Assembly (NCBI GenBank): GCA_007376405.1 | Contig: VMGD01000004.1 | Span: 8,960-72,959 of the forward strand | Reading direction: 5' to 3' | Length of the DNA stretch: 64,000 bases | Source of the DNA: Microgenomates group bacterium Gr01-1014_7 | GTDB taxonomy: Bacteria; Patescibacteriota; Microgenomatia; Daviesbacterales; UBA10151 | Shown here: positions 1 to 64,000 of the stretch, one piece after another | Numbering within the stretch: position 1 is the first letter of the stretch | How the letters are laid out: every line of letters begins with the position of its first letter | Translations under genes and position numbers: made by a program | The notes under the pieces: generated by a model | The model's input: the letters and a program-made list of their open reading frames with translations, nothing else | The model's database searches: none | Told to the model about the DNA's origin: nothing

Positions 1-344
1 AGGAGGTAATTAGATCATACCTAGGGCAAAAGCCAATTACTCCGCTCAGTCTAAACCACAAGCAGGTACTAAGCGGCCTGTGTGAGTATTTCAACATTAA
101 AATGTCCGATTTGACCGGCCCGAAAAGGGTTAAAGAACTGGTACTGCCAAGGCATTTGGCAATGCACATTTTATCCGAAGAGCTAAATTTAACTGTTGAA
201 AGAATCGGTGAAATTCTGGGAGGAAGAGATCACACCACAGTCATGCATGGAAGAGACAAAATAAAACATTTAATTACCACTGACAGAGAGATGCAGAGAA
301 TAATGATTGAGGTCAAGCAAACTTTATCCACACCCCAAACTTAA
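1..344 (+). CDS. dnaA: DnaA C-terminal DNA-binding domain (partial; gene starts upstream of the window)
   Basis: The frame is open from nt 3. Translation ..PRHLAMHILSEELNLTVERIGEILGGRDHTTVMHGRDKIKHL.. carries the DnaA domain IV signature (GGRDHTTV). It is followed by a DnaA-box cluster and dnaN. Confidence 0.85.
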   Translation, partial: EVIRSYLGQKPITPLSLNHKQVLSGLCEYFNIKMSDLTGPKRVKELVLPRHLAMHILSEELNLTVERIGEILGGRDHTTVMHGRDKIKHLITTDREMQRIMIEVKQTLSTPQT

Positions 345-500
345 TTATCCACAGACTTATCCACAAAATTTAATCAGTTAACCACACGAAATTCTCCCAA
401 AAATAGCTCTAAATTCTATTCTTTCCACAAATCCACACAGCATACTATCATTACTATTATATTAAATAATAAGGTATAATCGAATCCTAAAGTGGATAAC
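320..500. promoter_or_regulatory. oriC-like region: cluster of DnaA boxes plus an AT-rich unwinding-type stretch
   Basis: TTATCCACA is present at 324-332, 345-353 and 357-365. Variants are TTAACCACA at 378-386, ATCCACACA at 431-439, and the reverse-strand AGTGGATAA at 491-499. A strongly AT-rich run lies at 445-480. The position between dnaA and dnaN is canonical. Confidence 0.7.
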
Positions 501-947
501 TTAAACTGGTACTTAATTGGTTTTATAATCTTTGGTTTATTGATAACTTATTTATTCGGCAGGCTTCAAGGAAGAAAGCCACAGGATATTCCAACAGATT
601 TAATTGATCTTTATCGCGGAGTGCAAGATATACCGGCCAGGGTTTTACAAGTTATTCAGGGTTCAATAAATCCGCAAAAAGGTCGGATGGCTGAGTTGTT
701 AACTTACGCGGAATTGCGTTATGATTACGACCGGATTATTCCTTTGGGTCAGCCAATTGATTTTATCGGTATTAAAAACGGAGACCGGATAGATTTTATA
801 GAAGTTAAATCCGGAATAACTCATCTCTTGACAGATGAGGAAAAACACATTAAAAACCTAATTACTGCCGGAAGAGTGAATTTCAGGTTAATTAAAATAA
901 CGGAAGATGAAATCCAAAAGTTTGTTTCTGCCAGAAAGGAGACTTAA
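492..947 (+). CDS. membrane-anchored PD-(D/E)xK nuclease-fold protein (YraN/Hjc-like)
   Basis: An N-terminal hydrophobic helix (NWYLIGFIIFGLLITYLF) is followed by C-terminal GQPIDFIGIKNGDRIDFIEVKSG, matching the D...(D/E)xK core of the YraN/UPF0102 and Hjc resolvase families. A GTG start lies inside a DnaA box. There is no clear RBS. Confidence 0.45.
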   Translation: MDNLNWYLIGFIIFGLLITYLFGRLQGRKPQDIPTDLIDLYRGVQDIPARVLQVIQGSINPQKGRMAELLTYAELRYDYDRIIPLGQPIDFIGIKNGDRIDFIEVKSGITHLLTDEEKHIKNLITAGRVNFRLIKITEDEIQKFVSARKET

Positions 948-948
948 G

Positions 949-2049
949 ATGAAATTTTCTATTTTACAGCAAGACTTGCTTCCTTCTTTGCAAGCAGCAG
1001 CCAGGTCAACCGGTACCAGGTCCACCCTGCCTGTTTTAGATAATGTCTTGCTCTCCGTCGAGGGGAAAAAACTAAAAATAGCTGCCACCAATTTGGAAAT
1101 AGGAGTAATTAAGTTTGTTCCTGTCCAGAATGGGGTTGACGGGGAAATGACTGTTCCTGCCAAAACTTTGGTTGAACTAATTGCCGGGCTGAGCCAGCTA
1201 GAGGTAACTTTTGAGTCCGAAGGTGAAGGGTTGGCTATAACCGGAGGCAGCTTTAAGGCCTCAGTAAATGGCATTCCTGCCGCTGAGTTCCCTGTGATCC
1301 CCCTGTCTTCCGGAAAAGGTATTAGTTTTCCCAAAGACGCGTTTTTAACTTCCTCACAGATTCTTTTTGCCGCGGCAGTGGATGAAGGAAGACCAGTGCT
1401 TACCGGTATTCTGACAGAAGTTAAGGACTCAAAGCTGGACTTTGTGGCAACAGACGGATTCAGACTTGCTCATAGACAAGTCCCCCTGCCTAAAGCCTCA
1501 GCCCCTCTTAAAACCTTAATCCCCAAAAGAACATATGAGGAGGTCTTAAGGATTATTTCGGAGCAGGAGGTGCCGGAGGTAACCATAGCCACCTCGGAAA
1601 ATCAAAATCAGGCCGTATTCACTCTTGGGGGCACCATTGTTTCCTCAAGATTGATTGAAGGTCAATTCCCTGCCTGGGAGAAAATTGTACCGACAGAGAT
1701 TGTCGGCCGGGCTCTGGTTGAAAAAGAAGCTTTGTTAAAAGCCATCAAGCTGGCAGCGGTTTTTGCCAGAGGTGAAGCTAATATTTTGGTTTTAACCACC
1801 AGAAAAGGGATTTTGAATATAAAGTCCTCAGCCAAAGAAGTAGGCAGTCAGGAAAACGAGATTGAAGGTAATATCGAAGGAGAGCAGCTTCAAATTGCTT
1901 TTAACACCAAATTTTTACAGGACGCTGTAACTAATATTCCAACATCCCAACTTAGTTTTGAGTTTTCAGGGGCATTATCAGCAGCCTTAATTAAACCAAT
2001 TGGGGAAGAGGGGTTGGAATATATTGTCATGCCGGTCAGGTTGAGTTAA
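949..2049 (+). CDS. dnaN: DNA polymerase III beta sliding clamp
   Basis: MKFSILQQDLLPSLQ... is a typical DnaN N-terminus and the product is about 367 aa. An RBS AAGGAG lies at 936-941. The position immediately after dnaA/oriC is canonical. Confidence 0.9.
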   Translation: MKFSILQQDLLPSLQAAARSTGTRSTLPVLDNVLLSVEGKKLKIAATNLEIGVIKFVPVQNGVDGEMTVPAKTLVELIAGLSQLEVTFESEGEGLAITGGSFKASVNGIPAAEFPVIPLSSGKGISFPKDAFLTSSQILFAAAVDEGRPVLTGILTEVKDSKLDFVATDGFRLAHRQVPLPKASAPLKTLIPKRTYEEVLRIISEQEVPEVTIATSENQNQAVFTLGGTIVSSRLIEGQFPAWEKIVPTEIVGRALVEKEALLKAIKLAAVFARGEANILVLTTRKGILNIKSSAKEVGSQENEIEGNIEGEQLQIAFNTKFLQDAVTNIPTSQLSFEFSGALSAALIKPIGEEGLEYIVMPVRLS

Positions 2050-2492
2050 ACCCCCCGGTACTGAACCGTCTTAATGTGAAATATCTTCTCTTCTCCCCAT
2101 CTGCCTAATCCGTCAAACTTAGTCTCAGTTCCGATAAAAAGAGTATAAGTTTGGCCCAGTTCATAAGGCTTTAAGGGGATTATTTTGGCAGTTTTGCGGT
2201 CGGATGAGAGCTCAATATTAAAGTCTATTTTTGGCTCAATTCGCAGTTTAAACTCACCCTTATTTTCTAAGGGCCTGTTAAAAGTAATTTCTATGGTTTG
2301 GGTTGCAGAAACTATAGCTTCTTCCAGCGGGTCAGGTTTGGTTGAAACTATCCGGGGTTTATCATCTTGGGTTTGCGGAGGGGGTGTATTTTCAGGCTGC
2401 GGAGCAGCCCCGGGCTTTTGTAATATAACAGTTATAACCATTATAAAAATTATAATAAGTATGGTTAAAATTATGGTTGTTTTTTGCTTCAT
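2046..2492 (-). CDS. small secreted/TM-anchored protein (N-terminal TM, Pro-rich linker, beta-rich domain)
   Basis: N-terminal helix TIILTILIIIFIMVITVIL, then a PQPENTPPPQTQ linker. It lies in an operon with the T4SS-like genes. Confidence 0.5.
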   Translation of the reverse strand: MKQKTTIILTILIIIFIMVITVILQKPGAAPQPENTPPPQTQDDKPRIVSTKPDPLEEAIVSATQTIEITFNRPLENKGEFKLRIEPKIDFNIELSSDRKTAKIIPLKPYELGQTYTLFIGTETKFDGLGRWGEEKIFHIKTVQYRGV

Positions 2493-2944
2493 TGTTTTGC
2501 CAGCTCAAGGTATTCTATTTTTTGCGTGTTACTATCTATACCAGCGGATTTCATGGCATTTAAACTTTCCTCTTTTGCCTGGGTTAGTTGTTGTTCTTTT
2601 GGGATACTACTGCTTGTTAAATAATAAAGCTCGACTATTAAAGTATCAGTTTCAGGATTATAACTTATAAAATAGTTACCTGCTTTAATTGGAAGTTTAA
2701 GAACCCAAGGTTTGGATTTTATAAATTCCTCACGCGTTTGTCCATATTCTTCCTGATTTAATTTCTCACCTTCAAGTCCTTGAGGAATTATAATGGACGG
2801 TTTTGGAGAGGGGGTGAAAACCTGGATAGGACCAGGCTTTGGTTCTAAAGAAGGTTTACGCACTCCAAAGTAAATAATAGATACTCCTACAATTAAAACT
2901 AGTAAGATAGTGATAGTTGTAATTATTATCTCTGCCTTTTTCAT
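2489..2944 (-). CDS. small TM-anchored exported protein
   Basis: N-terminal helix IIITTITILLVLIVGVSIIYF followed by a Pro-rich linker. Its start overlaps the neighbouring gene, indicating translational coupling. Confidence 0.5.
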   Translation of the reverse strand: MKKAEIIITTITILLVLIVGVSIIYFGVRKPSLEPKPGPIQVFTPSPKPSIIIPQGLEGEKLNQEEYGQTREEFIKSKPWVLKLPIKAGNYFISYNPETDTLIVELYYLTSSSIPKEQQLTQAKEESLNAMKSAGIDSNTQKIEYLELAKQ

Positions 2945-2946
2945 AG

Positions 2947-4509
2947 CTATCGTGTTGCCTGGCCGAAACCAGTAATGTTATACCTCCTTGCGGTAGTTTG
3001 TGCATTGATCGCTCGATGATTTTGTACAGATACTACATCCTCTGTTACGACATTATTTGCGTCGTATGTCCTAATTACTCCATTTCCTTCTTGGCTTACT
3101 TCTACTGATCTAATTAGGCTGGCATGCTGATTCCCGATACCTTCAAAAAATATTACATCTCCGGGTCTTAGTTGCTCAACAGCACTGCTTGCCTGCAACA
3201 GTTGATAGCCAGCGGTGTTTGCAAAAAATGATTTCATGGTTAGGACAGCGGCATGCGAACCTCTGCTTAAACCAAAATATCCCGCTCTGTTGTAGGCATC
3301 CACAATTAAAAAGGTACACCAATAGTATACACCTGGTTCATCTCGTTTGTTATGGTATAGACGATCTTCCAAAGAAGGACTATTGGGGTTTAATGGGTAA
3401 AGTAAGGGAGTAATTTGTGATGCTATGCTAACAATAGCAGTCAGACTGCTCGAAACAGTAACACTGGGATCTCTAAATGGAATAGTATAGTCCAAAGTAC
3501 CGGCAGCACCCCCTCCGCCGGGGCTGAGTCCCCCTATAAACCCTGTTAAAAAAATCAGGCCAAATGCCCCCAGAAACAAAAATAATACTTTTTTATTCCC
3601 TCCCGGCAGCTTTAATCCTCCTCTGCCCACAATATTGGAAAGCCTTGCTCCCGCGTTAATTGTGCCGTTTAACGCTTTCATCCCCCAGCTGTTCCAGGTT
3701 GCCCCTCCTACTCCTCCGAATAATGCGCCCAAAGGGCTGCCTGTCAGTACTCCTCCGGCAAAACCTCCCAGCGCGGTTCTTGTAATAGGAAGCACATTAG
3801 TTTTTAGGAAAATTCCTGCTTTGGAAGCGATACTGCTCCCCAGTGATCTTATACCCATAGGAATTTTTGGTGCTTGAAATCTTCTGCCTGCGGTTTTTGC
3901 TGCAGAGGGTTCTTCGGCTGCTTTAGGGTTTAAGTTATAGGTAAGGTTACCTGACAGACCGGAGCTGGAACCAGTGGTAGAGCTGACAGCGGGATTTGTC
4001 ATTGTTACTTTAGCAGCAGCGCCGCTGGATGTAGTTTGGCCGGGAGTAGGCTCTGGAGCACGGGGAACATTGCGGATGATCCTGCGGGGGGTAGCAGCAG
4101 CCCCGCCGGCCATTCCCGGAAAAGGCATCCCCCCGGCCATAGAGCTTGCAGGTTCTCCAACAGGAACTTGTTCAGTAGTCCCCCCCTCTTGTCCGCCCGG
4201 CTGCTCGCTAACAGTTCCAACTGCCACCGGTTTTTCTTCTAAAGCTTCTGTCAGCTCAACCCGACCCTCTTTAAACTCGCCTGAAAGAAATTTCCGGTTA
4301 CCCTCATTTCTTAAATACTCTCTTAAATAATTAAAAAAGACATTATCATCTTTGAATTTATCTCCCTGAAATTGCGGGAGCTCACGCAGCAACTGAAGAC
4401 AGTGAGTCTTACGCTCGGGTGTTAAGCCTTGAATTTGTTCTAAGCGTTGGCCGCTTACTTTGATTGCTGAAAAAAAGGTTTTTAAGTCCTGTATTTCCTG
4501 AATAGTCAT
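2947..4509 (-). CDS. CHAP-domain peptidoglycan hydrolase with Gly/Pro-rich linker and single TM (VirB1-functional analogue of Gram-positive T4SS)
   Basis: The C-terminus carries ..YYWCTFLIVDAYNRAG.. (catalytic Cys) and ..GNQHASLIRSVE.. (His), typical of CHAP amidases/peptidases. A TM helix VLFLFLGAFGLIFLTGFIGGL is present. The gene is adjacent to VirB4. Confidence 0.7.
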   Translation of the reverse strand: MTIQEIQDLKTFFSAIKVSGQRLEQIQGLTPERKTHCLQLLRELPQFQGDKFKDDNVFFNYLREYLRNEGNRKFLSGEFKEGRVELTEALEEKPVAVGTVSEQPGGQEGGTTEQVPVGEPASSMAGGMPFPGMAGGAAATPRRIIRNVPRAPEPTPGQTTSSGAAAKVTMTNPAVSSTTGSSSGLSGNLTYNLNPKAAEEPSAAKTAGRRFQAPKIPMGIRSLGSSIASKAGIFLKTNVLPITRTALGGFAGGVLTGSPLGALFGGVGGATWNSWGMKALNGTINAGARLSNIVGRGGLKLPGGNKKVLFLFLGAFGLIFLTGFIGGLSPGGGGAAGTLDYTIPFRDPSVTVSSSLTAIVSIASQITPLLYPLNPNSPSLEDRLYHNKRDEPGVYYWCTFLIVDAYNRAGYFGLSRGSHAAVLTMKSFFANTAGYQLLQASSAVEQLRPGDVIFFEGIGNQHASLIRSVEVSQEGNGVIRTYDANNVVTEDVVSVQNHRAINAQTTARRYNITGFGQATR

Positions 4510-4524
4510 AAATTTAGTTTACCA

Positions 4525-6291
4525 TCAAACACTTTGACGGGCCAGGATTTCTTCTGGACTGGAAGTAATCAGCTGATGTTCAAAAGGTGCTGCTACCACC
4601 CTCATGGCCACGTGAGTATTACCGGCAAAAAAGAGACCCTGTCCAACCCCTGCGGAAAGAAGCAGTCTCTGTTCTCCTTCGGATAAATCAAACTCCTGGG
4701 CTAAAAGGTCAATAGAGACAGGAGCCTGTTTTAAAAGAACCTGAATGGAGGAATTGGAAATAATCTCTTTACCCCGCTCGGTTGCCAGAAAATCTTCTAC
4801 ATCCTGGGTGATGGTGGTTAAACCCAGATAATACTTGCGCGCTCTTTTGGCCAAATCTACCAGGAATTCGGCAGAATCCGGGTTTCTCATTAAATACCAG
4901 GCTTCATCCACGATCATAATTCTTTTTTTCAATTTAGTGCGGATTTTAGTCCAGACGAAGTCCAGAATCATATGAATTGCTAAGGGTCTAAGTTGATCCG
5001 GCAAGTCACGAACCGAAAAAACAGTAAAGGAGTTACTGATATTAATAGTTGATTGAGAAGAAAAGATGCCAATCAGCGATCCTTTGATAAATCTCTCAAG
5101 CCTGGCTGCAAGTTCCATAGCTGCCGGTTCTTCCATCCCGACTAAAACTTTATATAAATCCTCCATTAAAGGTGGGCCTGAGACAGGGTTTATCTGGGTT
5201 TTCGGGTCATCGGTAATGCCTTTTTGCTGGTAGGTTAGTTTTAGCGCCCGATCCAGAATTGCTCCCTCAGTGGCAGTTAAATTTCCCAATATAAGTTTTA
5301 AGAAAGCTGTTAAAGAGAGAATCTTGCGGCCCAGCTCATTTTCCCCCGGCACTACTTCGGCAGACATATCAAAAGGGTTAATTTTAGCAGGAGAGGAGGG
5401 AGAGAAATTAATAAACTCTCCGCCAACAGCTTCAGCCAAAGGCAAATACTCCTGCTCCGGGTCAATCACCAAAACATCGGTCCCAAACATCAGTGATCGT
5501 AGTGCCTCTAGTTTTACAAGATAGCTTTTTCCGGCTCCGCTTTTAGCAAATACAACCGAGTTAAAGTTCTCTAAAGTAAACCTGTCAAATAAAATTAAAG
5601 AATCATTATGTTCATTAATGCCATACATTATTCCCTCGTTGGCTGTTAACTCCGATGAAGCAAAAGGAAAGGTTGTAGCAAGCGAAGTTGTATCCATGTT
5701 ATGAGTTAAATTTAAAAGGTCCGCACCCAAAGGCAGACTGGATTTAAACCCGTCTTCCATTTGCAAGCTGACAGCTCTTGCGGTCATAGACAGCGAAGCC
5801 AGGGTTGATTCAACCAGTTTGCAGGTGTTATGCAATTCTTCTTTGGATGCGCTCGGCACAGTAACATAAAGAGAAAACTGGAAAAATCTCTCCACTCCTC
5901 TAACCAGCTGGTCCTGCAAACCCTGGGCATCTTCCAAAGCCACTTCAACTGCAGGATCAATAGCCCTGCCCCGTTCAAGATCGGTTTGTATGGTTGCCTG
6001 CATCTCGGCAATTTTTCTTTTTAATTCGTCCAGAACTCCGCCTGATTCGGAGGGGTAAATAAACATGGAAATTAAAAGAGAATGATCAAAAGAGACCAGT
6101 GGTTCAAGCCAGTTTGATTCAACAAAGCGGGGATAATTTGACACAAAATAGGTTCTAAAAAGCCGGCCGTCAATCCTCAGATTATCAAAGTCAACCTCAA
6201 TTTCGGAAGGAGCCAGGGTATCCTCCAGAGTTAACTGAGGTCTAGTATTATCTTGAACTTTTGGTTTTTTAAATAAGTTAGGTAATTTCAT
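4525..6291 (-). CDS. virB4: VirB4/TrbE/CagE-family T4SS ATPase
   Basis: Walker A FAKSGAGKSYLV, Walker B IMIVDEAWYLM, and a 588-aa product with an N-terminal VirB4-type domain. It is clustered with PrgI-like and CHAP genes. Confidence 0.75.
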   Translation of the reverse strand: MKLPNLFKKPKVQDNTRPQLTLEDTLAPSEIEVDFDNLRIDGRLFRTYFVSNYPRFVESNWLEPLVSFDHSLLISMFIYPSESGGVLDELKRKIAEMQATIQTDLERGRAIDPAVEVALEDAQGLQDQLVRGVERFFQFSLYVTVPSASKEELHNTCKLVESTLASLSMTARAVSLQMEDGFKSSLPLGADLLNLTHNMDTTSLATTFPFASSELTANEGIMYGINEHNDSLILFDRFTLENFNSVVFAKSGAGKSYLVKLEALRSLMFGTDVLVIDPEQEYLPLAEAVGGEFINFSPSSPAKINPFDMSAEVVPGENELGRKILSLTAFLKLILGNLTATEGAILDRALKLTYQQKGITDDPKTQINPVSGPPLMEDLYKVLVGMEEPAAMELAARLERFIKGSLIGIFSSQSTINISNSFTVFSVRDLPDQLRPLAIHMILDFVWTKIRTKLKKRIMIVDEAWYLMRNPDSAEFLVDLAKRARKYYLGLTTITQDVEDFLATERGKEIISNSSIQVLLKQAPVSIDLLAQEFDLSEGEQRLLLSAGVGQGLFFAGNTHVAMRVVAAPFEHQLITSSPEEILARQSV

Positions 6292-6383
6292 AGAGCTTTA
6301 TTAATTTTCAATTTTCAATGTTTTAAACATTAAGTCATTAAAAATTCATTGTAAATTGGTCATTGGTTATTGAAAATTTCATA

Positions 6384-7112
6384 TTATTCCTCCAACTCCT
6401 CCACTACAAAGGGATGAGTTCGGGAGGGTTGACTAACTAAAGGTGATGTTTCTTGAGCTTGTGGTGAGGGAACCGTGTTTGGTTTAGATTGGGGGATCGG
6501 CTGCGGTTTTTTTAAACTGACCTCTATTTTTTCCGTTTCTCCCGCAGCAGGTATTGTTTCTACAAAGTAGCCGTTATAGATATTATAAAAAAGTTCAATC
6601 AGTTTCTGGTTATCTAACTGGGTAGCTCGAAGTCCAACTCTGTTTAGCTGTCTTATTATCTGATCCCGTCTTGGCAAAAGCACGGTTTTGATTTTTTGCT
6701 CCAGGCTTTCTTTTGAAGCAGTGAGGCCGAGTTCCAAAGAATAAAGCGGTATTACCAGATAAAATTTTTTGTCCAAAACATCATTTTCTTTGATGGTTAC
6801 CCGAATAAATTGTCGGTAGTTGCCAATCATTCTGGACAGTAGCGGATTAGTTTGCGCTTTTTGGGCTTTATCTAAAAGAGTTAAGTAAGAACTGATATTT
6901 AATCTTTCCGAATAAACAAAAATCTGAATGCTGAAACTTAACGAATTAAGCATTTGGGCAAAGGTAAAAATTATACCCATTTGTTCCCGCTCGGATAGAA
7001 GCCCAAAATTAACAGCGGAAACTTGTAAAATCAAAACACCGCCACCGTTTTTAAGAAGGACAAGATCATCTTTTACATCCGATATTAATAAATGCTGTTG
7101 TGTAGTATTCAT
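6384..7112 (-). CDS. hypothetical T4SS-associated protein (possibly a split N-terminal VirB4-type domain)
   Basis: 242-aa soluble protein lying between the PrgI-like gene and virB4 in the same orientation. No recognisable catalytic motif. Confidence 0.4.
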   Translation of the reverse strand: MNTTQQHLLISDVKDDLVLLKNGGGVLILQVSAVNFGLLSEREQMGIIFTFAQMLNSLSFSIQIFVYSERLNISSYLTLLDKAQKAQTNPLLSRMIGNYRQFIRVTIKENDVLDKKFYLVIPLYSLELGLTASKESLEQKIKTVLLPRRDQIIRQLNRVGLRATQLDNQKLIELFYNIYNGYFVETIPAAGETEKIEVSLKKPQPIPQSKPNTVPSPQAQETSPLVSQPSRTHPFVVEELEE

Positions 7113-7113
7113 A

Positions 7114-7190
7114 TAGTTAGGGTATAGGGTTTAGGGGTCAGGGTTTAGTTTTAATTTTAACTATACCCTATACCCTAGTCGCTATACCCT
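7114..7190. repeat. inverted repeat of the GGGTATAGGG/CCCTATACCC family (hairpin)
   Basis: TAGTTAGGGTATAGGGTTTAGGGGTCAGGGTTTAG (7114-7148) is complementary to CTATACCCTATACCCTAG..CTATACCCT (7161-7190). A related copy is at 34094-34129. Confidence 0.55.
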
Positions 7191-8260
7191 TATTTTGCCG
7201 TTATCAAGAGTGGAGGTAAAACCTCCCCGGACAGTTCTATCTGCAAAACATCAAAGGTAAAATTCTCTTTTTCCAGTTCCAGAGTATATGTGCCGTTAGG
7301 CAAAGGGGTTGAGCCTGTAAATTGACCCAGTTTATTAGTCTTCAGGGCTCTAACAGGCAGTCCTTCTTTATCATGAATAACAGCAATTACTCCTTCCAGA
7401 TAAGATCCGGATTTAGCTTTGACAATACCGTTTATAACATTAGGGAAAGTAGTCAGGGCTACTTGGGTTTGTTTAACTTTTACGGGAATAACTACTTTTA
7501 TTTTTTCTTTTTCCGGCTCCTTTGCCTGTGGCTTTTGGGGTTCTGTTACTTGTTCCATTTGTTCTCTGACTGCTGAAGCTTGATTAACCAGGGTTTGCAG
7601 GTTGCTCATGACCTGGTTGATCTGCTGGCTGTAGTCAACAGGTATGGGAGTTGGTTGAGTAGCCTCTGTTTTAATTTGATTTAGCGCTCGCTCGGTTTGA
7701 ACAATTCTAAACTGCAGGTTTTGGGCCTGGCGCGCCAGATCAACAGTTTTAGCCAGTTCATCAGCAGTAGGAAATGGAGCAACCGGTAGGGGTTGGGGCG
7801 GAGGGGTTGCGGGGGGTGGCTTATTTTCTGCTGGGGCCTGATGGGGGTTTAGACCGGAAAGATACAGCACCAGCCGGCTGTTAAACAGCGAATCTTCTTT
7901 AAAACTCTTATCATTTTTTTTCCAGGCCCTCCTAGTGGGAGAATAGATAGCCTTAAAAAAGGCTGCCACCCAATGATCAAGTGGTCTTGAACTGATGGGT
8001 AAAAAGGCAAAGGCTACCCCTAATAGAGCTGAAATTACAATCAGCGGCCAGGTCAGGAAAGGATATTTTGCTGCAAAAAAGACAAAAATGCCGTAGGCAA
8101 TACTTGAACCTGCTGCCAGATATAAAAACTGCTTTAAAGTCATGTCTCCCACCAGACGGAATTGGAAACTGGTCACATTTTGCGGAATAGGATGCGGGTT
8201 CATAGCACTATCTATATACAATGTGAAAAAAATATTGGCAAGCACCACAAAAGGGATCAT
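7190..8260 (-). CDS. PrgI/VirB3-like T4SS membrane protein with Pro-rich linker and C-terminal beta-sandwich domain
   Basis: N-terminal ..IPQNVTSFQFRLVGDMTLKQFLYLAAGSSIAYGIFVFF.. matches the PrgI-family signature (dispensable prefix, then an FxxRQFL TM hairpin). Confidence 0.6.
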   Translation of the reverse strand: MIPFVVLANIFFTLYIDSAMNPHPIPQNVTSFQFRLVGDMTLKQFLYLAAGSSIAYGIFVFFAAKYPFLTWPLIVISALLGVAFAFLPISSRPLDHWVAAFFKAIYSPTRRAWKKNDKSFKEDSLFNSRLVLYLSGLNPHQAPAENKPPPATPPPQPLPVAPFPTADELAKTVDLARQAQNLQFRIVQTERALNQIKTEATQPTPIPVDYSQQINQVMSNLQTLVNQASAVREQMEQVTEPQKPQAKEPEKEKIKVVIPVKVKQTQVALTTFPNVINGIVKAKSGSYLEGVIAVIHDKEGLPVRALKTNKLGQFTGSTPLPNGTYTLELEKENFTFDVLQIELSGEVLPPLLITAK

Positions 8261-8319
8261 TATGGGACAATTAATATCTACCCCAACATCTTGTGGGTTG
8301 ACTTTAATACTTTTCGTGT

Positions 8320-8500
8320 TATTCTAGGTAGTGTGGTGTGCCAGTCCGCCTTTGGCGGACCAAGGCGCAAAAAGGGAATGCTGTGTAAATCAGCAGCTGT
8401 GCCGCAACTGTTAGCCCTGAGCGTAGTCGAAGGGTAAAGCCAGGAGACCGACCACAATTTATCCTGTACCGTCTGGTACGGGGATCCCGATTCAGGAGTA
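8320..8500 (+). other. GC-rich structured intergenic element (possible ncRNA or 5' leader)
   Basis: Local GC is far above the flanks. There is a perfect hairpin GTCCGCC-UUUG-GGCGGAC, a terminal helix GUGUGGU...ACCACA, and a hairpin CUGUACC-GUCU-GGUACGG. Confidence 0.25.
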
Positions 8501-8502
8501 AT

Positions 8503-9720
8503 ATGCCGGTTTTAGAACTCGAAAGATATTTACCAACTTCAATACAATCTGCCGAAATTGCTACTCCACAGCTTGTTGTAGTACCAGAAATAAATACTTC
8601 AGAGCTCGAAAATGACTTAGATGAAGTGGATAAACTCCAAAGAGAATTTAATAGAGCCTTAGGCATTGATACTGATGGAGAAGGTATAAAAAATTACAAT
8701 CCTGTTTTGGCAAGGTGGAGATACGAGAAACTTACAACTGATGAGCAAAGGCTGCAGTTTAGAGAACATGAAACAAAGCAGGTAGAGACTGCTTTAAGGG
8801 AAAGGCATGATAGCGCGGAAAGTAGTCTAATATATACAATTGATGAAAATCAAAGACTAAGAAATAGTAAGATTTTTCCTACAGAACCGTTTGCTCAAGG
8901 TATACAAAGAGGTGTTTTGTATCTCAGGCGACAAGGTTCCCCGGATTCTGAACGCGAAGAGAAAGAGGTGGAAGGGTTTCTAAAAGTGGAGCGGGCGATG
9001 GTTAATCCGGAAACTCCGATTAACACAAAAATGATGGTTATTTCTCCTCCAAGTAGACTCAACGGCTCAATTTATGTGAAAAATTTTGTAGATTTTTATG
9101 AACTGGCGGAGGTTAATGGAAAAAGAGTGGTTAAAATGACCAGGTTTGCCTCAAGTGCCAGCTATGGAGAGGCAACTGATGCTTATCTTCTCTCTCATCC
9201 AACCAGAATAGATCCTGACAACAGAAGTGTTCATGATGTGTTTAGGGATAGATTTGAAGGTAAAAAAGATGCTTTGGAAGAAAATAGAATGCAAGAGGTT
9301 TTAACAGGTAGCAAAGGACGCATCAGGTTCTTTATTGACGCTTTATGTCAAGGCATAGCTGATGCTGAAAGTATTGCCGTTGCCTTGAATGCTGTATTAA
9401 ATGGAGCAGATTTAATCAAAAAAGGATTTAACAGCTTTAAAGAAAAAATAGTGCTGCCTGTTTTTAGAAGCATCAGAGAAGAAATAGACTGGCTGGGGAG
9501 GCTGCCGGTTGAGGCAATTGCCGCAGCATGCGGTATATCCGGGGGGTTTGGCATAAGAGGGAAAGGTATTAAGTCAATTAGCAGTATTATTTCAACTGGC
9601 TTTTCATCTGTAAACATAGAAGGTGCTGATTATCAGCTTGGTAGCTGCGTTGTTTGTAAAAGGGGGAATGTATGGATTGGGGGATGTAGTATTTGCACAA
9701 GCTGTGAAGAAAATATGTGA
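8503..9720 (+). CDS. hypothetical protein with C-terminal Cys-cluster zinc ribbon
   Basis: 405-aa ORF with an RBS context. The C-terminus carries GSCVVCKRGNVWIGGCSICTSCE. Confidence 0.5.
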   Translation: MPVLELERYLPTSIQSAEIATPQLVVVPEINTSELENDLDEVDKLQREFNRALGIDTDGEGIKNYNPVLARWRYEKLTTDEQRLQFREHETKQVETALRERHDSAESSLIYTIDENQRLRNSKIFPTEPFAQGIQRGVLYLRRQGSPDSEREEKEVEGFLKVERAMVNPETPINTKMMVISPPSRLNGSIYVKNFVDFYELAEVNGKRVVKMTRFASSASYGEATDAYLLSHPTRIDPDNRSVHDVFRDRFEGKKDALEENRMQEVLTGSKGRIRFFIDALCQGIADAESIAVALNAVLNGADLIKKGFNSFKEKIVLPVFRSIREEIDWLGRLPVEAIAAACGISGGFGIRGKGIKSISSIISTGFSSVNIEGADYQLGSCVVCKRGNVWIGGCSICTSCEENM

Positions 9721-9958
9721 GGATTCCAGCCCTATTGACACCAATATTTTGGTATACGCTCATATCAAATTTTCTCCAGGCTTTCCCGGCAAAATAAGAT
9801 TAAAACTTGGGATATAGCCAGAGTAATTAAATAACTTTAGCCTTAAATTTATCAGGATTTTATAACGCAACGCGTTACAAGAAGCGTCGCGATGTAATCG
9901 CAAGTGATTATAAGAATTATATCAAGCAAGAATAGTGACTGGTTACGGAATTGATGTG

Positions 9959-9990
9959 TTGACAACGAGTAATACAATGGTATAATTGTA
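9959..9990 (+). promoter_or_regulatory. sigma70-type promoter with overlapping palindromic operator
   Basis: TTGACA at 9959-9964, a 16-nt spacer, then TATAAT at 9981-9986. A 10-bp perfect inverted repeat GTAATACAAT/ATTGTATTAC spans the -10 element. Confidence 0.55.
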
Positions 9991-9996
9991 TTACTT

Positions 9997-10242
9997 ATGA
10001 ATTACATAACTACTAATATTAGAATTCCTGAAGAAGATTATTTAAGGTTAAAGATAGAGGCTGCAAGGCAACGCAAGAGTTTAGCCGGAGTAATCAGAGA
10101 AAAAATAGGGGAGGGGAAAATTAAAAAAACATCTCCCGAGGCCTTGATGGCACGTATCAGAAGGCATGCTCACGAAAATGCCAAGTATCTTAAGGGCTTT
10201 GATTCTCTGAAGGCTTTAAGAGAAATTCGAGATGAAAACTGA
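9997..10242 (+). CDS. vapB: VapB-type antitoxin (ribbon-helix-helix/AbrB-like)
   Basis: 81-aa product. Its stop overlaps the start of the PIN gene (ATGA). Confidence 0.6.
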   Translation: MNYITTNIRIPEEDYLRLKIEAARQRKSLAGVIREKIGEGKIKKTSPEALMARIRRHAHENAKYLKGFDSLKALREIRDEN

Positions 10243-10658
10243 TGATAATTATTGACAGTTCAGTGGCCTTTAAATGGTTTAGTCAAGAAGATGAAGGAGA
10301 TATAGATAAGGCTTTAGAGATTTTAGATTTACATCTTCAAAAGAAAGAAATAATTACAGTTCCAGATCTAATTATCTACGAACTCGCAAATGTCTGGGCC
10401 ACTAAGTCCAATCTTCCATTGAAAAGAAGTAAAGTGTTTCTAAAAGATTTTCAAAATAGTCAGTTCGTAATTGAGCAGATTAGTTTTGAATTAATAAATA
10501 AGGCTATGACTTTTTCTAAAAAATACAAGGTTTCTGTATATGATACCATTTATGCAGTTTTAGCAAAAGAAAAGAAGTGTTTACTAATTACAGCTGATGA
10601 GAAGTTTGTAGAAAAGATAAATCTTCCTTTTGTCAAGCTGTTGCAAGAATATAAATAG
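10242..10658 (+). CDS. vapC: PIN-domain ribonuclease toxin VapC
   Basis: MIIIDSSV.. and the conserved acidic residues of a PIN domain (D6, E.., D.., TAD). 138 aa. Confidence 0.8.
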   Translation: MIIIDSSVAFKWFSQEDEGDIDKALEILDLHLQKKEIITVPDLIIYELANVWATKSNLPLKRSKVFLKDFQNSQFVIEQISFELINKAMTFSKKYKVSVYDTIYAVLAKEKKCLLITADEKFVEKINLPFVKLLQEYK

Positions 10659-10668
10659 CCTCAGATTC

Positions 10669-10701
10669 GTCAGGATTTTGTAAGTATTAAATCAAGCACT
10701 T
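10669..10701 (+). repeat. conserved 33-nt intergenic motif (copy A)
   Basis: GTCAGGATTTTGTAAGTATTAAATCAAGCACTT matches 20484-20516 at 31 of 33 positions. Confidence 0.6.
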
Positions 10702-10773
10702 GTTTACAAAAAATACAAATGTTTGACTTTAAGTTTGGTAGGTGATACCATTAACCTATAGCTAAGTATATCC

Positions 10774-11679
10774 ATGACTATTAAACCGATTCACAAAATT
10801 TTTCCTAAAATTGAAGCTGTGTCCAAAAGAAAAAGAAATAGAGTTGGCATTGGTATTTTGCGTGATTCGGAGGAGGTTAGAAAATCACTTAAAAAGGGTT
10901 CTGAACATGCGGATATAATTGTAGTTAGTAAACACAAAATCAAAGGATTCGAAACTGTTGCTTTAGGAGAAGTTTCTGAGACAGAATATTCAAAAGCTTT
11001 AATTAAACTGCTGGAGGACGGAAAAGTTGACGCTATTGTTAGAGGGCAGGTTAAATACGGAGAATTTGAAAAGACATTCAAGGCAAAATTTGGGTTTGTC
11101 TCAGACATTGGAATGTTGGCTTTAATGCAGGATATCTTTGGCAGGCAGTGGTTTTATACCAGCGCTGACCCTTTTGATAAAAGTGAAGTCCCAGAACACA
11201 AGATTGATCTTATTGAAAAAAGTGTTCGTTATATGGAACTATATGGGATTAAGGCTAAAATTGGTGTTTTGGCAGGAGATTTTACATTTGATCGAGGAGA
11301 AAGCGCCTGGATAGATCAAACAATTCACAACGGCGAATATATAGTCAAGGTATTATCTGATGAAGGGTATGATATTAAAAATTATGCTCATTTAATTAAT
11401 GAGGCTGTTGATAATTCTAACTTAATTGTTTTTATTAATGGTTCTCAAGGTAATTTTGTATACAGGTCTCTTTATCAATTCGGGGGAGCTTTAGAAATGG
11501 GTGCTTTTGTGTTTGTACCTACTCCTTACATAGAATCTTCCAGGTATCATTTTAAATATGATGCCCATATTATTGAAGCTAATGCAGAAGTAAATTTACT
11601 CCGAACAGGAGTAAATAAAGTTTATGATCCTAAATCTGACCCCAAGAAAAAATGGAGTAAACATAGGGTGATTATATGA
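10774..11679 (+). CDS. phosphate acetyl/butyryl-transferase (PTA_PTB)-like protein
   Basis: Motifs VDAIVRGQV, KIGVLAGDFT and SNLIVFINGSQGNFVYRSLYQFGGA resemble the PTA/PTB fold. Confidence 0.45.
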   Translation: MTIKPIHKIFPKIEAVSKRKRNRVGIGILRDSEEVRKSLKKGSEHADIIVVSKHKIKGFETVALGEVSETEYSKALIKLLEDGKVDAIVRGQVKYGEFEKTFKAKFGFVSDIGMLALMQDIFGRQWFYTSADPFDKSEVPEHKIDLIEKSVRYMELYGIKAKIGVLAGDFTFDRGESAWIDQTIHNGEYIVKVLSDEGYDIKNYAHLINEAVDNSNLIVFINGSQGNFVYRSLYQFGGALEMGAFVFVPTPYIESSRYHFKYDAHIIEANAEVNLLRTGVNKVYDPKSDPKKKWSKHRVII

Positions 11680-13370
11680 GTGAAACAGCAGTTGCAGAAA
11701 GACCATTAACACATTTTCAGCCGGATAAAGCATTCTCTTCGGAAACCAGAGGATTTGAGCAAACAGAATTTGTAGTTGATCCCAGCTCTGGTCTAATTAT
11801 AAAGGCGGGCAATGCACGAGATGTAACAGCCTGGATCGAAGGAGAAAGAGGAAGAGCCACCGCGGAAAGACCAGTTGATATTAGTGTGGTTCGAGGTGGA
11901 GTTATGCTTCCGGGTTTTGTTGATGCACATGCTCATCCATTTCTTTTTAGTGGGATAGAACTTCCAAATCCTACTGATGTTTCAGGAGCTGAAACTAAAG
12001 AGCAGTTAATTGCTATATTAAAAAAGGCTGTTAATGATAAAGAACCAGGCAAGTTTGTAGTAGCCCAAGGCTTTGATACATCTAAAATAAAAAATTTAAC
12101 TAGAAGGGATCTAGATGAAGTTTCTCCCCATCATAAAATTGTAGTTTATGATCCTTCTTACCATGGTTGTGTTGTCAATTCTAAAGCTTTTGATGAAGTT
12201 GAAAGATACGGGAAAGATTATGAACGTAAAACAGGAAAGCTTCGTGGGGTTAAACAAGCTAACGGACACTTAAAAGAATCCTGGGTCTATATGACCTTTG
12301 AATTAATCGAGGCAGAAGAATCAGTTGAAAGGTTAGTTGAAGCAACCAGAGCAACCTTTGAAGATCATTTAACCAGAGGTATTACTACTATTCAGGACTT
12401 GGAACTTGGTACGTATCAGGAAGTTATTGCCTATTTTATGTTGCGACAAGAGATGGGAGATAAAATCCCGGTAAGTGAGATTTATCTGCAACCCAGAACT
12501 CTAAGGTATGTTTTATCGCAAATTGAAGATTTACGAGGGAGAGGGCTGGTTTCGGGTGAAGATGATATCCAAAGCCTCATTAAAGAGAGAGTTTTGGGAA
12601 TTAAACTTTATGCTGATGGCTCATTTGGAACTCATACAGCTTTGATTGACGAGCCTTATGAAGATACCCATGGTCATGGATTCACTTTCTATACCAATAG
12701 AATGTTTGATGATGCAATTAGATTAGCAAAAGAGATGGGTGTTGAAAATATTGGTGTCCATGCGATTGGTGATAGGGGAATTCAAAGAGCAGTTAATACA
12801 GCCAAAAAATGGCGGGTACTGGCAGAAAAGGCTCATTTAGATCCAACTAGATTTAGAATAGAACATTATGAAATGCCAACTGCAGAAATTAACAGACAAG
12901 TTGCGGAACTTGGTATTTGGGCAGTTCCCCAACCAAATTTTATAGCAGATGATTTGATTTATTCTGATAGAGTTGGAGAAAGAATTCGAATGATCTGTCC
13001 TCATAAAGACATTCTTAATCAGGGAGTTCCGATGATGCTGGGATCAGACAGTATGCCTACTTCTGCACTTTTTGGTATTTTTATGGCAACTCATGCACCG
13101 GAGGTTTCTCAAAGACTAACTTTTGCTGAAGCTCTATTAGCTTATACATTGGCTTCAGGAAGATATGAAGGCAAAGCAAGAGGTGAACTAAAAGAGGGGC
13201 AGCAAGCAGATATAGTTGTTCTGGATCAAAAAGGAGTTGATCAAGTCTTGGAAGGCGGACCACTTGGGACTAGTGACAAAATTGATTCAGGAGAAGTTAG
13301 AGCAGCGCTTGATGCCAATGTTCAAAGAGTTTTCCGCCTGGGTGAAGAAGTACACCGCAGGTCTGCTTAA
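11676..13370 (+). CDS. metal-dependent amidohydrolase (Amidohydro_3/YtcJ-like)
   Basis: PGFVDAHAHPF metal-binding motif in a 564-aa product. Its start overlaps the upstream stop. Confidence 0.7.
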   Translation: MSETAVAERPLTHFQPDKAFSSETRGFEQTEFVVDPSSGLIIKAGNARDVTAWIEGERGRATAERPVDISVVRGGVMLPGFVDAHAHPFLFSGIELPNPTDVSGAETKEQLIAILKKAVNDKEPGKFVVAQGFDTSKIKNLTRRDLDEVSPHHKIVVYDPSYHGCVVNSKAFDEVERYGKDYERKTGKLRGVKQANGHLKESWVYMTFELIEAEESVERLVEATRATFEDHLTRGITTIQDLELGTYQEVIAYFMLRQEMGDKIPVSEIYLQPRTLRYVLSQIEDLRGRGLVSGEDDIQSLIKERVLGIKLYADGSFGTHTALIDEPYEDTHGHGFTFYTNRMFDDAIRLAKEMGVENIGVHAIGDRGIQRAVNTAKKWRVLAEKAHLDPTRFRIEHYEMPTAEINRQVAELGIWAVPQPNFIADDLIYSDRVGERIRMICPHKDILNQGVPMMLGSDSMPTSALFGIFMATHAPEVSQRLTFAEALLAYTLASGRYEGKARGELKEGQQADIVVLDQKGVDQVLEGGPLGTSDKIDSGEVRAALDANVQRVFRLGEEVHRRSA

Positions 13371-13387
13371 GGTTATACTTAGGGCAA

Positions 13388-14716
13388 ATGAAATTTTTAG
13401 CCAACCGAGTTTCCGGGACTGAAGGATGCATTTTTGCTCTTTCTCTTATCCAAGAGGTAGTTAAAACCTGCAATCAAAGAAATAAATATTACTACACTTT
13501 TTATGCCACAGACATCAATACTATTACCAACCAATGTGGTGAGTGGATAAGAGAGGATGAAAACAAAAGTATTGCCCAGCAAATCATGAGTGATGCTAAA
13601 TTAGATAATCTAAATTATTTTAAAAAACTGGAGAAAACAGTTAAAAAAGAAGCTTTGGAATTTAAAAAATACTCGATAAATCTTTTAGGCCAACTCTCTC
13701 CTACTATCTCTGATAAAAAGCTTATTCAAAGTTACAATAGGTTTATCAAAAAATATATTTACTATTATGGACCAGGAATTATAACATTTTTGTATGAATC
13801 AATTATTTCAGATTGGTTATATTTATCTTTATCAAAAAAATATGGAAATGCCACTGAAATTATAAGTAAGCTTCTGCAATCAGATTATCAAAGCTTTTTA
13901 ATGGTTTCAGAGAAGCTGCTTAAAGAAAAACAAATTAAAAAATATCTTAAAGATTTTTTCTTTATGGGTACTACTTACTTTGATGCTCCCATACTTGATG
14001 AGGCCCAAGTTTTAGAAAAAGCAAAAGAGTTGGATGAACATAAAATAAAAACCGAAAGTGTACAAAACCTTAAATTCAAGCTTGATGAGGAAGAGGTGAT
14101 TATAGCAAAGCTTCTAAAAATATCTGCTGTTATAAGAGACTTGAGAAAATATACCAATCTAATTGGAGGATATACCATATTCAGATTTTTGGATGAGGCA
14201 GTTAGAAGAAAAAAGATAAATAGAAATTTAGCAAAAAGAATGTTTTGGTTTGAATTTGAAAAGCTGTTTTTAAATCCTAAAGAAATGCTTCAAACTCTGC
14301 ATAAAAGAAAATTTGTTTCCATTGTTTTTTCGCATGGAAAGGTGAACTATTTTGAGAAAAAAGTCTTGCAAGATAAAACAAAATTTTCATTTAAGGGAAT
14401 TTTAAAGGGCACGCCTGCTTCCAAGGGCACTATTTCCGGAATAGTAAAAATAGTTATGGCCCAAAAAGATTTTCCAGGGTTTAAAAAAGGGCAAATTCTG
14501 GTTGCGGAAATGACCAGGCCGGATTATTTACCTGTAATGAGAAAGGCTGCAGCTATCATTACAGACGAGGGAGGGTTAACCTGTCATGCTGCAATTGTAG
14601 CCAGAGAGCTGGGGATTCCCTGTATTGTGGGGACAAGGATTGCAACCCGGAGTTTAAAAAACGGAGATAAAATCAATTTGGATGCTGAAAAAGGTACAAT
14701 TAGGGTAATTTCATGA
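13388..14716 (+). CDS. PEP-utilizer phosphohistidine (swivel) domain protein, paralog 1
   Basis: C-terminal ..AIITDEGGLTCHAAIVARELGIPCIVGT.. matches the PEP-utilizers mobile domain. The N-terminal ~340 aa are a helical domain of unknown function. Confidence 0.7.
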   Translation: MKFLANRVSGTEGCIFALSLIQEVVKTCNQRNKYYYTFYATDINTITNQCGEWIREDENKSIAQQIMSDAKLDNLNYFKKLEKTVKKEALEFKKYSINLLGQLSPTISDKKLIQSYNRFIKKYIYYYGPGIITFLYESIISDWLYLSLSKKYGNATEIISKLLQSDYQSFLMVSEKLLKEKQIKKYLKDFFFMGTTYFDAPILDEAQVLEKAKELDEHKIKTESVQNLKFKLDEEEVIIAKLLKISAVIRDLRKYTNLIGGYTIFRFLDEAVRRKKINRNLAKRMFWFEFEKLFLNPKEMLQTLHKRKFVSIVFSHGKVNYFEKKVLQDKTKFSFKGILKGTPASKGTISGIVKIVMAQKDFPGFKKGQILVAEMTRPDYLPVMRKAAAIITDEGGLTCHAAIVARELGIPCIVGTRIATRSLKNGDKINLDAEKGTIRVIS

Positions 14717-14811
14717 TTAAACATAAGTTTTTGGAGTCTTTCAAAAAGAATAGGCCTCTCTTTTGATATAATATAGGTGTAATTTGTTCTGTTCAAACAA
14801 GAAATTAAATT

Positions 14812-15270
14812 ATGAAAATGGAATTAAGAAATTTGATTGAGGATTATCTTAAAAAAGCAAAAATGCTTCAGGTTGCTACGGCCAAAGAAAATCAGTCTTG
14901 GGCTTGTACTGTCTATTTTGCCTTTGATGAGAAATTAAATATTTATTGGATCTCTGAACCCACTCGTCGTCACTCAGAGGAAATAAGAAACAACGACAAA
15001 GTTGCCGGAGTAATTGTTCTTCCACATACACCCGGAGACAAAGTACGAGGAATTCAATTTCAAGGAACTGCAAGAGAGCTAACCGATAGAGATGAGGCAG
15101 TCGCAGGTATGAAGTATTATACAGAGCGTTTTGGTATGGAATCAAAGCGTGTAAATACGATTCTTGATGGTACAGATGGTCACGTTTGTTACAAAATTAC
15201 TCCAAGCCTTTACGTCCTATTCGATGAGGCAAATTTCCCAGATAATCCAAGACAGGAGTATAAACTATGA
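14812..15270 (+). CDS. pyridoxamine 5'-phosphate oxidase-like FMN-binding protein
   Basis: ..MLQVATAKENQSWACTVYFAFDEKLNIYWISEPTRRHSEEI.. is typical of the PNPOx-like split-barrel fold. Confidence 0.6.
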   Translation: MKMELRNLIEDYLKKAKMLQVATAKENQSWACTVYFAFDEKLNIYWISEPTRRHSEEIRNNDKVAGVIVLPHTPGDKVRGIQFQGTARELTDRDEAVAGMKYYTERFGMESKRVNTILDGTDGHVCYKITPSLYVLFDEANFPDNPRQEYKL

Positions 15271-16004
15271 AATTAAAAGATAAAGTTGTTCTTGTAACTG
15301 GAGGTAGTAGTGGAATCGGCAAAGCTATTGTTATGGCCTTCGCTAATGAAGGTTGTAATATAGTTTTTACATATAACTCGAAGAAAAAAGAATCAGAAGA
15401 TATTGTTAAAGAAGTTGAACAGCTAGGAATTAAAACATTAGCGGTCAAAGTCGATATGCACTCAGAGGAAGATATCCAAAAACTTTTTGACCAAATTAAA
15501 GAGAAATTTAAAACTTTGGATATTTTAGTTAATAGCGCAGGAATAAATAGACCAAGAGATCTTTTTGATCTTAAGGTTTGGAGAGAAGTTTTTGAAATTA
15601 ATTTGTTTTCAGTTGTCCTTTGTACTGAAAAAGCTGTGGGGTTAATGGAAAATGGAGGTAAGATTCTTAACGTTTCCTCAATTTATGCTGAAGGAAAAGC
15701 TTGTTGGAAAGGCCTTCCTGCTTATGGAGCATCGAAAGCTGCAATAAGCCATTTTACACAAACTCTGGCGAAAAACTTAGCACCTAAAATTTTAGTAAAT
15801 GCAATTGCACCAGGGTATGTAAAAACTCCGCTCTGGATAGACACAACTGAAGAAGATTTTGAAAATAGTGGTAAAGAACAATTAATTAAAAGGATGATTA
15901 TGCCTGAAGAAATTGCTGAAATGGCTGTCGCAATTGTTAAAAACGATGCCATGACAGGTGAAGTTGTTGTGATCGATGGTGGGATAAGTCTAAAAACGGT
16001 TTAG
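15267..16004 (+). CDS. short-chain dehydrogenase/reductase (FabG-like)
   Basis: VLVTGGSSGIGKAI Rossmann motif, NSAG, and YGASKAA (YxxxK). Confidence 0.85.
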   Translation: MKLKDKVVLVTGGSSGIGKAIVMAFANEGCNIVFTYNSKKKESEDIVKEVEQLGIKTLAVKVDMHSEEDIQKLFDQIKEKFKTLDILVNSAGINRPRDLFDLKVWREVFEINLFSVVLCTEKAVGLMENGGKILNVSSIYAEGKACWKGLPAYGASKAAISHFTQTLAKNLAPKILVNAIAPGYVKTPLWIDTTEEDFENSGKEQLIKRMIMPEEIAEMAVAIVKNDAMTGEVVVIDGGISLKTV

Positions 16005-16084
16005 ATTTGAATAGACCTCACATTATAAACTCTACCCGATACTTTGGAGAAAAAGATATATTTGTTGCTCCTGTTTTATACCAA

Positions 16085-16519
16085 TTAGTGTCCCAACAAG
16101 ATGTCATTCCGAGCGATTAGCGAGGAATCTTCCACGATAGGATTAAATAATATTTCCATATAAATCCTTAAGCTCCGGATTAAATTCTATAATTAATTTA
16201 TCTTTCTTTTTTCTTGACCAGCCCTTAATCTGTTTTTCTCTTTCTATGGCAGAGTTTGGGTCTTCAAATACTTCAAAATATAAAAGATCATGGAGGGAAT
16301 ATCTTTTGGTAAAGCCATCAGCTAAATTATTTTTATGCTCGTATATTCTTTTTACTAAATTACCTGTTACTCCTGTATATAGAGTTGTTCTTCTGAAATT
16401 ACTTAAAATGTAGACAAAGTAATACCTGGGAGCCATATAAATCATTATACTGGAAGATTGCCACGTCAGTCGCTTCGCTCCTTCCTCGCAATGACAATTC
16501 TTATACTTTAGTGTCCCAA
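16085..16519. mobile_element. GIY-YIG gene cassette flanked by imperfect inverted repeats and an 11-12 bp direct repeat
   Basis: Direct repeat TTAGTGTCCCAA at 16085-16096 and 16508-16519. The inward-facing inverted repeats are TGTCATTCCGAGCG at 16103-16116 and, on the reverse strand, TGTCATTGCGAGG at 16477-16489. Both flanks also share ..AATCTTCCA. Confidence 0.4.
16143..16445 (-). CDS. GIY-YIG nuclease family protein (UPF0213-like)
   Basis: YYFVYILSNFRRTTLYTGVTGNLVKRIYEHK matches the GIY-YIG motif. Confidence 0.75.
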   Translation of the reverse strand: MIYMAPRYYFVYILSNFRRTTLYTGVTGNLVKRIYEHKNNLADGFTKRYSLHDLLYFEVFEDPNSAIEREKQIKGWSRKKKDKLIIEFNPELKDLYGNII

Positions 16520-16701
16520 ATCTTAAAAATCTGTGCCTAAAACCCCCTCCTTATCATAAATGGATGCTAATGAACTACCCCACAGCAAGCTGACGGGGTA
16601 TAATAAACAAATTAACCTAATTTCTAATTGACCTAAATAATTTAAAATTTAGTCATTGGGATTTGTTTAAAAATTAGTAATTAGAAATTAGAAATTTAAA
16701 T

Positions 16702-18132
16702 ATGGACATTAAACAAAAATTTGTAGAAGCATTCAAAAGAATCTGGTATATACAGGGCTTTAATGCTTATCCCCTGTTTTTAAACAGGGCCGGGATTAGC
16801 GGGTTTGAAATGGAGAAAGTTTTAGGCTATGGCTACTCCATTATACTTAATAGTTACAGAAACGGTTATTGTGAAATGCATTATTTAAGCGCTGATTTAA
16901 AAAGAATTTGGGAAAGGGTAAAAGAAAACCTTAAAAAAGATTCAAAATATGTTGAAAAAATTGCCAGCAAATACTTTAAGATTTTTGAAAAACACGAGAA
17001 ATTATTCAAGCAAATGGATAAACTTAATTTAAGCAAATTAGAAGAGCCAGAATTAATTCAGTTGCTCAAAAACTGCTCCCAAGCCTCAATTGATGCTGTT
17101 GGAGTGGCTCACATTGTTGACCCGATTGGCATTGGCAGTGAAGTAGAATTTAAACAAAAACTGCTTTCGGAAATTAAAAATAAGGATAAATTCAATGAAT
17201 ATTTCTCAATTTTAACCACCCCTTTGAAACTGTCTTTCCTGGGCCGGGAAGAGGAAGATTTGCGAAAAATTGGAAACTTAACCGGGATAAAAAGAAAAAA
17301 AGCGCTAAAGCTCCATTTAAAAAAATATTCCTGGGTAAATAACAGCTATGCCGGGCCAACTGAAATTACTTTAACAAGTTTGTCAAGACGTTTGAATTTA
17401 TTGAATAAAGAAAAAGTAAAACCTAAACTCCTTAAAACTGAACTGATAAATGAGCTATCCTTAAGCAAAGAGATAAAAGATTTAATTGCAGTAATTGACT
17501 TTTCAACCATCTGGCAGGACAGGAGGAAAAAGAATGTCCTAATTTCTATCTCTTATTTTAGTAAAGTGCTGGAGGAAGTAAGCAAAAGAATAAGCATCCC
17601 TTCCAAATTACTTTATTTTTTTGGAATTGAAGATTTTAACAGCATAAATAGTTTTAAAGATATAAAAAAGTTTAAGGGGGAGCTGGAAGAAAGAACGAAG
17701 GGAGTATTTTTCCTGCTTGATCAGGGGCAAGAATTTGAAGTTTGCGGGCAAGATTATCAAACTCTTTATAAAATTTATAGTGAGGTTGAAAAAGGGCAGA
17801 GCAGACCAGTAGAAGACATACATGGATCAGTTGCCAACAGGGGTACAGCACTTGGCAAAGTTGTAATATGTAAAGATTTAGAGTCAATTCAAAAAGTAGA
17901 GACAGGTAATGTGATTGTAGCCTCAATGACCAGACCTGAATTTATGCCGGCTTTAAAAAAAGCTTCTGCTATTGTAACTGATGAGGGAGGGGTAACATGT
18001 CATGCCGCGATTCTATCAAGAGAACTGGGCATTCCCGCAATTATTGGCACTAAAATTGCCACCAGGATTTTACGGGACGGGATGAAAGTGGAGGTAAGGG
18101 CAAACCATGGAATTGTCAGAATCATTAGCTGA
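16702..18132 (+). CDS. PEP-utilizer phosphohistidine (swivel) domain protein, paralog 2
   Basis: C-terminal ..AIVTDEGGVTCHAAILSRELGIPAIIGT.. Confidence 0.7.
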   Translation: MDIKQKFVEAFKRIWYIQGFNAYPLFLNRAGISGFEMEKVLGYGYSIILNSYRNGYCEMHYLSADLKRIWERVKENLKKDSKYVEKIASKYFKIFEKHEKLFKQMDKLNLSKLEEPELIQLLKNCSQASIDAVGVAHIVDPIGIGSEVEFKQKLLSEIKNKDKFNEYFSILTTPLKLSFLGREEEDLRKIGNLTGIKRKKALKLHLKKYSWVNNSYAGPTEITLTSLSRRLNLLNKEKVKPKLLKTELINELSLSKEIKDLIAVIDFSTIWQDRRKKNVLISISYFSKVLEEVSKRISIPSKLLYFFGIEDFNSINSFKDIKKFKGELEERTKGVFFLLDQGQEFEVCGQDYQTLYKIYSEVEKGQSRPVEDIHGSVANRGTALGKVVICKDLESIQKVETGNVIVASMTRPEFMPALKKASAIVTDEGGVTCHAAILSRELGIPAIIGTKIATRILRDGMKVEVRANHGIVRIIS

Positions 18133-19513
18133 TAAACCAATCTGGCGGACTCTGCTCACTCGTGAAGGAGTAGATATTACTACTCTGTCTGTATTAAATG
18201 AGGCCTTTTATAAATTTATTTGGGAATATACTAAGACGCGCGATTTAGCTTATTTTACCCATTTTAAGGATAGGGTATTTACCCACTATATTGCCTTGGA
18301 TCATAAAGAAGTAGGACGCTCTCTTAGGTTCAAATATTTTCCCAATCAAGAGGTAATAAAAAAGCTTTACTCAAAAGGCCTGGTAATTTTAAAAAAAGCC
18401 AAAAAAGATGATGTAACTTTAAGTAAAATATCTTCTCCTGGTTTTTCACAATTAAAAGAACTGTTAGCGGATTTTTATCAGGGATACCGGGAAATTAATT
18501 TTGTCTACAGCATTGCCGGCTGGCTGGCTATTGAGGCCTGGCAGAGCGATTTTGAGGAGTTACTGGAAAAATTAATCCGGCACAGTAATTTAACCGGCCA
18601 ATCCGAAAGAATCAAAGCTTCTGTTTATAAACCATGGAAAAAAACAGCCTTGCCCCAAATCCAGGAAAAACAATCCTTAGGTATTTCTCCTCGTAAACTG
18701 GCAGGGCAATACCAGTTTTTAAGAAGCTGGACATTAATTTGGTATAAACCAATTACAGTTAGTTGGATCAGGAACTTGGCAGTAGGGAATCAGGTTAAGC
18801 AAGAAGTCTATACCAAACAGCAGTTAAAAGAAATGCTCAAGCCCAACAAGCAAGAGTGGGAGATGATTGAGCTTACTCCATACCTGACCTTTTTTAAAGA
18901 CTGGAGAGATGATTTAAGAAGAGCTTATGTTTATAACTGGTCTTTTCTTTTTGACAAAATTGCCAAAAAATTTAATATTTCCCGGGAAGATTTAGGTTAC
19001 CTGACGTTTGATGAAATTAAAAAAGCTTTGTATAATGAAAAAATTCCCCTGCATCTTATTAAAGAAAGAAAAATAAATGGCTGTTTCATAGCCTTTGATT
19101 TAAAAACGAAAAAAATTCAGGCAATTAAGCTTTCCAAAGTTTATAGCCATGCCATGTCCCTGGCAAAAAAGTTAAGTAATAACAATGTAGTTTTGGGAAC
19201 AGTGGCCCAGACCGGAGTAGTTCAGGGCCATGTTAAAATTATCACAGGCTTTCATGATATTAAGAAAGTTCAAAAAGGTGAAATCCTGGTTGCTAATACC
19301 ACTCACCCCAATTATCTTCCGGCCATGCAAAAAGCCGCGGCTTTTATAACTAATGAGGGCGGAGTGATTAGCCACGCGGCAATTGTGGCCAGGGAAATGA
19401 AAAAGCCCTGTATTGTCGGAACAAAAAACGCCACTTTAATTTTACATGACGGAGATTTGGTGAAAGTTGATGCAAATGCGGGTAAAGTGATAATTTTAAA
19501 GAAAGCAGGGTAA
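18107..19513 (+). CDS. PEP-utilizer phosphohistidine (swivel) domain protein, paralog 3
   Basis: C-terminal ..AFITNEGGVISHAAIVAREMKKPCIVGT.. The start may lie a few codons downstream, since it overlaps the upstream gene by 26 nt. Confidence 0.7.
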   Translation: MELSESLADKPIWRTLLTREGVDITTLSVLNEAFYKFIWEYTKTRDLAYFTHFKDRVFTHYIALDHKEVGRSLRFKYFPNQEVIKKLYSKGLVILKKAKKDDVTLSKISSPGFSQLKELLADFYQGYREINFVYSIAGWLAIEAWQSDFEELLEKLIRHSNLTGQSERIKASVYKPWKKTALPQIQEKQSLGISPRKLAGQYQFLRSWTLIWYKPITVSWIRNLAVGNQVKQEVYTKQQLKEMLKPNKQEWEMIELTPYLTFFKDWRDDLRRAYVYNWSFLFDKIAKKFNISREDLGYLTFDEIKKALYNEKIPLHLIKERKINGCFIAFDLKTKKIQAIKLSKVYSHAMSLAKKLSNNNVVLGTVAQTGVVQGHVKIITGFHDIKKVQKGEILVANTTHPNYLPAMQKAAAFITNEGGVISHAAIVAREMKKPCIVGTKNATLILHDGDLVKVDANAGKVIILKKAG

Positions 19514-20464
19514 ATGTTTACTAAAAATTTTACTGAAATTACAAAGGAAGATACTAATATTGCCGGAGGCAAAGGGGCTTCTTTGGGAGAAATGACCGGG
19601 GCCGGGATTCCTATTCCTCCCGGATTTGTAATTTTAACTTATGGCTTTGACTGTCTTTTGCATTCCAACCAGCTGGTTTCGGAAATAGATTCTGCGCTAC
19701 ATGGGGTAAACCATGAAGATGCAAATTCAGTAGAACAGGCATCAGAAAAAATTAAAGGCTTGATTTTAAATGCCAAAATCCCTCCAGATCTTGAAACAGA
19801 AATTCTTAATGCTTTTGAAAATTTAAACTGTGAATTTGTGGCTGTTAGATCTTCAGCCACAGCAGAGGATGGATCAAGCACTTCCTGGGCAGGAGAACTG
19901 GAATCTTTCCTTAATACCACCAAAGAAACTTTACTGGAAAATGTCAAAAAATGCTGGTCCTCACTTTTTACCCCCAGAGCAATTTTTTACCGGTTTGAAA
20001 AAAAATTACATGAAACCCCTGTTTCAGTAGCTGTTGTTATCCAGAAAATGGTTAATAGTGAAGTTTCCGGAGTTGCTTTTTCTGTCCATCCCGTAACTGA
20101 GGATAGAAACCAACTGATAATTGAGGCGGGCCTTGGACTGGGAGAGGCAATAGTTTCCGGATCTTTAACTCCTGATTCTTATATAATTGACAAACAAGAT
20201 TTTTCTATAATTGATATTAGTATTGCTGAACAGGAAAGGAAAATGGTCAAAAAGATAAACGGAGGAAATGAATGGATTGATGTACCAGAAAGTGAAAGAA
20301 GCTTACAAAAACTTAATCCTGAACAAATTATTGAGCTTGCAAGGCTGGTTGTACAAATTGAAAACCATTATGGCTTTCCGGTTGATGTGGAATGGGCAAA
20401 AGAGCAGAAAAGATTTTTTATTACCCAATCCAGACCGATCACCACTCTAACCTCCAGACCCTAA
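19514..20464 (+). CDS. standalone PEP synthase/PPDK N-terminal ATP-grasp nucleotide-binding domain protein
   Basis: TKEDTNIAGGKGASLGEMTGAGIPIPPGFVI, VRSSATAEDGSSTSWAGELESF and DVEWAKEQKRFFITQSRPIT align along the whole PpsA N-domain. The ATG follows the upstream stop directly. Confidence 0.8.
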   Translation: MFTKNFTEITKEDTNIAGGKGASLGEMTGAGIPIPPGFVILTYGFDCLLHSNQLVSEIDSALHGVNHEDANSVEQASEKIKGLILNAKIPPDLETEILNAFENLNCEFVAVRSSATAEDGSSTSWAGELESFLNTTKETLLENVKKCWSSLFTPRAIFYRFEKKLHETPVSVAVVIQKMVNSEVSGVAFSVHPVTEDRNQLIIEAGLGLGEAIVSGSLTPDSYIIDKQDFSIIDISIAEQERKMVKKINGGNEWIDVPESERSLQKLNPEQIIELARLVVQIENHYGFPVDVEWAKEQKRFFITQSRPITTLTSRP

Positions 20465-20483
20465 GTAATTCACGCTCTTTTTT

Positions 20484-20516
20484 GTCAGGATTTTGTAAGG
20501 AATAAATCAAGCACTT
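20484..20516 (+). repeat. conserved 33-nt intergenic motif (copy B)
   Basis: GTCAGGATTTTGTAAGGAATAAATCAAGCACTT. Like copy A, it is followed by GTTTGACTT about 100 nt downstream (20618-20626; the copy A equivalent is at 10721-10729). Confidence 0.6.
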
Positions 20517-20643
20517 AATTAGTTAATGGTTTATGGTATATCGGAAGATTGTATATCGGAAACGATAATCGATAAACGAAAAGCCGATTAGGCGTTACGA
20601 TAAACAAATAGGAAAGTGTTTGACTTAAATCTTTGGAGGTTAT

Positions 20644-23600
20644 ATGCTGAATATAGAAAGACCAATTATGGCAGAAGGAACATCAGGACCAGAGGGAGGA
20701 GCAGTATCTCCTGGAGTATCTAAACCAGCGACTGTAGAAAGTAGGATTCCAGCAAACGAAATACGTGCCAACGCTGTGCTTACTGATACAGCGCGCTTAC
20801 AAAAGGCACAAGAAGCATTACGAACTCAACTTACAAAAGAGCAGCAAGATGCACTTTTAAGCGCCCATCAGGAGGCGGTAGGTGAGCTAGGTCAGGATCC
20901 TAGCCAGGAAGCTGGTGTGGGTAATTACACTCAAACTCAGCTTCTGCGAAAAGCAAGAATCCTAAATGAAGCTGGTTTTAGTAAAGAACAGATACATACT
21001 CTTTTAGAATCAGGATTAGCTGGAGTGCTTCCTGCTGCAGAATTTACAACATTTGATCCTGATGTTTATTCAAAAGACCATCGGCTCCGAAGCATTGCAG
21101 GGGAGATAGTGAGTAGTGTTACGGCAGGGGTTGCGGATGAAGATTTATTCAAAAGAAATTTGAGTCGACTTGAAAAATTAGTGGACGGAGGATTAGTAAC
21201 TGAGCTGGCTTTAGCTGATCAGCTTCGATTAAATCTGGAATTATGGCGCTTGGAGGCAACAGGTGAAATACCTCTTCAGACAGAGGATCCGCTTCTTACC
21301 GCACGTGATTTGGAAAGAATAAGACAAGAAGCAGCTAAAGAGGGTGGTAGCCAGTTTAGTATGGCTAGGGCTAAGTATGAGCATTTTAGCAGAATTAGCA
21401 ATAGAACAAGAAATCTATCTCCTCAACTTCAGATTGAACTCCAGAAAAAAAGAAAGGATGCTAGGGAAGGTCTCGTTAGGTTTAAGGAGGAGAAGCTTGA
21501 AGATGAGCCAGCTGCCCAGCAGGTAATAGAAGGAAGAACAGTGAACGTAGTTTTAAGAGATTTTAGAGAAGCAGTATTTAAATTCTATAAAAAGTTCAAG
21601 GCAGCCAAATCAAATGAGATATATGGTGGAGATAAAGATGCCGTTTTAAGACAGGCAAGACATGGTGGAGATTTTGAGGAGACAATGTTTGATGACTCAA
21701 TCCCTCTAAAAGAATTGGAAGGAATTTATGGGGGGTTGCTCAGATATATGTATACGGGTATTGCTCAGGAGATGGATAAAGAACAACACAGAAGAGATAC
21801 AAAAGATCCTTTAAACCCGATAGCACAGCAAGAATTTGAGGCAATTAAAAAACGCAGGGCCAAAGAGAGAAGAAGAGATAGAAAATACGAGACACGCTCA
21901 ACACATTATGGAGTAATCTATGAATTTAGCGCGGAAAATGCCGGAGAACTGCCTGACGCTGTTTTGGATTATACAAAAGACCAGATTTTTGCATTGCTGA
22001 AAAATCCCCCGGAAGATATAGACAAAGAAGTACGCAAAATTGAGGAAGAATCAGGGAGATATCTTGAGCAAAACCGTATCCGTTTAATTGAAGAAGGACA
22101 AGATATACCAGAGACTCATCCGGAGTTCGTAAGAGCCAAAGCTTTGGCTAAAGCAATACCAATTGTGCTGGGGTACGAACAAATACTTTATAAAGGCGGT
22201 GAGGAATCTGCACCAGCATATAAACTAAAAGCTGCAGCTGATTCTGCCGGTATCGAAGATGCAATTTATTTGGAAAACCCCACAGCGGCTTTACAAATGC
22301 ATCTGATTTCTACCTATAAAGATGGGATATATTGGTTAGGTCAGCGCTGGGATACGGAAAAGCCTGAAAGTGAGGATTATATACCCGGAGAAGGCGCGAC
22401 AAACGACTTAAGGAAAGAGATAGCAGAGGAGATTATTGGGTATGCGGCAACTCATGAGCTGTATTTATCTGATGAAATGACTCGCGGTGTATATCTTGAT
22501 GCAAATGGTGACCCGATTTTGGGTGAGGACGGTGAGGCAATTGGAGCTTTTACTTATAGGGAAGGGAAGCATTCGGGTGGAAGGGACCTAAGATATGCCT
22601 TTGATGACAATATAGAACAGCTACTTTTAGATCCTGATGGGTCAATTTGGACAAATACAGAGAGTAGACTTAGAGAACGAGGAGAAAGCCAGGATGAGAT
22701 CAACAAAGCCCGGGAAAGACACAGTATAAGGGTGGCAGTTTTCCAAAGGATCAAGGACAGGCATGATATAAGGGAAGGACTAAGTTTTGTTACCTATCAG
22801 GAAATAGCCAATTTAAAAAGACAAAATGGTGGCCGGTTTCCAACAGAGCAACAATTAGCAGCCGTATCCAAGCTGAAAAAGGATATTATGCTAGGTCAGT
22901 TGCAGCAACAAGGACTCTCGCCCCAACAAGCTGAAGAGCGGTTACGTCAAATAATGGATGAGCACAGAAAAGAGGGAATAAGAGCAAGAATAAAAGATCA
23001 GCTGAATCAGAAGACTAATTTAAGATATAGTGCTATCGCACAATTAACCCGTATAGCCCAGCTTGATCTTGAGGATGCTGATGATAAAGAAAGTCCCAGC
23101 GGTCCGCTTCATGACAAAATTCTTTGGAAATGGGTAGAGGATTATAACGCGTATCTAATTAAGATACGTCAGTCAAAATGGCATCCAAGCGGTTGGGACA
23201 GAGTAAGAGTTGATATTGATCGGCCTACCAAAGTTTTGGACAGAGAGCTTGAGGGGGATGAGCTGATGGCCATGTTTGAACTAAATCCTCTCATACTTAA
23301 ATACCCCGGACAGCTCAGTGATGAAGAAAAAGCCGAGAAAGATTACAAACTGGATGAGGCCAGATTCGGTTTTCAACTGGCCAGAAGTTATCAGGTTTTC
23401 CATGCGGTAGATACTATAACTGGAGGTATGAGAACCAGGTTAACAGATCCGAATACAGGAAAGTATTTAGGAAAATTATTTGGCGATGATGAGGAAACTA
23501 AAAAAGTAAACAGGCGTTTGGGGTTAACAGATGCACAAGGGAATGTAATAGATCCAAATAGGAAAATAGTGCGGGTATTTGATGTGGTTCAGACCAGGCT

Positions 23601-25389
23601 CGAAATAGCTATTGAGGAAGAAGCAGCAGTAATCAACCAGGCTAAAGTAGAGAGGGCTGATGCTTTGGCTTCCGGGGATCAAGCACGTATTGTGGAGGCT
23701 AGACTAAACTTAAGAGATATTATTCTCAATTCTCAATTTGTGGCCACCCATGTATTAAAAGAATTAGGATTGGTAGACGGTAAACTGCCTGTCTGGTCAT
23801 TTAATTTTTTGGATTCAACCACCATGGACGTTTTTACCGAAGCTTTGGCAGATTATGGAGTAGAAGTTGGTGAGTTTGTCGGTGCTGATCCGGGAGCTCC
23901 TGGTGTACCTATAACTCATAATAGTAAAAAAGAGTTTTACGAGATTATGGAAAGGGGCAGAAGAGCCTTAAAAGCAGAATACGACCGGGCTGCCGTGGAG
24001 TTTATGGAAGGTAGGTTTCCAACTAAGGATGATGCGGATAGACCTGCCAGATCTCTTTATATGGCTGCAAGCGATTTCGGTATAGATGAAGACCCTGTTA
24101 CCATTAGCGAGCGAAATAGAATAGTAAATATAGGAGCGGTTCGTGGAAACAGAAGAATCACTGAAACCAGATTTGAACTTTCCACCAGCGGAGGCGTTAT
24201 AGACTATGAACTTGTCTCAACCTTTGGAGATTTAGGATTTTATCCTTTGCCTGTTTGGTGGGGGAGAAAAGATATAAGGGGAATGCATGGATATTACAAA
24301 AGAAGAGACGAGAAAGAATATCATGATCATAAGTTTGCAGATGTAATGGATCCGGTTCAGCATGCCAAAGCACAAGCTGCAGCATATGTAGCAAGAAGGG
24401 CTTTAACCGGAGGGAAGCTATCTGAGATAGCTATGGCTTCAAAAACAAGTGGAATCACCCCGGGCTTCTTGAATGAGACTTTTCTAAGATCAATTGACAT
24501 ATCGGTACTTCTACGTGATTGGGCTGACAAAAGATTGTTGGAAGGATCTAACATAGGAATGAAGGATACAGAGAAATATGCTGACTTAATGAAAAAATGG
24601 CGTTCAGGTAGTAAGCTTTCGGCTGTCGAAGAAAATGAATTGGAAAAATTGAGACAATTAACTTATCTGGATTTTGACAAAATGGACAGGGATATGCAAA
24701 AACAGCTTTATGACACAACGTATGGTGTAATGACTTACCTTCTATATTATCTCCAAGGACTAAAAGAAGTGCAGCAGAACAGAATAGGCAATGCACCCAG
24801 GAATTATGTTTATGATGTTACATTGATGTGGTATGAGCTTAGGAGAGTTCTAAGAAGCGCTAGGAACAAAGAAAAAGGGATAATTGTCAGGCATAAATTT
24901 TCTCCAGAAGCAGGAAGTGAAATAGCCTTAAGAATGGCAGAGGTAATACTTGAGGATGCAGATTATCTATATTTAAAAGGCTATGAAAGAGCAAGACTTT
25001 ATAGAGAAGGAGCACAAATATTATCCCGAGCACTAACTAAACAGGAGAAACAAAATGGGTTTGTAATACCCGAAATACCAGAAGGTGAAAGGACATGGAC
25101 AAACCAGCCTGAAAGAGTTAGAAAAGCTCTAGAAACTATCAGAAGAAGAGGGTTATTGGATTTCATGATAGAAGAGGGATATCAGCTGTATGAAACTAAT
25201 GAAACTGATCCCAGGAGACGTCTTGTTATGCTTAAAAAGGGTGAGGATGGTTATGAAGAAGGTAAGGACAAACCAAAGCCAATTGGTCCGGAAATAATCG
25301 GAATGAAAGTACCGCCTCTGGTACAGGAGCAAATGGCTAAGCAAGATGGAAATAAAAAAGTACAACAGCATTTTGTGGCTGTAGTGTAA
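20644..25389 (+). CDS. giant hypothetical protein (1581 aa), charged/helical, no TM segment seen
   Basis: Uninterrupted 4.7-kb ORF in an AT-rich genome. An RBS GGAGG lies 7 nt upstream. No recognisable catalytic motif. Confidence 0.6.
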   Translation: MLNIERPIMAEGTSGPEGGAVSPGVSKPATVESRIPANEIRANAVLTDTARLQKAQEALRTQLTKEQQDALLSAHQEAVGELGQDPSQEAGVGNYTQTQLLRKARILNEAGFSKEQIHTLLESGLAGVLPAAEFTTFDPDVYSKDHRLRSIAGEIVSSVTAGVADEDLFKRNLSRLEKLVDGGLVTELALADQLRLNLELWRLEATGEIPLQTEDPLLTARDLERIRQEAAKEGGSQFSMARAKYEHFSRISNRTRNLSPQLQIELQKKRKDAREGLVRFKEEKLEDEPAAQQVIEGRTVNVVLRDFREAVFKFYKKFKAAKSNEIYGGDKDAVLRQARHGGDFEETMFDDSIPLKELEGIYGGLLRYMYTGIAQEMDKEQHRRDTKDPLNPIAQQEFEAIKKRRAKERRRDRKYETRSTHYGVIYEFSAENAGELPDAVLDYTKDQIFALLKNPPEDIDKEVRKIEEESGRYLEQNRIRLIEEGQDIPETHPEFVRAKALAKAIPIVLGYEQILYKGGEESAPAYKLKAAADSAGIEDAIYLENPTAALQMHLISTYKDGIYWLGQRWDTEKPESEDYIPGEGATNDLRKEIAEEIIGYAATHELYLSDEMTRGVYLDANGDPILGEDGEAIGAFTYREGKHSGGRDLRYAFDDNIEQLLLDPDGSIWTNTESRLRERGESQDEINKARERHSIRVAVFQRIKDRHDIREGLSFVTYQEIANLKRQNGGRFPTEQQLAAVSKLKKDIMLGQLQQQGLSPQQAEERLRQIMDEHRKEGIRARIKDQLNQKTNLRYSAIAQLTRIAQLDLEDADDKESPSGPLHDKILWKWVEDYNAYLIKIRQSKWHPSGWDRVRVDIDRPTKVLDRELEGDELMAMFELNPLILKYPGQLSDEEKAEKDYKLDEARFGFQLARSYQVFHAVDTITGGMRTRLTDPNTGKYLGKLFGDDEETKKVNRRLGLTDAQGNVIDPNRKIVRVFDVVQTRLEIAIEEEAAVINQAKVERADALASGDQARIVEARLNLRDIILNSQFVATHVLKELGLVDGKLPVWSFNFLDSTTMDVFTEALADYGVEVGEFVGADPGAPGVPITHNSKKEFYEIMERGRRALKAEYDRAAVEFMEGRFPTKDDADRPARSLYMAASDFGIDEDPVTISERNRIVNIGAVRGNRRITETRFELSTSGGVIDYELVSTFGDLGFYPLPVWWGRKDIRGMHGYYKRRDEKEYHDHKFADVMDPVQHAKAQAAAYVARRALTGGKLSEIAMASKTSGITPGFLNETFLRSIDISVLLRDWADKRLLEGSNIGMKDTEKYADLMKKWRSGSKLSAVEENELEKLRQLTYLDFDKMDRDMQKQLYDTTYGVMTYLLYYLQGLKEVQQNRIGNAPRNYVYDVTLMWYELRRVLRSARNKEKGIIVRHKFSPEAGSEIALRMAEVILEDADYLYLKGYERARLYREGAQILSRALTKQEKQNGFVIPEIPEGERTWTNQPERVRKALETIRRRGLLDFMIEEGYQLYETNETDPRRRLVMLKKGEDGYEEGKDKPKPIGPEIIGMKVPPLVQEQMAKQDGNKKVQQHFVAVV

Positions 25390-25398
25390 AATTTAAAT

Positions 25399-27201
25399 TT
25401 ACGGCTTCTTAATTGCACTAATTAACCCTGGTCTACCGTAAAGAGGTTGCCACCCAGCGGCTTTCTTACCTGGAATGGGTTGATACTGTACTTCTCCTGT
25501 AATACTCTGTCTAATCATACCTGTTGTTCCGCTTACAGCCCCTTGAGATTGACCAGCATATCTTTGGCCTGCTCCAATACCGCCGCTAATTTCCTGTCCT
25601 AATAGTTGTCCTGCCTGGCCCATTCTCCCGATAGCGCCAACAACAACATCCGGAATTTTAGGAAGAGCCATTAATGCCCCAAAAGCTAAAAGAATATGAA
25701 TAAAACCTAAATTTAGACCCCCAAATAAGGGTAATGTAGGGCCGGTAAACTGAACCGGGCCGCCTGCTGCAGATACACTTTGTATGAAGCCACTATTTTC
25801 TATCTGATTTGAGCTAGAGATTTTTAGAGGATAATCTGTGCCGATTTTGTCTGTACCTAAAATAAAAGCTACAAAATAAAATACAGCCAAAACTGCAGGG
25901 AAGATTAAGATATTGGCCAGCATATTTAAAATCCAGCCTGTTGCAATCCCTTGTCTACCAGGTAAAGCAGCAGCCATAAATTGAAAAGGGGCGGAAATAG
26001 TCAGAAAAATAATAGTTAAAAAAGCAGAAACCAGACGAAGGAGTAATCTGATCATGGCATATATTAATGCCAAGGTGGCAATAAAACCCAGGGCAAATCC
26101 AAAGGTAAACGTTGGAGCAGTAAATCCGACGATACCTGCAGCTAGTAAAGTCAGTAGTTGAGTCAGAGGTCCTATAATGAATGCCACAGGACCAGCGCCA
26201 GCACTGATTGCAGTACCAATTCCACCAATCCCTCCTGCAATTGGACCAAAGAATTGCGCGACTAAAAATCCTGCAATGGTTCTTAGCGTCAATTGAGTAA
26301 TCCCGGGCAATTGACCTATGATTGTGTCTAAGAATCCTGACACATCGTCATGGCCTACAATGCCTGTTAATGGACCAAATATGTTTATAACATTTTTATC
26401 AGAAATATGCTGAACTAAATTGGTTCTTTGCGGATCATTTGTCTGGTCCTGGGCTGCGGCAAAGTAATACCCCACTACATTTGTTCCCACAAAGGCCATG
26501 TCGGAAATTAGGGCTGCCAGGAAGTAGGAGAAAGTAATTAAGATCAGGCCGATTACCAGGCCGGGGAGGGCTGCCTGGGCTGTTATTACTGTTTGGGGGT
26601 TAATCCGGTTTCTAAACATCACCATCATTCCTATAATTACAAAAACTACTATCATGGCCACATAGGAAATATTTCTTGATACCTGCCAGAGTTTGCTTAT
26701 GGGGTCCAGCACCTGGGCCCCCGAGCCTATTACCTGGGCATGTGCGGGTTTTACAAACCCGATTTGCTCACCCAAGTTGGCCAGATACTGGGAGGTGCTG
26801 ATAGGGGGGTTGGCATACAGGGCCCCGATTATGGAAGTTGTTGCACCTAGCGCTCCTCCGGATAAATTAACCTGGGACAGCACCGGAATGCCGCTCTGGT
26901 AGGTCAGGCAGGGCGCTCCAATCACGGATGAACCAATAGCCAGACAGGAAAAGCTGTGGAACATGTTATGGACCAGCAGGTCGGTATAGAGGGGGGAGGT
27001 AGGGGATACGGTGGCAGGCAGACTTGTGGTGAGCCCCTCGACTTCGCTCGGGGTGAACTCCGTCGAACCAGAGGTGGTTTGGGCGAAAGCGGCAGGAGTA
27101 TAGAGTATTAAGTATAGAGTATAGAGTATAAAAACAAGAACAAGCTTTAGAAAACCCTTACGTCCGAAGGACGGGCGTATTATACTTAATACTTGATACA
27201 T
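25399..27201 (-). CDS. VirB6/TrbL-like polytopic membrane protein with signal peptide
   Basis: The probable start is MYQVLSIIRPSFGRKGFLKLVLVFILYTLYLILYTPAAFA-Q, a signal peptide. This is followed by an ~150-aa ectodomain, then at least 8 hydrophobic helices with Gly-rich loops. Adjacent to the pilin-like array. Confidence 0.45.
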   Translation of the reverse strand: MYQVLSIIRPSFGRKGFLKLVLVFILYTLYLILYTPAAFAQTTSGSTEFTPSEVEGLTTSLPATVSPTSPLYTDLLVHNMFHSFSCLAIGSSVIGAPCLTYQSGIPVLSQVNLSGGALGATTSIIGALYANPPISTSQYLANLGEQIGFVKPAHAQVIGSGAQVLDPISKLWQVSRNISYVAMIVVFVIIGMMVMFRNRINPQTVITAQAALPGLVIGLILITFSYFLAALISDMAFVGTNVVGYYFAAAQDQTNDPQRTNLVQHISDKNVINIFGPLTGIVGHDDVSGFLDTIIGQLPGITQLTLRTIAGFLVAQFFGPIAGGIGGIGTAISAGAGPVAFIIGPLTQLLTLLAAGIVGFTAPTFTFGFALGFIATLALIYAMIRLLLRLVSAFLTIIFLTISAPFQFMAAALPGRQGIATGWILNMLANILIFPAVLAVFYFVAFILGTDKIGTDYPLKISSSNQIENSGFIQSVSAAGGPVQFTGPTLPLFGGLNLGFIHILLAFGALMALPKIPDVVVGAIGRMGQAGQLLGQEISGGIGAGQRYAGQSQGAVSGTTGMIRQSITGEVQYQPIPGKKAAGWQPLYGRPGLISAIKKP

Positions 27202-27239
27202 AATACTAATTAAAGCCCTTTTAATTAAAAAATGCAACC

Positions 27240-27476
27240 CTATTTTACTTTATCCAGTAATTCAAAATATCTATCTCTGGAAATTCCTGCTGTAGTTAAG
27301 TTAGTGCGAATATGTGTGACAGCAACTTGATGGGGACTGATTTTAATTACAACTGGTCGCATAATCCCTGGTTTTGTCATGGAGATATGATCCCCTTTAG
27401 TTCTGGAAACTTGGAATCCCTCATGTTCAAAAATCTGTACTAATTTCTTATAGTGGATTGGAACAATTTTTGGCAT
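27240..27476 (-). CDS. hicA: HicA-like toxin (YcfA family)
   Basis: 78 aa with a GDHISMTKPG-type motif. Immediately downstream of the HicB-like gene. Confidence 0.55.
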   Translation of the reverse strand: MPKIVPIHYKKLVQIFEHEGFQVSRTKGDHISMTKPGIMRPVVIKISPHQVAVTHIRTNLTTAGISRDRYFELLDKVK

Positions 27477-27740
27477 TTAAAATCCTAAGGCCATACGTCC
27501 TGCAACTAAAGGATCATCACTGCGCCACAATCTATTTTCAGGTTTAAATCCAGCTTCAGTTAATACATCCTCCAATGTCCCCATTCTTTTACATTCCTCC
27601 AAGAAAAGCTCAACAGCCTCTTTTAAAGAAACCTTGGCCTCTTTTTTTGTGCTACCGAAACTGGAAACATTTAGCTCGGGGGCAACAGCCACATATTGAC
27701 CATCTTCTTTAAATATTTCAATCCGAAAATTAAGTTGCAT
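27477..27740 (-). CDS. hicB: HicB-like antitoxin (UPF0150)
   Basis: ..FKEDGQYVAVAPELNVSSFGSTKKEAKVSLKEAVELFLE.. matches the HicB N-domain. Confidence 0.55.
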   Translation of the reverse strand: MQLNFRIEIFKEDGQYVAVAPELNVSSFGSTKKEAKVSLKEAVELFLEECKRMGTLEDVLTEAGFKPENRLWRSDDPLVAGRMALGF

Positions 27741-28178
27741 AATAATTTTAGTTTATCTTTTCTGTTTGAAAATTGCAACATTCATTCTGTTACTTTTTCA
27801 TCTCATGAATATGGGATTGAAGATGTGACAGGAAACATGTTACCGAGTTACTTTTCATTCACTCATCCCCCTCAATAAAGAAGGTCTCTTTCCTTAAGCT
27901 AGGCTGTTACCTGTGTAGTCGCTTCCATAAGCCTTTCGAGCCCATGCTAACAGCTATTCTTGAATATATGCATATGTTCGCAAGCGAATAGTAGTCGTCC
28001 CACAATTAAATATTATATCACGATATTTTCCCGCTTCCTCATAAATTTGCTACCATTGACCGGAATAACTATTTTGATCAAATTCAGAAAGCGCTGGGAA
28101 AATAACACGCTTGTCTTTTTCGTCTCATTATGATACGATTAAATTAGACTAATAATTAGACTAATTTTAGACTGATTT

Positions 28179-29366
28179 ATGAATATAACAACAATCAAGC
28201 CGTTTACTACACCCTTTCTTTCCCGGTTTGTATTTACGCCCAAGCTGATCCCCTTTAGCGACAGGGAAATTACTAAAATAGATACAGAGCTTAAAGATTA
28301 TGAGCAGGTATTTTTAAACCCTGATATTGAGAGGAATTTAATCAGTAGAAATGAACTGCTTGCTTCTTTTGCCATCTCCAAAGCCGAGGATTCTACTTTA
28401 ACCCTGCAGGAAGCGCAGGATGTTTATAAGCTTGTCCTGGCTAATGAAGACTTTACAGAAAAGAAATTAACGCGTAAAGATCATGATAAACTGGAATTTT
28501 TCAATATTGCCAGAACATTCAAAAGCTTAAACCAAGAAAAGATCAGGATTAATGATCTGACCCCGGGGTTTTTACAGGAAGTGCATTTTAATTTAAGTCA
28601 GGGGTTGGATATATTTGGAAAATATTTGCCGGATTTTAATATATACAAAGCAGGTAAGTGGCGGGATAGTGATTCCATCAGGGTTGGCACATATATCCCT
28701 GCCCCTTATGAAAGTATAAAGCAGGGTGTGGAGGAGTTAATCAAATGGCTAAAAGAAAACAGGACTATAACGGGGGTTGCAATATTTCATACTGCCCTTT
28801 ATGCGCTGCACCCTTTCACTAATGGCAACAAAAGAGTTTGCCGGGTGCTAGAGCATTTATTTTTCCGTGACCTGGGGCTTAATAAAAAAAATCTCTACAG
28901 CACTTCGTATTATTATCACAAGCAAAAGGCCCGTTATTATAAATATCTGCTTTTTTCTTTGGAAAGGCAAAACTTAAATCACTTTACCGGTTTTATTCAA
29001 GAAGCATTGGTGTTATCGATGATTGATGTGGTGAAATTAAGTTTGGAAGCAAAACGTCAGGATTTTCTGAACCGGCAGGATATTGAAGGACCAGTGAAAT
29101 CAGTCCTTAAGCCTCTAATAAAAAGATCAGAAATCCAATTTAAAAACCTTTTTAAATATTCAAGGGGGAAAATTGCCAGGCAGACTTTTGTTAATTATTT
29201 ACAGAAGGCAGTTGAGGAGAAAATTTTGTTAAAACGGGAGAAGGGTAAAGCCACCTATTACAGCTTCAATGTTAAGCCTCAACCCGAGGAAGCGACACTT
29301 AAAAAATGGCTTGATTTTGCCAAAGAGAGGTTACCTTACATACCGGATGACATTAAACTAAGGTAA
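28179..29366 (+). CDS. Fic/Doc-family protein with Doc-like catalytic motif
   Basis: HPFTNGNKRVCR matches the Fic core HxFx(D/N)(G/A)N(G/K)R. The N-G-N-K-R variant is the Doc (kinase-type) form rather than the AMPylating GNGR form. Confidence 0.75.
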   Translation: MNITTIKPFTTPFLSRFVFTPKLIPFSDREITKIDTELKDYEQVFLNPDIERNLISRNELLASFAISKAEDSTLTLQEAQDVYKLVLANEDFTEKKLTRKDHDKLEFFNIARTFKSLNQEKIRINDLTPGFLQEVHFNLSQGLDIFGKYLPDFNIYKAGKWRDSDSIRVGTYIPAPYESIKQGVEELIKWLKENRTITGVAIFHTALYALHPFTNGNKRVCRVLEHLFFRDLGLNKKNLYSTSYYYHKQKARYYKYLLFSLERQNLNHFTGFIQEALVLSMIDVVKLSLEAKRQDFLNRQDIEGPVKSVLKPLIKRSEIQFKNLFKYSRGKIARQTFVNYLQKAVEEKILLKREKGKATYYSFNVKPQPEEATLKKWLDFAKERLPYIPDDIKLR

Positions 29367-29954
29367 GGCATTCCGGATATTAAATGTGGTGACATTTACC
29401 CCTGTAAAAGCTTCAATTAAGTTTAATACCAGCCAGGCAATGGCTAGAAAAAGTATTCCCAGCAGGGCCCAGGAGAAAGTGTGGTGGGCCGCCTGAACTG
29501 CTTTTGGTTCACCCCCTGATGTTAAATACTTAAATCCTGCCCAGATAAGCATTATTAGTGAGGCTATGAATGCCAAGCCCACAACCACATTAACAACATT
29601 TTTAAAAACATCCTCAATCTCTTTTAACCCCGCAGCATCATTGACAGTAGTGCCCGCAGGAGTAGCACCGGGTACACATCTGGTCATGTTTGGTGATGGA
29701 ATACCGGTTACCAGTTCATCATTTTCGACTTCGCAATGTGTGCCTGTTGGGCAGTTTTGAAGATGTTCATGTGTACAATCGCCTAAGTTACGATACCTTT
29801 GTATGCCTCCTGCACAATACTGGTCCAGCTGTCCAGAGTAGGGAGCTCTTTGTTCTTCTTCTTGGGGTGTGCAATGGCCGGCATAAACAGGAGAAGGGTA
29901 AAGTGTAAAGGGTAAAGTGAAAAGCAGGATTAGAAGTATTAGTTTTAAATACAT
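29358..29954 (-). CDS. VirB2/TrbC-like T4SS pilin-module protein with Cys-rich N-terminal ectodomain
   Basis: Signal peptide, then 8 Cys (GHCTPQ..YCAGG..GDCTHEHLQNCPTGTHCEV..RCVPG). Conserved C-terminal module LIWAGFKYLTSGGEPKAVQAAHHTFSWALLGILFLAIAWL. Confidence 0.55.
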   Translation of the reverse strand: MYLKLILLILLFTLPFTLYPSPVYAGHCTPQEEEQRAPYSGQLDQYCAGGIQRYRNLGDCTHEHLQNCPTGTHCEVENDELVTGIPSPNMTRCVPGATPAGTTVNDAAGLKEIEDVFKNVVNVVVGLAFIASLIMLIWAGFKYLTSGGEPKAVQAAHHTFSWALLGILFLAIAWLVLNLIEAFTGVNVTTFNIRNALP

Positions 29955-29995
29955 GATACTTAATACATAATACTTAATACTCTTGTTGGGGTCAA

Positions 29996-30451
29996 TTATC
30001 GTGGTGGTGTGGGTATGACGAAGTTTGCAACGTTAAAGCCCAGGAATGATCCTGCTACCTGGAATAGGGCAAAAGCAACCGACAGTATGCCCAAACCCAC
30101 TAAAGCATTAATGATTCTGCCTCTTGCTTTTCCAACAGCTTCTTTATCACCGCCCGAGAAAATCCATTCAAATGCTCCCCAGATAAGCATGAGTAAGACT
30201 ACTACTACAGCCAGTATTAAAAGTAAAGTTAATGTGTTTTGAATAAAATCTCCCAGATTGGCAAAACCAATTGGCTGGTTGTTCTCTCTTGTGGGTCTTT
30301 GGATTTGAATACTTGAATTATCTACATGACCTGGTACATGATTTGCAAATGCGGTAGTGGCACTATAAAAAGAAGTTAGTACTGAGCTTCCAAGAAGAAT
30401 TAATTTTCTCATTACTATATTATAGTATTCATAAATTAAATTGTTTGTCAA
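29996..30451 (-). CDS. VirB2/TrbC-like T4SS pilin-module protein
   Basis: C-terminal module LIWGAFEWIFSGGDKEAVGKARGRIINALVGLGILSVAFA with two hydrophobic helices. Confidence 0.55.
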   Translation of the reverse strand: MTNNLIYEYYNIVMRKLILLGSSVLTSFYSATTAFANHVPGHVDNSSIQIQRPTRENNQPIGFANLGDFIQNTLTLLLILAVVVVLLMLIWGAFEWIFSGGDKEAVGKARGRIINALVGLGILSVAFALFQVAGSFLGFNVANFVIPTPPR

Positions 30452-30466
30452 GCCAGCAGTTTGGCT

Positions 30467-30823
30467 TCACCTTTGACCTGCAAAGAAAGTAAATCCGGTA
30501 AATGTTCCCAAAATTTGAATAATTGCAAATGCCACTGCAAAAAGCATAATGCCAACAAAAGCATTGATCAGTCTGCTTTTGGCATGTTCCAGCTTTTCCT
30601 TATCCCCTCCGGATGTCAGCCAGTCAAAAGCTCCCCAAAGTATCATAAAGATTAAAACAATAGTTGCTACTGAGTAAATCAGAGTAACCAGATTGCTTAA
30701 AACCATGCTGATGGCAGAAGCGCCGCTGGCATCGGTTTCAATAAACCTTCTGAAAACATGCGGTACTCCTATTGTGCCGAATGCAGCTTCAATTTCATGG
30801 TTTGATGCCAAAAGTGTTGACAT
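30467..30823 (-). CDS. VirB2/TrbC-like T4SS pilin-module protein
   Basis: ILWGAFDWLTSGGDKEKLEHAKSRLINAFVGIMLFAVAFA. Confidence 0.55.
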   Translation of the reverse strand: MSTLLASNHEIEAAFGTIGVPHVFRRFIETDASGASAISMVLSNLVTLIYSVATIVLIFMILWGAFDWLTSGGDKEKLEHAKSRLINAFVGIMLFAVAFAIIQILGTFTGFTFFAGQR

Positions 30824-30826
30824 AAT

Positions 30827-31162
30827 TTAATTCCCTCTAAATATATTAAATCCTCCTCTATATCTATTAAATTCAAACAATCCCCCCACTAAAAACTGCA
30901 AAATCAAAAATGCGAACATCAGTATTATAAACCCTACTATGGCATGAGAAATCATCTGTTTTGCCGCAGATACTTCTTCTTTATTTTCTCCTGCCTGAAG
31001 ATACTTAAAAGCTCCCCAGAGAAAGTATAGTATCACCAAAAAAGCAGCAATGGAGAATCCCGGCTCAACCAGTTGGGTTATAGCTGATCCCAAATTCTCA
31101 AACCGTCCTCCCGCAAATCCAAATTCATTGCCTATATTTACTGCAGCATAAGCAGTTTTCAA
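30827..31162 (-). CDS. VirB2/TrbC-like T4SS pilin-module protein
   Basis: FLWGAFKYLQAGENKEEVSAAKQMISHAIVGFIILMFAFL. Confidence 0.55.
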   Translation of the reverse strand: MKTAYAAVNIGNEFGFAGGRFENLGSAITQLVEPGFSIAAFLVILYFLWGAFKYLQAGENKEEVSAAKQMISHAIVGFIILMFAFLILQFLVGGLFEFNRYRGGFNIFRGN

Positions 31163-31494
31163 AATGGTACTCCTCCTTTTGTTGGCGGAAATATTTCACC
31201 TGCAAATGTTGTTATAAAAAAGGCCAGTAAAATAACTACCAGGCCAATTAAAGCATAAGCAATCCGGGCCCGGGCTTTTGCCAGATTTTCTTTATTCCCC
31301 TGGGCCATAATGTAGGCAAATGCCCCCCAGACTAAATATATAAAAGCCAAAAAGGCTGCAATATAGAAGGCAATGGTTAGAAGGGGGGAAATAATGGAGC
31401 CCAGATTGGTAAACTCACCTTTTAGGCTGTCCGGTCCTGTAATGGTATTTCCTCCTGGCAATTTTAAAGCTAATTTCATAGATTTAAGATTCAC
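31159..31494 (-). CDS. VirB2/TrbC-like T4SS pilin-module protein
   Basis: LVWGAFAYIMAQGNKENLAKARARIAYALIGLVVILLAFF. The annotated GTG start lies inside direct repeat R1; the true start may be the internal MKLALKLPGG. Confidence 0.5.
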   Translation of the reverse strand: MNLKSMKLALKLPGGNTITGPDSLKGEFTNLGSIISPLLTIAFYIAAFLAFIYLVWGAFAYIMAQGNKENLAKARARIAYALIGLVVILLAFFITTFAGEIFPPTKGGVPF

Positions 31495-31513
31495 GATTTA
31501 TGATTTACGAATG
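31478..31513. repeat. direct repeat R1 flanking the four-helix-bundle gene
   Basis: ATAGATTTAAGATTCACGATTTA[TGATTTA]CGAAT. It pairs with R2 at 31882-31910. Confidence 0.6.
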
Positions 31514-31898
31514 TTTTTGTGCTTCTGATAAATCCCTGCAAAATTTGATGAGCTAGATTTGCCTGATCTGCTAAAGAATTAAAATCCTTAACATCAAGAT
31601 ATCCTACATCTTTTGCAATAAGTATAAAGTTTTTTAATTCAGTTAATGATCCTTGGGATAAGTAATAGAATTGCAATTTTTCCTTATAAGAATGTCTACC
31701 AAATCCTTCAGCAATATTAGCCGTCACAGATGATGCTGCTCTTCTCATCTGGTCGACCAAAGAATAAGTTTCCTCTTTAGGAAATGTTTTGGTTATTTTG
31801 TAAACCATAACTACTAGAATATGCCCTTCCTGCCAAACTTTCAAATCCGTAAATGTCTGTATCTTTCCATTCTTCATAAAAATAGATTTAAGATTCAT
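31491..31898 (-). CDS. four-helix-bundle protein (23S rRNA intervening-sequence protein family)
   Basis: ..DLKVWQEGH..VYKITKTFPKEETYSLVDQMRRAASSVTANIAEGFGRHSYKEKLQFYYLSQGSLTELKNFILIAKDVGYL.. is the canonical pattern for this family. Confidence 0.7.
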   Translation of the reverse strand: MNLKSIFMKNGKIQTFTDLKVWQEGHILVVMVYKITKTFPKEETYSLVDQMRRAASSVTANIAEGFGRHSYKEKLQFYYLSQGSLTELKNFILIAKDVGYLDVKDFNSLADQANLAHQILQGFIRSTKTFVNHKS

Positions 31899-31910
31899 GA
31901 TTTACGAATT
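31882..31910. repeat. direct repeat R2 flanking the four-helix-bundle gene
   Basis: ATAGATTTAAGATTCATGATTTACGAAT. It contains the gene's ATG start. Confidence 0.6.
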
Positions 31911-31947
31911 ATTCTTAAATCTCTATTCTTAAATCTTAAATCACTCT

Positions 31948-33432
31948 TTACCGGGCGAAGCCTGGTAACCTTAAGATATCAAATCCAATGATTTGCATCA
32001 GCAGAACGGCAAAAATAACCATTAGTAGTCCTATTATTGCATTGGTAAACCTGTCTTTTCCTGTTGCCAAAGTTTCCGGATTTCCTGCAGAAGTTAACAT
32101 CTGGAATGCTCCCAAAAGCATCATCAAAAATGCAAACCCTCCCCCAATGGCAATGATAAATGTCAAAAAGTCTTTGGTAAATCCCACTGGATCAGTATGC
32201 ACGCACCCAATGGCTGTTTTAAATCCTTTCCCCCCGTCACAGGGAATCCCCCCCGCCGCAGCCGGACTCCCGGCAGGAGCACCCCGTCCTCCTGGGCCGG
32301 TGGAAGGACTAGGCGCTGGAGAAACAACAGTATCAGGAGGGGAGGCTGTACAACTTCCAGGTTGGCTGGGATCATTACTTATGGTAAACCCTCCTTGAGC
32401 TATTACATTACCCGAATTGCATGCGGTTGAACTTTCCATTACGCTCATTGTATGAGGCCCCGTATCATAAGTTCCTAAATTAAATTCAATGTTTCCACCT
32501 GACGATGCATTGCATGTTGTTCCACTGGTGGGGTTACGGCCGTCTACAGAAACTTTATATATGCCATCTGGTACCCCGGGAATTGTGATTTGAACATTAT
32601 CACCAGAGGTAAACCGGGGATTGGTACAGGTAATTGAACTCGTTAGTACGGAACTGACGACAAAGGAAGCAGTTGCTAGATCAATCTCTTGCCCGGCTCT
32701 TTCTCCTGTTATCTTGATATTATAATTTCCGGCCTGGAAGCTCTGGCAAGTGCTTGCCGGTGTACGATGGTAAACATAAATATCCCCTATAGAACATATA
32801 GCCATTGATAAATTACCGCTTGTGTCAGGGTTAATAGTTCCTGAAATTTGTTGCCATTGCCCGCTATCTTTTTGAATATAATATCTGTATGTCATATTGC
32901 TGCGCAGATTGCTCAAAATGGCTTGAATATTTGTAGCACTGATTGTTAATGTGGTAGTTGAGAGAGAAAGCCTTACTCCGGAGATAACTGTAAAAGGACC
33001 ACTTGTTATGACTGGGTTAGGGTTAGGTTCGCTCACGGAAGCTAGTCTTATTGTTACTGTATAATTTGTTAAATCAAAAAATCTGCATGCACTACTTGCA
33101 TCTGCATAGACAATTCTTCCTGGATTGAAAACTGGACAGAATTCGAAAGAGAGACTGGTGCCTGTAGGTTGACGGTACGCATGGGTGATCCGATCCATTG
33201 CAGTACCGCCTCGATAGATAGGTATTTCTGTTGATTCATTACCCTTTTTTACATAAAGAATGTAACCTTGTCCTCCTCTTAAATTACTAACGGTAATGTG
33301 GGCATTATCTTGGACAGATACAGGGTTAGGTGATACTGATACTGATATTGATTGGGCTTGAACTATGGAAACATTCTGAAAACAGAGAAGTAAAAGGGAT
33401 ATAAGTATTCTTATAAAAACAATTTTCCCCAT
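31948..33432 (-). CDS. large secreted protein: beta-rich Ser/Thr-rich ectodomain fused to a C-terminal VirB2/TrbC-like pilin module
   Basis: Signal peptide, then ~400 aa rich in T/S/N/G with Ig-like segments, then a Gly/Pro linker. The C-terminus carries MLLGAFQMLTSAGNPETLATGKDRFTNAIIGLLMVIFAVL, the module shared with the five small paralogs. Confidence 0.55.
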   Translation of the reverse strand: MGKIVFIRILISLLLLCFQNVSIVQAQSISVSVSPNPVSVQDNAHITVSNLRGGQGYILYVKKGNESTEIPIYRGGTAMDRITHAYRQPTGTSLSFEFCPVFNPGRIVYADASSACRFFDLTNYTVTIRLASVSEPNPNPVITSGPFTVISGVRLSLSTTTLTISATNIQAILSNLRSNMTYRYYIQKDSGQWQQISGTINPDTSGNLSMAICSIGDIYVYHRTPASTCQSFQAGNYNIKITGERAGQEIDLATASFVVSSVLTSSITCTNPRFTSGDNVQITIPGVPDGIYKVSVDGRNPTSGTTCNASSGGNIEFNLGTYDTGPHTMSVMESSTACNSGNVIAQGGFTISNDPSQPGSCTASPPDTVVSPAPSPSTGPGGRGAPAGSPAAAGGIPCDGGKGFKTAIGCVHTDPVGFTKDFLTFIIAIGGGFAFLMMLLGAFQMLTSAGNPETLATGKDRFTNAIIGLLMVIFAVLLMQIIGFDILRLPGFAR

Positions 33433-33507
33433 AACTTCACCTTAGCACAAACCTTATATCTTGACAATTAAGCGTAATCGTTTTATACTTGTATATACAA
33501 TATATAT

Positions 33508-33816
33508 ATGCCCATAATTAAGGGAAGGAAGGTTGTTGAGTTTGATTGGGATGAGGCAAACATTGCCCATATAGCAAAGCATAATGTATTGCCGGAAGAG
33601 GCAGAAGAGGTATTTTTTGATGAAAATAATGTGCAGGATGAGGATGTAGCACATTCAACAGCTGAAAAGCGTCTTTTAATAATTGGACAAACAGGAAAGG
33701 GAAGATTACTTTATCAAATATTTACCATAAGAGGAAAGAAAATCAGAGTTATTTCCTCTCGCGATATTAACAAAAAGGAGGTCCGGTTATATGAAAAAAA
33801 AATTAGTCGTTCCTAA
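33508..33816 (+). CDS. brnT: BrnT-family toxin (DUF497 ribonuclease)
   Basis: ..VVEFDWDEANIAHIAKHNVLPEEAEEVFFDE.. Confidence 0.7.
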   Translation: MPIIKGRKVVEFDWDEANIAHIAKHNVLPEEAEEVFFDENNVQDEDVAHSTAEKRLLIIGQTGKGRLLYQIFTIRGKKIRVISSRDINKKEVRLYEKKISRS

Positions 33817-34054
33817 ATTCAAAAGTGAAGCAGAAGAGGCCGAGTTTTGGGCCAAACTTAACTTAATGGAATATTTTGAACCTTCTGATTTTAAAAGAGG
33901 AATAATATTCCCTAATTTAAAACGCAGCAAGCGCCTCATTTCTATTAGACTCCCTGAAGAACTGATTGGTAAGGTAAAGAAAAAGGCATCTAATCTGGAT
34001 ATACCATACCAAAGCCTGATCCGTCAGTATATTCAGCAGGGAGTAGCCCAATAA
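33791..34054 (+). CDS. brnA: BrnA-family antitoxin
   Basis: ..EAEEAEFWAK..ISIRLPEELIGKVKKKASNLDIPYQSLIRQYI.. Overlaps brnT by 26 nt. Confidence 0.65.
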   Translation: MKKKLVVPKFKSEAEEAEFWAKLNLMEYFEPSDFKRGIIFPNLKRSKRLISIRLPEELIGKVKKKASNLDIPYQSLIRQYIQQGVAQ

Positions 34055-34093
34055 GAAAATATTTTCCCATCCCCTCCACCTTAGCACATTCTA

Positions 34094-34129
34094 TAGATTA
34101 GGGTCTAGGGTTTAGCCACTGGGGTATAG
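34094..34129. repeat. second copy of the GGGTNTAGGGTTTAG inverted-repeat arm family
   Basis: TAGATTAGGGTCTAGGGTTTAGCCACTGGGGTATAG resembles 7114-7148. The complementary arm ACCCTATACCCTATACCCTATACCCTATACCCTG lies at 34261-34293, in-frame inside the next gene's signal peptide. Confidence 0.5.
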
Positions 34130-34221
34130 TAAAATAAACACATGCTCACTTCTTACCGTCAACTGACTGTTTGGCAAAAGGCATTTGAATTATCAAAAGT
34201 GAGTAGTTTTTCTTATCCTAA

Positions 34222-35937
34222 ATGAAAAAAATATTGTTTTTTATATTGTTTTTGTATCTTACCCTATACCCTATACCCTATACCCTATACCCTGTTTCTG
34301 CTGATGAAATAGAGGATTTGCAAAAGCAGATTGATGAGCTAAACCGTGCCCGGGAGCTTTCCGTCAAAGCAACCAAACCTTTGGAAGGCCAATTTGATTC
34401 CTTAAAACGCCAGCTTGCACAAATTCAGGCCAATTTGGATAATCTATCTGCCAATATTGGTAAAAAACAAAAAGAGCTAGATATAAGAGAAGATAAGATT
34501 GCCCTGCAGCAGGCTTTACTGGAAAAAAGAGTAAAAGCTTACTACATCCGGTCATACCTGGCAGATCCACTTTTGGTTATTCTTTCCTCAATTCACTCGG
34601 GGGATTTATTCAGAGAGCTTGCCCTTCGTCAATCCGTGGCAAGAGAAGACCGGAAAATAATTACTTCTATAACGGCAGAAGTGGTTGATTTACTCACTCA
34701 AAAAACCAAGCTGGAAAAAGACAAAGCTAAGCTCGCGATCTTTCAAGAAGAAGTGGATAAAAATGCCAAATTTTTGGGAGGGGAAATTAAAAAAGCCAAA
34801 GATTATCAAACCCAACTTAGTAGTCAAATTGCTCAGCTTTCTGCCAGACAGCAGCAAATTATTGCCCAAAGGCAAGCCAGTTTGAATTTGCCCACTTCTT
34901 TGGGAGCAGGGCCGCTTTTTTGCACAGATGATAGAAAATTAGACCCGGGTTTTAGGCCTGGCTTTGCCTTTTTTACTTTTGGTATTCCGCACCGTGTGGG
35001 CATGAACCAGTATGGAGCTTATGGCAGGTCACAGGCAGGGCAAAGTCATGAGGATATATTGCGGGCCTATTTTCAGGATTTTTCTTTTGAACAGCGGCCA
35101 AATATTAATATTTCCGTGCAGGGTTATGGTTCAATGCCGCTGGAAACTTATCTTTTGGGAATTTATGAAATGCCTGATTCCTGGCCGCCGGAGGCCTTAA
35201 AAGCACAAGCCATATCTGCCCGCTCTTATGCTCTTGCCTTTACTAATAATGGGGCCGGTGAAATTTGCACCAGCCAACTTTGTCAAGTCTATAAAGGAGG
35301 TAATAAAGGCGGCAATTGGGAGCAGGCAATTAGGGCAACTGAGGGGAAAGTAATGGTTTCGGGAGGGGTGGTTGTTAAAGCCTGGTATTCTTCAACCGAC
35401 GGAGGCTATACTTTCACATCAGGAGATGTTTTTGGCGGCAACCGCTCCTTTACTAAAAGATTGCGGGATACTAATGGGGACATAGGTAATTTTTCTGACC
35501 TGTTCTCCAAAGCTTATGACAGGGATTCTCCCTGTTTTTATGCGGCCCAGGGGTTTAGGGCTGAATTTGCCAAATCAGCCTGGTTAAAATCGGAAGAGGT
35601 GGCAGACATTGCCAATGTGATTATGCTTTCCAAGAAAGACTCGGGAGTGGCGTCCCATATTTACCAGACAGACAAACCCAATCCTGAAGGAGGGGAGACA
35701 TGGGATAAAGATAAAGTTAAACAGGAGTTGCGAGGCAGAGGAGGGAGCCCTTTCAGCAGTGTTTCTTCGGTTTCTGTGTCCGGCGATTTTTCCTCAGGTA
35801 TGGTTTCGTCGGTGACAGTTTCAGGAGACAAGGGTTCGGAAACATTCAATGCCGGCGAATTTAAAAACTTTTTTAATATTCGTGCCCCGGCCAATATACA
35901 AATTGTCGGACCGCTTTTTAATGTTGAGCAAAAGTAG
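34222..35937 (+). CDS. SpoIID/LytB-domain cell-wall lytic protein with N-terminal signal peptide and long coiled coil
   Basis: ..PHRVGMNQYGAYGRSQAGQSHEDILRAYF.. and ..EALKAQAISARSYALAF.. match the SpoIID/LytB domain. The N-terminal ~200 aa are a heptad-rich coiled coil. Confidence 0.7.
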   Translation: MKKILFFILFLYLTLYPIPYTLYPVSADEIEDLQKQIDELNRARELSVKATKPLEGQFDSLKRQLAQIQANLDNLSANIGKKQKELDIREDKIALQQALLEKRVKAYYIRSYLADPLLVILSSIHSGDLFRELALRQSVAREDRKIITSITAEVVDLLTQKTKLEKDKAKLAIFQEEVDKNAKFLGGEIKKAKDYQTQLSSQIAQLSARQQQIIAQRQASLNLPTSLGAGPLFCTDDRKLDPGFRPGFAFFTFGIPHRVGMNQYGAYGRSQAGQSHEDILRAYFQDFSFEQRPNINISVQGYGSMPLETYLLGIYEMPDSWPPEALKAQAISARSYALAFTNNGAGEICTSQLCQVYKGGNKGGNWEQAIRATEGKVMVSGGVVVKAWYSSTDGGYTFTSGDVFGGNRSFTKRLRDTNGDIGNFSDLFSKAYDRDSPCFYAAQGFRAEFAKSAWLKSEEVADIANVIMLSKKDSGVASHIYQTDKPNPEGGETWDKDKVKQELRGRGGSPFSSVSSVSVSGDFSSGMVSSVTVSGDKGSETFNAGEFKNFFNIRAPANIQIVGPLFNVEQK

Positions 35938-35949
35938 TATACTTTTGCC

Positions 35950-36495
35950 ATGTTCCCGGCATATATTGAAAATCCTGTCAATTACCGTTTTGAAGGTCAG
36001 GACGCAGGTGAAAAAATACTGCTTCTTTTGAGAGCTCACCCGATCACCAATTTAAAATGGATTATTCCTGCAATTTTACTCATTCTTGTGCCGTTTTTTA
36101 TACCCGCGACATTTTCCCTTGTTAACTTTGATTTGCCGGAAATCCCTCAGGCTTTTGCAATAGTATTTTTAATAATTAATTACCTTTTGGTTTTAACAAC
36201 TGTCTTTGAAGGCTTTTTGTTTTGGTATTTTAATGTCTATATAGTAACGGATAAAAACATTATTGATGTTGATTTTCATTCAATACTTTTTAAAAATATA
36301 GATGTGGCGCCGCTCCGCAACATTGAAGATACCTCATCCTCTATGGGTGGAATTCTAAATTCAATATTTCACTTCGGTCATGTGTTCATCCAGACAGCAG
36401 GCACTTCAAGGAATATAGATTTTATAGATGTGCCAAAGCCTCACGCTGTTGCTGATTTTATTCTGGATGAGGCGCACAAACTATATGGAAGTTAA
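35950..36495 (+). CDS. membrane protein with bacterial PH-like (bPH_2/YdbT-like) domain
   Basis: TM hairpin followed by ..YIVTDKNIIDVD.. Confidence 0.4.
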   Translation: MFPAYIENPVNYRFEGQDAGEKILLLLRAHPITNLKWIIPAILLILVPFFIPATFSLVNFDLPEIPQAFAIVFLIINYLLVLTTVFEGFLFWYFNVYIVTDKNIIDVDFHSILFKNIDVAPLRNIEDTSSSMGGILNSIFHFGHVFIQTAGTSRNIDFIDVPKPHAVADFILDEAHKLYGS

Positions 36496-36709
36496 TTTTT
36501 TCGCATCAGAAGCAATTCTTGTTTTTTTAAAAGTAGCAATTTTGATAATTTTAGCATTTTACGCTATATTTGCATTACTTATTGTCAGACAGGTGGATTT
36601 AATGAGTAAAACTTTGATTACTACGGTTTCACCAATATTGAAGGGTTTTTCTATTATTCACGCAGGGGTGGCCATAGGACTGATAGTGTTGGCAGCAGGA
36701 ATACTATGA
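36485..36709 (+). CDS. small two-TM membrane protein (hypothetical)
   Basis: MEVNFFASEAILVFLKVAILIILAFYAIFALLIV.. The start was chosen at an internal ATG of ORF 36428..36709. Confidence 0.3.
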   Translation: MEVNFFASEAILVFLKVAILIILAFYAIFALLIVRQVDLMSKTLITTVSPILKGFSIIHAGVAIGLIVLAAGIL

Positions 36710-38568
36710 ACTTAAAAATAGCACAAGTAATTGGACTCAATACCGATCAAAAAGCGGCTCAGGTTAGCTCAGGAGTAAGAGGAGATAATAGTTTTTTTGC
36801 GGTTTTGGATTTAACTTGTGATGATGCTTTTACCAAAGGCAGGCAGATTTTATCGCAACTTAGTGATTTTTATTTTGATTTTGAAGGCTCTCCGGCAGAA
36901 AAGTTAAGTGCCACTTTTGAAGAAGCAAAAGAGAAGTTTGCCGCTTCGCAGTATTCGCTGCTTTTGGCATCAAGTTCCGGAAAAGCGCTCTATCTAATAT
37001 TCAGCGGAGAAGTGGAAGTATATTTAAAAAGAGATGAAAAGCTGTCTTCTCTTCTTTCGGTTGGAAGCTCTTCCCAGCTTATTTCCGGATTTTTGCAGGG
37101 AGGAGACAGACTGCTTTTTTCCACCAAAAGTTTAACTGGTTTTTTAGGAGAGGATTTGGAAAAATCGCTAAATTTGCCATTGGAGGTTTTCGAACAGGAA
37201 ATCACAGATAGAATCGGAGCCTCCAATCTGGAAAATCAGGGTTTGGCTGGTTTGGTGGTAGAGATACAGGAGGAGGAAAAAGAGGAAATTCCAAGCCTGG
37301 AGCAGGAGGTATATGAGAGTACGCCAGGTGTTACCTCAGATGATAGTCCCCGAAGTAGTAAGATCATTAATTACCTGGTAACTCCTTTGGTAGTTTTTAA
37401 AAAGTTTTTCGCCATTTACTTTCCCAGAAGCGGCAAGGTCAGGCTAATTATGGCAGTGATTTTAATAGTGGTAATAGCTTTGGGGGTGGGGTTAAAAGTA
37501 AAAGCAGGCAAAGATGTGGCCAGAGATGTAACCTTTAATCAGGCGCTGCAGCAGGCAAGAGATGATTTTAGCGCTGCCAAAGGTTTATCTTCTCTTAATC
37601 CCTCAGATGCCAAAGCTAAATTAGATTCTGCCAGGCAAAATCTTGATAAAGCCTTGAGTTTAAAACCAAAAGAAGCGCAAGCTCAAGATCTTAAAAAACA
37701 AATTGAGGCTGAGTCAGGTTCGATCTTGCAGCAATCCACAGCTTCAGAGTTCCCGGTTTTTTTGGATATGGATTTAATCAAGAAAAATTTCCGGGCCAGT
37801 CAAATGAGTTTATCCGGGAATAATCTGCTTCTTTTGGACAGGTCAGTTAAAACTTTGGTGGCAGTGGATTTAACTAAAAAAAGCAATCAGATTTTAGCAG
37901 GTTCGGATCAGCTGGGGGAAGCAACACTTGCTTCATTAAACGGCGGGCTGGCCTTTGTTTTCTCAAAAGATAAAGGGGTGCTACGGGTGGATACCGGGAG
38001 CCAAAAGGTAACTTCTGTTTCCAAAGTAGACAGGGATTGGGGGGAGATTTTGGATTTGGCCGGATTTGCCGGGAATGTTTATCTGCTTGACTTGGCTAAT
38101 CCTTCGGCCACGGGTTCGGCAAGCTCACCGCAAGCGGGCTCAGGACAAATCTGGAAGTATTTACCCACCGCTGATGGATATTCCGATTCAAGGGAATATT
38201 TAAGTAAAAATACCAAGACTAATTTCGCAAACAGTCTAAGAATGCAGATTGAATCCTCAATATATATTCTGAAATCCGGGGGAGAGATTTTAAGATTTAC
38301 CAAAGGGGATAAGGATAATTTTGGTTTGGAAGGACTAGATAAGGGGGTTAAAGATCCAAAGAGTATCTTTACTTCCTCCGATACAGATAATTTGTATGTT
38401 TTGGATTCGGGCAATTCCCGGCTGTTGATTTTAACCAAAACCGGAAAATATAAAGGCCAAATTTCCGGGGAAAAATTCGCCTCAGCTTCTGATGTTGTGG
38501 TGGATGAAAAGGGGAAGAAAGTCTATTTGCTGGAAGGAAGTAAGATATATAGCGTGGACCTAAAGTAG
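36706..38568 (+). CDS. membrane protein with N-terminal PP2C-like(?) domain, central TM and C-terminal beta-propeller (NHL-like) repeats
   Basis: TM helix VRLIMAVILIVVIALGVGL. Repeated YVLDSGNSRLLIL / VYLLDLANP / KVYLLEGSKIY motifs at the C-terminus. Confidence 0.45.
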   Translation: MNLKIAQVIGLNTDQKAAQVSSGVRGDNSFFAVLDLTCDDAFTKGRQILSQLSDFYFDFEGSPAEKLSATFEEAKEKFAASQYSLLLASSSGKALYLIFSGEVEVYLKRDEKLSSLLSVGSSSQLISGFLQGGDRLLFSTKSLTGFLGEDLEKSLNLPLEVFEQEITDRIGASNLENQGLAGLVVEIQEEEKEEIPSLEQEVYESTPGVTSDDSPRSSKIINYLVTPLVVFKKFFAIYFPRSGKVRLIMAVILIVVIALGVGLKVKAGKDVARDVTFNQALQQARDDFSAAKGLSSLNPSDAKAKLDSARQNLDKALSLKPKEAQAQDLKKQIEAESGSILQQSTASEFPVFLDMDLIKKNFRASQMSLSGNNLLLLDRSVKTLVAVDLTKKSNQILAGSDQLGEATLASLNGGLAFVFSKDKGVLRVDTGSQKVTSVSKVDRDWGEILDLAGFAGNVYLLDLANPSATGSASSPQAGSGQIWKYLPTADGYSDSREYLSKNTKTNFANSLRMQIESSIYILKSGGEILRFTKGDKDNFGLEGLDKGVKDPKSIFTSSDTDNLYVLDSGNSRLLILTKTGKYKGQISGEKFASASDVVVDEKGKKVYLLEGSKIYSVDLK

Positions 38569-39009
38569 ATGCGCATTATCAACAAAAAAGCTCTTCATAA
38601 TTATCATATTCTTGAGCATCTGGAAGCAGGAATAGTTTTATCCGGAGCAGAGGTTAAATCCATAAGATCCGGAAGGATAGATCTGGGTGAAGCTTATGTG
38701 CGGATTTTAAATGGGGAAGCCCATCTTCTTAATGCCAATATTGCCAGGTTTGCCCAAAGTGCGGACACAGCCTATGATGCTACACAATCCAGAAAGTTGC
38801 TGCTGCATAAGACCCAAATTAATACTTTAATTGGTAAAACCTCAGGTAAGGGGACTACTCTGGTTCCGGTTTCTATTTATGAAAAAAATAACAGGTTTAA
38901 AGTTGAAATTGGTTTGGGAAGAAGCAAAAAAGAATTTGACAAACGCCGTGTTGTCAAAGAGCGCGATCATATCCGCCGCGTTGAACAGGAACTGCGGGGA
39001 AAGGAATAA
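38569..39009 (+). CDS. smpB: SsrA-binding protein
   Basis: ..NKKALHNYHILEHLEAGIVLSGAEVKSIRSGRIDLGEAYVRILNGEAHLLNANI..RKLLLHKTQI..KGTTLVPVSIY.. is canonical SmpB. Confidence 0.9.
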   Translation: MRIINKKALHNYHILEHLEAGIVLSGAEVKSIRSGRIDLGEAYVRILNGEAHLLNANIARFAQSADTAYDATQSRKLLLHKTQINTLIGKTSGKGTTLVPVSIYEKNNRFKVEIGLGRSKKEFDKRRVVKERDHIRRVEQELRGKE

Positions 39010-39010
39010 C

Positions 39011-39460
39011 CTACTGGCTGTTGACAGAGTCGAGCATGTATATAAAGTCCTTCTGGAAGAAGCTGGCGCCACCACGCAGAGCGATGTACGTGCTGCCGAA
39101 TAATCCTATAAGGCCTTGGTAGTCACGCTCCATGTGCACCTCGATGTGGCTCCCGCCGTCTGCGCCGGGCGCAATGTGGCATTCCCACACCCCTCCGGGG
39201 AAAAACAGGTTCGATTTCTGGATGACCGAGCGAATAACTCCTGGCTTTGACCAGTCATACCGCTCGTCGGTCCACATGGGCCCGGTGCCCTCACGCACGT
39301 ATGCGGAGGTGGGACCAAGCTCGTAGACACGGTACTGTTTGCTGCTGATGGCAGGCCAATAGTCCGGGCGTCTTTTGCCAAAGTCTGTCACGCCGGCGAG
39401 CACCTTTTTAGGGGACATACGGCTCTCAACCACAAAATCCCAAACTTTTCTGACGCGCAT
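39011..39460 (-). CDS. SRPBCC (START/Bet v1-like, polyketide cyclase-type) protein; GC-rich, probably horizontally acquired
   Basis: MRVRKVWDFVVESRMSPKKVLAGVTDFGKRRPDYWPAISS.. GC is about 57% in a ~36% background. Confidence 0.6.
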   Translation of the reverse strand: MRVRKVWDFVVESRMSPKKVLAGVTDFGKRRPDYWPAISSKQYRVYELGPTSAYVREGTGPMWTDERYDWSKPGVIRSVIQKSNLFFPGGVWECHIAPGADGGSHIEVHMERDYQGLIGLFGSTYIALRGGASFFQKDFIYMLDSVNSQ

Positions 39461-39501
39461 AGTGGGCTCCTTCTTTAAGAACTTCAGCTTATAACAACCC
39501 C

Positions 39502-39879
39502 TCATAACATGTCAATAGTCCGATGAATTCTCATTTTGCCAAAAAAGATCAGGTCAAGCAGTTTATCATCCTGAGTTAAAAACAAATCACATTCCGCATC
39601 TATCGCGCTATGAAGCTGGATATTATCTTCAAGATCAGATGTAGGACCAAGCAGTGCCTGATTAAGTATAGTTTCGGATAAACCCGCCAGCTGAAATTTA
39701 TCTCTTTGTTCATACACCTTTTTGTTGGGAATTTTTATTTTGAAGGTATAGCAGTAAATGTGGAATGAAAGTGGCGATACATAGATAACATTTCCTTCCA
39801 AATCTTCAAGAATATGCTTTTCGGGAGCTCGATGAATTGCGTCAATAAAGATGTTAGCATCAAGAAAGATCTTTGCCAT
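39502..39879 (-). CDS. vapC: PIN-domain toxin (VapC-like)
   Basis: MAKIFLDANIFIDAI.. with acidic PIN residues (D, E, TQDD). Confidence 0.7.
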   Translation of the reverse strand: MAKIFLDANIFIDAIHRAPEKHILEDLEGNVIYVSPLSFHIYCYTFKIKIPNKKVYEQRDKFQLAGLSETILNQALLGPTSDLEDNIQLHSAIDAECDLFLTQDDKLLDLIFFGKMRIHRTIDML

Positions 39880-40129
39880 ATTTTTCCATAAGATGCCTTC
39901 TGTATCTTCTCTCCCGCTCTTTATATGAAAGTTTTGGTAAATTAAGCTCCTTTGCTAACTTTTTAATTCTTGCGATACCTTCCTTTGTTAGGGGTTTAGG
40001 TTCCTGTGCAGGTTTAATTTCTCCCACAATTTTGGAACGATGGATCAGAGAAACCGAACCACCCTTTTTAAGGGTTTCAATAAGCTCGGATGATTTTGTT
40101 CTTAAGTCTGTAGTTGTTATGTAATTCAT
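39860..40129 (-). CDS. antitoxin of PIN toxin (Phd/YefM- or VapB-like)
   Basis: MNYITTTDLRTKSSELIETLKKGGSVSLIHRSKIVGEI.. Overlaps the PIN gene by 20 nt. Confidence 0.5.
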   Translation of the reverse strand: MNYITTTDLRTKSSELIETLKKGGSVSLIHRSKIVGEIKPAQEPKPLTKEGIARIKKLAKELNLPKLSYKERERRYRRHLMEKYGKDLS

Positions 40130-40130
40130 A

Positions 40131-40148
40131 TGTATATTTAAATATACA
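40131..40148. promoter_or_regulatory. 18-bp perfect palindrome operator at the antitoxin start, with a minus-strand TTGACA-N17-TATATT promoter
   Basis: TGTATATTTAAATATACA lies at the start of the antitoxin gene (start codon at 40127-40129, with ATA at 40129-40131). The minus-strand -35 TTGACA lies at 40165-40170, and the -10 overlaps the palindrome. Confidence 0.45.
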
Positions 40149-40217
40149 CTCAAATGTACACTTTGTCAAGAGTTTTGTTACTTGCTTTTGATTTTAAATA
40201 TGCTATAATACAATTCT

Positions 40218-40588
40218 GGGGATGTATAGTCTCGACAGGATTGCTCTTTAAAAACTGCAAGCCGTTAAGGAAACATGTAACGTTAAATATTGTCTCAAAA
40301 CACAAACGGCAACAGAAATGATGCACGTTTCGCATACGTCGTAGCATAAGCTATTGGTGTGGCGATATCTTGGATAATCTTTTTCAGGCCAGATTACCAG
40401 GGTAAGTACCCGGTCTGAATGCAGTTGTGATATCTAATCCATATTCGCAACAAAGAAACTTGGATTAAGTGTTAATCTTCCTGCTTTTAGGTTACAAATT
40501 AACACTCAAAAATATATAAAAGCTAAGCTTGTAGAAGTTTTTTAAGTTACAATTTTGGACGGGGGTGCAAAACCCCCCATCTCCACCC
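40218..40588 (+). ncRNA. ssrA: tmRNA (SsrA)
   Basis: The 5' end GGGGAUGUAUAGUCUCGACAGGAUUGC matches the tmRNA consensus GGGGNUG...UUCGACNGGAUU. The 3' tRNA-like end GGACGGGGGUGCAAAACCCCCCAUCUCCACC matches GGAC-Tstem-Tloop-Tstem-acceptor-ACC. The acceptor strands GGGGAUG/CAUCUCC pair with one G-U pair. A promoter TTGCTT-N16-TATAAT (40182-40209) precedes it and a terminator follows. The possible tag reading frame ends ..ARFAYVVA-stop. Confidence 0.7.
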
Positions 40589-40626
40589 ATTCGACTTTTC
40601 TTCCTCGCTCAGGGCAAGCCAAATAG

Positions 40627-40651
40627 CTCCGACGTAACGTCGGAGTTTTTT
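40627..40651 (+). terminator. rho-independent terminator after ssrA
   Basis: CTCCGACG-TAA-CGTCGGAG followed by TTTTTT. Confidence 0.65.
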
Positions 40652-40662
40652 GTTAAAATGGT

Positions 40663-41385
40663 TTGGTGAACTTAATATTGGATGTTTTATTTCCCAAAAA
40701 ATGCGTAGGTTGTGGTAAGTTTGACAGCTATTTTTGTTCCGATTGTGTTTCAAATATCAGGCAGGGGGAACTGATTTGTCCTGTTTGTGATATCCCTTCC
40801 GTTTTTGGAGAGACCCACCCCTTTTGTAAGCGGGTATTTGGCCTTGATGGTTTATGGAGTTTAGGGCTGTATCAGGGGTCTTTAAAAAAAGCCATTCAAA
40901 AACTAAAATATAAACCCGCTCTGGTCAGGGATTTTGTCCCGGTTTTGGTAAATATTATAGTTGAGTATTGGACAAAGTACCAGCCTGTTATTTTTGATGA
41001 AATATGTTTTGATCAAATAAAAAAGGATAAAGGGCAGGGGTGGGTAGTTGTACCGGTGCCTCTTTTCTGGTGGAGAGAAAATGATCGTGGTTTTAACCAG
41101 TCAAAACTTATCGGACAATTATTATCCAAAAAATTAGGTTTGGATTACTGCGAAGGTCTTAAACGCATTCGTTATACCAGGTCTCAAGCAAGACTTAAGG
41201 AAAAAGACCGGCGTAAAAATATCCGCGGTGCATTTGAAATTTCTTCCAACTATACCCTATACCCTAAACCCTATACCCTTCTTATCGACGATGTCTGGAC
41301 CACAGGTTCAACCCTTAAAGAATGCTGCTACGTTTTAAAAAGAGCTGGCGCCCAAAAAGTCTGGGCTCTAACTTTGGCTAGATAA
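40663..41385 (+). CDS. comFC: ComF-family phosphoribosyltransferase-like competence protein
   Basis: N-terminal Cys pairs (CVGCG..CSDC..CPVC). C-terminal PRTase motif LLIDDVWTTGSTL. TTG or GTG start. Confidence 0.8.
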   Translation: MVNLILDVLFPKKCVGCGKFDSYFCSDCVSNIRQGELICPVCDIPSVFGETHPFCKRVFGLDGLWSLGLYQGSLKKAIQKLKYKPALVRDFVPVLVNIIVEYWTKYQPVIFDEICFDQIKKDKGQGWVVVPVPLFWWRENDRGFNQSKLIGQLLSKKLGLDYCEGLKRIRYTRSQARLKEKDRRKNIRGAFEISSNYTLYPKPYTLLIDDVWTTGSTLKECCYVLKRAGAQKVWALTLAR

Positions 41386-41418
41386 GGACCAAGTTTTCTG
41401 GTAGAATTGAAGCCGCTT

Positions 41419-41505
41419 GGAGGAGTCGCATAGAGGCCGAGTGCCGCTTCGTGCTAAGAAGCTATACCCGTAAGGGTATCGTGGGTTCGAATCCCACCTC
41501 CTCCG
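41419..41505 (+). tRNA. tRNA-Ser (anticodon GCT)
   Basis: Acceptor GGAGGAG/CTCCTCC. Anticodon loop GTGCTAA. Long variable arm. T-arm GTGGGTTCGAATCCCAC. Confidence 0.85.
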
Positions 41506-41531
41506 CACTTCGACGCGCTCAGTGCAAGCCA

Positions 41532-41619
41532 GGAGGGGTCGCCTAGTGGCTTTATGGCGGAAGTCTTGAAAACTTCTAGGGGCTAACGCTCCTCGTGGGT
41601 CCGAATCCCACCCCCTCCG
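41532..41619 (+). tRNA. tRNA-Ser (anticodon TGA)
   Basis: Acceptor GGAGGGG/CCCCTCC. Anticodon loop CTTGAAA. Long variable arm. T-arm GTGGGTCCGAATCCCAC. Confidence 0.85.
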
Positions 41620-43027
41620 CATAGTCCCGAGTTGGCGGGTCCGCCCGTAGGGCGGACCATTGATTTAGAGCTTCACAATATACTTTTCTGTCTTTTAGTG
41701 TGCTGTTCGAGCCGAAGATTTTTAAAGCAAGTACCTTTTTCTCATCCAAGTCTTTCCCTCTTGCGATATTAGCTACGTTAGCAGCTTCCATAATCCACTC
41801 CTTCATTGGTTCGAGCCAAACATTTTGGGTTTGTTCAAAACTTATGATTTGTTCTTCCAGCGTCTTTTTTAAAGATAGTAGTTCTGACTTTTTTGTAAGG
41901 TAGGAGTCTTTATCAATTACTTCATCTAAGTAGGAATCTAAAAGACGCTGGAGCTTATCACTAATAATTTTTATCTCATCTTTTTTAGTTTGAACAAACA
42001 CCTGGCAGGATTGGGCTACCTCTTTTTCTTCTAAACATAATTTATCTAGCATTTTATCTGCCCAATCCTGTCTCAAAGAAACTGTTAATAAATTATCAGA
42101 AAGTTGTTTATCTACATCTTCTTCCCTGGTAAAAAGCTGGGTACATTTGTGAGTCTTAGACTTTTTCGTACATCTATAGTAAGTGAATCCTTTTTTAATC
42201 TCGGCTGTAATCATATAGCCACATTCACCACATTTAAAAAGTCCCATGTATGGTTTGTGTACCCTCTCTTTGGTAATAACCTTACTTCTTCTTTTAACAA
42301 CTTTCTGCACAGCATCCCACAGTTTCTTTGTAATGATTGGCGAGTGTTTTCCTTCGTGGAGCTCGCCTTTAAATCTAAAATGGCCGTAGTAAAAAGGATT
42401 AGTTAAGATTTGATAAGTTATCTGGTCAGAAGGAATTACTTTACCACCTTCACCCTTTTTAGTTCTTCTGGTGGTAATACCATGTTTAGCCAAAAAGCTA
42501 CCAATATCCATAATTCTATAGTTTCCGGTGGCAAACATCTCAAGAGCCTTTACAACAACAGGAGCTTTCTTTTTATCAACAATAATAGTCTTTCTTCTAT
42601 CACGAATGACATTAAGATAGCCTACAGGAGCCCAACTGGGAAACTCACCTCTTAGAGCTTTTTGGCGTAGTCCTCTTTTGGTATTTTCAGATAAGGAATC
42701 CACATAATATTTACTTTGCCCAAATGCGATTGTCAACATAAATTTACCTTGTGGCGTGGGATCAAACCAGAATTGGGGAAATTTAAGCAATTTTATCTTA
42801 CCAGTATCAACAAGGTAGATGATTTTACCTCCGGCTGGTTCAGCCATCGAACTACTGCCATCAACTACCAGATTGACATCAAAACCACCATAAAATTCTT
42901 CTTTTTTTCGTACAGTTTCCATCCGATTAAAACCGGTTGGGTCGAGTATTCCAGTTTTTATATCTAACCTGGCTGCTACTGGATCTTCTAGTTCTTGCCC
43001 TTGGCTCATTCTGACCAATCCTACCAT
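41576..43027 (-). CDS. large serine recombinase (integrase): catalytic domain, recombinase domain, zinc ribbon, coiled coil
   Basis: N-terminus MVGLVRMSQGQE carries the catalytic Ser in an R-x-S-x-x-Q context. ..FDVNLVVDGSSSM..FDPTPQGKFMLTIAFGQSKYYVDSLSENTKRGLRQKALRGEFPSWAPVGY aligns to the resolvase alpha-E/recombinase junction. Zinc ribbon CGECG..YYRCTKKSKTHKC. The 3' end overlaps tRNA-Ser(TGA) by 44 nt. Confidence 0.7.
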   Translation of the reverse strand: MVGLVRMSQGQELEDPVAARLDIKTGILDPTGFNRMETVRKKEEFYGGFDVNLVVDGSSSMAEPAGGKIIYLVDTGKIKLLKFPQFWFDPTPQGKFMLTIAFGQSKYYVDSLSENTKRGLRQKALRGEFPSWAPVGYLNVIRDRRKTIIVDKKKAPVVVKALEMFATGNYRIMDIGSFLAKHGITTRRTKKGEGGKVIPSDQITYQILTNPFYYGHFRFKGELHEGKHSPIITKKLWDAVQKVVKRRSKVITKERVHKPYMGLFKCGECGYMITAEIKKGFTYYRCTKKSKTHKCTQLFTREEDVDKQLSDNLLTVSLRQDWADKMLDKLCLEEKEVAQSCQVFVQTKKDEIKIISDKLQRLLDSYLDEVIDKDSYLTKKSELLSLKKTLEEQIISFEQTQNVWLEPMKEWIMEAANVANIARGKDLDEKKVLALKIFGSNSTLKDRKVYCEALNQWSALRADPPTRDYAEGVGFGPTRSVSP

Positions 43028-44977
43028 CCTATCTTCTTCTCTAATATAACTTTGAATAATCTTATCAATCTGTTCCTTAATCCTTTTAAGAATATTTCTG
43101 CCTTCACTATCTGTCATCTGATCTACTTCATCCAGCGTGTCTTTTATTTGGCGTGCTTCTTCTATGGGTAAACCTGTTTGATCTGCAAATTCCATAAGCC
43201 ATTTTTCTTCTGCAGAGAGAGATTTTTCTTGAGGTTGTCTTTCCTGGGCTTCTTTTTCAATTTGATCTAGACCATCTTCTGATAAAAGTTCTGGGGAGGT
43301 ATCTTGGAATTGTTCCATCTGATTTTCTCCCTCTAACTGTTCATCACCTGGTTGTTTGACAGGATCACCCTCAGGTGTTGGGTCAAGGATTATCCAATCA
43401 TTTGATCCTATTAACCTTACTTTGGCCCAAGCATGTGCATTGCCTGAATGAAGATGAGCAGTACCATCCTTAGATTTACCAGCTACGTAATATCCATTAA
43501 CACTTCGCCATTCCAAGTCACTAAGGTTTAATCTTTTTAATCCTGCAACAAAGAACTCGCGGGCCAGATAACAATCTGTCAGCTTACTATTAACTATTGT
43601 TTTTAATCGATTGGAGGCTTGACTATCAACATTACTGTACATACCCTCAACTTGCTCATCTTGCGGATAAACAAAGTAGTCGTGTACAAAGGTTTGCCAA
43701 ACACGTGCTTTTTCTAAGGAAGATCCAGGCAAATTTTTAATTCTCTCTATCTCACTATCAATATCTTGAGAGAGAGTTTCAACAGTCCGAGTATCTCTTG
43801 ATGTAATACCCCTTTGTGAAACGTCTCCTTTCCCAATTTCTACCTCATATGGTTGGTTAATGTCAGATTTCAAGAAGATATGACCTTCTTGATCGGCAAA
43901 AACCTCAATTCCCATCCCTTTCATATCATCTAATCCCTGTTGGGTAAGTTGATAATGAGATGTTAAAGGCAAAGCAAAAAGGTTAGTTCCGCTGTACCCG
44001 CTTATTTTTCTATGCGGATTATCTGGTTGCTCAGGTTCAATTTTAAGTTGAACTGATTGTCCCTTGATACTTTGTGTTGGTGATTTGATTAACCTACCTG
44101 TTGCTTCATCTATGAGATCAAAACTGTCGTCTTCGTGATACCCTCCTAAGTAAGGCCCAACCTTAAAAATTGGAGGGCCGCTTTCTCCTTTTTCTTCTTT
44201 ACCTCTATGTTGCTCGTATTCATTAGAAGAAGTGGGTGGAGTAGGAGGTTCCTCAGGTGGTTTAGCTTCTTGTTGATCCTGTGGTTGTTCCTGACCTGGT
44301 TGCTGTTGATCTCCCTGGCTTCTATTCGCTTCCTGATTTCTTAAAAATTCCAACCAAGGTAGAAAACGATTTTCAAACCAAACAGCCTTAGCTTCAAAAG
44401 AAAGATTAGGTGATTCTAAAGCGTCCATTGGAGACACTGACCTGCCTTCAACTTCCTCTTGCCGGGATAGACCTTGTGTCGCTCTTTGCACAATTGGTTC
44501 TACCTGGACATTAGTATTCATTTCTTGGGATAAAATATCGGCAAAAAGCTGCTCTGGTAAACTATTCCCCCGACTGCTTGCAAATTTTGCTAAAAACCCC
44601 TTCGCTAATTCTGCCCTGGCAGGATCACGTCGTTCCAGTGAATTTAAAGCGGAAAGTCGTTCAAATAGAGTCTGAAAGGTTTGTATTTGACTATCTTGTC
44701 GGCCAATACTTCGCCAATTACGGAATGCGGATACTGCTTCAGGTGAATCTAAAGATACCTGTTTTATTATACGTTCTCCTTCTAGGGCAGATGCTCCTTC
44801 TATTTCCGTGCTGGTAAAACCCCGTAATTGCAGAAAGTTTCTATTTACCTGAAGTTGCCATTTATTATCTTGCTTTACTGCTTTAAAAGGGGTAGCCGCC
44901 GAATCATCAAAAGTTACCTCAATTGGAGTAGTGGACATATATCCTTCCCGATCTATTTCTAGCATATAGCTGTCCAT
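43028..44977 (-). CDS. transglutaminase-like cysteine-protease-fold domain protein, read in-frame into the downstream integrase with no stop
   Basis: ..LTDCYLAREFFVAGLKRL..HSGNAHAWAKVRLIGSNDWIILDPTPE matches the Cys-His-Asp core of transglutaminase-like proteins, with an acidic/Gln-rich linker. The six-frame track shows one 1133-aa ORF from 44977 to 41576. Confidence 0.5.
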
Positions 44978-45099
44978 TTTAGCTCACCTTAAAAAACTGA
45001 GCAAATCTTAATCTATAAAGATTCTCAAGAAAATCTGTGCCAGCATATCCTGCAAGCAAAGATATTCTCCAATCATCTCCATCTACAATATTCCAAACA

Positions 45100-45972
45100 T
45101 CATGTAATTTGTTTTGCATTGCTTTTCCTTGGTAAGTAATTTTCTTGAGAAACGATTGAGCGTTTCAGACGCTTCTCAAGTTTTTTTCTTGCTCCTCCGG
45201 CAATATCACCTCCGGCTTTGGCATCACTTTTAAGCTTTGGCATGCCTTTTGAATCTTCATTACGATGAATTTCAGTGGTAGCTCTTTCCCCAAGCATGGT
45301 AAAAATTAGCTCAAAATCATCCATGTGATCACGTAAGTTTTGCTGTTTCAAACCTTTCAGTTTTTTATATTGGCTTGGAGTTATACCAAAAGTAGCATTG
45401 GAGATTTCAGCTGTGAGAATTTCATAATCTTTCTGCAACTCTGCTCCTCTTTTTTGCCATTCATCTGTAAGTTCCTCACGAATAGCAATACCTCTCATCC
45501 GCTTTTCAATCCAGTCATCGGGATATCCTTTGGCTTTATACAAAGCTCTGGTTCTTTTTGTTGCCAACTCCGGGTCTTCAATCTCTTGAATTCTTTCATA
45601 TCCCACTCTTGCTAACCAGCGCTTAAAAGGTTCTGCTTTGGGGGAAGGGATTGACTGGATAATTCGGAAAACCCCTTCTGTATTAGCACAGTTCATCCTC
45701 TGTTTACCACCTTGAGTTTCAACTGGAAGGGTATGGACAATTTGTCCATACCCCTTGGATAATTCATTGTCTCGACGGCGCATTTTGTTAATATAGTCTT
45801 TTGGATTTGATGAATCTGTCAAAGCAACTACCACGTCTTCTACTACAAACCACCACTCATTGTTATGAATAGTTTTGCGAATTGCTTTATTTCTAAAAAT
45901 GGCAATTTTGGTTTCCTCTGACATTATCTCAATTCTAGCACAGAATCGGCCAATTTCCACCATTTTGGCCAA
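45100..45972 (-). CDS. Bro-N domain protein (phage antirepressor/DinD-like)
   Basis: ..FRNKAIRKTIHNNEWWFVVEDVVVALTDSSNPKDYINKMRR.. matches the Bro-N domain. Confidence 0.65.
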   Translation of the reverse strand: MAKMVEIGRFCARIEIMSEETKIAIFRNKAIRKTIHNNEWWFVVEDVVVALTDSSNPKDYINKMRRRDNELSKGYGQIVHTLPVETQGGKQRMNCANTEGVFRIIQSIPSPKAEPFKRWLARVGYERIQEIEDPELATKRTRALYKAKGYPDDWIEKRMRGIAIREELTDEWQKRGAELQKDYEILTAEISNATFGITPSQYKKLKGLKQQNLRDHMDDFELIFTMLGERATTEIHRNEDSKGMPKLKSDAKAGGDIAGGARKKLEKRLKRSIVSQENYLPRKSNAKQIT

Positions 45973-45999
45973 GTTCCAGATAATCTTGAGTTGTGGCGG

Positions 46000-46960
46000 T
46001 CCGCCCGCCCCCGCCCTGTTTGGGATAATTTCCCTTAAAGGAGGGCTGCCGTCAGAAAAATATTCAGTATAGGAATTTTTAATAACTGGTTTGGATAGGC
46101 AGCCCGACCATCGCGAGCCCCGAGAGAATTACTAAATGATTTTTAAAAAGACGGGGCGAGCCCATCGGAATTAGTTGCGTAGCGTACTTCTCGAGAAGTA
46201 CGCGAGCGATGGGAAACAGATAAGGGTATAAATTGCGGCGGGGGAGGTAGCGGAATTACCCCCGCAACGGCAGGAGAAAATAAAACAGAATAATGAGAGG
46301 CGAGGAGCGGCCGAAGGCATATTTTGTTTTTCGCTCCTCGCCGAGGTAGAGACTGTAAAGCATAACTAGAAAACCCTGAATATGGGAAAGGCTCCCCCTA
46401 GGGAGCCCTCTCGCCCAAAAGCGGGGGTGCCGCCACAAATAATTTGGGGGGGAGGGATGATATGGAATTTTTAACAGACTACATTAATTTCTTTTTGTTT
46501 GTGTTTCTTTTTTTGAGGGAGTAAAAAGTGTCCGCGTATGGGAGGGTTGGGACAAGGACACTATAAATAATTTTTTCCTTTTCTTCCCCTTTCTTTTTTA
46601 GCGAAAATTTCCAACGCTGATGGAAGCGAGCCATGTACCAGACGGTACGTGGCGACTGTGTCCCGCCGAAATCCCGAGCGTAGCGAGGGATGAAGGCGGA
46701 GCAGCGACAATTGTTTTTGTTCTGGCGGTTGGGTAATGCAGAGAGGTTTGAATTTAGGTTGAGGTCGGATGCGAGATTGAGGTTGGCGTCGTAAATGGTT
46801 GGAAGCGAGAGAGTTTGCGACATTCATTTTCCCCTTAACCCCTTTTTCTGTCGCAAACTCTTGAGCGACTGTCGCACTATGAAGCGTTAGTAATTTTTGG
46901 TAAAATATGTTCGAGCGATATCATATAGTCGCACAGGTAGTCTAATTTTCTTACTAAAAA
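46000..46960. other. ~950-bp non-coding, locally GC-rich region dense in perfect palindromes
   Basis: GCGTACTTCTCGAGAAGTACGC at 46180-46201. GGCTCCCCCTAGGGAGCC at 46389-46406. GAGTTTGCGACA at 46813-46824 pairs with TGTCGCAAACTC at 46849-46860. No ORF longer than 115 aa. Confidence 0.3.
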
Positions 46961-46965
46961 TATAC

Positions 46966-46993
46966 TTGACAACTGGAATAACCCTGCTATAAT
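46966..46993 (+). promoter_or_regulatory. sigma70-type promoter of the ATPase gene
   Basis: TTGACA at 46966-46971, a 16-nt spacer, then TATAAT at 46988-46993, with the ATG at 47004. Confidence 0.5.
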
Positions 46994-47003
46994 AGTAGAT
47001 AAT

Positions 47004-48278
47004 ATGGATTTTATACAACGTCAGGTGTATTTTCAGCTGTTACAACATCTTGACAAGCCGGAGATTTCAGTTTTACTGGGACCAAGACAAGCCGGTAAGA
47101 CCACACTTATTAAAAGATTACAAGAAGAGCTTAATACACAGAATCAACCCAGCTTATTCTTAAACCTTGATATTATCGAGGACAGGCAGTTTTTTACCAG
47201 TCAGCATACATTGCTTGATTTTATAGAAAAAAAGGCCGGTAAAAAGGCTTATGTGTTTATTGATGAAATTTCCCGATTGGAAAATGCCGGTCTGTTTTTA
47301 AAAGGGCTATACGACTTACAATCCAACCATAAATTTGTGGTAACAGGATCTGGTTCTTTAGAATTGAAGGAAGAGGTTATTGAGCCTTTAACTGGGAGGA
47401 AAAAGATCTTCTATTGTTTTCCTTTATCATTTACTGAGTTTGCTGCCTATAAACTGGGTGTATTAAGCAAAAATCCGGATCAGGCATACTCGGAAGTAAC
47501 TAAAATTTTGATTACCCAACCTTTGATAAGAAATAGGATAATCAGCGAATATGTAAATTTTGGTGGTTACCCGCGGGTGGTTTTGGCTACCACAGAACAA
47601 GAAAAAACTGAAATACTTAAAGAGATATATATCAGTTATTTAGAAAAAGACATTGGGTTGTTACTAAATGTAGAGAAAGAATACGCATTTGGAAACCTGG
47701 TTAGGGTTCTGGCATCACAAGTCGGGAATCTGGTTAATCGGGCGGAAATGGCTTCAACATTAGGTTTGACCGAAAAGACTGTTGAAAGATACTTATATTT
47801 ATTGGAAAAAACCTTTGTGGTTGGGCTGGTCAGACCTTTTTATCGTAATGTACGCAAAGAGCTTATCAAATCCCCTAAGGTCTATTTCGTTGATCTTGGG
47901 TTTTTGTATATAGCTCAAGAAATTTTACCGACAATCCAAAGGCAACCAGCAGGCAATGTATTCGAAAATGCCTGTTTTTTAAGATTAAATGAGTTGGATT
48001 TGATCAAACCGCCACAGTTTTGGCGAACCAAATCCGGCGCAGAAGTAGATTTTGTGATAACTGACAAAGAAACAGGCAAAACTATTCCTATAGAAGTGAA
48101 AACTACTTCTAAGAAGAATTTAGGTAAAAGCTTAATTAGTTTTATAAAAAACTATCAGCCGGAAAAGGGGTTTATCTATTTTCAAAGCGGCCATGGAAAG
48201 CTTGAGTTTAAAGTTTACAAAAAAACTACTGTGAATTTCATTCCTTATCATATTTTACCGGATAAAGCGATCGCTTAA
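47004..48278 (+). CDS. AAA-superfamily ATPase of the AAA_14/DUF4143 family
   Basis: Walker A LLGPRQAGKTTLIKRL, Walker B VFIDEI, and a C-terminal DUF4143-like region. Confidence 0.75.
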   Translation: MDFIQRQVYFQLLQHLDKPEISVLLGPRQAGKTTLIKRLQEELNTQNQPSLFLNLDIIEDRQFFTSQHTLLDFIEKKAGKKAYVFIDEISRLENAGLFLKGLYDLQSNHKFVVTGSGSLELKEEVIEPLTGRKKIFYCFPLSFTEFAAYKLGVLSKNPDQAYSEVTKILITQPLIRNRIISEYVNFGGYPRVVLATTEQEKTEILKEIYISYLEKDIGLLLNVEKEYAFGNLVRVLASQVGNLVNRAEMASTLGLTEKTVERYLYLLEKTFVVGLVRPFYRNVRKELIKSPKVYFVDLGFLYIAQEILPTIQRQPAGNVFENACFLRLNELDLIKPPQFWRTKSGAEVDFVITDKETGKTIPIEVKTTSKKNLGKSLISFIKNYQPEKGFIYFQSGHGKLEFKVYKKTTVNFIPYHILPDKAIA

Positions 48279-48292
48279 ATTAAGCTGCCCAG

Positions 48293-48508
48293 ATGTTGGG
48301 GGTTAATCCGGAGACATTGAGTCGGTGGGATAGGCAAGGAAGATTAAAGGCAATAAAGATTGGTAAAAAGAGATCACAAAAACTTGGAATTAAAGTACCC
48401 CATAAGGATTTTTCTTGGAACCAATTCCTCTTGGAGCTTAAACAGCTAAACTCAATTATACCAGCTTCCACCTTATCTAACCAAACTTATCTTACTAGTA
48501 GGTATTAG
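48293..48508 (+). CDS. small HTH_17 (excisionase/AlpA-like) DNA-binding protein, possibly N-terminally truncated
   Basis: MLGVNPETLSRWDRQGRLKAIKIGKKR matches the HTH_17 recognition region. An in-frame stop lies 12 nt upstream of the ATG. Confidence 0.35.
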   Translation: MLGVNPETLSRWDRQGRLKAIKIGKKRSQKLGIKVPHKDFSWNQFLLELKQLNSIIPASTLSNQTYLTSRY

Positions 48509-50320
48509 AACCATTATGTTTGTTTTGACGATAACCTTATTTTTTTTGAAATAACTACTTACTTTTTTAGCGAAAACTTCCAACCTGTCAATTCCTGCCA
48601 ATCTCCTGGTAAAGTATCCAGACAATATTTCCAGTTCGCCATTAACTTGTGAGTATTTTGCTTCCAAAGTCGGGGAAATTGCAGAAAGTGTGTGCCAGAG
48701 TAAATATTTCCAACCTTCAGGGTCAGCAGCTTCTAACGAGAGTCTAGGAATCTTTCTTCCTTCTAAGATTTGTATTCTACCACTCATAATTGTTTCTAAA
48801 TATTTATTAAACTCCATTTGTTCATCCTCTCTCTCAGGAAATTGTGGCAGGCCATCATAAAATATTACCTCCCCTCCATTTCTGGAAAATCGAGAGATCT
48901 CTCTGGCAACACTCACAGGTATTACCATAGCCCTCGGAAGGTACAAACTGTCATGATCAGGGAGACTATTTAAAACTCCGACGTCGTTTAGTAAATCAAA
49001 TTGTAAATCTAAACCCAAAGAAGTTCGGGCTGCTTCCAACCGACCGCACACATCTTGCATAGCTCGCGAAATTCTTTTGGCCTCTCTTTCATCTGCAGGG
49101 TTGTAAGAAGCCTGGATTGCCGGAACAGGATAGTAAACCGCAAATCTTGAAGTCTGATCATTACGCAAAACACCATCTTTAAACTCCCTAGTAATTTGAC
49201 CAAAACTATCCCAATAAGGAGGTTCCATAAGAGAAGGCGGTGCATCATGTCTTCTTTCTCCTTCAATAGAAGAAAAAAGTGCATGAGGGATTAAAACAGT
49301 AGCACCGTTTTTAATCTGCCAGCGATTTACTTCCCTGATATGATCTACCGTTAAACCCCAACCAAAAGAACCGAAGGTTTCTGCCATAACTTCAGGCTTA
49401 CCGTATAGTTTGGCAACAGATTTAGCAAACCTTGCACTTATAACATCCTTTTGTGGAGAAAAACCACCAATAAGATCGTATCCTGCCCAATCGAAGTTAC
49501 CCAATGCAGAAAAAGGATCAGCCTGACTTTTTACAGCAGCTAAAGGATCTTCCTCACTTAAAAGCTGTCCTATGAAAAGTACTCCGTGACTTTTACACCA
49601 GTTATGCAGCTGATCTAAAAAATTATTATTATAAAGATGCCCGAGAGTTTGAAAATATCGTAACCTTGCCGACCTATTGATCCAATCCTGTCTTCCCCAG
49701 ATATGAAGAAAGTCAGAATCCAGAGGCACTCCGTGCATCCTACGGTAAACCTCGGGTAATTCCGAAGTATAGGGAACAGCTCCGCCGTCAACTACACCAA
49801 AAAGGTTGGCATACATTCCCGGTTCATCACAATAAAACCCTGCTATTACTCCATTTTCAAAATAGTGAGGAAAACGATCATAGTATGCCTGATGAGTTGA
49901 TTGAATAAAAGTACCTGTGGCATCCTCTGATAAAACATCCACATAACTTCCAAATGAATATGGCGGGTGGAACCTACTCTCTCTTACCTTAAGATTACCT
50001 TCTCTATCAGGCTTTACAACCTTGGCTATAAACTCTTTTTGTTTAGTAACCTGCCCTCCTGCAATGCCAGATGGCCAGTCCTTTTCATCTGTAAACCAAA
50101 CTCTCATCCCCAACTGTTCAGCTCTACTTAAGGCATATCCTGCATGATAAAACCATTCCTCATTAAGATAATCTGTTAATCCAAACCTTGGATGAATGAT
50201 AACTTCTGTTATACCCCTTTGGGAAATTTCATCCATCTGGTGACCTATTTTCTCTTTATCTAATTTCTTATCATTCCAAAACCAGAATGGAATAACCCTC
50301 CCGCCTTCTATATTATTCAT
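48473..50320 (-). CDS. putative TIM-barrel glycoside-hydrolase-like protein
   Basis: ..RVIPFWFWNDKKLDKEKIGHQMDEISQRGITEVIIHPRFGLTDYLNEEWF.. GC is higher than the flanks. Confidence 0.4.
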   Translation of the reverse strand: MNNIEGGRVIPFWFWNDKKLDKEKIGHQMDEISQRGITEVIIHPRFGLTDYLNEEWFYHAGYALSRAEQLGMRVWFTDEKDWPSGIAGGQVTKQKEFIAKVVKPDREGNLKVRESRFHPPYSFGSYVDVLSEDATGTFIQSTHQAYYDRFPHYFENGVIAGFYCDEPGMYANLFGVVDGGAVPYTSELPEVYRRMHGVPLDSDFLHIWGRQDWINRSARLRYFQTLGHLYNNNFLDQLHNWCKSHGVLFIGQLLSEEDPLAAVKSQADPFSALGNFDWAGYDLIGGFSPQKDVISARFAKSVAKLYGKPEVMAETFGSFGWGLTVDHIREVNRWQIKNGATVLIPHALFSSIEGERRHDAPPSLMEPPYWDSFGQITREFKDGVLRNDQTSRFAVYYPVPAIQASYNPADEREAKRISRAMQDVCGRLEAARTSLGLDLQFDLLNDVGVLNSLPDHDSLYLPRAMVIPVSVAREISRFSRNGGEVIFYDGLPQFPEREDEQMEFNKYLETIMSGRIQILEGRKIPRLSLEAADPEGWKYLLWHTLSAISPTLEAKYSQVNGELEILSGYFTRRLAGIDRLEVFAKKVSSYFKKNKVIVKTNIMVLIPTSKISLVR

Positions 50321-50445
50321 TTTTTTATACTACGCGGCAGTTGTAGGATCTTACTACCTAATTCTAAAAATATCAATTCCTTTTGGTGGAGGAGTTTGTC
50401 CAGATAAATGTCGTTCTCGTCTAGTCATAATAAATATTCTGTTGA

Positions 50446-51429
50446 TTATACTTCATCGAATATCTCTTCTTTATTGTTACTGCTTTTCATAAGTTTTACC
50501 TTTAAGTTCTGAGTTCTCATTTTATTTTCATCACTTGTCCAAATTCCATTATATTTAATTGAGACCTTTGCGAATTTTGGACTAATATTATCAGCAAAAA
50601 TACTGAGATAGAATTCATATTCACCATTAGGATAAATATCAGAGAAAGTATTTGGTTTAATAGAACAGGTTCGAAAACCCTTACTGAATTCTCTATACCT
50701 TGTTCCATCCAGTGGATTAAGGGGTAGTAATTTATCTGCATAATCACTTATCTTTTGAGGTTCTGGTACCTCAAACAGATCTAATGTTCTAAATGTTTCT
50801 TGGGGTATTCGAATAACTCGCTCACTCCCAGCTTCCCCAAATGCCCAATGTAGGTTTAATGGTAAGAATGGTCTTTGTAAAGGTACTTTAGTTTTAGTCT
50901 TTTCCACAACTACTTCAACATTTTCTAAGGTTACTTTGCCTCTATTCCATATTTTTAGCCGAATGTAGTAGGTGGGAACAAATTCCTGAATCACATAACT
51001 AGTATTATTTTGAATATACTGAGCAGCTATGTTCATAATAGTTGAGTGGTAGTTGTCTTTTTCATTTTCCTTGAATTCAATATCTAAGATTGGGCGATCT
51101 CTGTATTTTGTAGGATTGTCTTTTATTAAGACAGAATAGAAAAGAGTGAAGAAAGTGGCTAGGAAAATCAGAATTTGAATAAGGTCAGCAGTTTGTATAA
51201 ATTTTTTGGGTAATAAGAATTCAATCGCAAATATAGTGAAACTAGCAATTATTAAAACAGCAGTAAAAATTAAAACTCGGTCGGAATTGGCCTTGAAAAA
51301 ATCCAAGCAGTAGCTTAATAAAAGTCTAAGTGTTTTTGAAGTTAAAATTTTCGGCAAGATTATTCTGCTAAATATAATTCCAAGGGAGTAACAAAATAAT
51401 CCAAATACCAGAAAAAGAGTTCTGTCCAT
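50446..51429 (-). CDS. hypothetical membrane protein (3 N-terminal TM helices)
   Basis: Hydrophobic N-terminus, then a soluble C-terminal domain. Confidence 0.4.
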   Translation of the reverse strand: MDRTLFLVFGLFCYSLGIIFSRIILPKILTSKTLRLLLSYCLDFFKANSDRVLIFTAVLIIASFTIFAIEFLLPKKFIQTADLIQILIFLATFFTLFYSVLIKDNPTKYRDRPILDIEFKENEKDNYHSTIMNIAAQYIQNNTSYVIQEFVPTYYIRLKIWNRGKVTLENVEVVVEKTKTKVPLQRPFLPLNLHWAFGEAGSERVIRIPQETFRTLDLFEVPEPQKISDYADKLLPLNPLDGTRYREFSKGFRTCSIKPNTFSDIYPNGEYEFYLSIFADNISPKFAKVSIKYNGIWTSDENKMRTQNLKVKLMKSSNNKEEIFDEV

Positions 51430-51739
51430 AAAAATTGGGCAGAATTTATATAATTATAGCATTTTACAGGGTTAATATTTGGACAATCGGACACATATAA
51501 AAAAGGCATCAATTATACTTGACAGTCTAATTTGAAAGTAGTATAAATTAGACAGTGAGGTTCAATTTATGCTACTTATTTCAGATAATCTTCTTATAAA
51601 ATATCTTAAGGTTAATGAACAGTTTAAACTTGATGAGTTTATCAATAAGAAACTTTTTATTGAAATAAAATAATACTAATTATTCACTTAAGTGGATTTT
51701 AAAGATAAAAAATTGTATAATCCAGCCATAGAATGAGAG

Positions 51740-52396
51740 ATGCAGAATAAAATGGCAACTGAACAAAAGGGACAACAAAGTCCAGCTACCTACGAACGTA
51801 CGATCGGAGGTACGGCTGGTTGGAAAATAGGAGTAGATGCTAGTGAACCACTTCCAGAATTTATTCAAGAATATACAAGGGATGTTCTAACTTGGTTTAA
51901 TCCAGCTCAGGGTTGGCAAATAACAGAGGTAAGAGCAGTGTTACTTGATCCCGCTCAAATTAAATATGCAGCAGAGCAAAGAACAGACGCCCCAATCGAA
52001 CTTTCTCCTGACCTATTAACACTTGGTTTTTCACTGAGAGCCGCAAATCCTCCCTTAAGAAGAAATTGGAGACGTAATCCTATTGGTTTAGATATGGGAA
52101 AAGTTTTTTCTCCAGATTTTGAAGGACAAATTGCTGTAGGAGAAGATGGTAGATCAGCTGATCTGTTACCTAGAAAAATTGGAACTTCTTATCGTCTAGA
52201 AGAAGCATTAAGAGAACTTTCCAACACATTTTACTTATCAGGTGTATTGGTTCATGCAGCCTATAAACAACCAGTTAGATTTAACTTTGTGCCTCCGCAC
52301 ACTCCACTAGAAGAAGACGCTACACGAGAGCCTTTCCCCAAAAATATTTCTATGATGGTGATTTTGAGAAATTTATATACAAAAGAGGATGGATGA
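51740..52396 (+). CDS. hypothetical protein
   Basis: 218-aa ORF with moderately elevated GC. Confidence 0.4.
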   Translation: MQNKMATEQKGQQSPATYERTIGGTAGWKIGVDASEPLPEFIQEYTRDVLTWFNPAQGWQITEVRAVLLDPAQIKYAAEQRTDAPIELSPDLLTLGFSLRAANPPLRRNWRRNPIGLDMGKVFSPDFEGQIAVGEDGRSADLLPRKIGTSYRLEEALRELSNTFYLSGVLVHAAYKQPVRFNFVPPHTPLEEDATREPFPKNISMMVILRNLYTKEDG

Positions 52397-52796
52397 CTTA
52401 AATAGACAGATTATTGAGTTGAAAGCCAGGAGAGACCAAATAGCTGAAAAGAATTTTAGAGGAGTCCTGAGTGATACTTTAGCTAAAGAATTATTGGATA
52501 AAAATGAAAAAAAGGAATCCGAACTCACCCTAGAATTACATAGTTACCAAAATAACCAGGAAGATATAATGAAGATTGTAAGGCATAGCCTATCTATTTT
52601 AGAAGATATAGGCAGTGCGTGGCTAAGAGTTGATTTACAGGTGAAGAAAAGGTTCCAAAAATTCCTTTTTCCCCAAGGGTTGCCTTTTAATGGAGATAAT
52701 TTTGGAACCCCTATTTTAGCCTATTGTATCAAGCCAAAGTGGAGCATAACTCCTCAAAAATCCCTAATAGTACCAGCTAGAATAAGAACTTTTTGA
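52389..52796 (+). CDS. hypothetical protein (coiled-coil N-terminus)
   Basis: Overlaps the upstream gene by 8 nt. Confidence 0.4.
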   Translation: MDDLNRQIIELKARRDQIAEKNFRGVLSDTLAKELLDKNEKKESELTLELHSYQNNQEDIMKIVRHSLSILEDIGSAWLRVDLQVKKRFQKFLFPQGLPFNGDNFGTPILAYCIKPKWSITPQKSLIVPARIRTF

Positions 52797-52874
52797 TTTT
52801 GTCCTTGATAAACCTTAACCTTCATTGAAATTAATACTTGCAAAAAAATTACAAAAATATGGTATATTATCAAT

Positions 52875-53057
52875 ATGCTGATATCAAATATTCTTAATTC
52901 ATATATAAATAAATGGGTAGCACTTACATCAGATAGAAAAAAGGTAGTGGCCGCAGCACCTGATCTTAAAAAGCTTGATATTAAGGTTAAGAAGGCAAAA
53001 ATGGGAGATGTAATATATCATTACGTTTTACCATTTGATAAATCTTTCTCACCTTAA
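52875..53057 (+). CDS. small hypothetical protein co-transcribed with the aspartic protease
   Basis: 60 aa. Its stop abuts the start of the next gene. Confidence 0.35.
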   Translation: MLISNILNSYINKWVALTSDRKKVVAAAPDLKKLDIKVKKAKMGDVIYHYVLPFDKSFSP

Positions 53058-53485
53058 TGTCGAAAATTAGTTTTTCCTATTTTGTACAGGATAAATTAGA
53101 TCCCAAAACTAATAAAGTTATCGGCCACATTTTAAGACCATATATTCCCATAAGGCTTTCTCTTTATCATGGTAATCCTACAAATCATGTAAACGCCTTA
53201 GTGGATTCCGGTTCGGATAGAAATCTATTCCCTAAACATTGGGGAGATATCTTAGGGATTAATTTTAGAAAAATAAAGTCGGTTCAGATTTCCGGAATAG
53301 GCAACATAACTGTTATGGCTTATCCCGTTAAAATAAATATCTGGGTTAATAATAAAAAATATGAAACTGATGCTGATTTTAGTCCGCAACAACAAACTCC
53401 ATTGTTAGGAAGAAGCGGATTTTTTAATTTATTTAAAGAAATCATTTTTGAAGAAAACAAAAGTTATCTGCATATAATCATATAA
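53057..53485 (+). CDS. retropepsin-like (clan AA) aspartic protease
   Basis: ..NALVDSGSDRNLFP.. matches the D-S-G-S catalytic motif. Confidence 0.55.
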   Translation: MSKISFSYFVQDKLDPKTNKVIGHILRPYIPIRLSLYHGNPTNHVNALVDSGSDRNLFPKHWGDILGINFRKIKSVQISGIGNITVMAYPVKINIWVNNKKYETDADFSPQQQTPLLGRSGFFNLFKEIIFEENKSYLHIII

Positions 53486-53848
53486 GGTGCATAAACTAGA
53501 TATACCTTGGAGATGTATCAGGAGCAGTTGCAGGAATTGGAACTTTTAAAACAATCTGTTTTACACCAAGCATTTCAGGGGGAATTAGCAGATGAGAAAA
53601 AGGAGAAAAACTAAGCCTAAGTTTAAAGTAATATATGAGTACATTCCTAGTCCGGATGCTGCAGAACGGGTTATACCCAAAATACTTCAATTTGTAATAT
53701 TCAATCAAGATTTTGGGTTCAAGGTTATCCGCCACAGGCGGATGTTCTTATATTTGGCTGTTAAGGTCTCAAGTTGCAAAATAAGCTCCTTATCAACACA
53801 GGCACCGCCCCTTTACACCTTAACTTTTTAGGGTTAAACTAAAGATAA

Positions 53849-54385
53849 ATGCCAAAGAATAAAGTTTTGCATCCTAAATTAGGTGAGGCAGGGGAGGTGA
53901 GAACCTTGCTTTCCTGGGAAGCTCCTTCCCGCCCTTTTAGAAAAAAAGACCGCTCTTACTATACCACCTTGGCCATTATTGTCATTTTACTGGTTTTGAT
54001 TCTACTTCTGGCCAAAGAGTTTCTCCTGATTGCCACTATTTTATCTTTGGCTTTTGTGGCCTATGTTTTGGCTTTTGTGCCTCCTCACCATATTCAATAC
54101 AGGATCTCCACCCAGGGTGTAACTATCAATGAGGATTTTTATTTCTGGCATTTTCTGGATGCTTTCTGGTTTAAAGAAAAAGAAGGACATAAAATTTTGA
54201 TAATTCAAACAAGATTCCGTTTTCCGGCACAACTAATGCTGGTACTGGCAAATCACGAAGTAGAAAAAGTGAAAAAGATCGTAGCCCGCTTCTTGCCTTT
54301 TGTGGAAGTGCCATATAAATCATGGATGGAACGCTGGAGTGAGGGTCTTCAAAAAAACTTCCCCCTGGAAAACGTCCATCGTTGA
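53849..54385 (+). CDS. hypothetical membrane protein (2 TM; PH-like C-terminus?)
   Basis: LAIIVILLVLILLLAKEFLLIATILSLAFVAYVLAFV. Confidence 0.4.
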   Translation: MPKNKVLHPKLGEAGEVRTLLSWEAPSRPFRKKDRSYYTTLAIIVILLVLILLLAKEFLLIATILSLAFVAYVLAFVPPHHIQYRISTQGVTINEDFYFWHFLDAFWFKEKEGHKILIIQTRFRFPAQLMLVLANHEVEKVKKIVARFLPFVEVPYKSWMERWSEGLQKNFPLENVHR

Positions 54386-54423
54386 TCATTCTATAACTCA
54401 ATTGTTGTACAATACACTTGTTT

Positions 54424-54497
54424 GTGCCCGTAGCATAATTGGATAGTGCACGAGATTGCGGATCTTGAGGTTGTGGGTTCGAGTCCCGCCGGGCGCG
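54424..54497 (+). tRNA. tRNA-Arg (anticodon read as GCG)
   Basis: Acceptor GTGCCCG/CGGGCGC. Anticodon loop TTGCGGA. T-arm GTGGGTTCGAGTCCCGC. Backbone is almost identical to tRNA-Arg(CCG) at 55010. Confidence 0.7.
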
Positions 54498-54523
54498 CAC
54501 TTCGACAGGCTCAGTGTAAACCG

Positions 54524-54605
54524 GGAGGGTGTACCGGACGGTAAGGTAATGGTCTCGAAAACCATCGGGCGAAAGCCTTAGCAGGTTCGACTCCTGCACC
54601 CTCCG
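54524..54605 (+). tRNA. tRNA-Ser (anticodon CGA)
   Basis: Acceptor GGAGGGT/ACCCTCC. 3-bp D-stem. Anticodon loop CTCGAAA. Long variable arm. T-arm GCAGGTTCGACTCCTGC. Confidence 0.8.
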
Positions 54606-54631
54606 CCTTCGCTCGCCGAAGCGAGCTACGG

Positions 54632-54759
54632 CGGACAAAGTCCGCCAGGTAGATCGCGAAGGCGAGATTCGGACAAAGTCCGCCAGGTAGATCGCGAAGG
54701 CGAGATTCGGACAAAGTCCGCCAGGTAGATCGCGAAGGCGAGATTCGGACAAAGTCCGC
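54632..54759. repeat. tandem repeat, 38-bp unit x3.3
   Basis: Unit CGGACAAAGTCCGCCAGGTAGATCGCGAAGGCGAGATT contains two short hairpins (CGGAC-AAA-GTCCG and TCGC-GAAG-GCGA). There are no spacers, so this is not a CRISPR array. Confidence 0.85.
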
Positions 54760-54767
54760 TATAACAA

Positions 54768-55004
54768 ATGCATTACGTTTACATACTTAAATGTGCAGAC
54801 AATAAAACTTATGTCGGCTGTACAGATAACTTGGATGGTCGTTTGAAGCGTCATCAATCTGGTTGGGTACCAGCCACGAAGGAGAGATTACCGGTAGACT
54901 TACAAACCTACATAGTGTTTGGAAATAAATATAAAGCTTATGAGTTTGAGAAATATCTGAAAAGTGGTTCCGGAAGAGCATTTCTTAAAAAGCGATTAAT
55001 TTGA
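54768..55004 (+). CDS. GIY-YIG nuclease family protein (UPF0213-like)
   Basis: MHYVYILKCADNKTYVGCTDNLDGRLKRHQSG.. Confidence 0.7.
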   Translation: MHYVYILKCADNKTYVGCTDNLDGRLKRHQSGWVPATKERLPVDLQTYIVFGNKYKAYEFEKYLKSGSGRAFLKKRLI

Positions 55005-55009
55005 TAATA

Positions 55010-55082
55010 TGTGCCCGTGGCTCAACGGATAGAGCACGAGATTCCGGATCTTGAGATTGGAGGTTCGAGTCCTCTCGGGCAC
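55010..55082 (+). tRNA. tRNA-Arg (anticodon CCG)
   Basis: Acceptor GTGCCCG/CGGGCAC. Anticodon loop TTCCGGA. T-arm GGAGGTTCGAGTCCTCT. Confidence 0.85.
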
Positions 55083-55126
55083 GCAGCAATTTGATTTAGC
55101 TGTCTTATAGCGATAAAATAGTATGC

Positions 55127-55705
55127 TTGGATTATACTATGCAAGAAAAAGATGTTGGTAATACCGGTGAACAGGCCTTTACAGCTGTTGTGGATCAGGT
55201 ATGGGGAAGATTAGAAGCAGCAGGAAATTCTCCTCAAGCTATAACAGCTGCATATGAACTCTACGGTACAGATGATCCGTTGATAGTGACTGAACATGTT
55301 ATTAAGGTTCATATACTAGATGGGGCAAATATTGAAGTCAGAATGGCGAATTTTGAAGGAAATATGGAGGCCGCTTTAATTTCTAGGGGTAAGCGCCGAA
55401 GGTTAGTTTTAGCCGCGAGGCTCGACGTACCGACACGAATTTATTACTACCTCCATAGTCTTGGTCATATTGCAACTGGGCACCCCGCCCAGGCAACACT
55501 CCCAGTTGTTGGTATAGGTTTAAGATATGAAATAGTGGGCAGAAACGTTTTGAGGAGTCTTTTTCAGGGACAAGAAATACTAGCAGATGAATGGGCTTTA
55601 AGAGTTACAGACAGACCACAAAATCCTGGCAATCCTTTCATTACAGAAGTCAGAAATGCTGTAGTTGTTGCTACACGAAGATTTAAACCTGCTCCGTCTA
55701 ATTAG
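55127..55705 (+). CDS. hypothetical protein (GC-rich; H-x-x-G-H motif)
   Basis: 192 aa with LHSLGHIATGH. Elevated GC. Confidence 0.35.
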   Translation: MDYTMQEKDVGNTGEQAFTAVVDQVWGRLEAAGNSPQAITAAYELYGTDDPLIVTEHVIKVHILDGANIEVRMANFEGNMEAALISRGKRRRLVLAARLDVPTRIYYYLHSLGHIATGHPAQATLPVVGIGLRYEIVGRNVLRSLFQGQEILADEWALRVTDRPQNPGNPFITEVRNAVVVATRRFKPAPSN

Positions 55706-55751
55706 TCGCGCTCTTGACAACCTGTTATAACTGTGTAATAATTATTACATC

Positions 55752-56030
55752 ATGAACATGTTGCTTAATGAAGATTTTACCAGCGTACAAAAGGTTCAGG
55801 CCGGCGTAAGCAGGATACTTAAAAATGCCGAGAGAGCCGGTAAGTTTGTTAGAATTTTAAGAAATAATGAACCTGTTGGAATATTAATTCCGAATAATGT
55901 TTGGGAATCATATCTGGAAGCTTTAGAGGCGTTATCTTCTGAAAGATACCTTAAAAGAATAGCAAAATCACGGGCAGATAAAGTTCGTTATTCTTCAGTA
56001 CAAGTGAAAAAAATGCTGGGAATAGATTAA
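55752..56030 (+). CDS. Phd/YefM-type antitoxin
   Basis: 92 aa, directly followed by the RelE/ParE gene. Confidence 0.6.
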   Translation: MNMLLNEDFTSVQKVQAGVSRILKNAERAGKFVRILRNNEPVGILIPNNVWESYLEALEALSSERYLKRIAKSRADKVRYSSVQVKKMLGID

Positions 56031-56285
56031 ATGTTTGATTACCAGTTTACTAAAACTTCTTTTAGACGCTTTAAAAAATTGCCAAAAGATATTCAAATAA
56101 GAATAATTAACAAATTAGATTTTTTTTGCAGTCAAGAAGATCCGCTGGAGTTTGCAGAACCGCTTACACAGAGTAATTTGGGGCATTACAGATTTAGGAT
56201 AGGGGATTATAGAGTGGCTTTTGATATGGAGGATAAAATTCTGGTTATACATGATGTTGATAACAGAAAAAATATTTATCGATGA
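56031..56285 (+). CDS. relE: RelE/ParE-family toxin
   Basis: ..FKKLPKDIQIRIINKLDFF..LGHYRFRIGDYRVAFDMEDKILVIHDVDNRKNIY. Confidence 0.75.
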   Translation: MFDYQFTKTSFRRFKKLPKDIQIRIINKLDFFCSQEDPLEFAEPLTQSNLGHYRFRIGDYRVAFDMEDKILVIHDVDNRKNIYR

Positions 56286-56752
56286 AAAGAGAATTTAGTG
56301 CAGGTGGAATTGTTTTTAATACTGCGGGCCAGGTGCTTTTGACAAAGCACTCACAGAATAAACACTGGAGTTTTCCTAAGGGATTGCTTGACCTGGGGCA
56401 GACGAGTGAACAGGCTGCAGTTCGGGAAGTAAGAGAAGAAGGCGGGATAGAAGCAGAAATAGTTAATAAGGTGGGTTATTCAAAATATGTCTATACCCTA
56501 AATGGGGAAAAAATATTTAAAGTAGTAACTTACTATTTAATGAAATATTTACGAGGTGATCCCAAAGATCATGACTGGGAAGTGGAGGAGGCAGGATGGT
56601 ATGACGTAGAAGCTGCTTTAACAAAGCTCACCTTTTCTCAAGACAAAATCTTATTAAAGAAAGCTAAAGAAATTTGCCTGACATCTCCTGGCGTTAATTC
56701 TACTGCTTGTCCCCATACTCTAACAGGGATAGCATCGTCCGACAAAAGATAA
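56282..56752 (+). CDS. NUDIX hydrolase
   Basis: Nudix box GLLDLGQTSEQAAVREVREEGGIEA. The 3' end overlaps the convergent GH65 gene. Confidence 0.8.
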   Translation: MKREFSAGGIVFNTAGQVLLTKHSQNKHWSFPKGLLDLGQTSEQAAVREVREEGGIEAEIVNKVGYSKYVYTLNGEKIFKVVTYYLMKYLRGDPKDHDWEVEEAGWYDVEAALTKLTFSQDKILLKKAKEICLTSPGVNSTACPHTLTGIASSDKR

Positions 56753-58938
56753 AGATACTTTCTATCCATAGCAACTTTCACAATGTGGCCCTTAAAACGA
56801 ATTTGAGAAGAGATACTTTCCCATTTCCAAGGCAGGTTTGCTGGATTGAATTCGAGCACGTCTTCATGAAGTCGGACTCCCGGAAGTCCGAGTCTGAGCG
56901 CTTGATCTAGTCCTCCAATAGCGGCAATGTGTGAACCAACACTATTGTTTTTTTTCTTATCCCGCAGGTCAACATAAAGAGTGTTCTCAAGATGTCCCTC
57001 TACCCCTTCCATGTCGCCCACCCGCATTGCCATGATTGCGTGAATAGGATCACTTAGAGACGACCCGTGTGAAGTACGCCTAGAGTAGTAGTAATAATTT
57101 TCCCTCTCAGCTGCTGGATCCTCTTCTCCCAAAAGGTATGAAGCAAGAAGCACATCTGCCTGTTTATCTGTATCCTGCTGCCAAGGTTCCTTTCCTTCTT
57201 CTTTGTGAACTACATCCATAGTAGGTTTGCCTTTATATTGAGGAAGGTTCAAGTCAGTATGTGCAAGGCCAAAATACCCCTCAAACTGTTCATAGAGCTT
57301 CGTTCTTTTATCAAATGGGAGGTACAGCTTATCGGCAACATCTCTCCACTCCTCGATAGTCTCAGATGTCAAGCCCAGCCACGGTGCAACTGCTGGGTCG
57401 TCTTTTGCAAAAAGTTCCCATACCCTGATTGCTTTTTGGATATTCCACTTAGCCATTCGATTCGTATACGCATTGTTATTCACTCCCACTTCTCCGTCTG
57501 GGTCCTTCTCATGATACTCATCAGGACCGATGACCCGATTCAGTACGTAGTATTGGGGATTTTCTCCGCTGTCCTGCTTTGCCTTTGAGACCCAAAACCG
57601 GGCGGTTTCAACAATCATTTCTAAACCAGCCTGACGCATAAACTCCACATCATTATTTGCTAAAAAATGCTGCCATGTACCATAAGCAACAGCCGCACTA
57701 ATATGGTATTCCTTCTCACCAGTGTAAATTGGTATGAGCTTACCATCTTGTCCTCGTACCCATCTCGGAGTAGCTTCGTGTCCTGTATCCGCACTCTCCC
57801 ACGGAATAAGTGCTCCTTCGTATCCAAGCTCTCTTGCTTTCTCTCTTGCGGCATCGAGACGATTGTACCGATACATAAGAAGTGCTCGTGCGGCATCTGG
57901 GTTAGTATGAATATAAAAAGGCAACATGAATATCTCAGTATCCCAAAACACATGGCCGAAGTAGCCATCTTTGGGTAAATTATCAAGTCCCTTCGCGGCG
58001 ATACTTGTGATACCTTCTGTCTCCTCTTGAGGAGTAAGTTGTATAAGCTTAAAAATACTGTGCCGCACTGCTTGTTGCGCATGTTCGTCCCCCTCTATTA
58101 CTATATCGGCATGTTCCCATCGCTCAGTGAACCAAGAAACATTTGTCTCTAGAAGTTTTGCAAATGAAAGTTTCCTTGTACTTACAATTGCTTCTTGACT
58201 TTTTGCCAATGGGTTATTGCTCTCATGGGAAGAATGAATTGCTACTACGCCACTATATCTGCGCCTCGTTGGGCTTGCAGGAGATTGCAAAACCTCGTTA
58301 TAACTGCTTACAATAGCGATTTGGTGATTCCTGTCGCCATTTGTTCTCGCTAAATGATAGATAGTTGAGTGGTTAAGTACACCCTTTGATTCTTCCTCAA
58401 GGTATCTTGTTTCTTTATTCGTCACGTCTGACTGAATTCCTAATACAAGCGTAACTTCTTGTGGCCTTTCGGCTATTATCTCTGCCTCAAAAGCAGCAAG
58501 ATGAGGCTGTGTATGACTTGGGAGTTCTCGTATTCTAAGCCCTACCTCTTGACCATCACTATTAAGGGTTACATTATATGTAAGTGTTCCATCTCGCATA
58601 TTGAGTTCTCGAATAGTAGGGTACTTGGTCGTATCAACAGTAACTTCCTCATCTCCAGTACGGAGGGTAAAATCTTGGAAGTTTGGAATATTAACAAAAT
58701 CTGGAATGGTGCTTGGGTTTTCGATTCCTTCATCTGGAAGAGACGGTTCCTGTTCGTAAAGGCCATTAATGTATGTTGCGGCATGTTTCCCAAAGGAAGC
58801 TCTCCAACCCATGTAACCGTTGGCAAGTGAACAAATAACTTCACCGTGGCCTGGGTTCTCGGGATCGTGACCTATGCGAATAATCCACTCGGATGCGGAA
58901 TTTTCTTCAACCCCTATAAGTTTTTCGGCAAGTGCCAT
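56638..58938 (-). CDS. glycoside hydrolase family 65 disaccharide phosphorylase (kojibiose/trehalose/maltose phosphorylase-like)
   Basis: GYFGHVFWDTEIFMLPFY matches the GH65 signature. 766 aa with an N-terminal beta-sandwich and an (alpha/alpha)6 core. GC is about 45%. Confidence 0.85.
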   Translation of the reverse strand: MALAEKLIGVEENSASEWIIRIGHDPENPGHGEVICSLANGYMGWRASFGKHAATYINGLYEQEPSLPDEGIENPSTIPDFVNIPNFQDFTLRTGDEEVTVDTTKYPTIRELNMRDGTLTYNVTLNSDGQEVGLRIRELPSHTQPHLAAFEAEIIAERPQEVTLVLGIQSDVTNKETRYLEEESKGVLNHSTIYHLARTNGDRNHQIAIVSSYNEVLQSPASPTRRRYSGVVAIHSSHESNNPLAKSQEAIVSTRKLSFAKLLETNVSWFTERWEHADIVIEGDEHAQQAVRHSIFKLIQLTPQEETEGITSIAAKGLDNLPKDGYFGHVFWDTEIFMLPFYIHTNPDAARALLMYRYNRLDAAREKARELGYEGALIPWESADTGHEATPRWVRGQDGKLIPIYTGEKEYHISAAVAYGTWQHFLANNDVEFMRQAGLEMIVETARFWVSKAKQDSGENPQYYVLNRVIGPDEYHEKDPDGEVGVNNNAYTNRMAKWNIQKAIRVWELFAKDDPAVAPWLGLTSETIEEWRDVADKLYLPFDKRTKLYEQFEGYFGLAHTDLNLPQYKGKPTMDVVHKEEGKEPWQQDTDKQADVLLASYLLGEEDPAAERENYYYYSRRTSHGSSLSDPIHAIMAMRVGDMEGVEGHLENTLYVDLRDKKKNNSVGSHIAAIGGLDQALRLGLPGVRLHEDVLEFNPANLPWKWESISSQIRFKGHIVKVAMDRKYLYLLSDDAIPVRVWGQAVELTPGDVRQISLAFFNKILS

Positions 58939-58994
58939 ATAAAATTACCTACGCCAATATAATCAGCATACATATATTTCTTGAAAAAAGTCAA

Positions 58995-60746
58995 CTATTG
59001 GTTGACAATAAATCCCTTAACCTGATGGTCCCACATTTTTTTGAAAATACCTTCTTGTTTTGTAAGCAGCTCATCAGGTGAGCCGTCTTCCGCAATTTCT
59101 CCGTTTTCAATAATTACTAATCTATCCATCTTTTTTAAAGTAGATAACCTGTGGGCTATTGCTATAACTGTTCTTCCTTTCATCAATTTCTCCAGGGAAA
59201 TTTGGATGGCATGTTCGCTCTCACTGTCCAGGCTGCTGGTAGCCTCATCCAGTATAAGGATTGGAACATTTTTTAAAAAGGCCCTGGCAATGGCAACTCT
59301 TTGCCGCTGTCCCCCCGATAGCTTCACTCCTCTTTCTCCCACCAGGGTGTCATACCCCTGTGGAAGTTTTTCTATAAACTCATGAGCCTGGGCCAATTTT
59401 GCAGCAGTCCTTACTTTTGCGTCAGTTGCTTGCGGGTTAGAGTAGCGGATATTTTCCCGGATGGTCCGGTGAAACAAACTGGTATCCTGGGGCACAAAGG
59501 CTATCACGCTTCGTAAACTCTCCAGGGTTACATTCTGAATATTTTGGTCATCAATTCTAATTTCACCCGATTGCACATCAAAATGGCGCAAAAGCAAAGA
59601 TACAAACGTAGATTTACCCGCACCGCTTCTTCCCACCAGCCCTATCTTTTGCCCCGCAGGTATTTCCAGGGAAAAATTCTTAAAAACTTTAGTATTTTCA
59701 TAGTCAAAATCAATTGATTCAATGGAAATTGCGCCTCTTAAAAATTTAAGGTTGCTGGCATTTGGAGCATCCACAATTAAGTGTTCTTTCAGGATTTCAT
59801 CCAGCCCTTCACTGGCCTCACCATAAAGCCTTGCAGCTTCTTTTATCTCCTGGCCGATAAACAGGAATTGATGTGATAAATCTGTAACCATTGCCAAAAC
59901 CATAATCACAACACCAATAGTAACCAGATTGTTTTGTAAAAGGAGCACCGATCCGCCAATCATTAGCAGGGTAAAGATAAATATCAGGACGCCGTTTATA
60001 ACCAGTATCCATTCGCTAAACCACCAGTGTGAAAGTCCCGCGTCATATTGTTTTTTCACAAACCCTCCAATATATTCCCGCTCTCCGGCAATGTAGGCAT
60101 ATTCCTGTACTAAAGATATATTGGAAAGCGAATCAACAATCCTGCCTTTAAGAGTGGAGAGGGATTTGGCAAAGCGGTATGAATAAACTTGCAATTTCTT
60201 TGCCAAAAATATATTGGATCCCACAAACACCATTGACCACACCAAAAGGATTGCTCCCAGCCTTAAATCGGCAACTGCGGCATAGATCGTATACCAGATT
60301 AACCCAAGAAACATCGGTATAAACTGCCAAAGCGACTTTTCAAACAAATGTTCGGTGCCGTCAACAGCATGTGATATTTTATTGGCAAGTGCTCCTGCAA
60401 ATCTACTGTTAAAGTAGTCCTTACTATGAAGGGATAAGTAGTTGTACAAAGCGCCGTAAGCGCTGGTGCGAAGCCCCATAAACCATCTCATGCCGGAAAA
60501 TCCGCTTATTCTCCATAGAATCCTGGCCACAAAATGCAAACTGGGATAGCCCAGGCCCCACAGCCAGATAATGTTCCAGTTAATAGTTGGCGCTGTCAGG
60601 GAGTCTGTTAAATTGCGAAGGAAAACAACCATCAGCCGGTCCAGACCTGTTGCTACAAATATGGCAATTAAGGAAATAGTAGCCCAGCCCGCATGAGGTT
60701 TGCTGGCAAAAATCCCAAATAAAAACGGTTTCTTCGGAATATCCAT
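58995..60746 (-). CDS. ABC exporter, fused permease-ATPase (MsbA/Type I exporter-like)
   Basis: Six N-terminal TM helices. Walker A GRSGAGKST, signature LSGGQRQR, Walker B ILILDEATSSLD. Confidence 0.85.
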   Translation of the reverse strand: MDIPKKPFLFGIFASKPHAGWATISLIAIFVATGLDRLMVVFLRNLTDSLTAPTINWNIIWLWGLGYPSLHFVARILWRISGFSGMRWFMGLRTSAYGALYNYLSLHSKDYFNSRFAGALANKISHAVDGTEHLFEKSLWQFIPMFLGLIWYTIYAAVADLRLGAILLVWSMVFVGSNIFLAKKLQVYSYRFAKSLSTLKGRIVDSLSNISLVQEYAYIAGEREYIGGFVKKQYDAGLSHWWFSEWILVINGVLIFIFTLLMIGGSVLLLQNNLVTIGVVIMVLAMVTDLSHQFLFIGQEIKEAARLYGEASEGLDEILKEHLIVDAPNASNLKFLRGAISIESIDFDYENTKVFKNFSLEIPAGQKIGLVGRSGAGKSTFVSLLLRHFDVQSGEIRIDDQNIQNVTLESLRSVIAFVPQDTSLFHRTIRENIRYSNPQATDAKVRTAAKLAQAHEFIEKLPQGYDTLVGERGVKLSGGQRQRVAIARAFLKNVPILILDEATSSLDSESEHAIQISLEKLMKGRTVIAIAHRLSTLKKMDRLVIIENGEIAEDGSPDELLTKQEGIFKKMWDHQVKGFIVNQ

Positions 60747-60816
60747 AGATTCTTAAAATTATATCAGAGAAACGATAAAAATAGTCTGGCAGGGAGAAAA
60801 TAAAGGATCTTTGTTT

Positions 60817-61164
60817 CTAGTTACTTCTTTTGATATAAATAAATACTATTAAGCAAAGAGCAATTAAGATTATTGAACCAACAGTAGATAGTAGCGAAAT
60901 CAGTTTGGATTTAGCAGTATAGAAACTAAATCCCGTTGTTGTTATTACTGCAATAATAAATGCATAATAAATAGGAGTAAAGTCTGGCAAGAAAAATGAA
61001 GTCTTGGGTGTATATATGCTGGAAATAAAAAATGAGAGCCCAATAAAGATTACCCAAAATACAGAACCAGTTATTAATGAATATTGCCAAAGCGGAAGTT
61101 TTTGCATAAGACCAGTATGAAGGAACTGTATTAAACTGTCAATTTCCTGGCAGGGAGAAAACAC
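60817..61164 (-). CDS. small membrane protein (4 TM)
   Basis: Hydrophobic throughout. Confidence 0.4.
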   Translation of the reverse strand: MFSPCQEIDSLIQFLHTGLMQKLPLWQYSLITGSVFWVIFIGLSFFISSIYTPKTSFFLPDFTPIYYAFIIAVITTTGFSFYTAKSKLISLLSTVGSIILIALCLIVFIYIKRSN

Positions 61165-61610
61165 TACACTATCACACTCACACCCCTGGGGTGTGATAGC
61201 TTCACACCGTACCCATCCCGGTATGTCGCCTCAACCCGAACAAATCTCAAAGAAATTTGAGCGGGTTAACCCATACCGGGCATGGGTTTAGTTTGTCTTG
61301 GAAAACGCGGACTTTGTCCGCCGAAGGCTTCGGCGAGGCGAGCATAGCCTTTCTCGGCCTTCGTAGCCACTCCGGCGAAGGAGGCGGCGACGTACGACAA
61401 GTCAAACCGGCACTCGAGACCTTAACAGCCAAATATAAGCAAAGCTTGCGAGCTAATCGCTCTTAAACAAAGTTTGTTACTTCGTAATAAAGAAAAGCTT
61501 AATAAATTTGGCCACTTGCAACCGTCTTGATAAGTGGTATAGTTAAATTAACTTAAGCTCTCTGTAAGTGAAAGCAGGCTTCATGCCTTGCGCGAGGAAA
61601 CTCGCCTAGC
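61165..61610. other. GC-rich intergenic region with multiple hairpins and a solo copy related to the 38-bp repeat family
   Basis: CTATCACAC..GTGTGATAG at 61169-61199. AACCCAT-ACCGGGC-ATGGGTT at 61259-61279. GCGGACTTTGTCCGCC at 61307-61322 and GAAGGC..GGCGAGGCGAG resemble the reverse complement of the repeat unit at 54632. Confidence 0.3.
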
Positions 61611-62393
61611 TTACAGGGGGCTTATTTTTGATACATCAAATTTATTCTTAGAGTGATAAAAGTTCTTAGGATATTTATCCGTATCGTAAATATCAACTAA
61701 ATAACGTATTTTCTCTCCGATAAATTTATAAAACCGCATATCTTTTTTAATAAATGCTCTTTGTACTGCCCAGTTGACATAATCAATAACCTGTAGACAT
61801 GGTTCGCCTGAGGGGGATTGTGGGTTCACCTTAATTGAGGACTCTACCTTTTTGCCCCATTTTTTCTCGAAACTTTGAATTGCTTTTTGAATTGCATTTT
61901 CCAATGGAATCTGGCGGGTTTTACTCCCCCTCACGGCAAAGAAAATTTCATTATGTTTTGATAAGTGAATCTTATTTTCAAATAATTTACTTATTAAGTC
62001 GTCATAAAATTCACTTTCGTTTTTATGATGCCTTTTGTTAAAGATATTTTTAATTTTCCTTGCAACAAAAATTTCAGCTGTAAAGTCCAATTTTACAATT
62101 GTTCTATAGACTCTTTCACGAACTTCTGCGCAGTCATCCTTTGCATGGAAAGCTACTGCGCTTTTTTGAAGAGAAGGAATACCCTCTAAATATTCATCAG
62201 AGATAATCTCTTTCCTTAAATTCTCAAGTTTCTGCCTAATTGTCCTGGGATCGTCTGTTTTAATAAACCCAAGAATAAGAATTTTAGAGACACCTTCTTG
62301 ACCGACGATATAATTGCCATATCTATCGTAAAAAGTTGGATCTCCGGATTCATCAACGAAAAAATATGTAGTTTTCTCTTGTAATTTTTTCAT
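61611..62393 (-). CDS. DUF3800-family protein
   Basis: N-terminal ..TYFFVDESGDP.. is the hallmark of this family. Confidence 0.55.
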   Translation of the reverse strand: MKKLQEKTTYFFVDESGDPTFYDRYGNYIVGQEGVSKILILGFIKTDDPRTIRQKLENLRKEIISDEYLEGIPSLQKSAVAFHAKDDCAEVRERVYRTIVKLDFTAEIFVARKIKNIFNKRHHKNESEFYDDLISKLFENKIHLSKHNEIFFAVRGSKTRQIPLENAIQKAIQSFEKKWGKKVESSIKVNPQSPSGEPCLQVIDYVNWAVQRAFIKKDMRFYKFIGEKIRYLVDIYDTDKYPKNFYHSKNKFDVSKISPL

Positions 62394-62645
62394 CTTGCTA
62401 AAATAACCCGTTCTTCAGCATCCGGACTATGAATGTACTCATATATTACCTTAAAAGCTAGTAAATCAATATGTTTCATATAATCTACAGCGGTACAATT
62501 TTAAATCCCCGAATTATTGTCCCTTGCCCAGGATGCCCTCTGAAACCGATCATGCCATATTGTTCTCTAAACAGAATTTCCTGTACAACTTCTGTCACTG
62601 CCTTGCCTGTCCGACTCCTAATTAGCCAAAATTTAGTGCCAAGAT

Positions 62646-62966
62646 TTAGTGCGGGATTTCCAGCCAAATGACAGGTTCACTGCCTGTATTCCGCAAATCG
62701 TGTCCGGCGGGGATTACTCCGACTTCGCCGGGGCCAAATTCAATTTCATCACCTCCGGGCATACGGACATGAAATTTACCTGAAACTACGTATAGCATAT
62801 GGTCATATGGACAATCTTCCCCATGATACCCCGGCTGTGCCGTATTCCTCTGCAATTTAAGACCCTCTCCCACATCAAGAATTTCAAGCTTCATCGTTTC
62901 TTTTGGATTATAGACTTCATCCGGAGACGTAAAATTCTTCTTAATAATAGTTTTCATTATTTTCAC
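62646..62966 (-). CDS. cupin-domain protein
   Basis: Two-motif cupin pattern (G..H.H...E..YV..G and P.G..H.. N). Confidence 0.6.
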   Translation of the reverse strand: MKIMKTIIKKNFTSPDEVYNPKETMKLEILDVGEGLKLQRNTAQPGYHGEDCPYDHMLYVVSGKFHVRMPGGDEIEFGPGEVGVIPAGHDLRNTGSEPVIWLEIPH

Positions 62967-63209
62967 CTCCCTTACTTATGACATACTGCTAAAACCAAAG
63001 TACCGTTCTGATCTGCGGTGTCTGGTTGACTATGTTGGAAATTATTTCAAAGAGCAGTTAGAACAACTTTCTGCTCCTTACCCTCAAGCCAAACCGGCAC
63101 TTGTTTACTCTAAATTATAGCAAAAAAAGGATATAAGTGTGAGTGAGCTTTACGCTTGCTATAAGGGGTTTACAGGGTGCCACAGGGGCTAAAAGGAGGC
63201 TGTTAGGTT

Positions 63210-63731
63210 ATGAGTGATAAACCAGTGAGAGAAAATATAAGACAGCATCAGGCATTATTGGCATACAGCAGCATGCCCGATCCTTCACTTCAAAAATTGC
63301 ACCAAACATGGGCCGAATATGTACCAAAATTCAAAAAACCCGCCTTTAGGACATTAAAAAGCTGGTCTGCAAAATACCAATGGGTAGAAAGATCCCAGGC
63401 AATCCATCAGGCGGCAAAAGATGAGGCAATAAAGAAGATTATTGCTAATCTAACAATGGGGAAAGAGGAAATTTTGGCAATTACCCGGGCTGTGATGATC
63501 CGGTACGGAGCTCAGTTAAAGGATAATCTACAAGGGAGGCTTACCATCTTAGACTTCGAAAGGGCATGGAGGATTCAAAGGATAGAGCTGGGTTTACCAA
63601 CAGAGATTGGCAGTCATGAAGTTGCTATAAAAGATTGCTATGAAGGAATAAGCGATGAGGAACTTATTTTGCAGCTTGAGGAATTAACAGCTAAATATAA
63701 AGAAAGGCTTAGCAGGCAACAAGTAGTATAA
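63210..63731 (+). CDS. hypothetical protein
   Basis: 173-aa ORF with an RBS AAGGAGG 6 nt upstream. Confidence 0.4.
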   Translation: MSDKPVRENIRQHQALLAYSSMPDPSLQKLHQTWAEYVPKFKKPAFRTLKSWSAKYQWVERSQAIHQAAKDEAIKKIIANLTMGKEEILAITRAVMIRYGAQLKDNLQGRLTILDFERAWRIQRIELGLPTEIGSHEVAIKDCYEGISDEELILQLEELTAKYKERLSRQQVV

Positions 63732-64000
63732 ATCACTATTTTAAATTTTAGCTTGGTTATCTCCCAATATAATCTGGCAAGTATAATTGGAAAAAAGAAA
63801 AAAGGCAGCATCTCGTTCTTCCAGGGAAGATTTACTGGAAATCATGTAACTAAAATTTCTTCTCATATTCTCTTGGGATTTTTGATATGCCTCCTGGGTA
63901 CTATTTCCCTTGATTAAGGTAATAGGTACCAGATTTGATGGCTCTAAAAAGAGTTTGGCGATTGGATCAGTTAATGGTTTAGTCCCTCGTTCTTTTGAGC

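Follow-up and report, generated by a model that had tools for sequence, protein, structure and literature searches.

The six-gene run on the minus strand at positions 2046-8260 of the window, a 64,000-nucleotide stretch from Microgenomates group bacterium Gr01-1014_7, a MAG of the ultra-small CPR (Patescibacteria) bacteria, very probably encodes the cytoplasmic-membrane and energising module of a Patescibacteria T4SS derived from MPF-FATA (Gram-positive/monoderm) conjugation machinery. The features tested for such systems were all found in the window, namely an MPF-FATA VirB4, a TrsD, a PrgI protein and pilins together with the absence of a relaxase, and the sequence-only reading of the locus as a minimal Gram-positive-type T4SS of the CPR kind, devoid of a DNA-processing module, was borne out. 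The six minus-strand ORFs lie exactly where that reading had placed them and are separated, in the order of transcription, by gaps of 77, 92, 15, 2 and -4 bp, so their spacing fits a single operon, and the promoter- and terminator-like matches around them occurred at chance level only.

The first gene (7190-8260, minus strand, 356 aa) encodes a PrgI/VirB3-like protein. Residues 24-111 match the Pfam PrgI family PF12666 with an E-value of 1.3e-7 and 32.5 bits, above the gathering score of 27, which upholds the family assignment proposed earlier, whereas the beta-sandwich domain proposed alongside it depends on a sub-threshold CarboxypepD_reg match at residues 276-335 (Pfam, E 1.2e-3). Hydropathy places two TM helices at about residues 45-91. 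After them the chain runs through a Pro-rich linker into helical sequence and then a beta-rich domain at the C-terminus, and translation may start at Met20 instead of Met1. In a synteny sample comprising the loci of 80 Microgenomates species from several orders, the N- and C-parts of the PrgI-like protein were encoded directly upstream of TrsD in 78-79 of 80 loci.

Judged by their sequences, the two genes that follow are one VirB4 that is split here into a TrsD-like protein corresponding to the N-domain (6384-7112, minus strand, 242 aa) and an ATPase fragment (4525-6291, minus strand, 588 aa). The latter was confirmed as a VirB4-class ATPase, as it scores 383.9 bits against NCBIfam model NF045971 (CD1110 family; curated cut-off 325) over model positions 177-733 of 752. 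It also covers positions 290-893 of the Mbov_0397 model (NCBIfam, 255 bits), matches PDB 4AG5 with an E-value of 1.9e-49, and contains readable Walker A (SGAGKS) and Walker B (IVDEAW) motifs. The fragment consists of the middle domain and the C-terminal P-loop domain without an N-domain; a full-length single-polypeptide VirB4 was rejected for it, given the model positions covered and the encoding of the N-domain by the separate 242-aa ORF. For the 242-aa protein, the alignment spans the full length of the NCBIfam TrsD/TraD model NF041427 (E 6.5e-8) at 32.6 bits, below the curated cut-off of 200 bits; the protein is thus homologous to TrsD/TraD by sequence comparison, yet outside NF041427 by the NCBI criterion. 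In addition, it matches positions 110-277 of the Mbov_0397 VirB4 model (E 1.5e-6) and has PF26593 TraC-like as its precomputed Pfam match. The two proteins map colinearly on the Mbov_0397 model, and both halves are found colinear in one polypeptide in P0191, a fused VirB4 of 787 aa, where the 242-aa protein shows 47% identity to residues 8-205 and the 588-aa protein 64% identity to residues 212-772. This fused relative argues that VirB4 is split in the present genome, and the matches to TrsD/TraD, Mbov_0397 and P0191 together support the homology of the 242-aa protein to the VirB4 N-domain, which had been raised as a possibility.

Following the N-domain (residues 1-186), the TrsD-like protein continues into a variable Pro-rich linker and ends in an invariant C-terminal tail, HPFVVEEL. 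Across relatives, the disordered linker ranges from ~40 to 450 aa in length, and the tail is nearly invariant within each lineage, being HPFVVEEL in a Daviesbacteria-like clade and LPPLPEI or LPPIAEI in another CPR group. Stand-alone TrsD-like homologues numbered 1885, and two lineages have inteins inserted within Walker A of VirB4. The short distance of 92 bp between the N-domain and ATPase ORFs and the existence of the fused version elsewhere would also suit a pseudogene or an assembly or frameshift artefact in a decaying locus, but this explanation is almost certainly wrong: all 80 independent Microgenomates species assemblies encode TrsD and VirB4 in separate ORFs, the TrsD-like fragment has a conserved linker and tail motif of its own, an identical TrsD-like protein is encoded on independent contigs, and the sequences are strongly conserved with intact Walker motifs.

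Downstream of the split VirB4, a bitopic membrane protein and candidate cell-wall hydrolase (2947-4509, minus strand, 520 aa) comprises a cytoplasmic N-region (residues 1-307), a TM helix (308-326) and an extracytoplasmic C-domain, as judged by hydropathy. The TM anchor described earlier was thus recovered, but the CHAP label was not confirmed, as CHAP (PF05257) gave no Pfam match at E <= 0.1 and the protein bears instead a weak papain-like resemblance of the NlpC/P60 type. Its only Pfam match is to NlpC/P60 (PF00877; E 0.058), with scores of 13.8 bits for the 520-aa protein and 17.0 and 14.6 bits for its counterparts P0129 and P0136, all below the gathering score of 23 and all spanning the same Cys-to-His stretch, and Cys398 and His462 are invariant in the C-domain (C62/H126 of A3). 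A PDB profile search with the hydrolase domain returned nothing significant, and Foldseek matches of a poor AlphaFold2 (AF2) model (pLDDT 57.9) to CHAP and NlpC/P60 structures were all non-significant. Among homologues, the N-region is common and the C-domains are swapped, and genes occupying the same slot in relatives encode M23, SLT, Amidase_3 or C39_2 modules. These modules suggest that the position after virB4 serves as a slot for a cell-wall hydrolase with interchangeable modules, a VirB1 analogue for which the 520-aa protein is the candidate here, and such a slot would account for the VirB1 that had been noted as missing in Microgenomatia.

The operon ends with two small proteins that, like the 520-aa protein, each have one TM segment by hydropathy, in agreement with their earlier description as TM-anchored. 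The first (2489-2944, minus strand, 151 aa) carries an N-terminal TM anchor and a compact alpha/beta domain at residues 55-149 with an alpha-beta3-alpha-beta topology in the AF2 model (pLDDT 83.8). With only 6 homologues and presence in 4/80 Microgenomates loci, it is probably a fast-evolving accessory. The second (2046-2492, minus strand, 148 aa) combines an N-terminal TM segment with a bacterial Ig-like Big_5 domain (Pfam, E 5.1e-7); its stop codon and that of the convergent dnaN share 4 bp, and a Big_5 gene directly precedes dnaN in 46/80 Microgenomates loci. A VirB8-like identity (NTF2 fold, as in PrgL, TraM or TcpC) was considered for these proteins and rejected, as Foldseek searches of the 151-aa model against the PDB gave no match below E 0.08 and none to NTF2/VirB8, and the 148-aa protein belongs to Big_5 by Pfam; a VirB8-like component was accordingly found in neither.

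Further candidate parts of the system are encoded elsewhere in the window. Six divergent VirB2-like T4SS pilin genes (29358-33432, minus strand), located 21 kb from the operon, match Pfam PF18895 with E-values from 2e-8 to 2e-10 as well as the Mycoplasma ICE (Mbov_0395) pilin-like family NF045849 (NCBIfam), and a 23S_rRNA_IVP-family gene at 31491-31898 breaks the array. A polytopic membrane protein of 612 aa (25399-27237, minus strand), with many hydrophobic helices in its translation, is a candidate VirB6 analogue; its only match is a weak one to TcpE (Pfam, E 0.0045), and an NCBIfam search gave no match. Of the VirB6/pilin locus proposed at a distance of ~17 kb, the pilins stand and VirB6 is a candidate. 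The reported absence of relaxase and coupling-protein genes was also upheld, as the ORFs of at least 110 aa within the 64-kb window matched none of the Pfam families for relaxases or T4CPs.

The operon is adjoined by dnaN (907-2049, plus strand), which encodes the beta clamp, is convergent with the operon and shows Pfam DNA_pol3_beta domains on an identical contig. The 3' end of dnaA was confirmed at 102-344, and three perfect DnaA boxes (TTATCCACA) on the plus strand at 324-365, at the dnaA 3' end, are the sole perfect boxes in the 64 kb. The GC skew turns near this cluster, and a second DnaA-box pair is present upstream of dnaA in L001 (17290-17308), so that the cluster is the probable downstream half of oriC. 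The operon is oriented head-on toward oriC, ~1.6 kb from the DnaA-box cluster, and this orientation is conserved. The proposed placement beside dnaA/dnaN is therefore correct and also general, since dnaN is found downstream of VirB4 and convergent with it in 64/80 Microgenomates loci.

Since the VirB4, TrsD and PrgI families stem from Gram-positive conjugative plasmids and ICEs, and the window also contains, at 41.6-45 kb, a large serine recombinase next to tRNA-Ser, the locus could be viewed as an ordinary ICE, or the remnant of one, beside dnaN, whose relaxase and coupling protein were lost or lie just outside the window. This origin is very improbable. The PrgI-TrsD-VirB4 order is kept in 78-80 of the 80 species loci, and together with the dnaN-convergent position it recurs in 64 of them across several Microgenomates orders. 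The VirB4 of the window is 59-85% identical to those of the 80 species, and VirB4 exceeds DnaN in identity in 63/63 loci (medians 80% and 64%). Moreover, the recombinase is 33 kb from the operon, with the housekeeping genes smpB and tmRNA in between, integrase, relaxase and T4CP genes are absent from the operon flanks, and relaxases are rare in Patescibacteria (PMC12102498). The adjacent relaxase that would indicate an ordinary ICE was thus not found among the window's ORFs of at least 110 aa. The conserved dnaN-adjacent order and the conservation of VirB4 beyond that of DnaN argue against an ICE and point to a chromosomal core gene set that appears to be vertically inherited.

As a working model of the energising module, the PrgI/VirB3-like protein likely anchors the VirB4 motor at the membrane, where the two pieces of the latter, the TrsD-like protein and the 588-aa ATPase, presumably join to form a single working enzyme. 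The membrane-anchored hydrolase, here with a Cys/His papain-like domain, would open the peptidoglycan locally, and the 148-aa Ig-like and 151-aa alpha/beta proteins, both TM-anchored and exported, would serve as lineage-specific accessories. Together with the polytopic protein and the six pilins encoded 17-25 kb away, the operon products may build a pilus or channel; we infer both this physical assembly and the hydrolase activity from the parts encoded. The structure would serve host-cell interaction through transfer of proteins or other macromolecules, not conjugation, a role suggested by analogy because the homologous T4SS is essential in the saccharibacterium Southlakia epibionticum, where genes SEML1_0006-0019 are required for epibiotic growth of strain ML1 (Wang et al. 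2023, PMC10633639). It could further be speculated that the split VirB4 is a device for regulated assembly, with the TrsD-like tail gating motor assembly by binding to the ATPase or to another T4SS part, and that the head-on position could couple expression to replication initiation beyond gene dosage, but this elaboration is distinctly doubtful.

A competence-type T4SS importing DNA to feed a nucleotide-auxotrophic cell, like H. pylori ComB or archaeal Ced, is an improbable alternative. Uptake systems likewise lack relaxase and T4CP, CPR bacteria are without nucleotide synthesis, and VirB4 weakly matches CedB (NCBIfam, E 1.4e-13, far below the cut-off). However, according to a review summarising Wang et al. 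2023 (PMC12857230), competence of S. epibionticum needs T4P and ComEC, and deletion of comEC abolishes transformation but not viability, the T4SS still being essential; in the present case, no comEC or comF linked to the locus was found within the window. Host interaction thus remains the preferred role. Apart from the Patescibacteria system, no T4SS is known to be essential to the organism carrying it.

Patescibacteria systems have been placed within the T4SS superfamily (PMC12857230), and those combining VirB4, TrsD, PrgI and VirB2 arrays were described by Quinonero-Coronel et al. 2025 (PMC12102498), who also reported T4SS near dnaA/dnaN in Microgenomatia and, for Patescibacteria, numerous VirD4-like genes at a distance from virB4; in the present genome a T4CP or relaxase may likewise lie beyond the 64 kb of the window. 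The present locus resembles these systems in its MPF-FATA-like VirB4, adjacent TrsD, PrgI/VirB3 and divergent VirB2-like pilin arrays, in the absence of relaxase and T4CP nearby with dnaA/dnaN adjoining, in the replacement of canonical VirB1 by peptidase- or lysozyme-type genes after virB4, and in a VirB6 that is hard to recognise. In contrast to the association of VirB3 with virB4 in only 22.6% of cases reported for Microgenomatia, TrsD has a PrgI-like gene as its immediate upstream neighbour in 78/80 species here, which suggests that the HMMs used in that study under-detected PrgI or counted paralogues elsewhere. The conjugative plasmids pGO1/pSK41 (TrsC-TrsD-TrsE-TrsG) and pIP501 (TraC-TraD-TraE-TraG) of Gram-positive cocci share the order VirB3-like protein, TrsD/TraD, VirB4 and hydrolase, yet their systems are plasmid-borne, include relaxase and T4CP, lack VirB2-like pilins and use an SLT+CHAP hydrolase, and unlike their TrsD/TraD the window protein carries the linker and tail motif and falls far short of the family cut-off. 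CTn2/CD1110 and the Mycoplasma ICE (Mbov_0395/0397) supply the best-scoring VirB4 models and the pilin-like family, but their VirB4 is one polypeptide including the N-domain and is borne on mobile elements. The proximity to oriC, the missing relaxase and the distant pilins, singled out as notable in the sequence-only reading, are real but already published (PMC12102498, PMC10633639), coupling or relaxase proteins being unrecognisable in the S. epibionticum T4SS as well. The system kind, the missing DNA-transfer genes and the origin-proximal position were all described in 2023-2025, and the locus is a standard Microgenomates example that differs from them in no matter of kind. To that picture it adds, modestly, the split VirB4 recognised through a fused relative, the TrsD tail motifs, the modular hydrolase slot, the head-on orientation, the near-constant PrgI-TrsD adjacency in the class and a conservation of VirB4 exceeding that of DnaN.

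The six minus-strand ORFs at 2046-8260, all present at exactly the coordinates proposed by the sequence-only reading, encode a PrgI-like protein (7190-8260, 356 aa), a TrsD-like protein (6384-7112, 242 aa), VirB4 (4525-6291, 588 aa), a hydrolase candidate (2947-4509, 520 aa), and two small proteins of 151 aa (2489-2944) and 148 aa (2046-2492). The gaps between successive ORFs are 77, 92, 15, 2, and -4 bp, and the last gene and the convergent dnaN (907-2049) share 4 bp at their stops. Scanning for promoter and terminator consensus sequences gave no excess over chance, and it is thus from their spacing that the six genes are inferred to form one operon. A 115-kb contig in ENA and a contig in Logan encode the identical protein set, whose NCBI source name is Microgenomates group bacterium Gr01-1014_7, a CPR/Patescibacteria MAG.

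The first protein of the operon belongs to the PrgI family as claimed, with a match to Pfam PrgI above the gathering score (E 1.3e-7, residues 24-111). It displays two TM helices followed by the Pro-rich stretch described earlier, and the C-terminal domain proposed to follow is CarboxypepD_reg-like at a sub-threshold level (E 1.2e-3); a PDB search with the protein gave no match. Likewise, the 588-aa protein is a VirB4-class ATPase, scoring 383.9 bits against an NCBIfam cut-off of 325 for the CD1110 family of VirB4-like conjugal ATPases, with the alignment limited to positions 177-733 of the 752 in the model. A further match (E 1.9e-49) is to the C-terminal domain of VirB4 from Thermoanaerobacter in structure PDB 4AG5, and the translation has intact Walker A (SGAGKS) and Walker B (IVDEAW) motifs. 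The TrsD/TraD model matches the 242-aa protein from end to end (E 6.5e-8), and on the Mycoplasma ICE VirB4 model this protein occupies positions 110-277, while the 588-aa protein occupies 290-893. When 1.84 billion representative proteins were scanned in full with HMMER, a 26-homologue profile retrieved 2203 TrsD-like relatives, nearly all short and matching at the N-terminus. Among the 150 best matches listed, one, the fused 787-aa VirB4 P0191, also bears P-loop domains; its residues 8-205 share 47% identity with the 242-aa protein and its residues 212-772 share 64% with the 588-aa protein. Being colinear on both the Mycoplasma model and P0191, the 242-aa protein is homologous to the VirB4 N-domain, a point raised by the sequence-only reading, and the two window proteins are, judged by these alignments, the two halves of one VirB4. 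A sequence search of the PDB with the TrsD-like profile gave no match. A frameshift or assembly artefact as the origin of the split is ruled out, as each of the 80 species loci retrieved from Microgenomates keeps TrsD-like and VirB4 in separate ORFs, and as 1885 stand-alone homologues of the TrsD-like protein occur at E <= 1e-3. In a Gottesmanbacteria MAG (L068, 8193-11723) and an Amesbacteria MAG (L070, 7994-11605), the VirB4 genes encode ~1180-1200 aa, the extra length being an intein-like insertion with LAGLIDADG-type motifs located exactly in the Walker A P-loop (GKS|... and GK|C...).

The TrsD-like proteins (P0138-P0287; 6384-6500 in the window) extend into a low-complexity linker of ~40-450 aa and then a conserved tail. 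This tail is nearly invariant within a lineage, reading HPFVVEEL(xDDYG) in a Daviesbacteria-like clade and LPPLPEI or LPPIAEI in another CPR group, and it may act as a docking peptide. Neither linker nor tail is mentioned in the 2025 paper on Patescibacteria T4SS (PMC12102498).

The CHAP label of the 520-aa protein was dropped. Pfam gave no CHAP match, and NlpC/P60 stayed below threshold over the same stretch (E 0.058 in the window protein; two homologues reach 0.0059 and 0.032). For the C-domain, the AF2 model built on a 5-sequence alignment was poor (pLDDT 57.9); Foldseek with this weak model found no PDB match at E <= 1e-3, and a PDB profile search with the C-domain returned nothing significant. 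The top of the non-significant Foldseek list is crowded by MepS, staphopain, RipD, P60, Tse1, and CHAP endolysins, an over-representation of NlpC/P60, CHAP, and staphopain folds that is suggestive for the modeled domain. Within this domain, Cys398 and His462 are invariant (C62 and H126 of alignment A3 of the homologues), and the likeliest identity of the protein is that of a papain-like Cys/His peptidase, as such a hydrolase candidate. As it lacks an N-terminal signal peptide and has a single TM helix at 308-326, its predicted topology is N-in, C-out. The homologue search, swamped by the low-complexity linker, gave 17 matches only, which have the N-terminal and TM part in common and the C-terminal domain exchanged. 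In ten other Microgenomates, the gene directly 3' of virB4 carries Peptidase_M23 in three loci (beside a sub-threshold SLT in one of them), Amidase_3 in one, and Peptidase_C39_2 in two. The exchanged domains thus point to a slot for interchangeable peptidoglycan-hydrolase modules after virB4, which, by its domain content, is the functional equivalent of VirB1.

Both small proteins are TM-anchored as described, each with one N-terminal TM helix. The 148-aa protein contains a Big_5 Ig-like domain (Pfam E 5e-7) and is located just before dnaN in 46 of the 80 loci. The 151-aa protein is poorly conserved (6 homologues; present in 4/80 loci), and its AF2 model shows a small alpha-beta3-alpha-beta domain (pLDDT 83.8). 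With this good model, Foldseek gave no match below E 0.08 and no NTF2/VirB8 similarity, so the protein was rejected as the missing VirB8.

On the 115-kb ENA contig, the gene order is rnpA-yidC-jag ... dnaA, a Holliday-resolvase-like endonuclease gene, dnaN, and the operon. The endonuclease gene (492-947) is kept between dnaA and dnaN in 43/80 loci. Three perfect DnaA boxes, the sole ones in the 64-kb window, cluster where dnaA ends (324-365, its 3' end), a second group, a pair, lies upstream of dnaA (L001, 17290-17308), and the GC skew turns in the same neighborhood. The oriC is probably bipartite. From the box and skew positions, the operon lies 1.6-7.9 kb from this probable oriC, in agreement with its proposed placement, and is transcribed toward it (~324-490), that is, head-on to the replication fork; a convergent dnaN downstream of VirB4 is seen in 64 of the 80 species loci. 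For an operon this highly conserved and presumably essential, head-on orientation is unusual. The conserved orientation toward oriC is not discussed in PMC12102498.

Divergent from the operon, an extended -10 promoter-like site (8298-8325) precedes a cobalamin riboswitch (RF00174, 8317-8470, plus strand; 58.5 bits against a gathering score of 31.5) and a downstream 405-aa ORF with a Cys-rich C-terminus (8503-9720, plus strand). Pfam, NCBIfam, and the PDB gave no match to this ORF, of which 9/80 Microgenomates loci have a homologue in the same place. For a CPR bacterium, it is unusual to have a B12-regulated gene without an assigned function.

The order PrgI, TrsD, VirB4 is kept in 78-80 of the loci from 80 Microgenomates genomes, taken at species level from Daviesbacteria, Gottesmanbacteria, Amesbacteria, and Woesebacteria, and the VirB4-dnaN spacer in them ranges from -28 bp, where the hydrolase is absent, to about 6 kb. 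VirB4 is more conserved than DnaN in 63/63 loci (median identity 80% versus 64%), and in two lineages an intein sits inside its Walker A motif. Together, fixed synteny, VirB4 conservation, and inteins are the signature of a vertically inherited core locus and not of a mobile element; the conserved synteny also led to rejection of the operon as an ICE. Profile searches of ORFs of at least 110 aa found no relaxase, coupling-protein, or integrase families near the operon, and the claimed absence of relaxase and coupling protein holds for such ORFs over the whole 64 kb.

Further along the window, six minus-strand genes encode VirB2-like pilins (29358-33432; Pfam PF18895). One of these "pilins" is 494 aa long with a long N-terminal extension, and a 23S_rRNA_IVP (four-helix bundle) gene (31491-31898) interrupts the array. 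A 612-aa polytopic membrane protein (25399-27237), with a weak TcpE match and nothing in NCBIfam, is a plausible VirB6 analogue candidate. Between it and the pilins lie a Fic-domain gene (28179-29366) and a HicA/HicB-like pair (27240-27740). Adjoining the VirB6 candidate in convergent orientation is a highly charged 1581-aa protein (20644-25389, plus strand) with no obvious TM segment and no Pfam or NCBIfam match, which could be a T4SS-associated giant protein or substrate. Three paralogous proteins of ~440-476 aa (13388-20464, plus strand), whose sole domain is a C-terminal PEP-utilizers mobile domain, are followed by a separate 316-aa PPDK_N (ATP-grasp) protein, and together they resemble a system of the PEP synthase/PPDK type that has been split or multiplied. 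Finally, a large serine recombinase (1133 aa, 41576-44977, minus strand) abuts two tRNA-Ser genes, with a Bro-N protein at 45100-45972 and tmRNA and smpB just upstream of the recombinase region; 41419-45972 possibly represents an integrated element of phage-like or mobile type.

Overall, the T4SS interpretation is supported, with "CHAP" lowered to "papain-like hydrolase candidate". PrgI would tether the VirB4 motor, made of two pieces, to the membrane, the hydrolase would open the cell wall locally, and the distant VirB6-like protein and pilins would form a channel or pilus. The most likely role of such a machine is in host interaction and not in conjugation. As a minority alternative, it may import DNA, but in Southlakia epibionticum loss of comEC leaves viability unaffected while the T4SS is essential (PMC12857230), and host interaction is preferred.

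All main elements of this finding are already published, making it correct but not new. Sampling 2,474 Patescibacteria virB4 genes, Quinonero-Coronel et al. 2025 (PMC12102498) reported that VirB4 forms a monophyletic clade with a relationship to MPF-FATA, and described homologues of PrgI/VirB3, arrays of VirB2-like pilins above all in Microgenomatia and Saccharimonadia, very few relaxases, T4CP genes seldom linked to virB4, and virB4 near dnaA/dnaN specifically in Paceibacteria and Microgenomatia. Placement of these systems in the T4SS superfamily is covered in a 2025 review (PMC12857230). A homologous locus, without recognizable coupling or relaxase proteins, is essential for epibiotic growth of S. 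epibionticum (Wang et al. 2023, PMC10633639), and its tags SEML1_0006-0019 also place it near the chromosome start. The small additions are the VirB4 split seen through a fused relative, the TrsD tails, the modular hydrolase slot, the head-on orientation, and the adjacency of PrgI to TrsD in nearly all Microgenomates loci here, compared with an association of 22.6% in PMC12102498.

What the first reader, a model, noticed from the sequence alone, without database searches (positions are those of the whole stretch)
10774..20464. Split, multi-paralog PpsA/rifampin-phosphotransferase-like phosphotransfer system
Three adjacent or nearby proteins (13388-14716, 16702-18132, 18107-19513) each end in the PEP-utilizer swivel His domain (GG[LV][TI][CS]HAAI..RE[LM]..P.I[VI]GT). 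Their ~340-aa helical N-terminal domains are unrelated to one another. A single standalone PpsA/PPDK-N ATP-grasp protein (19514-20464) is translationally coupled to the last of them. In known enzymes (PEP synthase, PPDK, rifampin phosphotransferase) these domains sit on one polypeptide, with the ATP-grasp domain first. Here the ATP-grasp domain is separate and last, and it would have to serve three different substrate-binding/His-carrier subunits. The operon also encodes a PTA/PTB-like acyl-phosphate enzyme, an Amidohydro_3 enzyme, a PNPOx-like flavoprotein and an SDR. Together this suggests a small-molecule phosphorylation, inactivation or activation pathway that I do not recognise as a described system.
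Basis: partly seen in the sequence, partly recalled or inferred. Interest (0 to 1): 0.7.

Follow-up and report, generated by a model that had tools for sequence, protein, structure and literature searches.

The report
Split multi-subunit RPH-like dikinase cluster
This candidate-phyla bacterium encodes one ATP-binding kinase subunit next to three different substrate-binding subunits that each carry the phosphate-shuttling histidine domain, a many-partner version of a known split kinase type that turns out to be common in ultra-small bacteria and archaea but whose substrates are unknown.

Summary
The ORFs and domains are real. Three proteins (13388, 16702, 18107) end in a PEP-utilizers swivel-His domain, and one stand-alone PPDK_N ATP-grasp protein (19514) is translationally coupled to the last of them.

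- The three N-terminal domains are not unrelated. They are divergent paralogs with the rifampin-phosphotransferase (RPH) substrate-binding fold.
- Splitting the ATP-grasp from the substrate/His subunit is not unprecedented. Two-component RPH-like dikinases (PpsAB, HpeHI, CreHI, AcvAB) are described.

It is not a fragmented ppsA. There is no PEP/pyruvate TIM barrel, and the ~315-aa ATP-grasp protein recurs intact across CPR and DPANN genomes.

What appears undescribed is the stoichiometry. In CPR and DPANN genomes, one highly conserved ATP-grasp gene sits in arrays with up to 7 different X–swivel genes. Single ORFs also occur that fuse one ATP-grasp to 2–4 X–swivel modules.

The best reading is a hub-and-spoke ATP-dependent dikinase (ATP + substrate → AMP + Pi + substrate-P) with several specificities. 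The substrates are unknown. Phosphatase genes (His_Phos_1, HAD, HD) are the most recurrent neighbours. The MtxX-like gene recurs occasionally, and the PNPOx and SDR genes do not.

Verdict: a new variant of a known kind, of moderately high interest.

The parts
10774..11679 (+). MtxX/Mmp4-like protein (PTA / isocitrate-dehydrogenase-like fold, function unknown). It is the first gene of unit 1 and overlaps the next gene by 4 nt.
   Evidence: No Pfam hit. NCBIfam TIGR03270 scores 91.8 bits, below the 190 cutoff. PDB 9nzy (MTH_231 MtxX) matches at E 2.7e-12. Fold and unknown function are from PMC12978539. Homologs lie next to swivel genes in L015, L039 and L044.
11676..13370 (+). Amidohydro_3 family metal-dependent hydrolase
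   Evidence: PF07969 E 6.8e-47. An ortholog sits between swivel genes in the closest relative, L003/L004. It is otherwise not recurrent.
13388..14716 (+). Dikinase substrate/His-carrier subunit 'SwA'. It has an RPH-type helical substrate-binding (X) domain (about aa 1-330) and a swivel phosphohistidine domain (aa 365-436, nt 14480-14695). The catalytic His400 is at nt 14585-14587.
14812..15270 (+). PNPOx/YhbP-like small flavoprotein-fold protein, probably a local passenger
   Evidence: PF01243 E 7.7e-9 and NCBIfam YhbP below cutoff. It is not found near the system in any of the 86 other loci.
15267..16004 (+). Short-chain dehydrogenase/reductase, probably a local passenger
   Evidence: PF13561/PF00106 E 1e-53 to 1e-55. 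It is not recurrent in related loci.
16085..16519 (-). GIY-YIG nuclease cassette (gene 16143-16445, minus strand) bracketed by a perfect 12-bp direct repeat, TTAGTGTCCCAA. It is a likely mobile insertion that splits the cluster into two transcription units.
   Evidence: PF01541 E 3.6e-15. The repeat occurs only at 16085-16096 and 16508-16519, with 0 expected by chance. Imperfect inverted repeats lie at 16126-16139 and 16446-16459.
16702..18132 (+). Dikinase substrate/His-carrier subunit 'SwB'. It has an X domain (about aa 1-365) and a swivel (aa 400-470, nt 17899-18111). The catalytic His434 is at nt 18001-18003. It belongs to the largest X-domain family (c0).
   Evidence: PF00391 E 1e-22. It is 27% identical over 430 aa to the 18107 protein. 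Cluster c0 has 45 modules in 31 loci. c0 links the other two X families at 99.1% and 99.8% HHalign probability. The X domain alone finds 690 representative clusters.
18107..19513 (+). Dikinase substrate/His-carrier subunit 'SwC'. It has an X domain (about aa 1-355) and a swivel (aa 389-459, nt 19271-19483). The catalytic His423 is at nt 19373-19375. It overlaps the SwB gene by 26 nt and abuts the ATP-grasp gene.
19514..20464 (+). Stand-alone ATP-grasp (PPDK_N) nucleotide-binding subunit 'AG', the proposed shared ATP-dependent charger of the swivel histidines
   Evidence: PF01326 E 2.4e-95. It matches the N-terminus of PEP synthase NF005057 at 322.8 bits and RPH at 266 bits. RPH ATP-site residues are kept: K22=K20, R117=R, E297=E, T136=S. 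Relatives at 60-79% identity include over 100 stand-alone clusters of about 315 aa.

Best explanation
The cluster encodes a multi-subunit, ATP-dependent small-molecule dikinase of the rifampin-phosphotransferase (RPH) / PEP-synthase lineage. It is built as one nucleotide-binding subunit plus three paralogous substrate-specific subunits.

Proposed mechanism, by analogy with RPH, PpsAB and HpeHI:
1. The 316-aa ATP-grasp protein binds MgATP.
2. The C-terminal swivel domain of an X-Sw subunit docks transiently on it.
3. The swivel His (H400, H434 or H423) attacks the beta-phosphate, giving His-pyrophosphate and AMP.
4. The gamma-phosphate is hydrolysed to Pi.
5. The His~P swivel swings back onto its own helical X domain and phosphorylates the small molecule bound there.

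Net reaction: ATP + substrate + H2O -> AMP + Pi + substrate-P.

The three X domains are divergent members of one fold and belong to three different, widely conserved subfamilies, so the three subunits most likely phosphorylate three different substrates while sharing one ATP-grasp 'charger' (hub and spoke).

What is shown: domain identities, intact catalytic motifs, the RPH-like fold of the X domains, conserved 1:n gene arrays, and 1:n fusion proteins.

What is inferred: the chemistry, the sharing of the ATP-grasp subunit, and small-molecule substrates.

The substrates are unknown. The recurrent phosphatase neighbours suggest that phosphorylation is either a transient activating step or is balanced by dephosphorylation.
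For: - Domains and motifs.
- ATP-site residues K22, R117 and E297 of RPH are conserved in the ATP-grasp protein.
- All three X domains are homologous.
- Fused homologs have the RPH order AG-X-Sw.
- Biochemical precedent for trans-acting subunits: in HpeHI, PpsAB and CreHI the ATP-grasp and X-Sw subunits form no stable complex, the X-Sw subunit alone does phospho-exchange, and a His-to-Gln change kills activity (PMC12167813).
- One-to-many stoichiometry is conserved. Of 29 loci with a stand-alone ATP-grasp, 28 have 1-7 swivel genes all on the same strand as it. L007 has 5 swivel genes followed by one PPDK_N gene.
- Rosetta-stone fusions: 10 ORFs carry one PPDK_N and 2-4 swivel modules, e.g. L022 at 2217 aa.
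- The conservation gradient is hub-like: ATP-grasp 63%, swivel 53%, X domain 18% mean pairwise identity in the same 29 loci.
- Arrays are mixtures of different X subfamilies.
Against: - There is no biochemical data for any CPR or DPANN member, and no co-fold could be run.
- Only SwC is translationally coupled to the ATP-grasp. SwA lies in a separate unit 5 kb upstream behind an inserted GIY-YIG cassette, so its use of this ATP-grasp is inferred.
- The window covers only 64 kb of the genome, so a second ATP-grasp gene elsewhere cannot be excluded.
- DPANN arrays L001 and L002 have 3-4 swivel genes and no PPDK_N gene within 10 kb. Either the ATP-grasp acts from a distant locus or another phosphoryl donor exists.
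- HMM-level similarity of the X domains to RPH covers only their last 70-100 residues. The rest rests on predicted structures.
- Substrate identity is entirely open.
Confidence: 0.7

Rival explanations
1. Xenobiotic or antibiotic inactivation battery. The subunits are RPH-like resistance kinases, each inactivating a different hydrophobic natural product made by hosts or neighbours. This rival concerns the physiological role, not the mechanism.
For: - RPH is the only solved structural relative of the X domains.
- RPH family members act on antibiotics (PMC4844700; PMC12167813).
- X domains are very diverse, with over 55 clusters among 175 modules.
Against: - Individual subfamilies are well conserved across CPR and DPANN. 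SwC orthologs are 42-58% identical and keep many invariant Arg, Lys and Asp residues. That fits conserved polar metabolites better than a shifting set of hydrophobic drugs.
- NCBIfam RPH equivalogs score 48-73 bits against cutoffs of 999-1700.
- Phosphatase genes as the commonest neighbours would undo an inactivating phosphorylation.
- There are no PADLOC hits.
Confidence: 0.12
2. Phospho-activation ligases (PigC/RedH/HapC-like) or pathway-initiating kinases (as in the phenol and Hpe pathways). Phosphorylation of a carbonyl or hydroxyl makes it a leaving or activating group for a following reaction by neighbouring enzymes (MtxX-like, amidohydrolase), and a phosphatase removes the phosphate afterwards.
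For: - PigC/RedH-type models align to SwC beyond the swivel (residues 284-463).
- The Hpe and phenol pathways use phosphorylate, carboxylate, dephosphorylate logic.
- Recurrent His_Phos_1, HAD and HD neighbours account for 18 of 121 operon-like neighbours.
- His_Phos_1-FGase fusions occur in 8 loci.
- An MtxX-like gene is adjacent to swivel genes in 4 loci.
Against: - No carboxylase (UbiD-like) or other consistent second enzyme accompanies the arrays.
- PigC/RedH scores are far below cutoffs (57-74 vs 1300-1350).
- Most arrays consist only of dikinase genes.
Confidence: 0.13
3. Only SwC pairs with the ATP-grasp, as an ordinary 1:1 two-component dikinase like HpeHI. SwA and SwB then use other ATP-grasp proteins or another donor, or are non-catalytic paralogs.
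For: - Only SwC is translationally coupled to the ATP-grasp.
- Characterised systems are 1:1.
- DPANN arrays exist without a nearby PPDK_N gene.
Against: - All three subunits keep the catalytic His motif.
- SwB overlaps SwC in the same unit.
- Arrays with 2-7 swivel genes per single ATP-grasp gene recur.
- AG-(X-Sw)2-4 polyproteins physically tie several swivel modules to one ATP-grasp.
- Only one PPDK_N is found in the 64-kb window.
Confidence: 0.08
4. Fragmented or frameshifted ppsA (PEP synthase) pseudogenes. The ATP-grasp ORF would be a displaced 5' piece, and the N-terminal domains would be degraded PEP/pyruvate-binding barrels.
For: The ATP-grasp and swivel domains score best against bona fide PEP synthase models (NF005057: 322.8 and 118-136 bits).
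Against: - PF02896 (the PEP-utilizers_C TIM barrel) is absent from all the proteins.
- The X domains are all-helical with the RPH fold at pLDDT 90-94.
- The domain order X-Sw is wrong for PpsA.
- The ORFs are intact, and over 100 intact full-length ortholog clusters are listed for the ATP-grasp and for SwC, and about 70 for SwA.
- All scores are below the PEP synthase cutoffs.
Confidence: 0.01
5. Protein-directed phosphorelay. The swivel subunits pass phosphate to proteins, in the manner of PTS enzyme I, and not to small molecules.
For: - The swivel domain is shared with PTS enzyme I.
- His_Phos_1 neighbours could be SixA-like phosphohistidine phosphatases (the SixA analogy is from general knowledge).
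Against: - There is no HPr, EIIA or HPt-like gene in the arrays.
- The X domain has the RPH small-molecule-binding fold, not the EI HPr-binding domain.
Confidence: 0.04

Closest known systems
Two-component RPH-like small-molecule dikinases: phenylphosphate synthase PpsAB(C) of Thauera aromatica, HpeHI of Rhodococcus rhodochrous, CreHI, AcvAB, phenylphosphoamidate synthase PasAB
   Same: The division of labour is the same. A stand-alone ATP-grasp subunit (HpeI/PpsB) works with a subunit made of a helical RPH-like substrate-binding domain and a C-terminal swivel His (HpeH/PpsA), and the genes are adjacent. The GGxT[SC]HAA motif and the presumed ATP -> AMP + Pi chemistry also match (PMC12167813; PMC7500099).
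   Different: - Here there are three (elsewhere up to seven) different X-Sw subunits per ATP-grasp gene, instead of 1:1.
- The subunits are smaller: 442-476 aa against about 640 aa, and 316 aa against about 360 aa.
- NCBIfam PRK08296-type models match only the swivel, not the X domain.
- No carboxylase or aromatic-catabolism genes accompany the arrays.
- The hosts are CPR and DPANN organisms with reduced genomes.
- The ATP-grasp is no closer to the 387-aa stand-alone PDB chain 9goj (187 bits, probably HpeI) than to RPH (196 bits) or archaeal PEP synthase (227 bits). An independent fission is therefore likely.
Rifampin phosphotransferase (RPH-Lm; PDB 5fbs, 5fbt, 5fbu, 5hv1)
   Same: It is the only solved structure whose fold covers the X domain plus the swivel. 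Fused CPR/DPANN homologs have the same domain order, ATP-grasp - X - swivel. The ATP-site residues are conserved.
   Different: - In the window the system is split into separate polypeptides.
- The X domain is about 330-365 aa against about 450 aa in RPH.
- Sequence similarity in X is limited to its last 70-100 residues.
- RPH equivalog cutoffs are missed by a wide margin.
- There is no evidence for rifamycin as a substrate.
PEP synthase (PpsA) / pyruvate phosphate dikinase
   Same: The ATP-grasp and swivel modules are most similar in sequence to those of PEP synthase (PDB 8a8e and 9dae). The His-mediated dikinase mechanism is shared.
   Different: There is no PEP/pyruvate-binding TIM barrel (PF02896 absent). 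The swivel is C-terminal and follows a helical domain, instead of sitting in the centre. The function therefore cannot be PEP synthesis by the known mechanism.
PigC / RedH / HapC prodiginine-condensing enzymes
   Same: They have the RPH-type three-domain architecture. Their models align to SwC upstream of the swivel.
   Different: They are single polypeptides of about 880 aa. Scores are far below their cutoffs, and there is no prodiginine context.
PTS enzyme I -> HPr -> multiple EII (functional analogy only)
   Same: One general phosphoryl-charging component serves many substrate-specific modules, and the swivel-His domain is shared.
   Different: The donor is ATP through an ATP-grasp domain, not PEP through a TIM barrel. 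There is no HPr or EII, and each specificity module carries its own swivel His.

Membership tests
RPH-type small-molecule dikinase superfamily (ATP-grasp + helical substrate-binding domain + C-terminal swivel His) | PPDK_N-type ATP-grasp domain with the nucleotide and phosphate ligands Lys22, Arg117, Thr136 and Glu297 (RPH-Lm numbering) | tested here: met
   PF01326 E 2.4e-95. The alignment to 5fbs shows K20=K22, R=R117, S=T136 (conservative) and E=E297.
RPH-type small-molecule dikinase superfamily (ATP-grasp + helical substrate-binding domain + C-terminal swivel His) | C-terminal swivel phosphohistidine domain with the GGxT[SC]HAA[IV] catalytic His motif | tested here: met
   PF00391 is present in all three proteins. 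The motifs are GGLTCHAAI, GGVTCHAAI and GGVISHAAI. The motif definition comes from PMC12167813.
RPH-type small-molecule dikinase superfamily (ATP-grasp + helical substrate-binding domain + C-terminal swivel His) | Helical substrate-binding domain with the RIF-binding-domain fold immediately upstream of the swivel | tested here: met
RPH-type small-molecule dikinase superfamily (ATP-grasp + helical substrate-binding domain + C-terminal swivel His) | All three domains on one polypeptide in the order ATP-grasp - X - swivel | tested here: not met
   In the window the ATP-grasp is a separate 316-aa protein encoded after the X-Sw genes. Fused homologs with the RPH order do exist elsewhere.
RPH-type small-molecule dikinase superfamily (ATP-grasp + helical substrate-binding domain + C-terminal swivel His) | Dikinase chemistry: ATP + substrate -> AMP + Pi + phospho-substrate via His~PP and His~P | not testable with these tools
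   This requires enzymology.
Rifampin phosphotransferase proper (NCBIfam NF041857 / NF000283) | Score above the equivalog cutoff, and rifamycin as substrate | tested here: not met
   Swivel subunits score 48-73 bits and the ATP-grasp 175-266 bits, against cutoffs of 999-1700.
Two-component phenolic dikinases (PpsAB / HpeHI / CreHI / AcvAB) | Separate ATP-grasp subunit and X-swivel-His subunit encoded by adjacent genes | tested here: met
   The family is described in PMC12167813.
Two-component phenolic dikinases (PpsAB / HpeHI / CreHI / AcvAB) | X domain of the HpeH/PpsA type (about 45% pairwise identity within the subfamily; subunit of about 70 kDa) | tested here: inconclusive
   NCBIfam PRK08296-type models (568-633 aa, C-terminal swivel) match only the swivel region of the window proteins. 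That these models represent HpeH/PpsA is my assumption. No HpeH or PpsA sequence was available for a direct comparison. The subunits here are 50-55 kDa.
Two-component phenolic dikinases (PpsAB / HpeHI / CreHI / AcvAB) | 1:1 subunit genes within an aromatic catabolic cluster that includes a carboxylase | tested here: not met
   The window has three X-Sw genes per ATP-grasp gene, and related loci have up to seven. No UbiD-like or other carboxylase genes occur among 121 operon-like neighbours.
PEP synthase (PpsA; NF005057 / TIGR01418) | C-terminal PEP/pyruvate-binding TIM barrel (PF02896) with a central swivel | tested here: not met
   PF02896 is absent from all the proteins. Scores are 322.8 and at most 135.8 bits against a 598 cutoff. 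The swivel is C-terminal.
MtxX / methanogenesis marker protein 4 (for the 10774-11679 gene) | TIGR03270 equivalog score, and occurrence in methanogens | tested here: not met
   It scores 91.8 bits against a 190 cutoff. It is homologous to MTH_231 (PDB 9nzy, E 2.7e-12, residues 134-247 only). It is a distant homolog in a non-methanogen.

The most novel reading that the evidence does not exclude
CPR bacteria and DPANN archaea possess a previously undescribed hub-and-spoke dikinase platform. One highly conserved ATP-grasp 'charger' loads the swivel histidines of a large, ancient repertoire of substrate-specific modules. These modules comprise dozens of X-domain subfamilies and occur as separate subunits, as RPH-like single fusions, or as AG-(X-Sw)2-4 polyproteins. 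The platform would provide a substantial part of the small-molecule phosphorylation capacity of these reduced genomes, for example salvage or activation of host-derived metabolites, and it would be balanced by co-encoded histidine-phosphatase, HAD and HD phosphatases.
Probability: 0.35. Interest if true: 0.8.

Novelty: new variant of a known kind. Interest (0 to 1): 0.6.

Why it matters
CPR and DPANN organisms have genomes of about 1 Mb and very incomplete known metabolism, yet some devote 5-10 kb to arrays of these genes. Automated annotation labels them 'PEP synthase', 'pyruvate, water dikinase' or 'phenylphosphate synthase'. That can create false gluconeogenesis or phenol-degradation calls in metabolic reconstructions.

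Recognising them as modular RPH-like dikinases with one shared ATP-grasp subunit has three consequences:
- It corrects those annotations.
- It defines a large family of unknown-substrate kinases that can be tested directly in vitro, because precedent shows the subunits work when mixed.
- It offers a natural example of one nucleotide-binding domain servicing several phosphocarrier and substrate modules, including 2000-aa polyproteins with four swivel domains. That is mechanistically interesting for how swivel-domain enzymes dock and exchange partners.

Tried and rejected
1. Fragmented ppsA pseudogene: rejected. There is no TIM barrel, the ORFs are intact, and full-length orthologs are conserved.
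2. 'Unrelated N-terminal domains': rejected. A direct HHalign of the 13388 and 18107 families without the swivel gave only P=6e-4, or 2% probability with other settings. The link is secure only through the 16702-type family and the structures.
3. UDP-GlcNAc 2-epimerase + swivel fusions as a substrate clue (P0193 and others): rejected. The Epimerase_2 hit overlaps the swivel domain, and these proteins are (X-Sw)2 fusions.
4. Anti-phage defence system: no PADLOC hits.
5. Riboswitch or other RNA leader that could reveal a ligand: none in 9700-21000 at E<=1. The promoter and terminator scans were not above the shuffled expectation.
6. The 313-aa gene that follows the SwC ortholog in the closest relative (L003) is neither an ATP-grasp nor MtxX-like.
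7. Equivalence of RPH's phosphate/His-contacting Arg666-Glu667-Lys670 with the invariant [KR]-D-x-R motif (SwC K264-D265-W-R267; SwA R250-D251-L-R253-K254): could not be tested.
9. Literature searches for a description of CPR/DPANN dikinase arrays found nothing. The library does not cover all journals, so this is not proof of absence.

Full report
**1. What is in the sequence**

The window is identical to a contig of 'Microgenomates group bacterium Gr01-1014_7', a CPR bacterium (100% matches P0001, P0121 and P0241). Pfam assigns the following:

| ORF | Assignment |
|---|---|
| 10774-11679 | no Pfam family |
| 11676-13370 | Amidohydro_3 |
| 13388-14716 ('SwA') | PEP-utilizers swivel, residues 365-436 only |
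| 14812-15270 | PNPOx-like |
| 15267-16004 | SDR |
| 16143-16445 (minus strand) | GIY-YIG |
| 16702-18132 ('SwB') | swivel, residues 400-470 only |
| 18107-19513 ('SwC') | swivel, residues 389-459 only |
| 19514-20464 ('AG') | PPDK_N across the whole protein (E 2e-95) |

None of them has the PEP/pyruvate-binding TIM barrel. The three swivel domains carry the catalytic His in the canonical motif (GGLTCH, GGVTCH, GGVISH). That motif is defined for this enzyme class in PMC12167813. The TAA stop of SwC is followed directly by the ATG of AG, and SwB overlaps SwC by 26 nt.

**2. Corrections to the observation**

(a) The N-terminal domains are not unrelated.
- SwB and SwC align at 27% identity over 430 residues by BLASTP.
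- With the swivel domains removed, the SwB-type family (cluster c0) matches the SwC family at 99.1% HHalign probability (E 7.5e-19, 310 columns). It matches the SwA family at 99.8% (E 7e-29, 298 columns).
- The direct SwA-SwC comparison is weak on its own (P 6e-4).
- AF2 models of SwC (pLDDT 89.9) and SwA (pLDDT 93.7) show the same order of secondary-structure elements, including two helices of 40-45 residues.

(b) The cluster is not one operon.
- The minus-strand GIY-YIG gene sits in a 423-bp cassette bracketed by a perfect 12-bp direct repeat. The repeat occurs nowhere else in the window, with 0 expected by chance. This looks like a mobile insertion.
- The result is two same-strand units: MtxX-like/Amidohydro_3/SwA/PNPOx/SDR, and SwB/SwC/AG.

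(c) 'ATP-grasp last' is not a property of the system. In related loci with a stand-alone AG, it is last in 13, first in 11 and in the middle in 5.

**3. What the proteins are**

- This is the same result reported for HpeH, whose only full-length structural relative is RPH.
- At sequence level, RPH/PigC-type models reach about 70-100 residues upstream of the swivel.
- AG aligns end to end with the ATP-grasp domains of archaeal PEP synthases, of RPH, and of the 387-aa stand-alone chain 9goj, which is probably HpeI (187-227 bits).
- AG retains the RPH nucleotide-site residues Lys22, Arg117 and Glu297, with Ser in place of Thr136.
- A few database homologs of SwC are fused behind a PPDK_N domain in the RPH order ATP-grasp - X - swivel (P0006, P0010, P0109).

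The system is therefore an RPH-like dikinase whose ATP-grasp is a separate subunit.

**4. The split is already known**

- HpeI is a crystallised stand-alone ATP-grasp homologous to that of RPH.
- HpeH is an RPH-like substrate-binding domain plus a swivel.
- HpeH alone catalyses phospho-exchange, and His581Gln abolishes activity.

PasAB for aniline is a further example (PMC7500099). One metagenomic study has already labelled DPANN homologs 'phenylphosphate synthase', while noting that no carboxylase is present (PMC8091004).

**5. What is different here**

A scan of one genome per species, anchored on AG, returned 80 loci from many CPR classes and from DPANN phyla (Woese-, Nano-, Pace-, Micr- and Aenigmarchaeota). 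My ORF and phmmer analysis of these loci plus eight context loci shows three forms.

(i) Stand-alone AG genes embedded in arrays of swivel genes.
- There are 29 such loci (27 of the 80 anchored loci, plus L007 and the window); a further 8 anchored loci had a stand-alone AG but no swivel gene, or a split AG. In 28 of the 29, all swivel genes are on the same strand as AG.
- The arrays hold up to 7 swivel genes (L082 7; L059 and L032 6; L015, L062 and L064 5).
- An independently fetched Patescibacteria locus, L007, has five swivel genes followed by one PPDK_N gene according to the database's own gene calls.

(ii) 35 single fusions AG-X-Sw of 654-862 aa.

(iii) 10 ORFs with one PPDK_N followed by 2-4 X-Sw modules.
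- Pfam confirms these. L022 is 2217 aa with 1 PPDK_N and 4 PEP-utilizers. L009 is 1+4, L051 is 1+3 and L066 is 1+2.

Some fused AGs are also accompanied by additional stand-alone swivel genes (L009, L026, L039). These polyproteins are Rosetta-stone evidence that one ATP-grasp domain works with several swivel modules.

Conservation is graded as expected for a shared hub. In the same 29 loci, mean pairwise identity is 63% for AG, 53% for the swivel and 18% for the c0 X domains. AG homologs are 60-79% identical across CPR and DPANN.

The 175 X modules fall into more than 55 clusters and two length classes (about 240 and about 350-400 aa). Arrays are mixtures of different clusters. The window's three subunits belong to three different ones.

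Individual subfamilies are nonetheless well conserved and widespread:
- SwC orthologs are 42-58% identical over the full length in both CPR and DPANN, with many invariant Arg, Lys, Asp and Trp positions.
- SwA has about 70 full-length orthologs at 35-48% identity.
- The SwB X domain alone retrieves 690 clusters at 50% identity from 1.84 billion representatives, 99 of them at E<=1e-30.

**6. Neighbourhood**

The window's accessory genes are mostly not part of a conserved system.
- PNPOx and SDR homologs occur in no other locus.
- Amidohydro_3 recurs only in the closest relative, L003/L004.
- The first gene is a distant MtxX/Mmp4 homolog: TIGR03270 at 91.8 bits against a 190 cutoff, and PDB 9nzy at E 2.7e-12. 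Its fold is PTA/isocitrate-dehydrogenase-like and its function is unknown (PMC12978539). It sits directly beside swivel genes in three other CPR loci, L015, L039 and L044.

A Pfam census of 121 operon-like neighbours (within two genes of a dikinase gene, or interleaved with the array; same strand, gaps <300 bp) puts phosphohydrolases on top: His_Phos_1 in 9, HAD in 5 and HD in 4. Isochorismatase follows with 3 and Amidohydro_3 with 2. Clustering also found a 640-aa His_Phos_1-FGase fusion in 8 loci and a HAD-NUDIX fusion in 3. No carboxylase, HPr/EII-like or defence genes recur. No Rfam element precedes the units.

**7. Mechanism proposed**

By homology with RPH (PMC4844700) and PpsAB/HpeHI:
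1. AG binds MgATP.
2. A swivel His attacks the beta-phosphate, giving His~PP and AMP.
3. The gamma-phosphate is released as Pi.
4. The His~P swivel returns to its own X domain and phosphorylates the bound substrate.

I infer that AG serves SwA, SwB and SwC in turn through transient docking. The domain identities, motifs, folds, array stoichiometry and fusions are shown here. The chemistry, the sharing of AG and the small-molecule nature of the substrates are inferred.

The substrates are unknown. The conserved, charge-rich X-domain positions and the phosphatase, HIT and NUDIX neighbours are more suggestive of polar metabolites than of rifamycin-like drugs. This is weak evidence.

**8. Caveats**

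- There is no biochemistry for any member of this CPR/DPANN group.
- The structures are predictions.
- No co-fold was possible.
- The window covers only part of the genome.
- DPANN arrays L001 and L002 lack a PPDK_N gene within 10 kb.
- SwA is separated from AG by 5 kb and an inserted element.
- Several MAG titles among the loci ('uncultured Gammaproteobacteria', 'Methanosarcinales') are probably mislabelled and were not used for taxonomic claims.
- Literature searches found no description of the 1:n arrays or the multi-swivel polyproteins. The searchable library is incomplete.

**9. Verdict**

The interpretation 'split PpsA/RPH-like phosphotransfer system, not a pseudogene' is right. The claims that the split is unprecedented and that the N-domains are unrelated are wrong.

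The genuinely new aspect is a conserved one-ATP-grasp-to-many-X-swivel organisation, including multi-swivel polyproteins, that is widespread in CPR and DPANN and has unknown substrates. It is a new variant of a known kind, with interest 0.6.

Noticed in passing
window 16085-16519: A small GIY-YIG nuclease gene (16143-16445, minus strand) lies in a 423-bp cassette. The cassette is bracketed by a perfect 12-bp direct repeat, TTAGTGTCCCAA, that is unique in the window, and it has imperfect terminal inverted repeats. It looks like a mobile insertion with a target-site duplication inside the dikinase cluster.
   Followed up: partly
L022:9989-16642, L009:9995-14998, L011:9986-15703, L051:5980-10893, L088:8111-13198, L026:10001-14485, L068:8457-12602, L031:9989-13945, L084:9974-13570, L066:9995-13387: Giant single ORFs of 1130-2217 aa in DPANN and CPR MAGs. 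Each encodes one PPDK_N ATP-grasp followed by 2-4 [variable domain - swivel His] modules. Multi-swivel dikinase polyproteins of this kind are, to my knowledge, not described.
   Followed up: partly
L044:12469-14391 and homologs in L003, L004, L039, L040, L046, L066, L071: A 640-aa fusion of a histidine-phosphatase (His_Phos_1) domain with an N-formylglutamate amidohydrolase (FGase) domain recurs next to dikinase arrays. Stand-alone His_Phos_1, HD and HAD-NUDIX proteins are also enriched among the neighbours.
   Followed up: partly
window 10774-11679; L015:7793-8647, L039:1559-2419, L044:14400-15260: Distant homologs of the 'methanogenesis marker' MtxX/Mmp4 occur in CPR bacteria, directly beside swivel-subunit genes. 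The family is usually regarded as methanogen-specific, and its function is unknown.
   Followed up: partly
L001:10001-14327 and L002:8943-14380 (Woesearchaeota): Arrays of 3-4 swivel-subunit genes with no PPDK_N gene within 10 kb. They are flanked by two HIT-family genes on one side and ATP-citrate-lyase-like genes on the other. The phosphoryl donor for these arrays is unresolved.
   Followed up: no
window 20644-25389: A 1581-aa, highly charged ORF starts 180 nt downstream of the ATP-grasp gene on the same strand and has no Pfam match. The adjacent 612-aa minus-strand ORF (25399-27237) also has none.
   Followed up: no
window 7190-8260 (-), 9997-10658 (+), 28179-29366 (+): The flanking genes are a PrgI-family (type IV secretion-like) membrane protein, a small antitoxin-like ORF overlapping a PIN-domain toxin gene (VapBC-like pair) immediately upstream of the cluster, and a Fic-domain protein.
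   Followed up: no
(AG and SwC homologs): The ATP-grasp subunit and SwC orthologs are as similar between CPR bacteria and DPANN archaea (about 60-66% and 45-50% identity) as within CPR. This suggests inter-domain transfer or unusually strong constraint. Several loci carry MAG titles ('uncultured Gammaproteobacteria', 'Methanosarcinales') that are probably taxonomic mislabels.
   Followed up: no
P0193, P0194, P0200; L009 and L066 ORFs: Pfam Epimerase_2 (PF02350) gives weak partial hits that overlap the swivel domain. The precomputed PF02350 label on P0193 is therefore probably spurious and could mislead annotation.
   Followed up: yes

Follow-up and report, generated by a model that had tools for sequence, protein, structure and literature searches.

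There is high confidence that a region of the 64,000-nucleotide window analysed here, from Microgenomates group bacterium Gr01-1014_7, encodes the extracytoplasmic and membrane part of a Patescibacteria type IV secretion system (T4SS), in which six fixed, ordered and ancient PF18895 paralogs ancestrally formed one transcription unit with the gene of a divergent VirB6-like polytopic protein, and that this cluster belongs with a second one encoding VirB3/PrgI, TrsD and VirB4. As a whole, the locus is best explained as a T4SS pilin set, and the reading in which six subunits of fixed role build a pilus or stalk, with position 1 as an adhesin, is considered fairly probable. The pilin array itself is already known in ultra-small Patescibacteria (Wang et al., 2023, PMC10633639; Quinonero-Coronel et al., 2025, PMC12102498), and what goes beyond the known arrays is the fixed set of six ancient paralogs, together with a swappable Ig-like domain on the most conserved member. 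Neither positional orthology nor ectodomain hypervariability was found by term search in this Patescibacteria T4SS array literature (PMC10633639; PMC12102498). The features of the locus are as follows.

4525-6291, minus strand: VirB4 ATPase (NF045971, CD1110 family, 383.9 bits, cutoff 325)
6384-7112, minus strand: TrsD-like protein (NF041427, E 6.5e-8)
7190-8260, minus strand: PrgI/VirB3-like protein (PF12666, 32.5 bits)
20644-25389, plus strand: giant conserved neighbour of 1581 aa, highly charged and without a TM segment, convergent with the VirB6-like gene
25399-27237, minus strand: VirB6-like polytopic membrane protein, ORF of 612 aa (annotated as 600 aa from nt 27201)
27240-29366: insertion particular to this lineage, separating the array from the VirB6-like gene and made up of the next three genes
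27240-27476, minus strand: HicA (PF07927)
27477-27740, minus strand: HicB-like gene
28179-29366, plus strand: SoFic-type Fic gene (PF02661; PADLOC SoFic 2.2e-29)
29358-29954, minus strand: position-6 pilin, 198 aa (PF18895 38.1 bits; TrbC 26.7 bits, just below the cutoff of 27.9)
29996-30451, minus strand: position-5 pilin, 151 aa (PF18895 34.4 bits; NF045849 E 1.4e-5; positional orthology)
30467-30823, minus strand: position-4 pilin, 118 aa (PF18895 41.0 bits; NF045849 E 6.5e-6; positional orthology)
30827-31162, minus strand: position-3 pilin, 111 aa (PF18895 38.1 bits; NF045849 E 3e-7; positional orthology)
31159-31494, minus strand: position-2 pilin, 111 aa (PF18895 41.3 bits; NF045849 E 2.6e-9)
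31491-31898, minus strand: Avd-like four-helix-bundle gene, 23S rRNA IVS protein family, 135 aa (PF05635 124.8 bits; TIGR02436 115 bits)
31948-33432, minus strand: position-1 long pilin, 494 aa (PF18895 39.9 bits, aa 418-481)
33432-33355, minus strand: position-1 signal peptide (aa 1-26)
33354-32347, minus strand: position-1 tandem beta-sandwich ectodomain (aa 27 to about 362)
32346-32245, minus strand: position-1 Gly/Pro/Ser/Ala linker (aa about 363-396)
32244-31951, minus strand: position-1 Cys398-Cys410 hairpin (TAIGC motif) and two-helix pilin module (aa 397-494)
34222-35937, plus strand: SpoIID-domain gene (PF08486, 69 bits), upstream of position 1 in most loci

The original prediction had described six consecutive minus-strand genes with a common two-helix C-terminal module following a VirB6-like gene, and inspection of the ORFs, alignment and hydropathy have confirmed the core of this observation while correcting several details. 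The products of the six pilin-module genes at 29358-33432 all end in a common module of about 70-90 aa in which two hydrophobic helices flank a polar, K/R-containing loop, with two TM segments in every member. The paralogs are mutually only 19-28% identical, and the motif quoted for the module is a consensus, present verbatim in none of the six and in a relaxed form in three. All six genes lie on one strand but are not strictly consecutive, the Avd-like gene splitting members 1 and 2, and, read as it is transcribed, the array comes before the 612-aa gene. Fic and HicAB stand between the two, and because these inserted genes separate them, co-expression of the array with the VirB6-like gene is not guaranteed in Gr01-1014_7; the array and VirB4 clusters have been displaced to about 17 kb from each other. 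The Avd-like gene lies inside the operon, its stop overlapping the position-2 start by 4 nt, and its family recurs beside long pilins in related loci. It belongs to the 23S rRNA IVS family and is not a pilin; it matches DGR-Avd weakly (23.7 bits, cutoff 80), and a search for DGR parts found no RT and no TR/VR repeats.

The proposed T4SS pilin identity has been borne out, since the module corresponds to PF18895 (T4SS_pilin), the curated family of type IV secretion system pilins, for which all six modules score above the Pfam gathering cutoff (34.4-41.3 bits against 26.6; E 1.6e-10 to 2.3e-8), far beyond chance. The NCBIfam model NF045849, for a pilin-like protein of Mycoplasma ICEs, also matches all six (E 2.6e-9 to 4e-3) in alignments spanning nearly the whole 80-position model, although the best score of 36.6 bits lies below its equivalog cutoff of 40 bits. 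The protein of this model, the "Mbov_0395 family pilin-like conjugal transfer protein", is encoded beside a TM protein, Mbov_0396, and a VirB4, Mbov_0397, and the VirB4 and TrsD-like proteins of the window also match the Mbov_0397 model. Both systems are of MPF-FATA type in wall-poor or monoderm cells, whereas the Mycoplasma genes belong to a conjugative element and those of Gr01-1014_7 form a chromosomal six-gene set without a relaxase. The suggested relation to VirB2/TrbC stands at the level of a T4SS pilin family, but direct homology to the canonical proteins is not demonstrable by these tests: Pfam TrbC matches span both helices at sub-threshold scores, with E<=0.01 for only three of the six modules, the module profile retrieved no solved conjugative pilin among PDB sequences at E<=5, and hhalign against eight real VirB2/TrbC proteins gave a Prob of 2.2%. 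The modules resemble canonical VirB2/TrbC/TraA (PF04956; T-pilus, F-pilus) in being small helical hairpins whose two termini lie outside and whose loop lies inside, in the leader or signal peptide of some members and in being encoded with VirB3, VirB4 and VirB6. They differ in showing no significant profile-profile or PDB sequence similarity, in their monoderm host, in having six obligatory paralogs instead of one major pilin, and in a set without the VirB5 tip protein or VirB7/9/10.

The T4SS core trio of PrgI/VirB3-like, TrsD-like and VirB4 genes stands together at 4525-8260 on the minus strand, and in at least 13 related loci it shares the strand of the VirB6-like gene and is found a few kb downstream of that gene. 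Judged by its sequence, the VirB4 is assigned to the monoderm MPF-FATA systems. The polytopic neighbour of the array was found in its predicted place. In it, a signal/anchor segment is followed by about 130 extracytoplasmic residues, which include two conserved Cys, and then by 7-8 predicted TM segments. Its putative VirB6 identity is weaker than had been claimed, being drawn from topology, synteny and the moderate match of its model to the best-fitting fold, R388 TrwI/VirB6. Family searches returned no match for this protein, and no VirB6/TrbL profile match was detectable. Arrays of 2-11 pilins have been surveyed in 383 assemblies, with VirB6 scarce in Microgenomatia (Quinonero-Coronel et al., 2025, PMC12102498), and Southlakia epibionticum has six PF18895 pilin genes (SEML1_0014-0019) downstream of a VirB6-like gene and needs every one of the six to grow as an epibiont (Wang et al., 2023, PMC10633639). 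The present locus shares with the Patescibacteria arrays the PF18895 family, tandem arrangement, low paralog identity, an adjacent VirB6-like gene, an MPF-FATA-type VirB4, TrsD and PrgI/VirB3, a position near dnaN and no relaxase nearby, and with Southlakia the number of six pilins that is found in this clade. Unlike in Southlakia, the array is upstream rather than downstream of the VirB6-like gene, and the first member has an Ig-like ectodomain of about 340 aa, whereas the Southlakia pilins are about 125-190 aa long; the VirB6-like protein of about 600 aa, which escapes the VirB6/TrbL profiles, also departs from the known arrays.

Each pilin forms a helical hairpin of N-out/C-out topology whose cytoplasmic loop is basic, and those with long N-terminal parts carry Sec signal peptides. 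In the mechanism proposed, the six would act as distinct subunits of fixed role, like major and minor pilins or pseudopilins, and the VirB4 motor would extract them from the membrane at the VirB6-like platform, polymerising them into a short pilus or stalk. Type IV pilus and T2SS minor-pilin or pseudopilin sets (GspG-H-I-J-K), together with the VirB5 tip adhesin, may offer a functional analogy, in which several conserved paralogs sharing one small pilin fold are not interchangeable and stand in fixed order, one of them presenting an adhesive domain, although fold and assembly machinery are unrelated and the pilins are not homologous. A rather unlikely alternative is a membrane-anchored complex without a filament, in which the six hairpins would stay in the cytoplasmic membrane and surround the VirB6-like protein as a ring or platform, in the manner of VirB3, PrgI and TcpE, which are small T4SS proteins with two TM segments, and the module of the long member would merely anchor a wall-spanning adhesin. 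A fold as simple as the helical hairpin could just as well serve as a membrane anchor; the VirB6-like protein has a pilin-module-like hairpin of its own (aa about 150-270) and a weak TcpE match, the position-1 Gly/Pro linker resembles the wall-spanning tethers of membrane-anchored surface proteins, and six distinct conserved subunits would suit a complex of fixed stoichiometry as well as a filament. The modules have no demonstrable homology to solved pilins, and the monoderm MPF-FATA systems, in which this VirB4 is placed, have been described as pilus-less (PMC12102498). Published studies have reported no pilus made by a Patescibacteria T4SS (PMC10633639; PMC12102498), which counts against a pilus and makes the predicted display of the ectodomain on one weaker than claimed. 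Against the filament-less complex, the modules are consistently closest to pilin-type families (sub-threshold TrbC, NF045849), the Southlakia pilins matched TrbC/VirB2 structures with a TM of about 0.75 (PMC10633639), and VirB3/PrgI already has a gene of its own.

Comparison across 80 related loci, 46 of them bounded by both SpoIID and the VirB6-like gene, used SpoIID identity as the yardstick of genome relatedness. Exactly six pilin genes in fixed order occur in 40 of these 46. For 225 of the 240 modules in the six-gene loci the best match in another locus falls at the same position, with mean module scores of 93-116 bits against 34-78 between positions, and identity per position is 46-60% across species whose SpoIID proteins are 55% identical. 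The fixed order and positional orthology argue against recent amplification or antigenic variation, and this orthology at 46-60% identity indicates that the duplications are old and every copy is under purifying selection. As asked of relatives encoding this VirB4, the paralogs are conserved there, in one cluster with the VirB6-like, VirB3/PrgI, TrsD and VirB4 genes. Tandem amplification yielding interchangeable variants of one major pilin, for antigenic or host-range variation, has been put forward for the VirB2 arrays of Bartonella and Anaplasma, and Quinonero-Coronel et al. (PMC12102498) have suggested it for Patescibacteria. Low within-array identity, as reported for other arrays (PMC12102498), and array sizes of 2 to 13 in the compared loci would agree with it, but the fixed copy number, the orthologous groups and the concentration of variation in a single N-terminal ectodomain rather than the pilin modules make it improbable here, and positional orthology largely refutes it for this clade. 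Rickettsiales and Bartonella also possess tandem VirB2 paralogs and extended or duplicated VirB6 proteins, with a proposed role in host interaction (cited in PMC12102498). These are likewise multi-paralog VirB2 systems of host-dependent bacteria, although of diderm MPF-T type and with paralog variation thought to serve antigenic variation, whereas the Gr01-1014_7 clade has fixed positional orthologs and varies in the fused ectodomain.

Within the preferred pilin set, position 2 has a short N-tail without a signal peptide and positional orthologs in 38 of the 40 loci, and position 4 is extended N-terminally by more than 60 aa in 17 of the 40. The 151-aa ORF of position 5 has an N-terminal extension of about 40 aa, and its true start is likely the internal Met at nt 30412, giving a signal peptide ending in ...TAFA. 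Position 6 consists of a signal peptide, a Cys-rich extension of about 80 aa and the pilin module; the extension contains six Cys (28, 47, 60, 68, 74 and 93) instead of the eight predicted, and is found only in Gr01-1014_7 and L026 among the 40 loci.

Only the 494-aa member has a large ectodomain, so that the earlier mention of several was overstated, while the signal peptide, beta-sandwich ectodomain, flexible linker and pilin module expected of it were all found. Its AF2 model (pLDDT 76.5) has strands up to residue 362, disorder at 371-392 and helices at 415-447 and 452-486, and the best Foldseek matches are tandem FN3/Ig arrays, with a Haloferax S-layer protein (E 2e-7). The mature protein has 10 Cys lying pairwise inside the modelled domains, a pairing that would fit an extracytoplasmic location. 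We know of no large N-terminal ectodomain in canonical pilins. Conservation is mosaic: among 120 homologs the C-terminal module is 75% identical and the N-terminal part 23%, and the module is the best-conserved part of the locus, its median identity being 0.60 within the HMM envelope and 0.75 when measured from the TAIGC motif on. Ectodomain swapping, which had been predicted, is plainly evident, as ectodomain identity between genomes is 0.23 against 0.22 in a shuffled control, 35 ectodomains fall into 15 BLAST clusters, and ectodomain similarity shows no correlation with SpoIID identity (rho -0.04), unlike that of the module (rho 0.34, p 6e-18). Similarity at shuffled level, independent of genome relatedness, indicates cassette-like replacement. 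An N-extension of more than 150 aa occurs at position 1 in 36 of 40 loci, and since the position-1 protein of a few lineages is short, at 135-175 aa, the ectodomain is dispensable for core function. This swappable surface domain is a good candidate for host recognition. Position 1 would be the adhesin subunit, its Gly/Pro linker tethering three Ig/FN3-like domains to the pilin module, and it may take the role of VirB5, the tip protein of diderm pili. The ectodomain would bind the host cell surface and be replaced by recombination, in which case it should track host range, not genome phylogeny.

The Fic gene does lie near the array, as had been noted, yet it is not a meaningful T4SS neighbour, being a SoFic-type insertion absent from this position in all but one related locus. 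In relatives position 6 directly adjoins the VirB6-like gene, and the Fic/HicAB insertion is not part of the T4SS machine. BrnT/BrnA genes also occur in the locus. That the modules represent an unrelated small-membrane-protein family (holin, bacteriocin/immunity or toxin-antitoxin-linked) in a defence or mobile-element island, which the HicAB, BrnT/BrnA, SoFic-type Fic and Avd-like genes might suggest, is highly improbable and already contradicted by family matches and synteny, as these defence-type genes are sporadic insertions missing from most related loci, the modules match PF18895 with no holin or bacteriocin family among the Pfam, NCBIfam and PADLOC matches, and the array is syntenic with VirB6-like, VirB3, TrsD and VirB4 genes.

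The SpoIID gene forms a conserved divergent boundary of the locus. The giant 1581-aa protein, for which Pfam, NCBIfam, PADLOC and PDB searches returned no match, is an unproven candidate member of the secretion system, and its homologs of 1204-1675 aa hold the same place in at least 10 loci.

The pilin array occupies 29358-33432 on the minus strand, where the ORF map places six genes whose products are 494, 111, 111, 118, 151 and 198 aa long in order of transcription (positions 1 to 6). The product of position 1, referred to here as the long pilin, is identical to a protein of Microgenomates group bacterium Gr01-1014_7. The array and the principal genes around it are as follows.

29358-33432, minus strand: six pilin genes, position 1 at the high-coordinate end
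31491-31898, minus strand: Avd-like gene, 135 aa, interrupting the pilin array
27240-29366: SoFic-type Fic gene and HicAB, separating the array from the 612-aa polytopic protein (PADLOC SoFic, 2e-29)
25399-27237, minus strand: VirB6-like gene encoding the 612-aa polytopic protein
20644-25389, plus strand: giant ORF, 1581 aa
4525-8260: PrgI/VirB3, TrsD and VirB4 trio, about 17 kb away (VirB4 384 bits to the CD1110 family)

The last 70-90 residues of each pilin can be aligned as a module of two hydrophobic helices with a polar loop between them, and the alignment of the six gives the consensus ..LWGAF.Y[IL].SGG.KE...A[KR].RI..A.IG. Hydropathy profiles reveal two membrane segments per pilin and a loop carrying 2-4 Lys/Arg residues in all six. 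The pilins with long N-terminal parts begin with Sec-type signal peptides (494 aa, 198 aa and, from an internal Met, 151 aa), and the topology is N-out/C-out, as expected of a pilin before assembly. The original prediction had placed the shared module in a T4SS pilin family, and the profile search agrees, with all six proteins scoring 34.4-41.3 bits against PF18895 (T4SS_pilin; whole-protein HMM score, gathering cutoff 26.6 bits). Its description of six minus-strand genes sharing a two-helix module is likewise accurate, but the genes are not strictly consecutive, as the Avd-like gene lies among them, and the motif it quoted holds as a consensus which no member matches literally. Two details need correction: only the 494-aa protein, rather than several, has a large ectodomain, and the supposed eight-cysteine domain of the 198-aa protein contains six cysteines.

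Arrays of this type have been described recently. In the saccharibacterium Southlakia, a series of predicted pilins lies within an essential T4SS cluster, with six PF18895 proteins (SEML1_0014-0019), each of them essential, placed after a VirB6/TrbL-like gene in the supplementary list; a requirement of the array for epibiotic growth is known for Southlakia only, by Tn-seq (Wang et al., 2023, PMC10633639). A later survey counted 441 arrays, each with 2-11 VirB2-like genes, across 383 assemblies, Microgenomatia and Saccharimonadia being particularly well represented, with paralogs about 25% identical and at times one non-pilin gene between them, and its authors suggested a variation strategy like that of Bartonella or Anaplasma (Quinonero-Coronel et al., 2025, PMC12102498). 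An array is defined there as at least two pilin-family genes, in tandem or one non-pilin gene apart, with paralogs of about 25% identity (PMC12102498). The window contains six such genes with one intervening Avd-like gene and 19-28% identity among the paralogs, together with an MPF-FATA-type VirB4, VirB3 and TrsD in a Patescibacteria genome. Since such arrays have been published (PMC10633639, PMC12102498), the array itself is not new and belongs to a known kind. Term searches of these papers found no mention of ectodomain fusions or of orthology between array positions. What is apparently undescribed so far is the fixed set of six paralogs and the presence of an adhesin-type hypervariable ectodomain on the most conserved of them.

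The relation to canonical pilins is more distant than the family name implies. The gathering cutoff of PF04956 (TrbC/VirB2, 27.9 bits) was not reached by any of the six, the best score being 26.7 bits for the 198-aa member, followed by 20.6 and 17.0, with three proteins giving no match. A direct link to canonical VirB2 was sought with a 30-sequence module profile, with negative results: hmmsearch of the PDB returned no pilin at E<=10, and hhalign against eight annotated plasmid VirB2/TrbC proteins gave a probability of 2.2%, a comparison of limited power given the narrow, alphaproteobacterial reference set. Published Foldseek searches have matched the Southlakia pilins to TrbC/VirB2 and DUF4134 proteins at a TM score of about 0.75 (PMC10633639), and reviews treat a lipid-bound extracellular pilus made from these proteins as a possibility only. 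The identity as VirB2 is thus weak, and the genes are filed here under PF18895 and the Patescibacteria pilin arrays; a function like that of VirB2 would be plausible. A closer resemblance was found to NF045849, the Mbov_0395 family of pilin-like conjugal transfer proteins from Mycoplasma ICEs. All six modules align to about 65-72 of its 80 model positions (36.6, 30.0, 26.2, 25.7, 24.6 and 16.8 bits; E 2.6e-9 to 4e-3), but none reaches the equivalog cutoff of 40 bits, and this indicates a related family rather than membership. The VirB4 and TrsD-like proteins of the window match the neighbouring Mbov_0397 model. Because all six modules resemble this Mycoplasma family, hairpins of the pilin-like kind may have originated within wall-less or monoderm MPF-FATA systems instead of being acquired from diderms.

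The organization of the array was compared across 80 related loci, mostly from Daviesbacteria, obtained by scanning one-genome-per-species contigs with the long-pilin alignment; ORFs were called, an HMM was built from the six modules with one iteration, and neighbours were mapped with phmmer. The locus is strongly syntenic, with p620, DUF5657, bPH and SpoIID (divergent) followed by the long pilin, five shorter pilins and the VirB6-like gene, after which a convergent giant ORF is often found. Where a locus contains SpoIID as well as the VirB6-like gene, the number of pilin genes is exactly six in 40 of 46 cases. When modules were labelled by their place in the array, 225 of 240 had their best match in any other locus at the same position, and mean BLASTP scores are 93-116 bits within a position against 34-78 bits between positions. 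The median between-species identity of the pilin modules is 0.46-0.60, compared with 0.55 for SpoIID, the boundary gene used as a yardstick of relatedness. The six-gene count, the same-position best matches and the difference between within- and between-position scores indicate that the six pilins are old paralogs in a fixed order, each under purifying selection. The pattern is the signature of a multi-subunit assembly with non-interchangeable parts, and not of recent amplification or antigenic variation.

Linkage to the T4SS core is evident in the relatives. The original prediction would have been refuted by a lack of the paralogs in other genomes with the same VirB4, and this condition does not hold: at least 13 relatives carry both the array and PrgI-TrsD-VirB4, the trio sharing the strand of the VirB6-like gene and starting a few kb further downstream. 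In the window, what separates the two groups of genes is the giant ORF together with a block of metabolic genes on the plus strand. The 612-aa protein has no match in Pfam, NCBIfam, PADLOC or PDB sequences apart from a weak one to TcpE (E 0.0045), and none to VirB6, TrbL, PrgH or TcpH profiles; among 120 of its homologs, none carries a precomputed Pfam domain. Its predicted structure is a helical polytopic protein (pLDDT 70.8), for which the top Foldseek matches in the PDB are R388 TrwI/VirB6 chains (9 of the top 30, E 0.16, probability 0.77-0.80), none of them significant. In the relatives its gene directly follows position 6 and precedes PrgI-TrsD-VirB4. Taken together, the Foldseek matches, topology and synteny make the protein a reasonable candidate, held with moderate confidence, for the VirB6 that has been found scarce in Microgenomatia (PMC12102498). 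Its first two TM helices (aa about 150-270) match the pilin-module HMM (E about 1e-9, in a small local database), as well as Pfam TcpE weakly, and this match could represent a built-in pilin-like hairpin or TM-composition bias only. The giant ORF encodes a highly charged protein with no TM segments, for which searches of Pfam, NCBIfam, PADLOC and PDB sequences yielded nothing. Its homologs (1204-1675 aa) occur in at least 10 loci as the convergent neighbour of the VirB6-like gene, between it and PrgI-TrsD-VirB4, and the product may be an unrecognised T4SS component or substrate.

The long pilin differs from the other five in its N-terminal part. In a set of 40 loci, an N-terminal extension of more than 150 aa is found at position 1 in 36; at position 4, 17 loci have an extension longer than 60 aa, and such extensions are rare at other positions, the Cys-rich extension of position 6 being confined to the window and one other locus. 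Among the homologs listed for the 494-aa protein (287-571 aa), all 120 carry PF18895 as a precomputed match, as do 50 of 50 that were rescanned, and in all 120 a [TS]A[IVL]GC motif is followed by a C-terminal module of 87-96 aa. In these listed homologs, the median pairwise identity is 75% for the C-terminal module against 23% for the N-terminal part. The 100-aa module was also searched with HMMER against a full set of 1.84 billion cluster representatives, of which 8841 matched at E<=1e-3 and 191 at E<=1e-30, and in the best 150 of the 8841 the module is invariably the extreme C-terminus. A structure-clustering preprint reported PF18895 as dominant in freshwater-specific structure clusters, which fits the fusion of many different domains to the module.

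According to the AlphaFold model of the 494-aa protein (pLDDT 76.5), a signal helix is followed by three regions of beta-sandwich fold, of which the first is modelled with low confidence, then by a Gly/Pro/Ser/Ala linker that is disordered (371-392), a small hairpin with the invariant Cys398 and Cys410, and two long C-terminal helices (415-447 and 452-486). Foldseek matched the ectodomain to tandem FN3/Ig arrays and to a Haloferax S-layer protein (E about 1e-7 to 1e-6). When 50 long-pilin homologs were scanned with Pfam for known adhesin domains, PF18895 alone was recovered, together with one marginal T9SS_plug_1st match in a single protein; one further homolog has precomputed Big_1/MG4 matches.

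Across loci, the ectodomains vary from end to end and contain different numbers of domains. Their identity of 0.23 equals that of a shuffled control (0.22), only 39 of 595 pairs are detectable by BLAST, and 35 ectodomains fall into 15 clusters. Ectodomain similarity is uncorrelated with genome relatedness (Spearman -0.04, p 0.33), whereas module similarity follows it (0.34, p 6e-18); unrelated ectodomains can occur at 86% identical SpoIID, and more distant genomes may share one. Similarity that is independent of relatedness, shared by distant genomes and lacking between close ones, points to replacement beyond fast divergence, and the ectodomain swapping anticipated by the original prediction is thereby borne out at the level of sequence comparison. 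A tblastn search of the window and the 80 loci for silent cassettes of the 494-aa ectodomain returned only its own gene and partial matches in two loci (L002 and L003).

A mechanism may be proposed alongside the established features of the locus, namely the family membership, the topology features, the orthology of each of the six positions, the mosaic pattern of conservation at position 1 and the linkage to T4SS core genes. The six hairpins would be extracted from the membrane by VirB4 at a VirB6-like platform and would form a heteromeric stalk or short pilus. Position 1 could be the adhesin subunit, a functional stand-in for the absent VirB5 tip protein, since it heads the array, its module is conserved more strongly than the others and a flexible tether joins it to Ig-like domains; its ectodomain would bind the host surface. 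To our knowledge, a heteromeric six-pilin filament would be a pilus architecture unknown in any monoderm. The full proposal is that the Patescibacteria T4SS makes a heteromeric conjugative-type filament from six non-redundant pilins and that, in Daviesbacteria and related Microgenomatia, the most conserved subunit displays a recombinationally swapped Ig-like ectodomain deciding which host cell can be attached to and fed from, and as a whole it must be rated unlikely. The main rival, which is itself doubtful, is a membrane complex that forms no filament, the module serving only as the anchor of a wall-spanning adhesin, and the Gly/Pro linker, the monoderm envelope and the absence of any pilus observed so far speak for it. 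Antigenic variation is largely excluded for this clade, as the six positions are old, ordered and conserved orthologs (40 of 46 loci, 225 of 240 best matches). A holin or defence-island reading is excluded.

Returning to the heteromeric filament, a fixed six-subunit set, as opposed to a variable family, predicts a defined heteromeric structure. In an otherwise conserved locus, the hypervariable part is the Ig-like ectodomain alone, fused to the most conserved pilin, which makes it a concrete candidate for the element that determines host recognition and a marker for metagenomic work on host range. The finding bears on the role of the essential Patescibacteria T4SS, on pilus making and on the host specificity of episymbionts; it overturns nothing, and turns questions on the CPR T4SS pilin array and host range into specific, testable predictions.

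Accessory genes recur at the borders of the array. The loci, 1.38 Mb in total, contain 27 Avd-like ORFs (23S rRNA IVS protein family, four-helix bundle), 19 of them within 300 nt of a long pilin gene, where by a rough estimate of our own about 2-3 would be expected by chance. Such genes adjoin the long pilin in the window (31491-31898, minus strand) and in L002, L004, L006, L007, L015, L017, L027, L030, L034, L037, L058, L063 and L079. They comprise at least four subfamilies, mutually only 25-40% identical, and in six loci, the window included, the Avd-like stop codon overlaps the start of position 2 by 4 nt. The copy in the window is 90% identical to that of L017, against 73% for SpoIID. A diversity-generating retroelement (DGR), considered since an Avd-like gene adjoins a hypervariable one, was rejected because there is no RT, no TR/VR repeats were found, the gene scores 23.7 bits with the Avd equivalog model, far short of the cutoff of 80, and the variation runs through entire ectodomains and their domain number; no ORF with RT motifs occurs in the window or the 80 loci, and in the window no repeats touching 25-34 kb were found. 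As a further possibility within the unlikely full proposal, the Avd-like genes that repeatedly flank the long pilin may take part in, or mark, cassette exchange. A Fic gene also lies within the array in L017, and HicA occupies the same spot just upstream of the VirB6-like gene in L008 and L010; a role of Fic as a T4SS effector was rejected in favour of a SoFic-type insertion. A BrnT/CopG-antitoxin pair is found at 33508-34054 (plus strand) between the long pilin and SpoIID, and in six further loci (L003, L008, L010, L016, L049 and L059) a BrnT homolog lies in the interval from SpoIID to position 1. Given the recurrence of Avd-like genes, HicA and BrnT, small genes of a selfish or accessory nature seem to have hot spots at the array borders. 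A promoter and terminator scan of 25-34.3 kb gave counts equal to the shuffled expectation and was uninformative.

Several other features accompany the T4SS genes. Three genes downstream of VirB4, at 2046-4509 (minus strand), may encode additional surface proteins associated with the T4SS: one for a 520-aa protein that lacks any family match and any homolog among the 80 loci, a 151-aa ORF, and one whose 148-aa product contains a Big_5 (bacterial Ig-like) domain. A stretch of metabolic genes on the plus strand, about 12 kb long (8300-20640), comes between PrgI-TrsD-VirB4 and the giant ORF and VirB6-like gene, T4SS genes being contiguous in relatives. The block holds an amidohydrolase, three PEP-utilizer mobile-domain paralogs, PPDK_N, an SDR and a PIN gene, and about 9.8 kb of it is flanked by a 41-nt direct repeat (88% identical, 10666-10706 and 20481-20521). 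A cobalamin riboswitch (8317-8470, plus strand, 58.5 bits) adjoins the PrgI/VirB3-like gene, divergent from it, and lies upstream of a 405-aa ORF (8503-9720) with no Pfam match. At 41419-45972, a large serine recombinase of 1133 aa (Recombinase and Zn ribbon) and a Bro-N protein are encoded after two tRNA-Ser genes, and this may be an integrated element at a tRNA gene. Two inverted-repeat pairs (53622-53674 and 62403-62455, 53 nt, 94%; 53748-53794 and 63654-63700, 47 nt, 85%) bracket about 8.7-9.9 kb with tRNAs, a GH65 phosphorylase and an ABC transporter, and a perfect 38-nt tandem repeat of at least three copies (54632-54759) is located just past the tRNA cluster.
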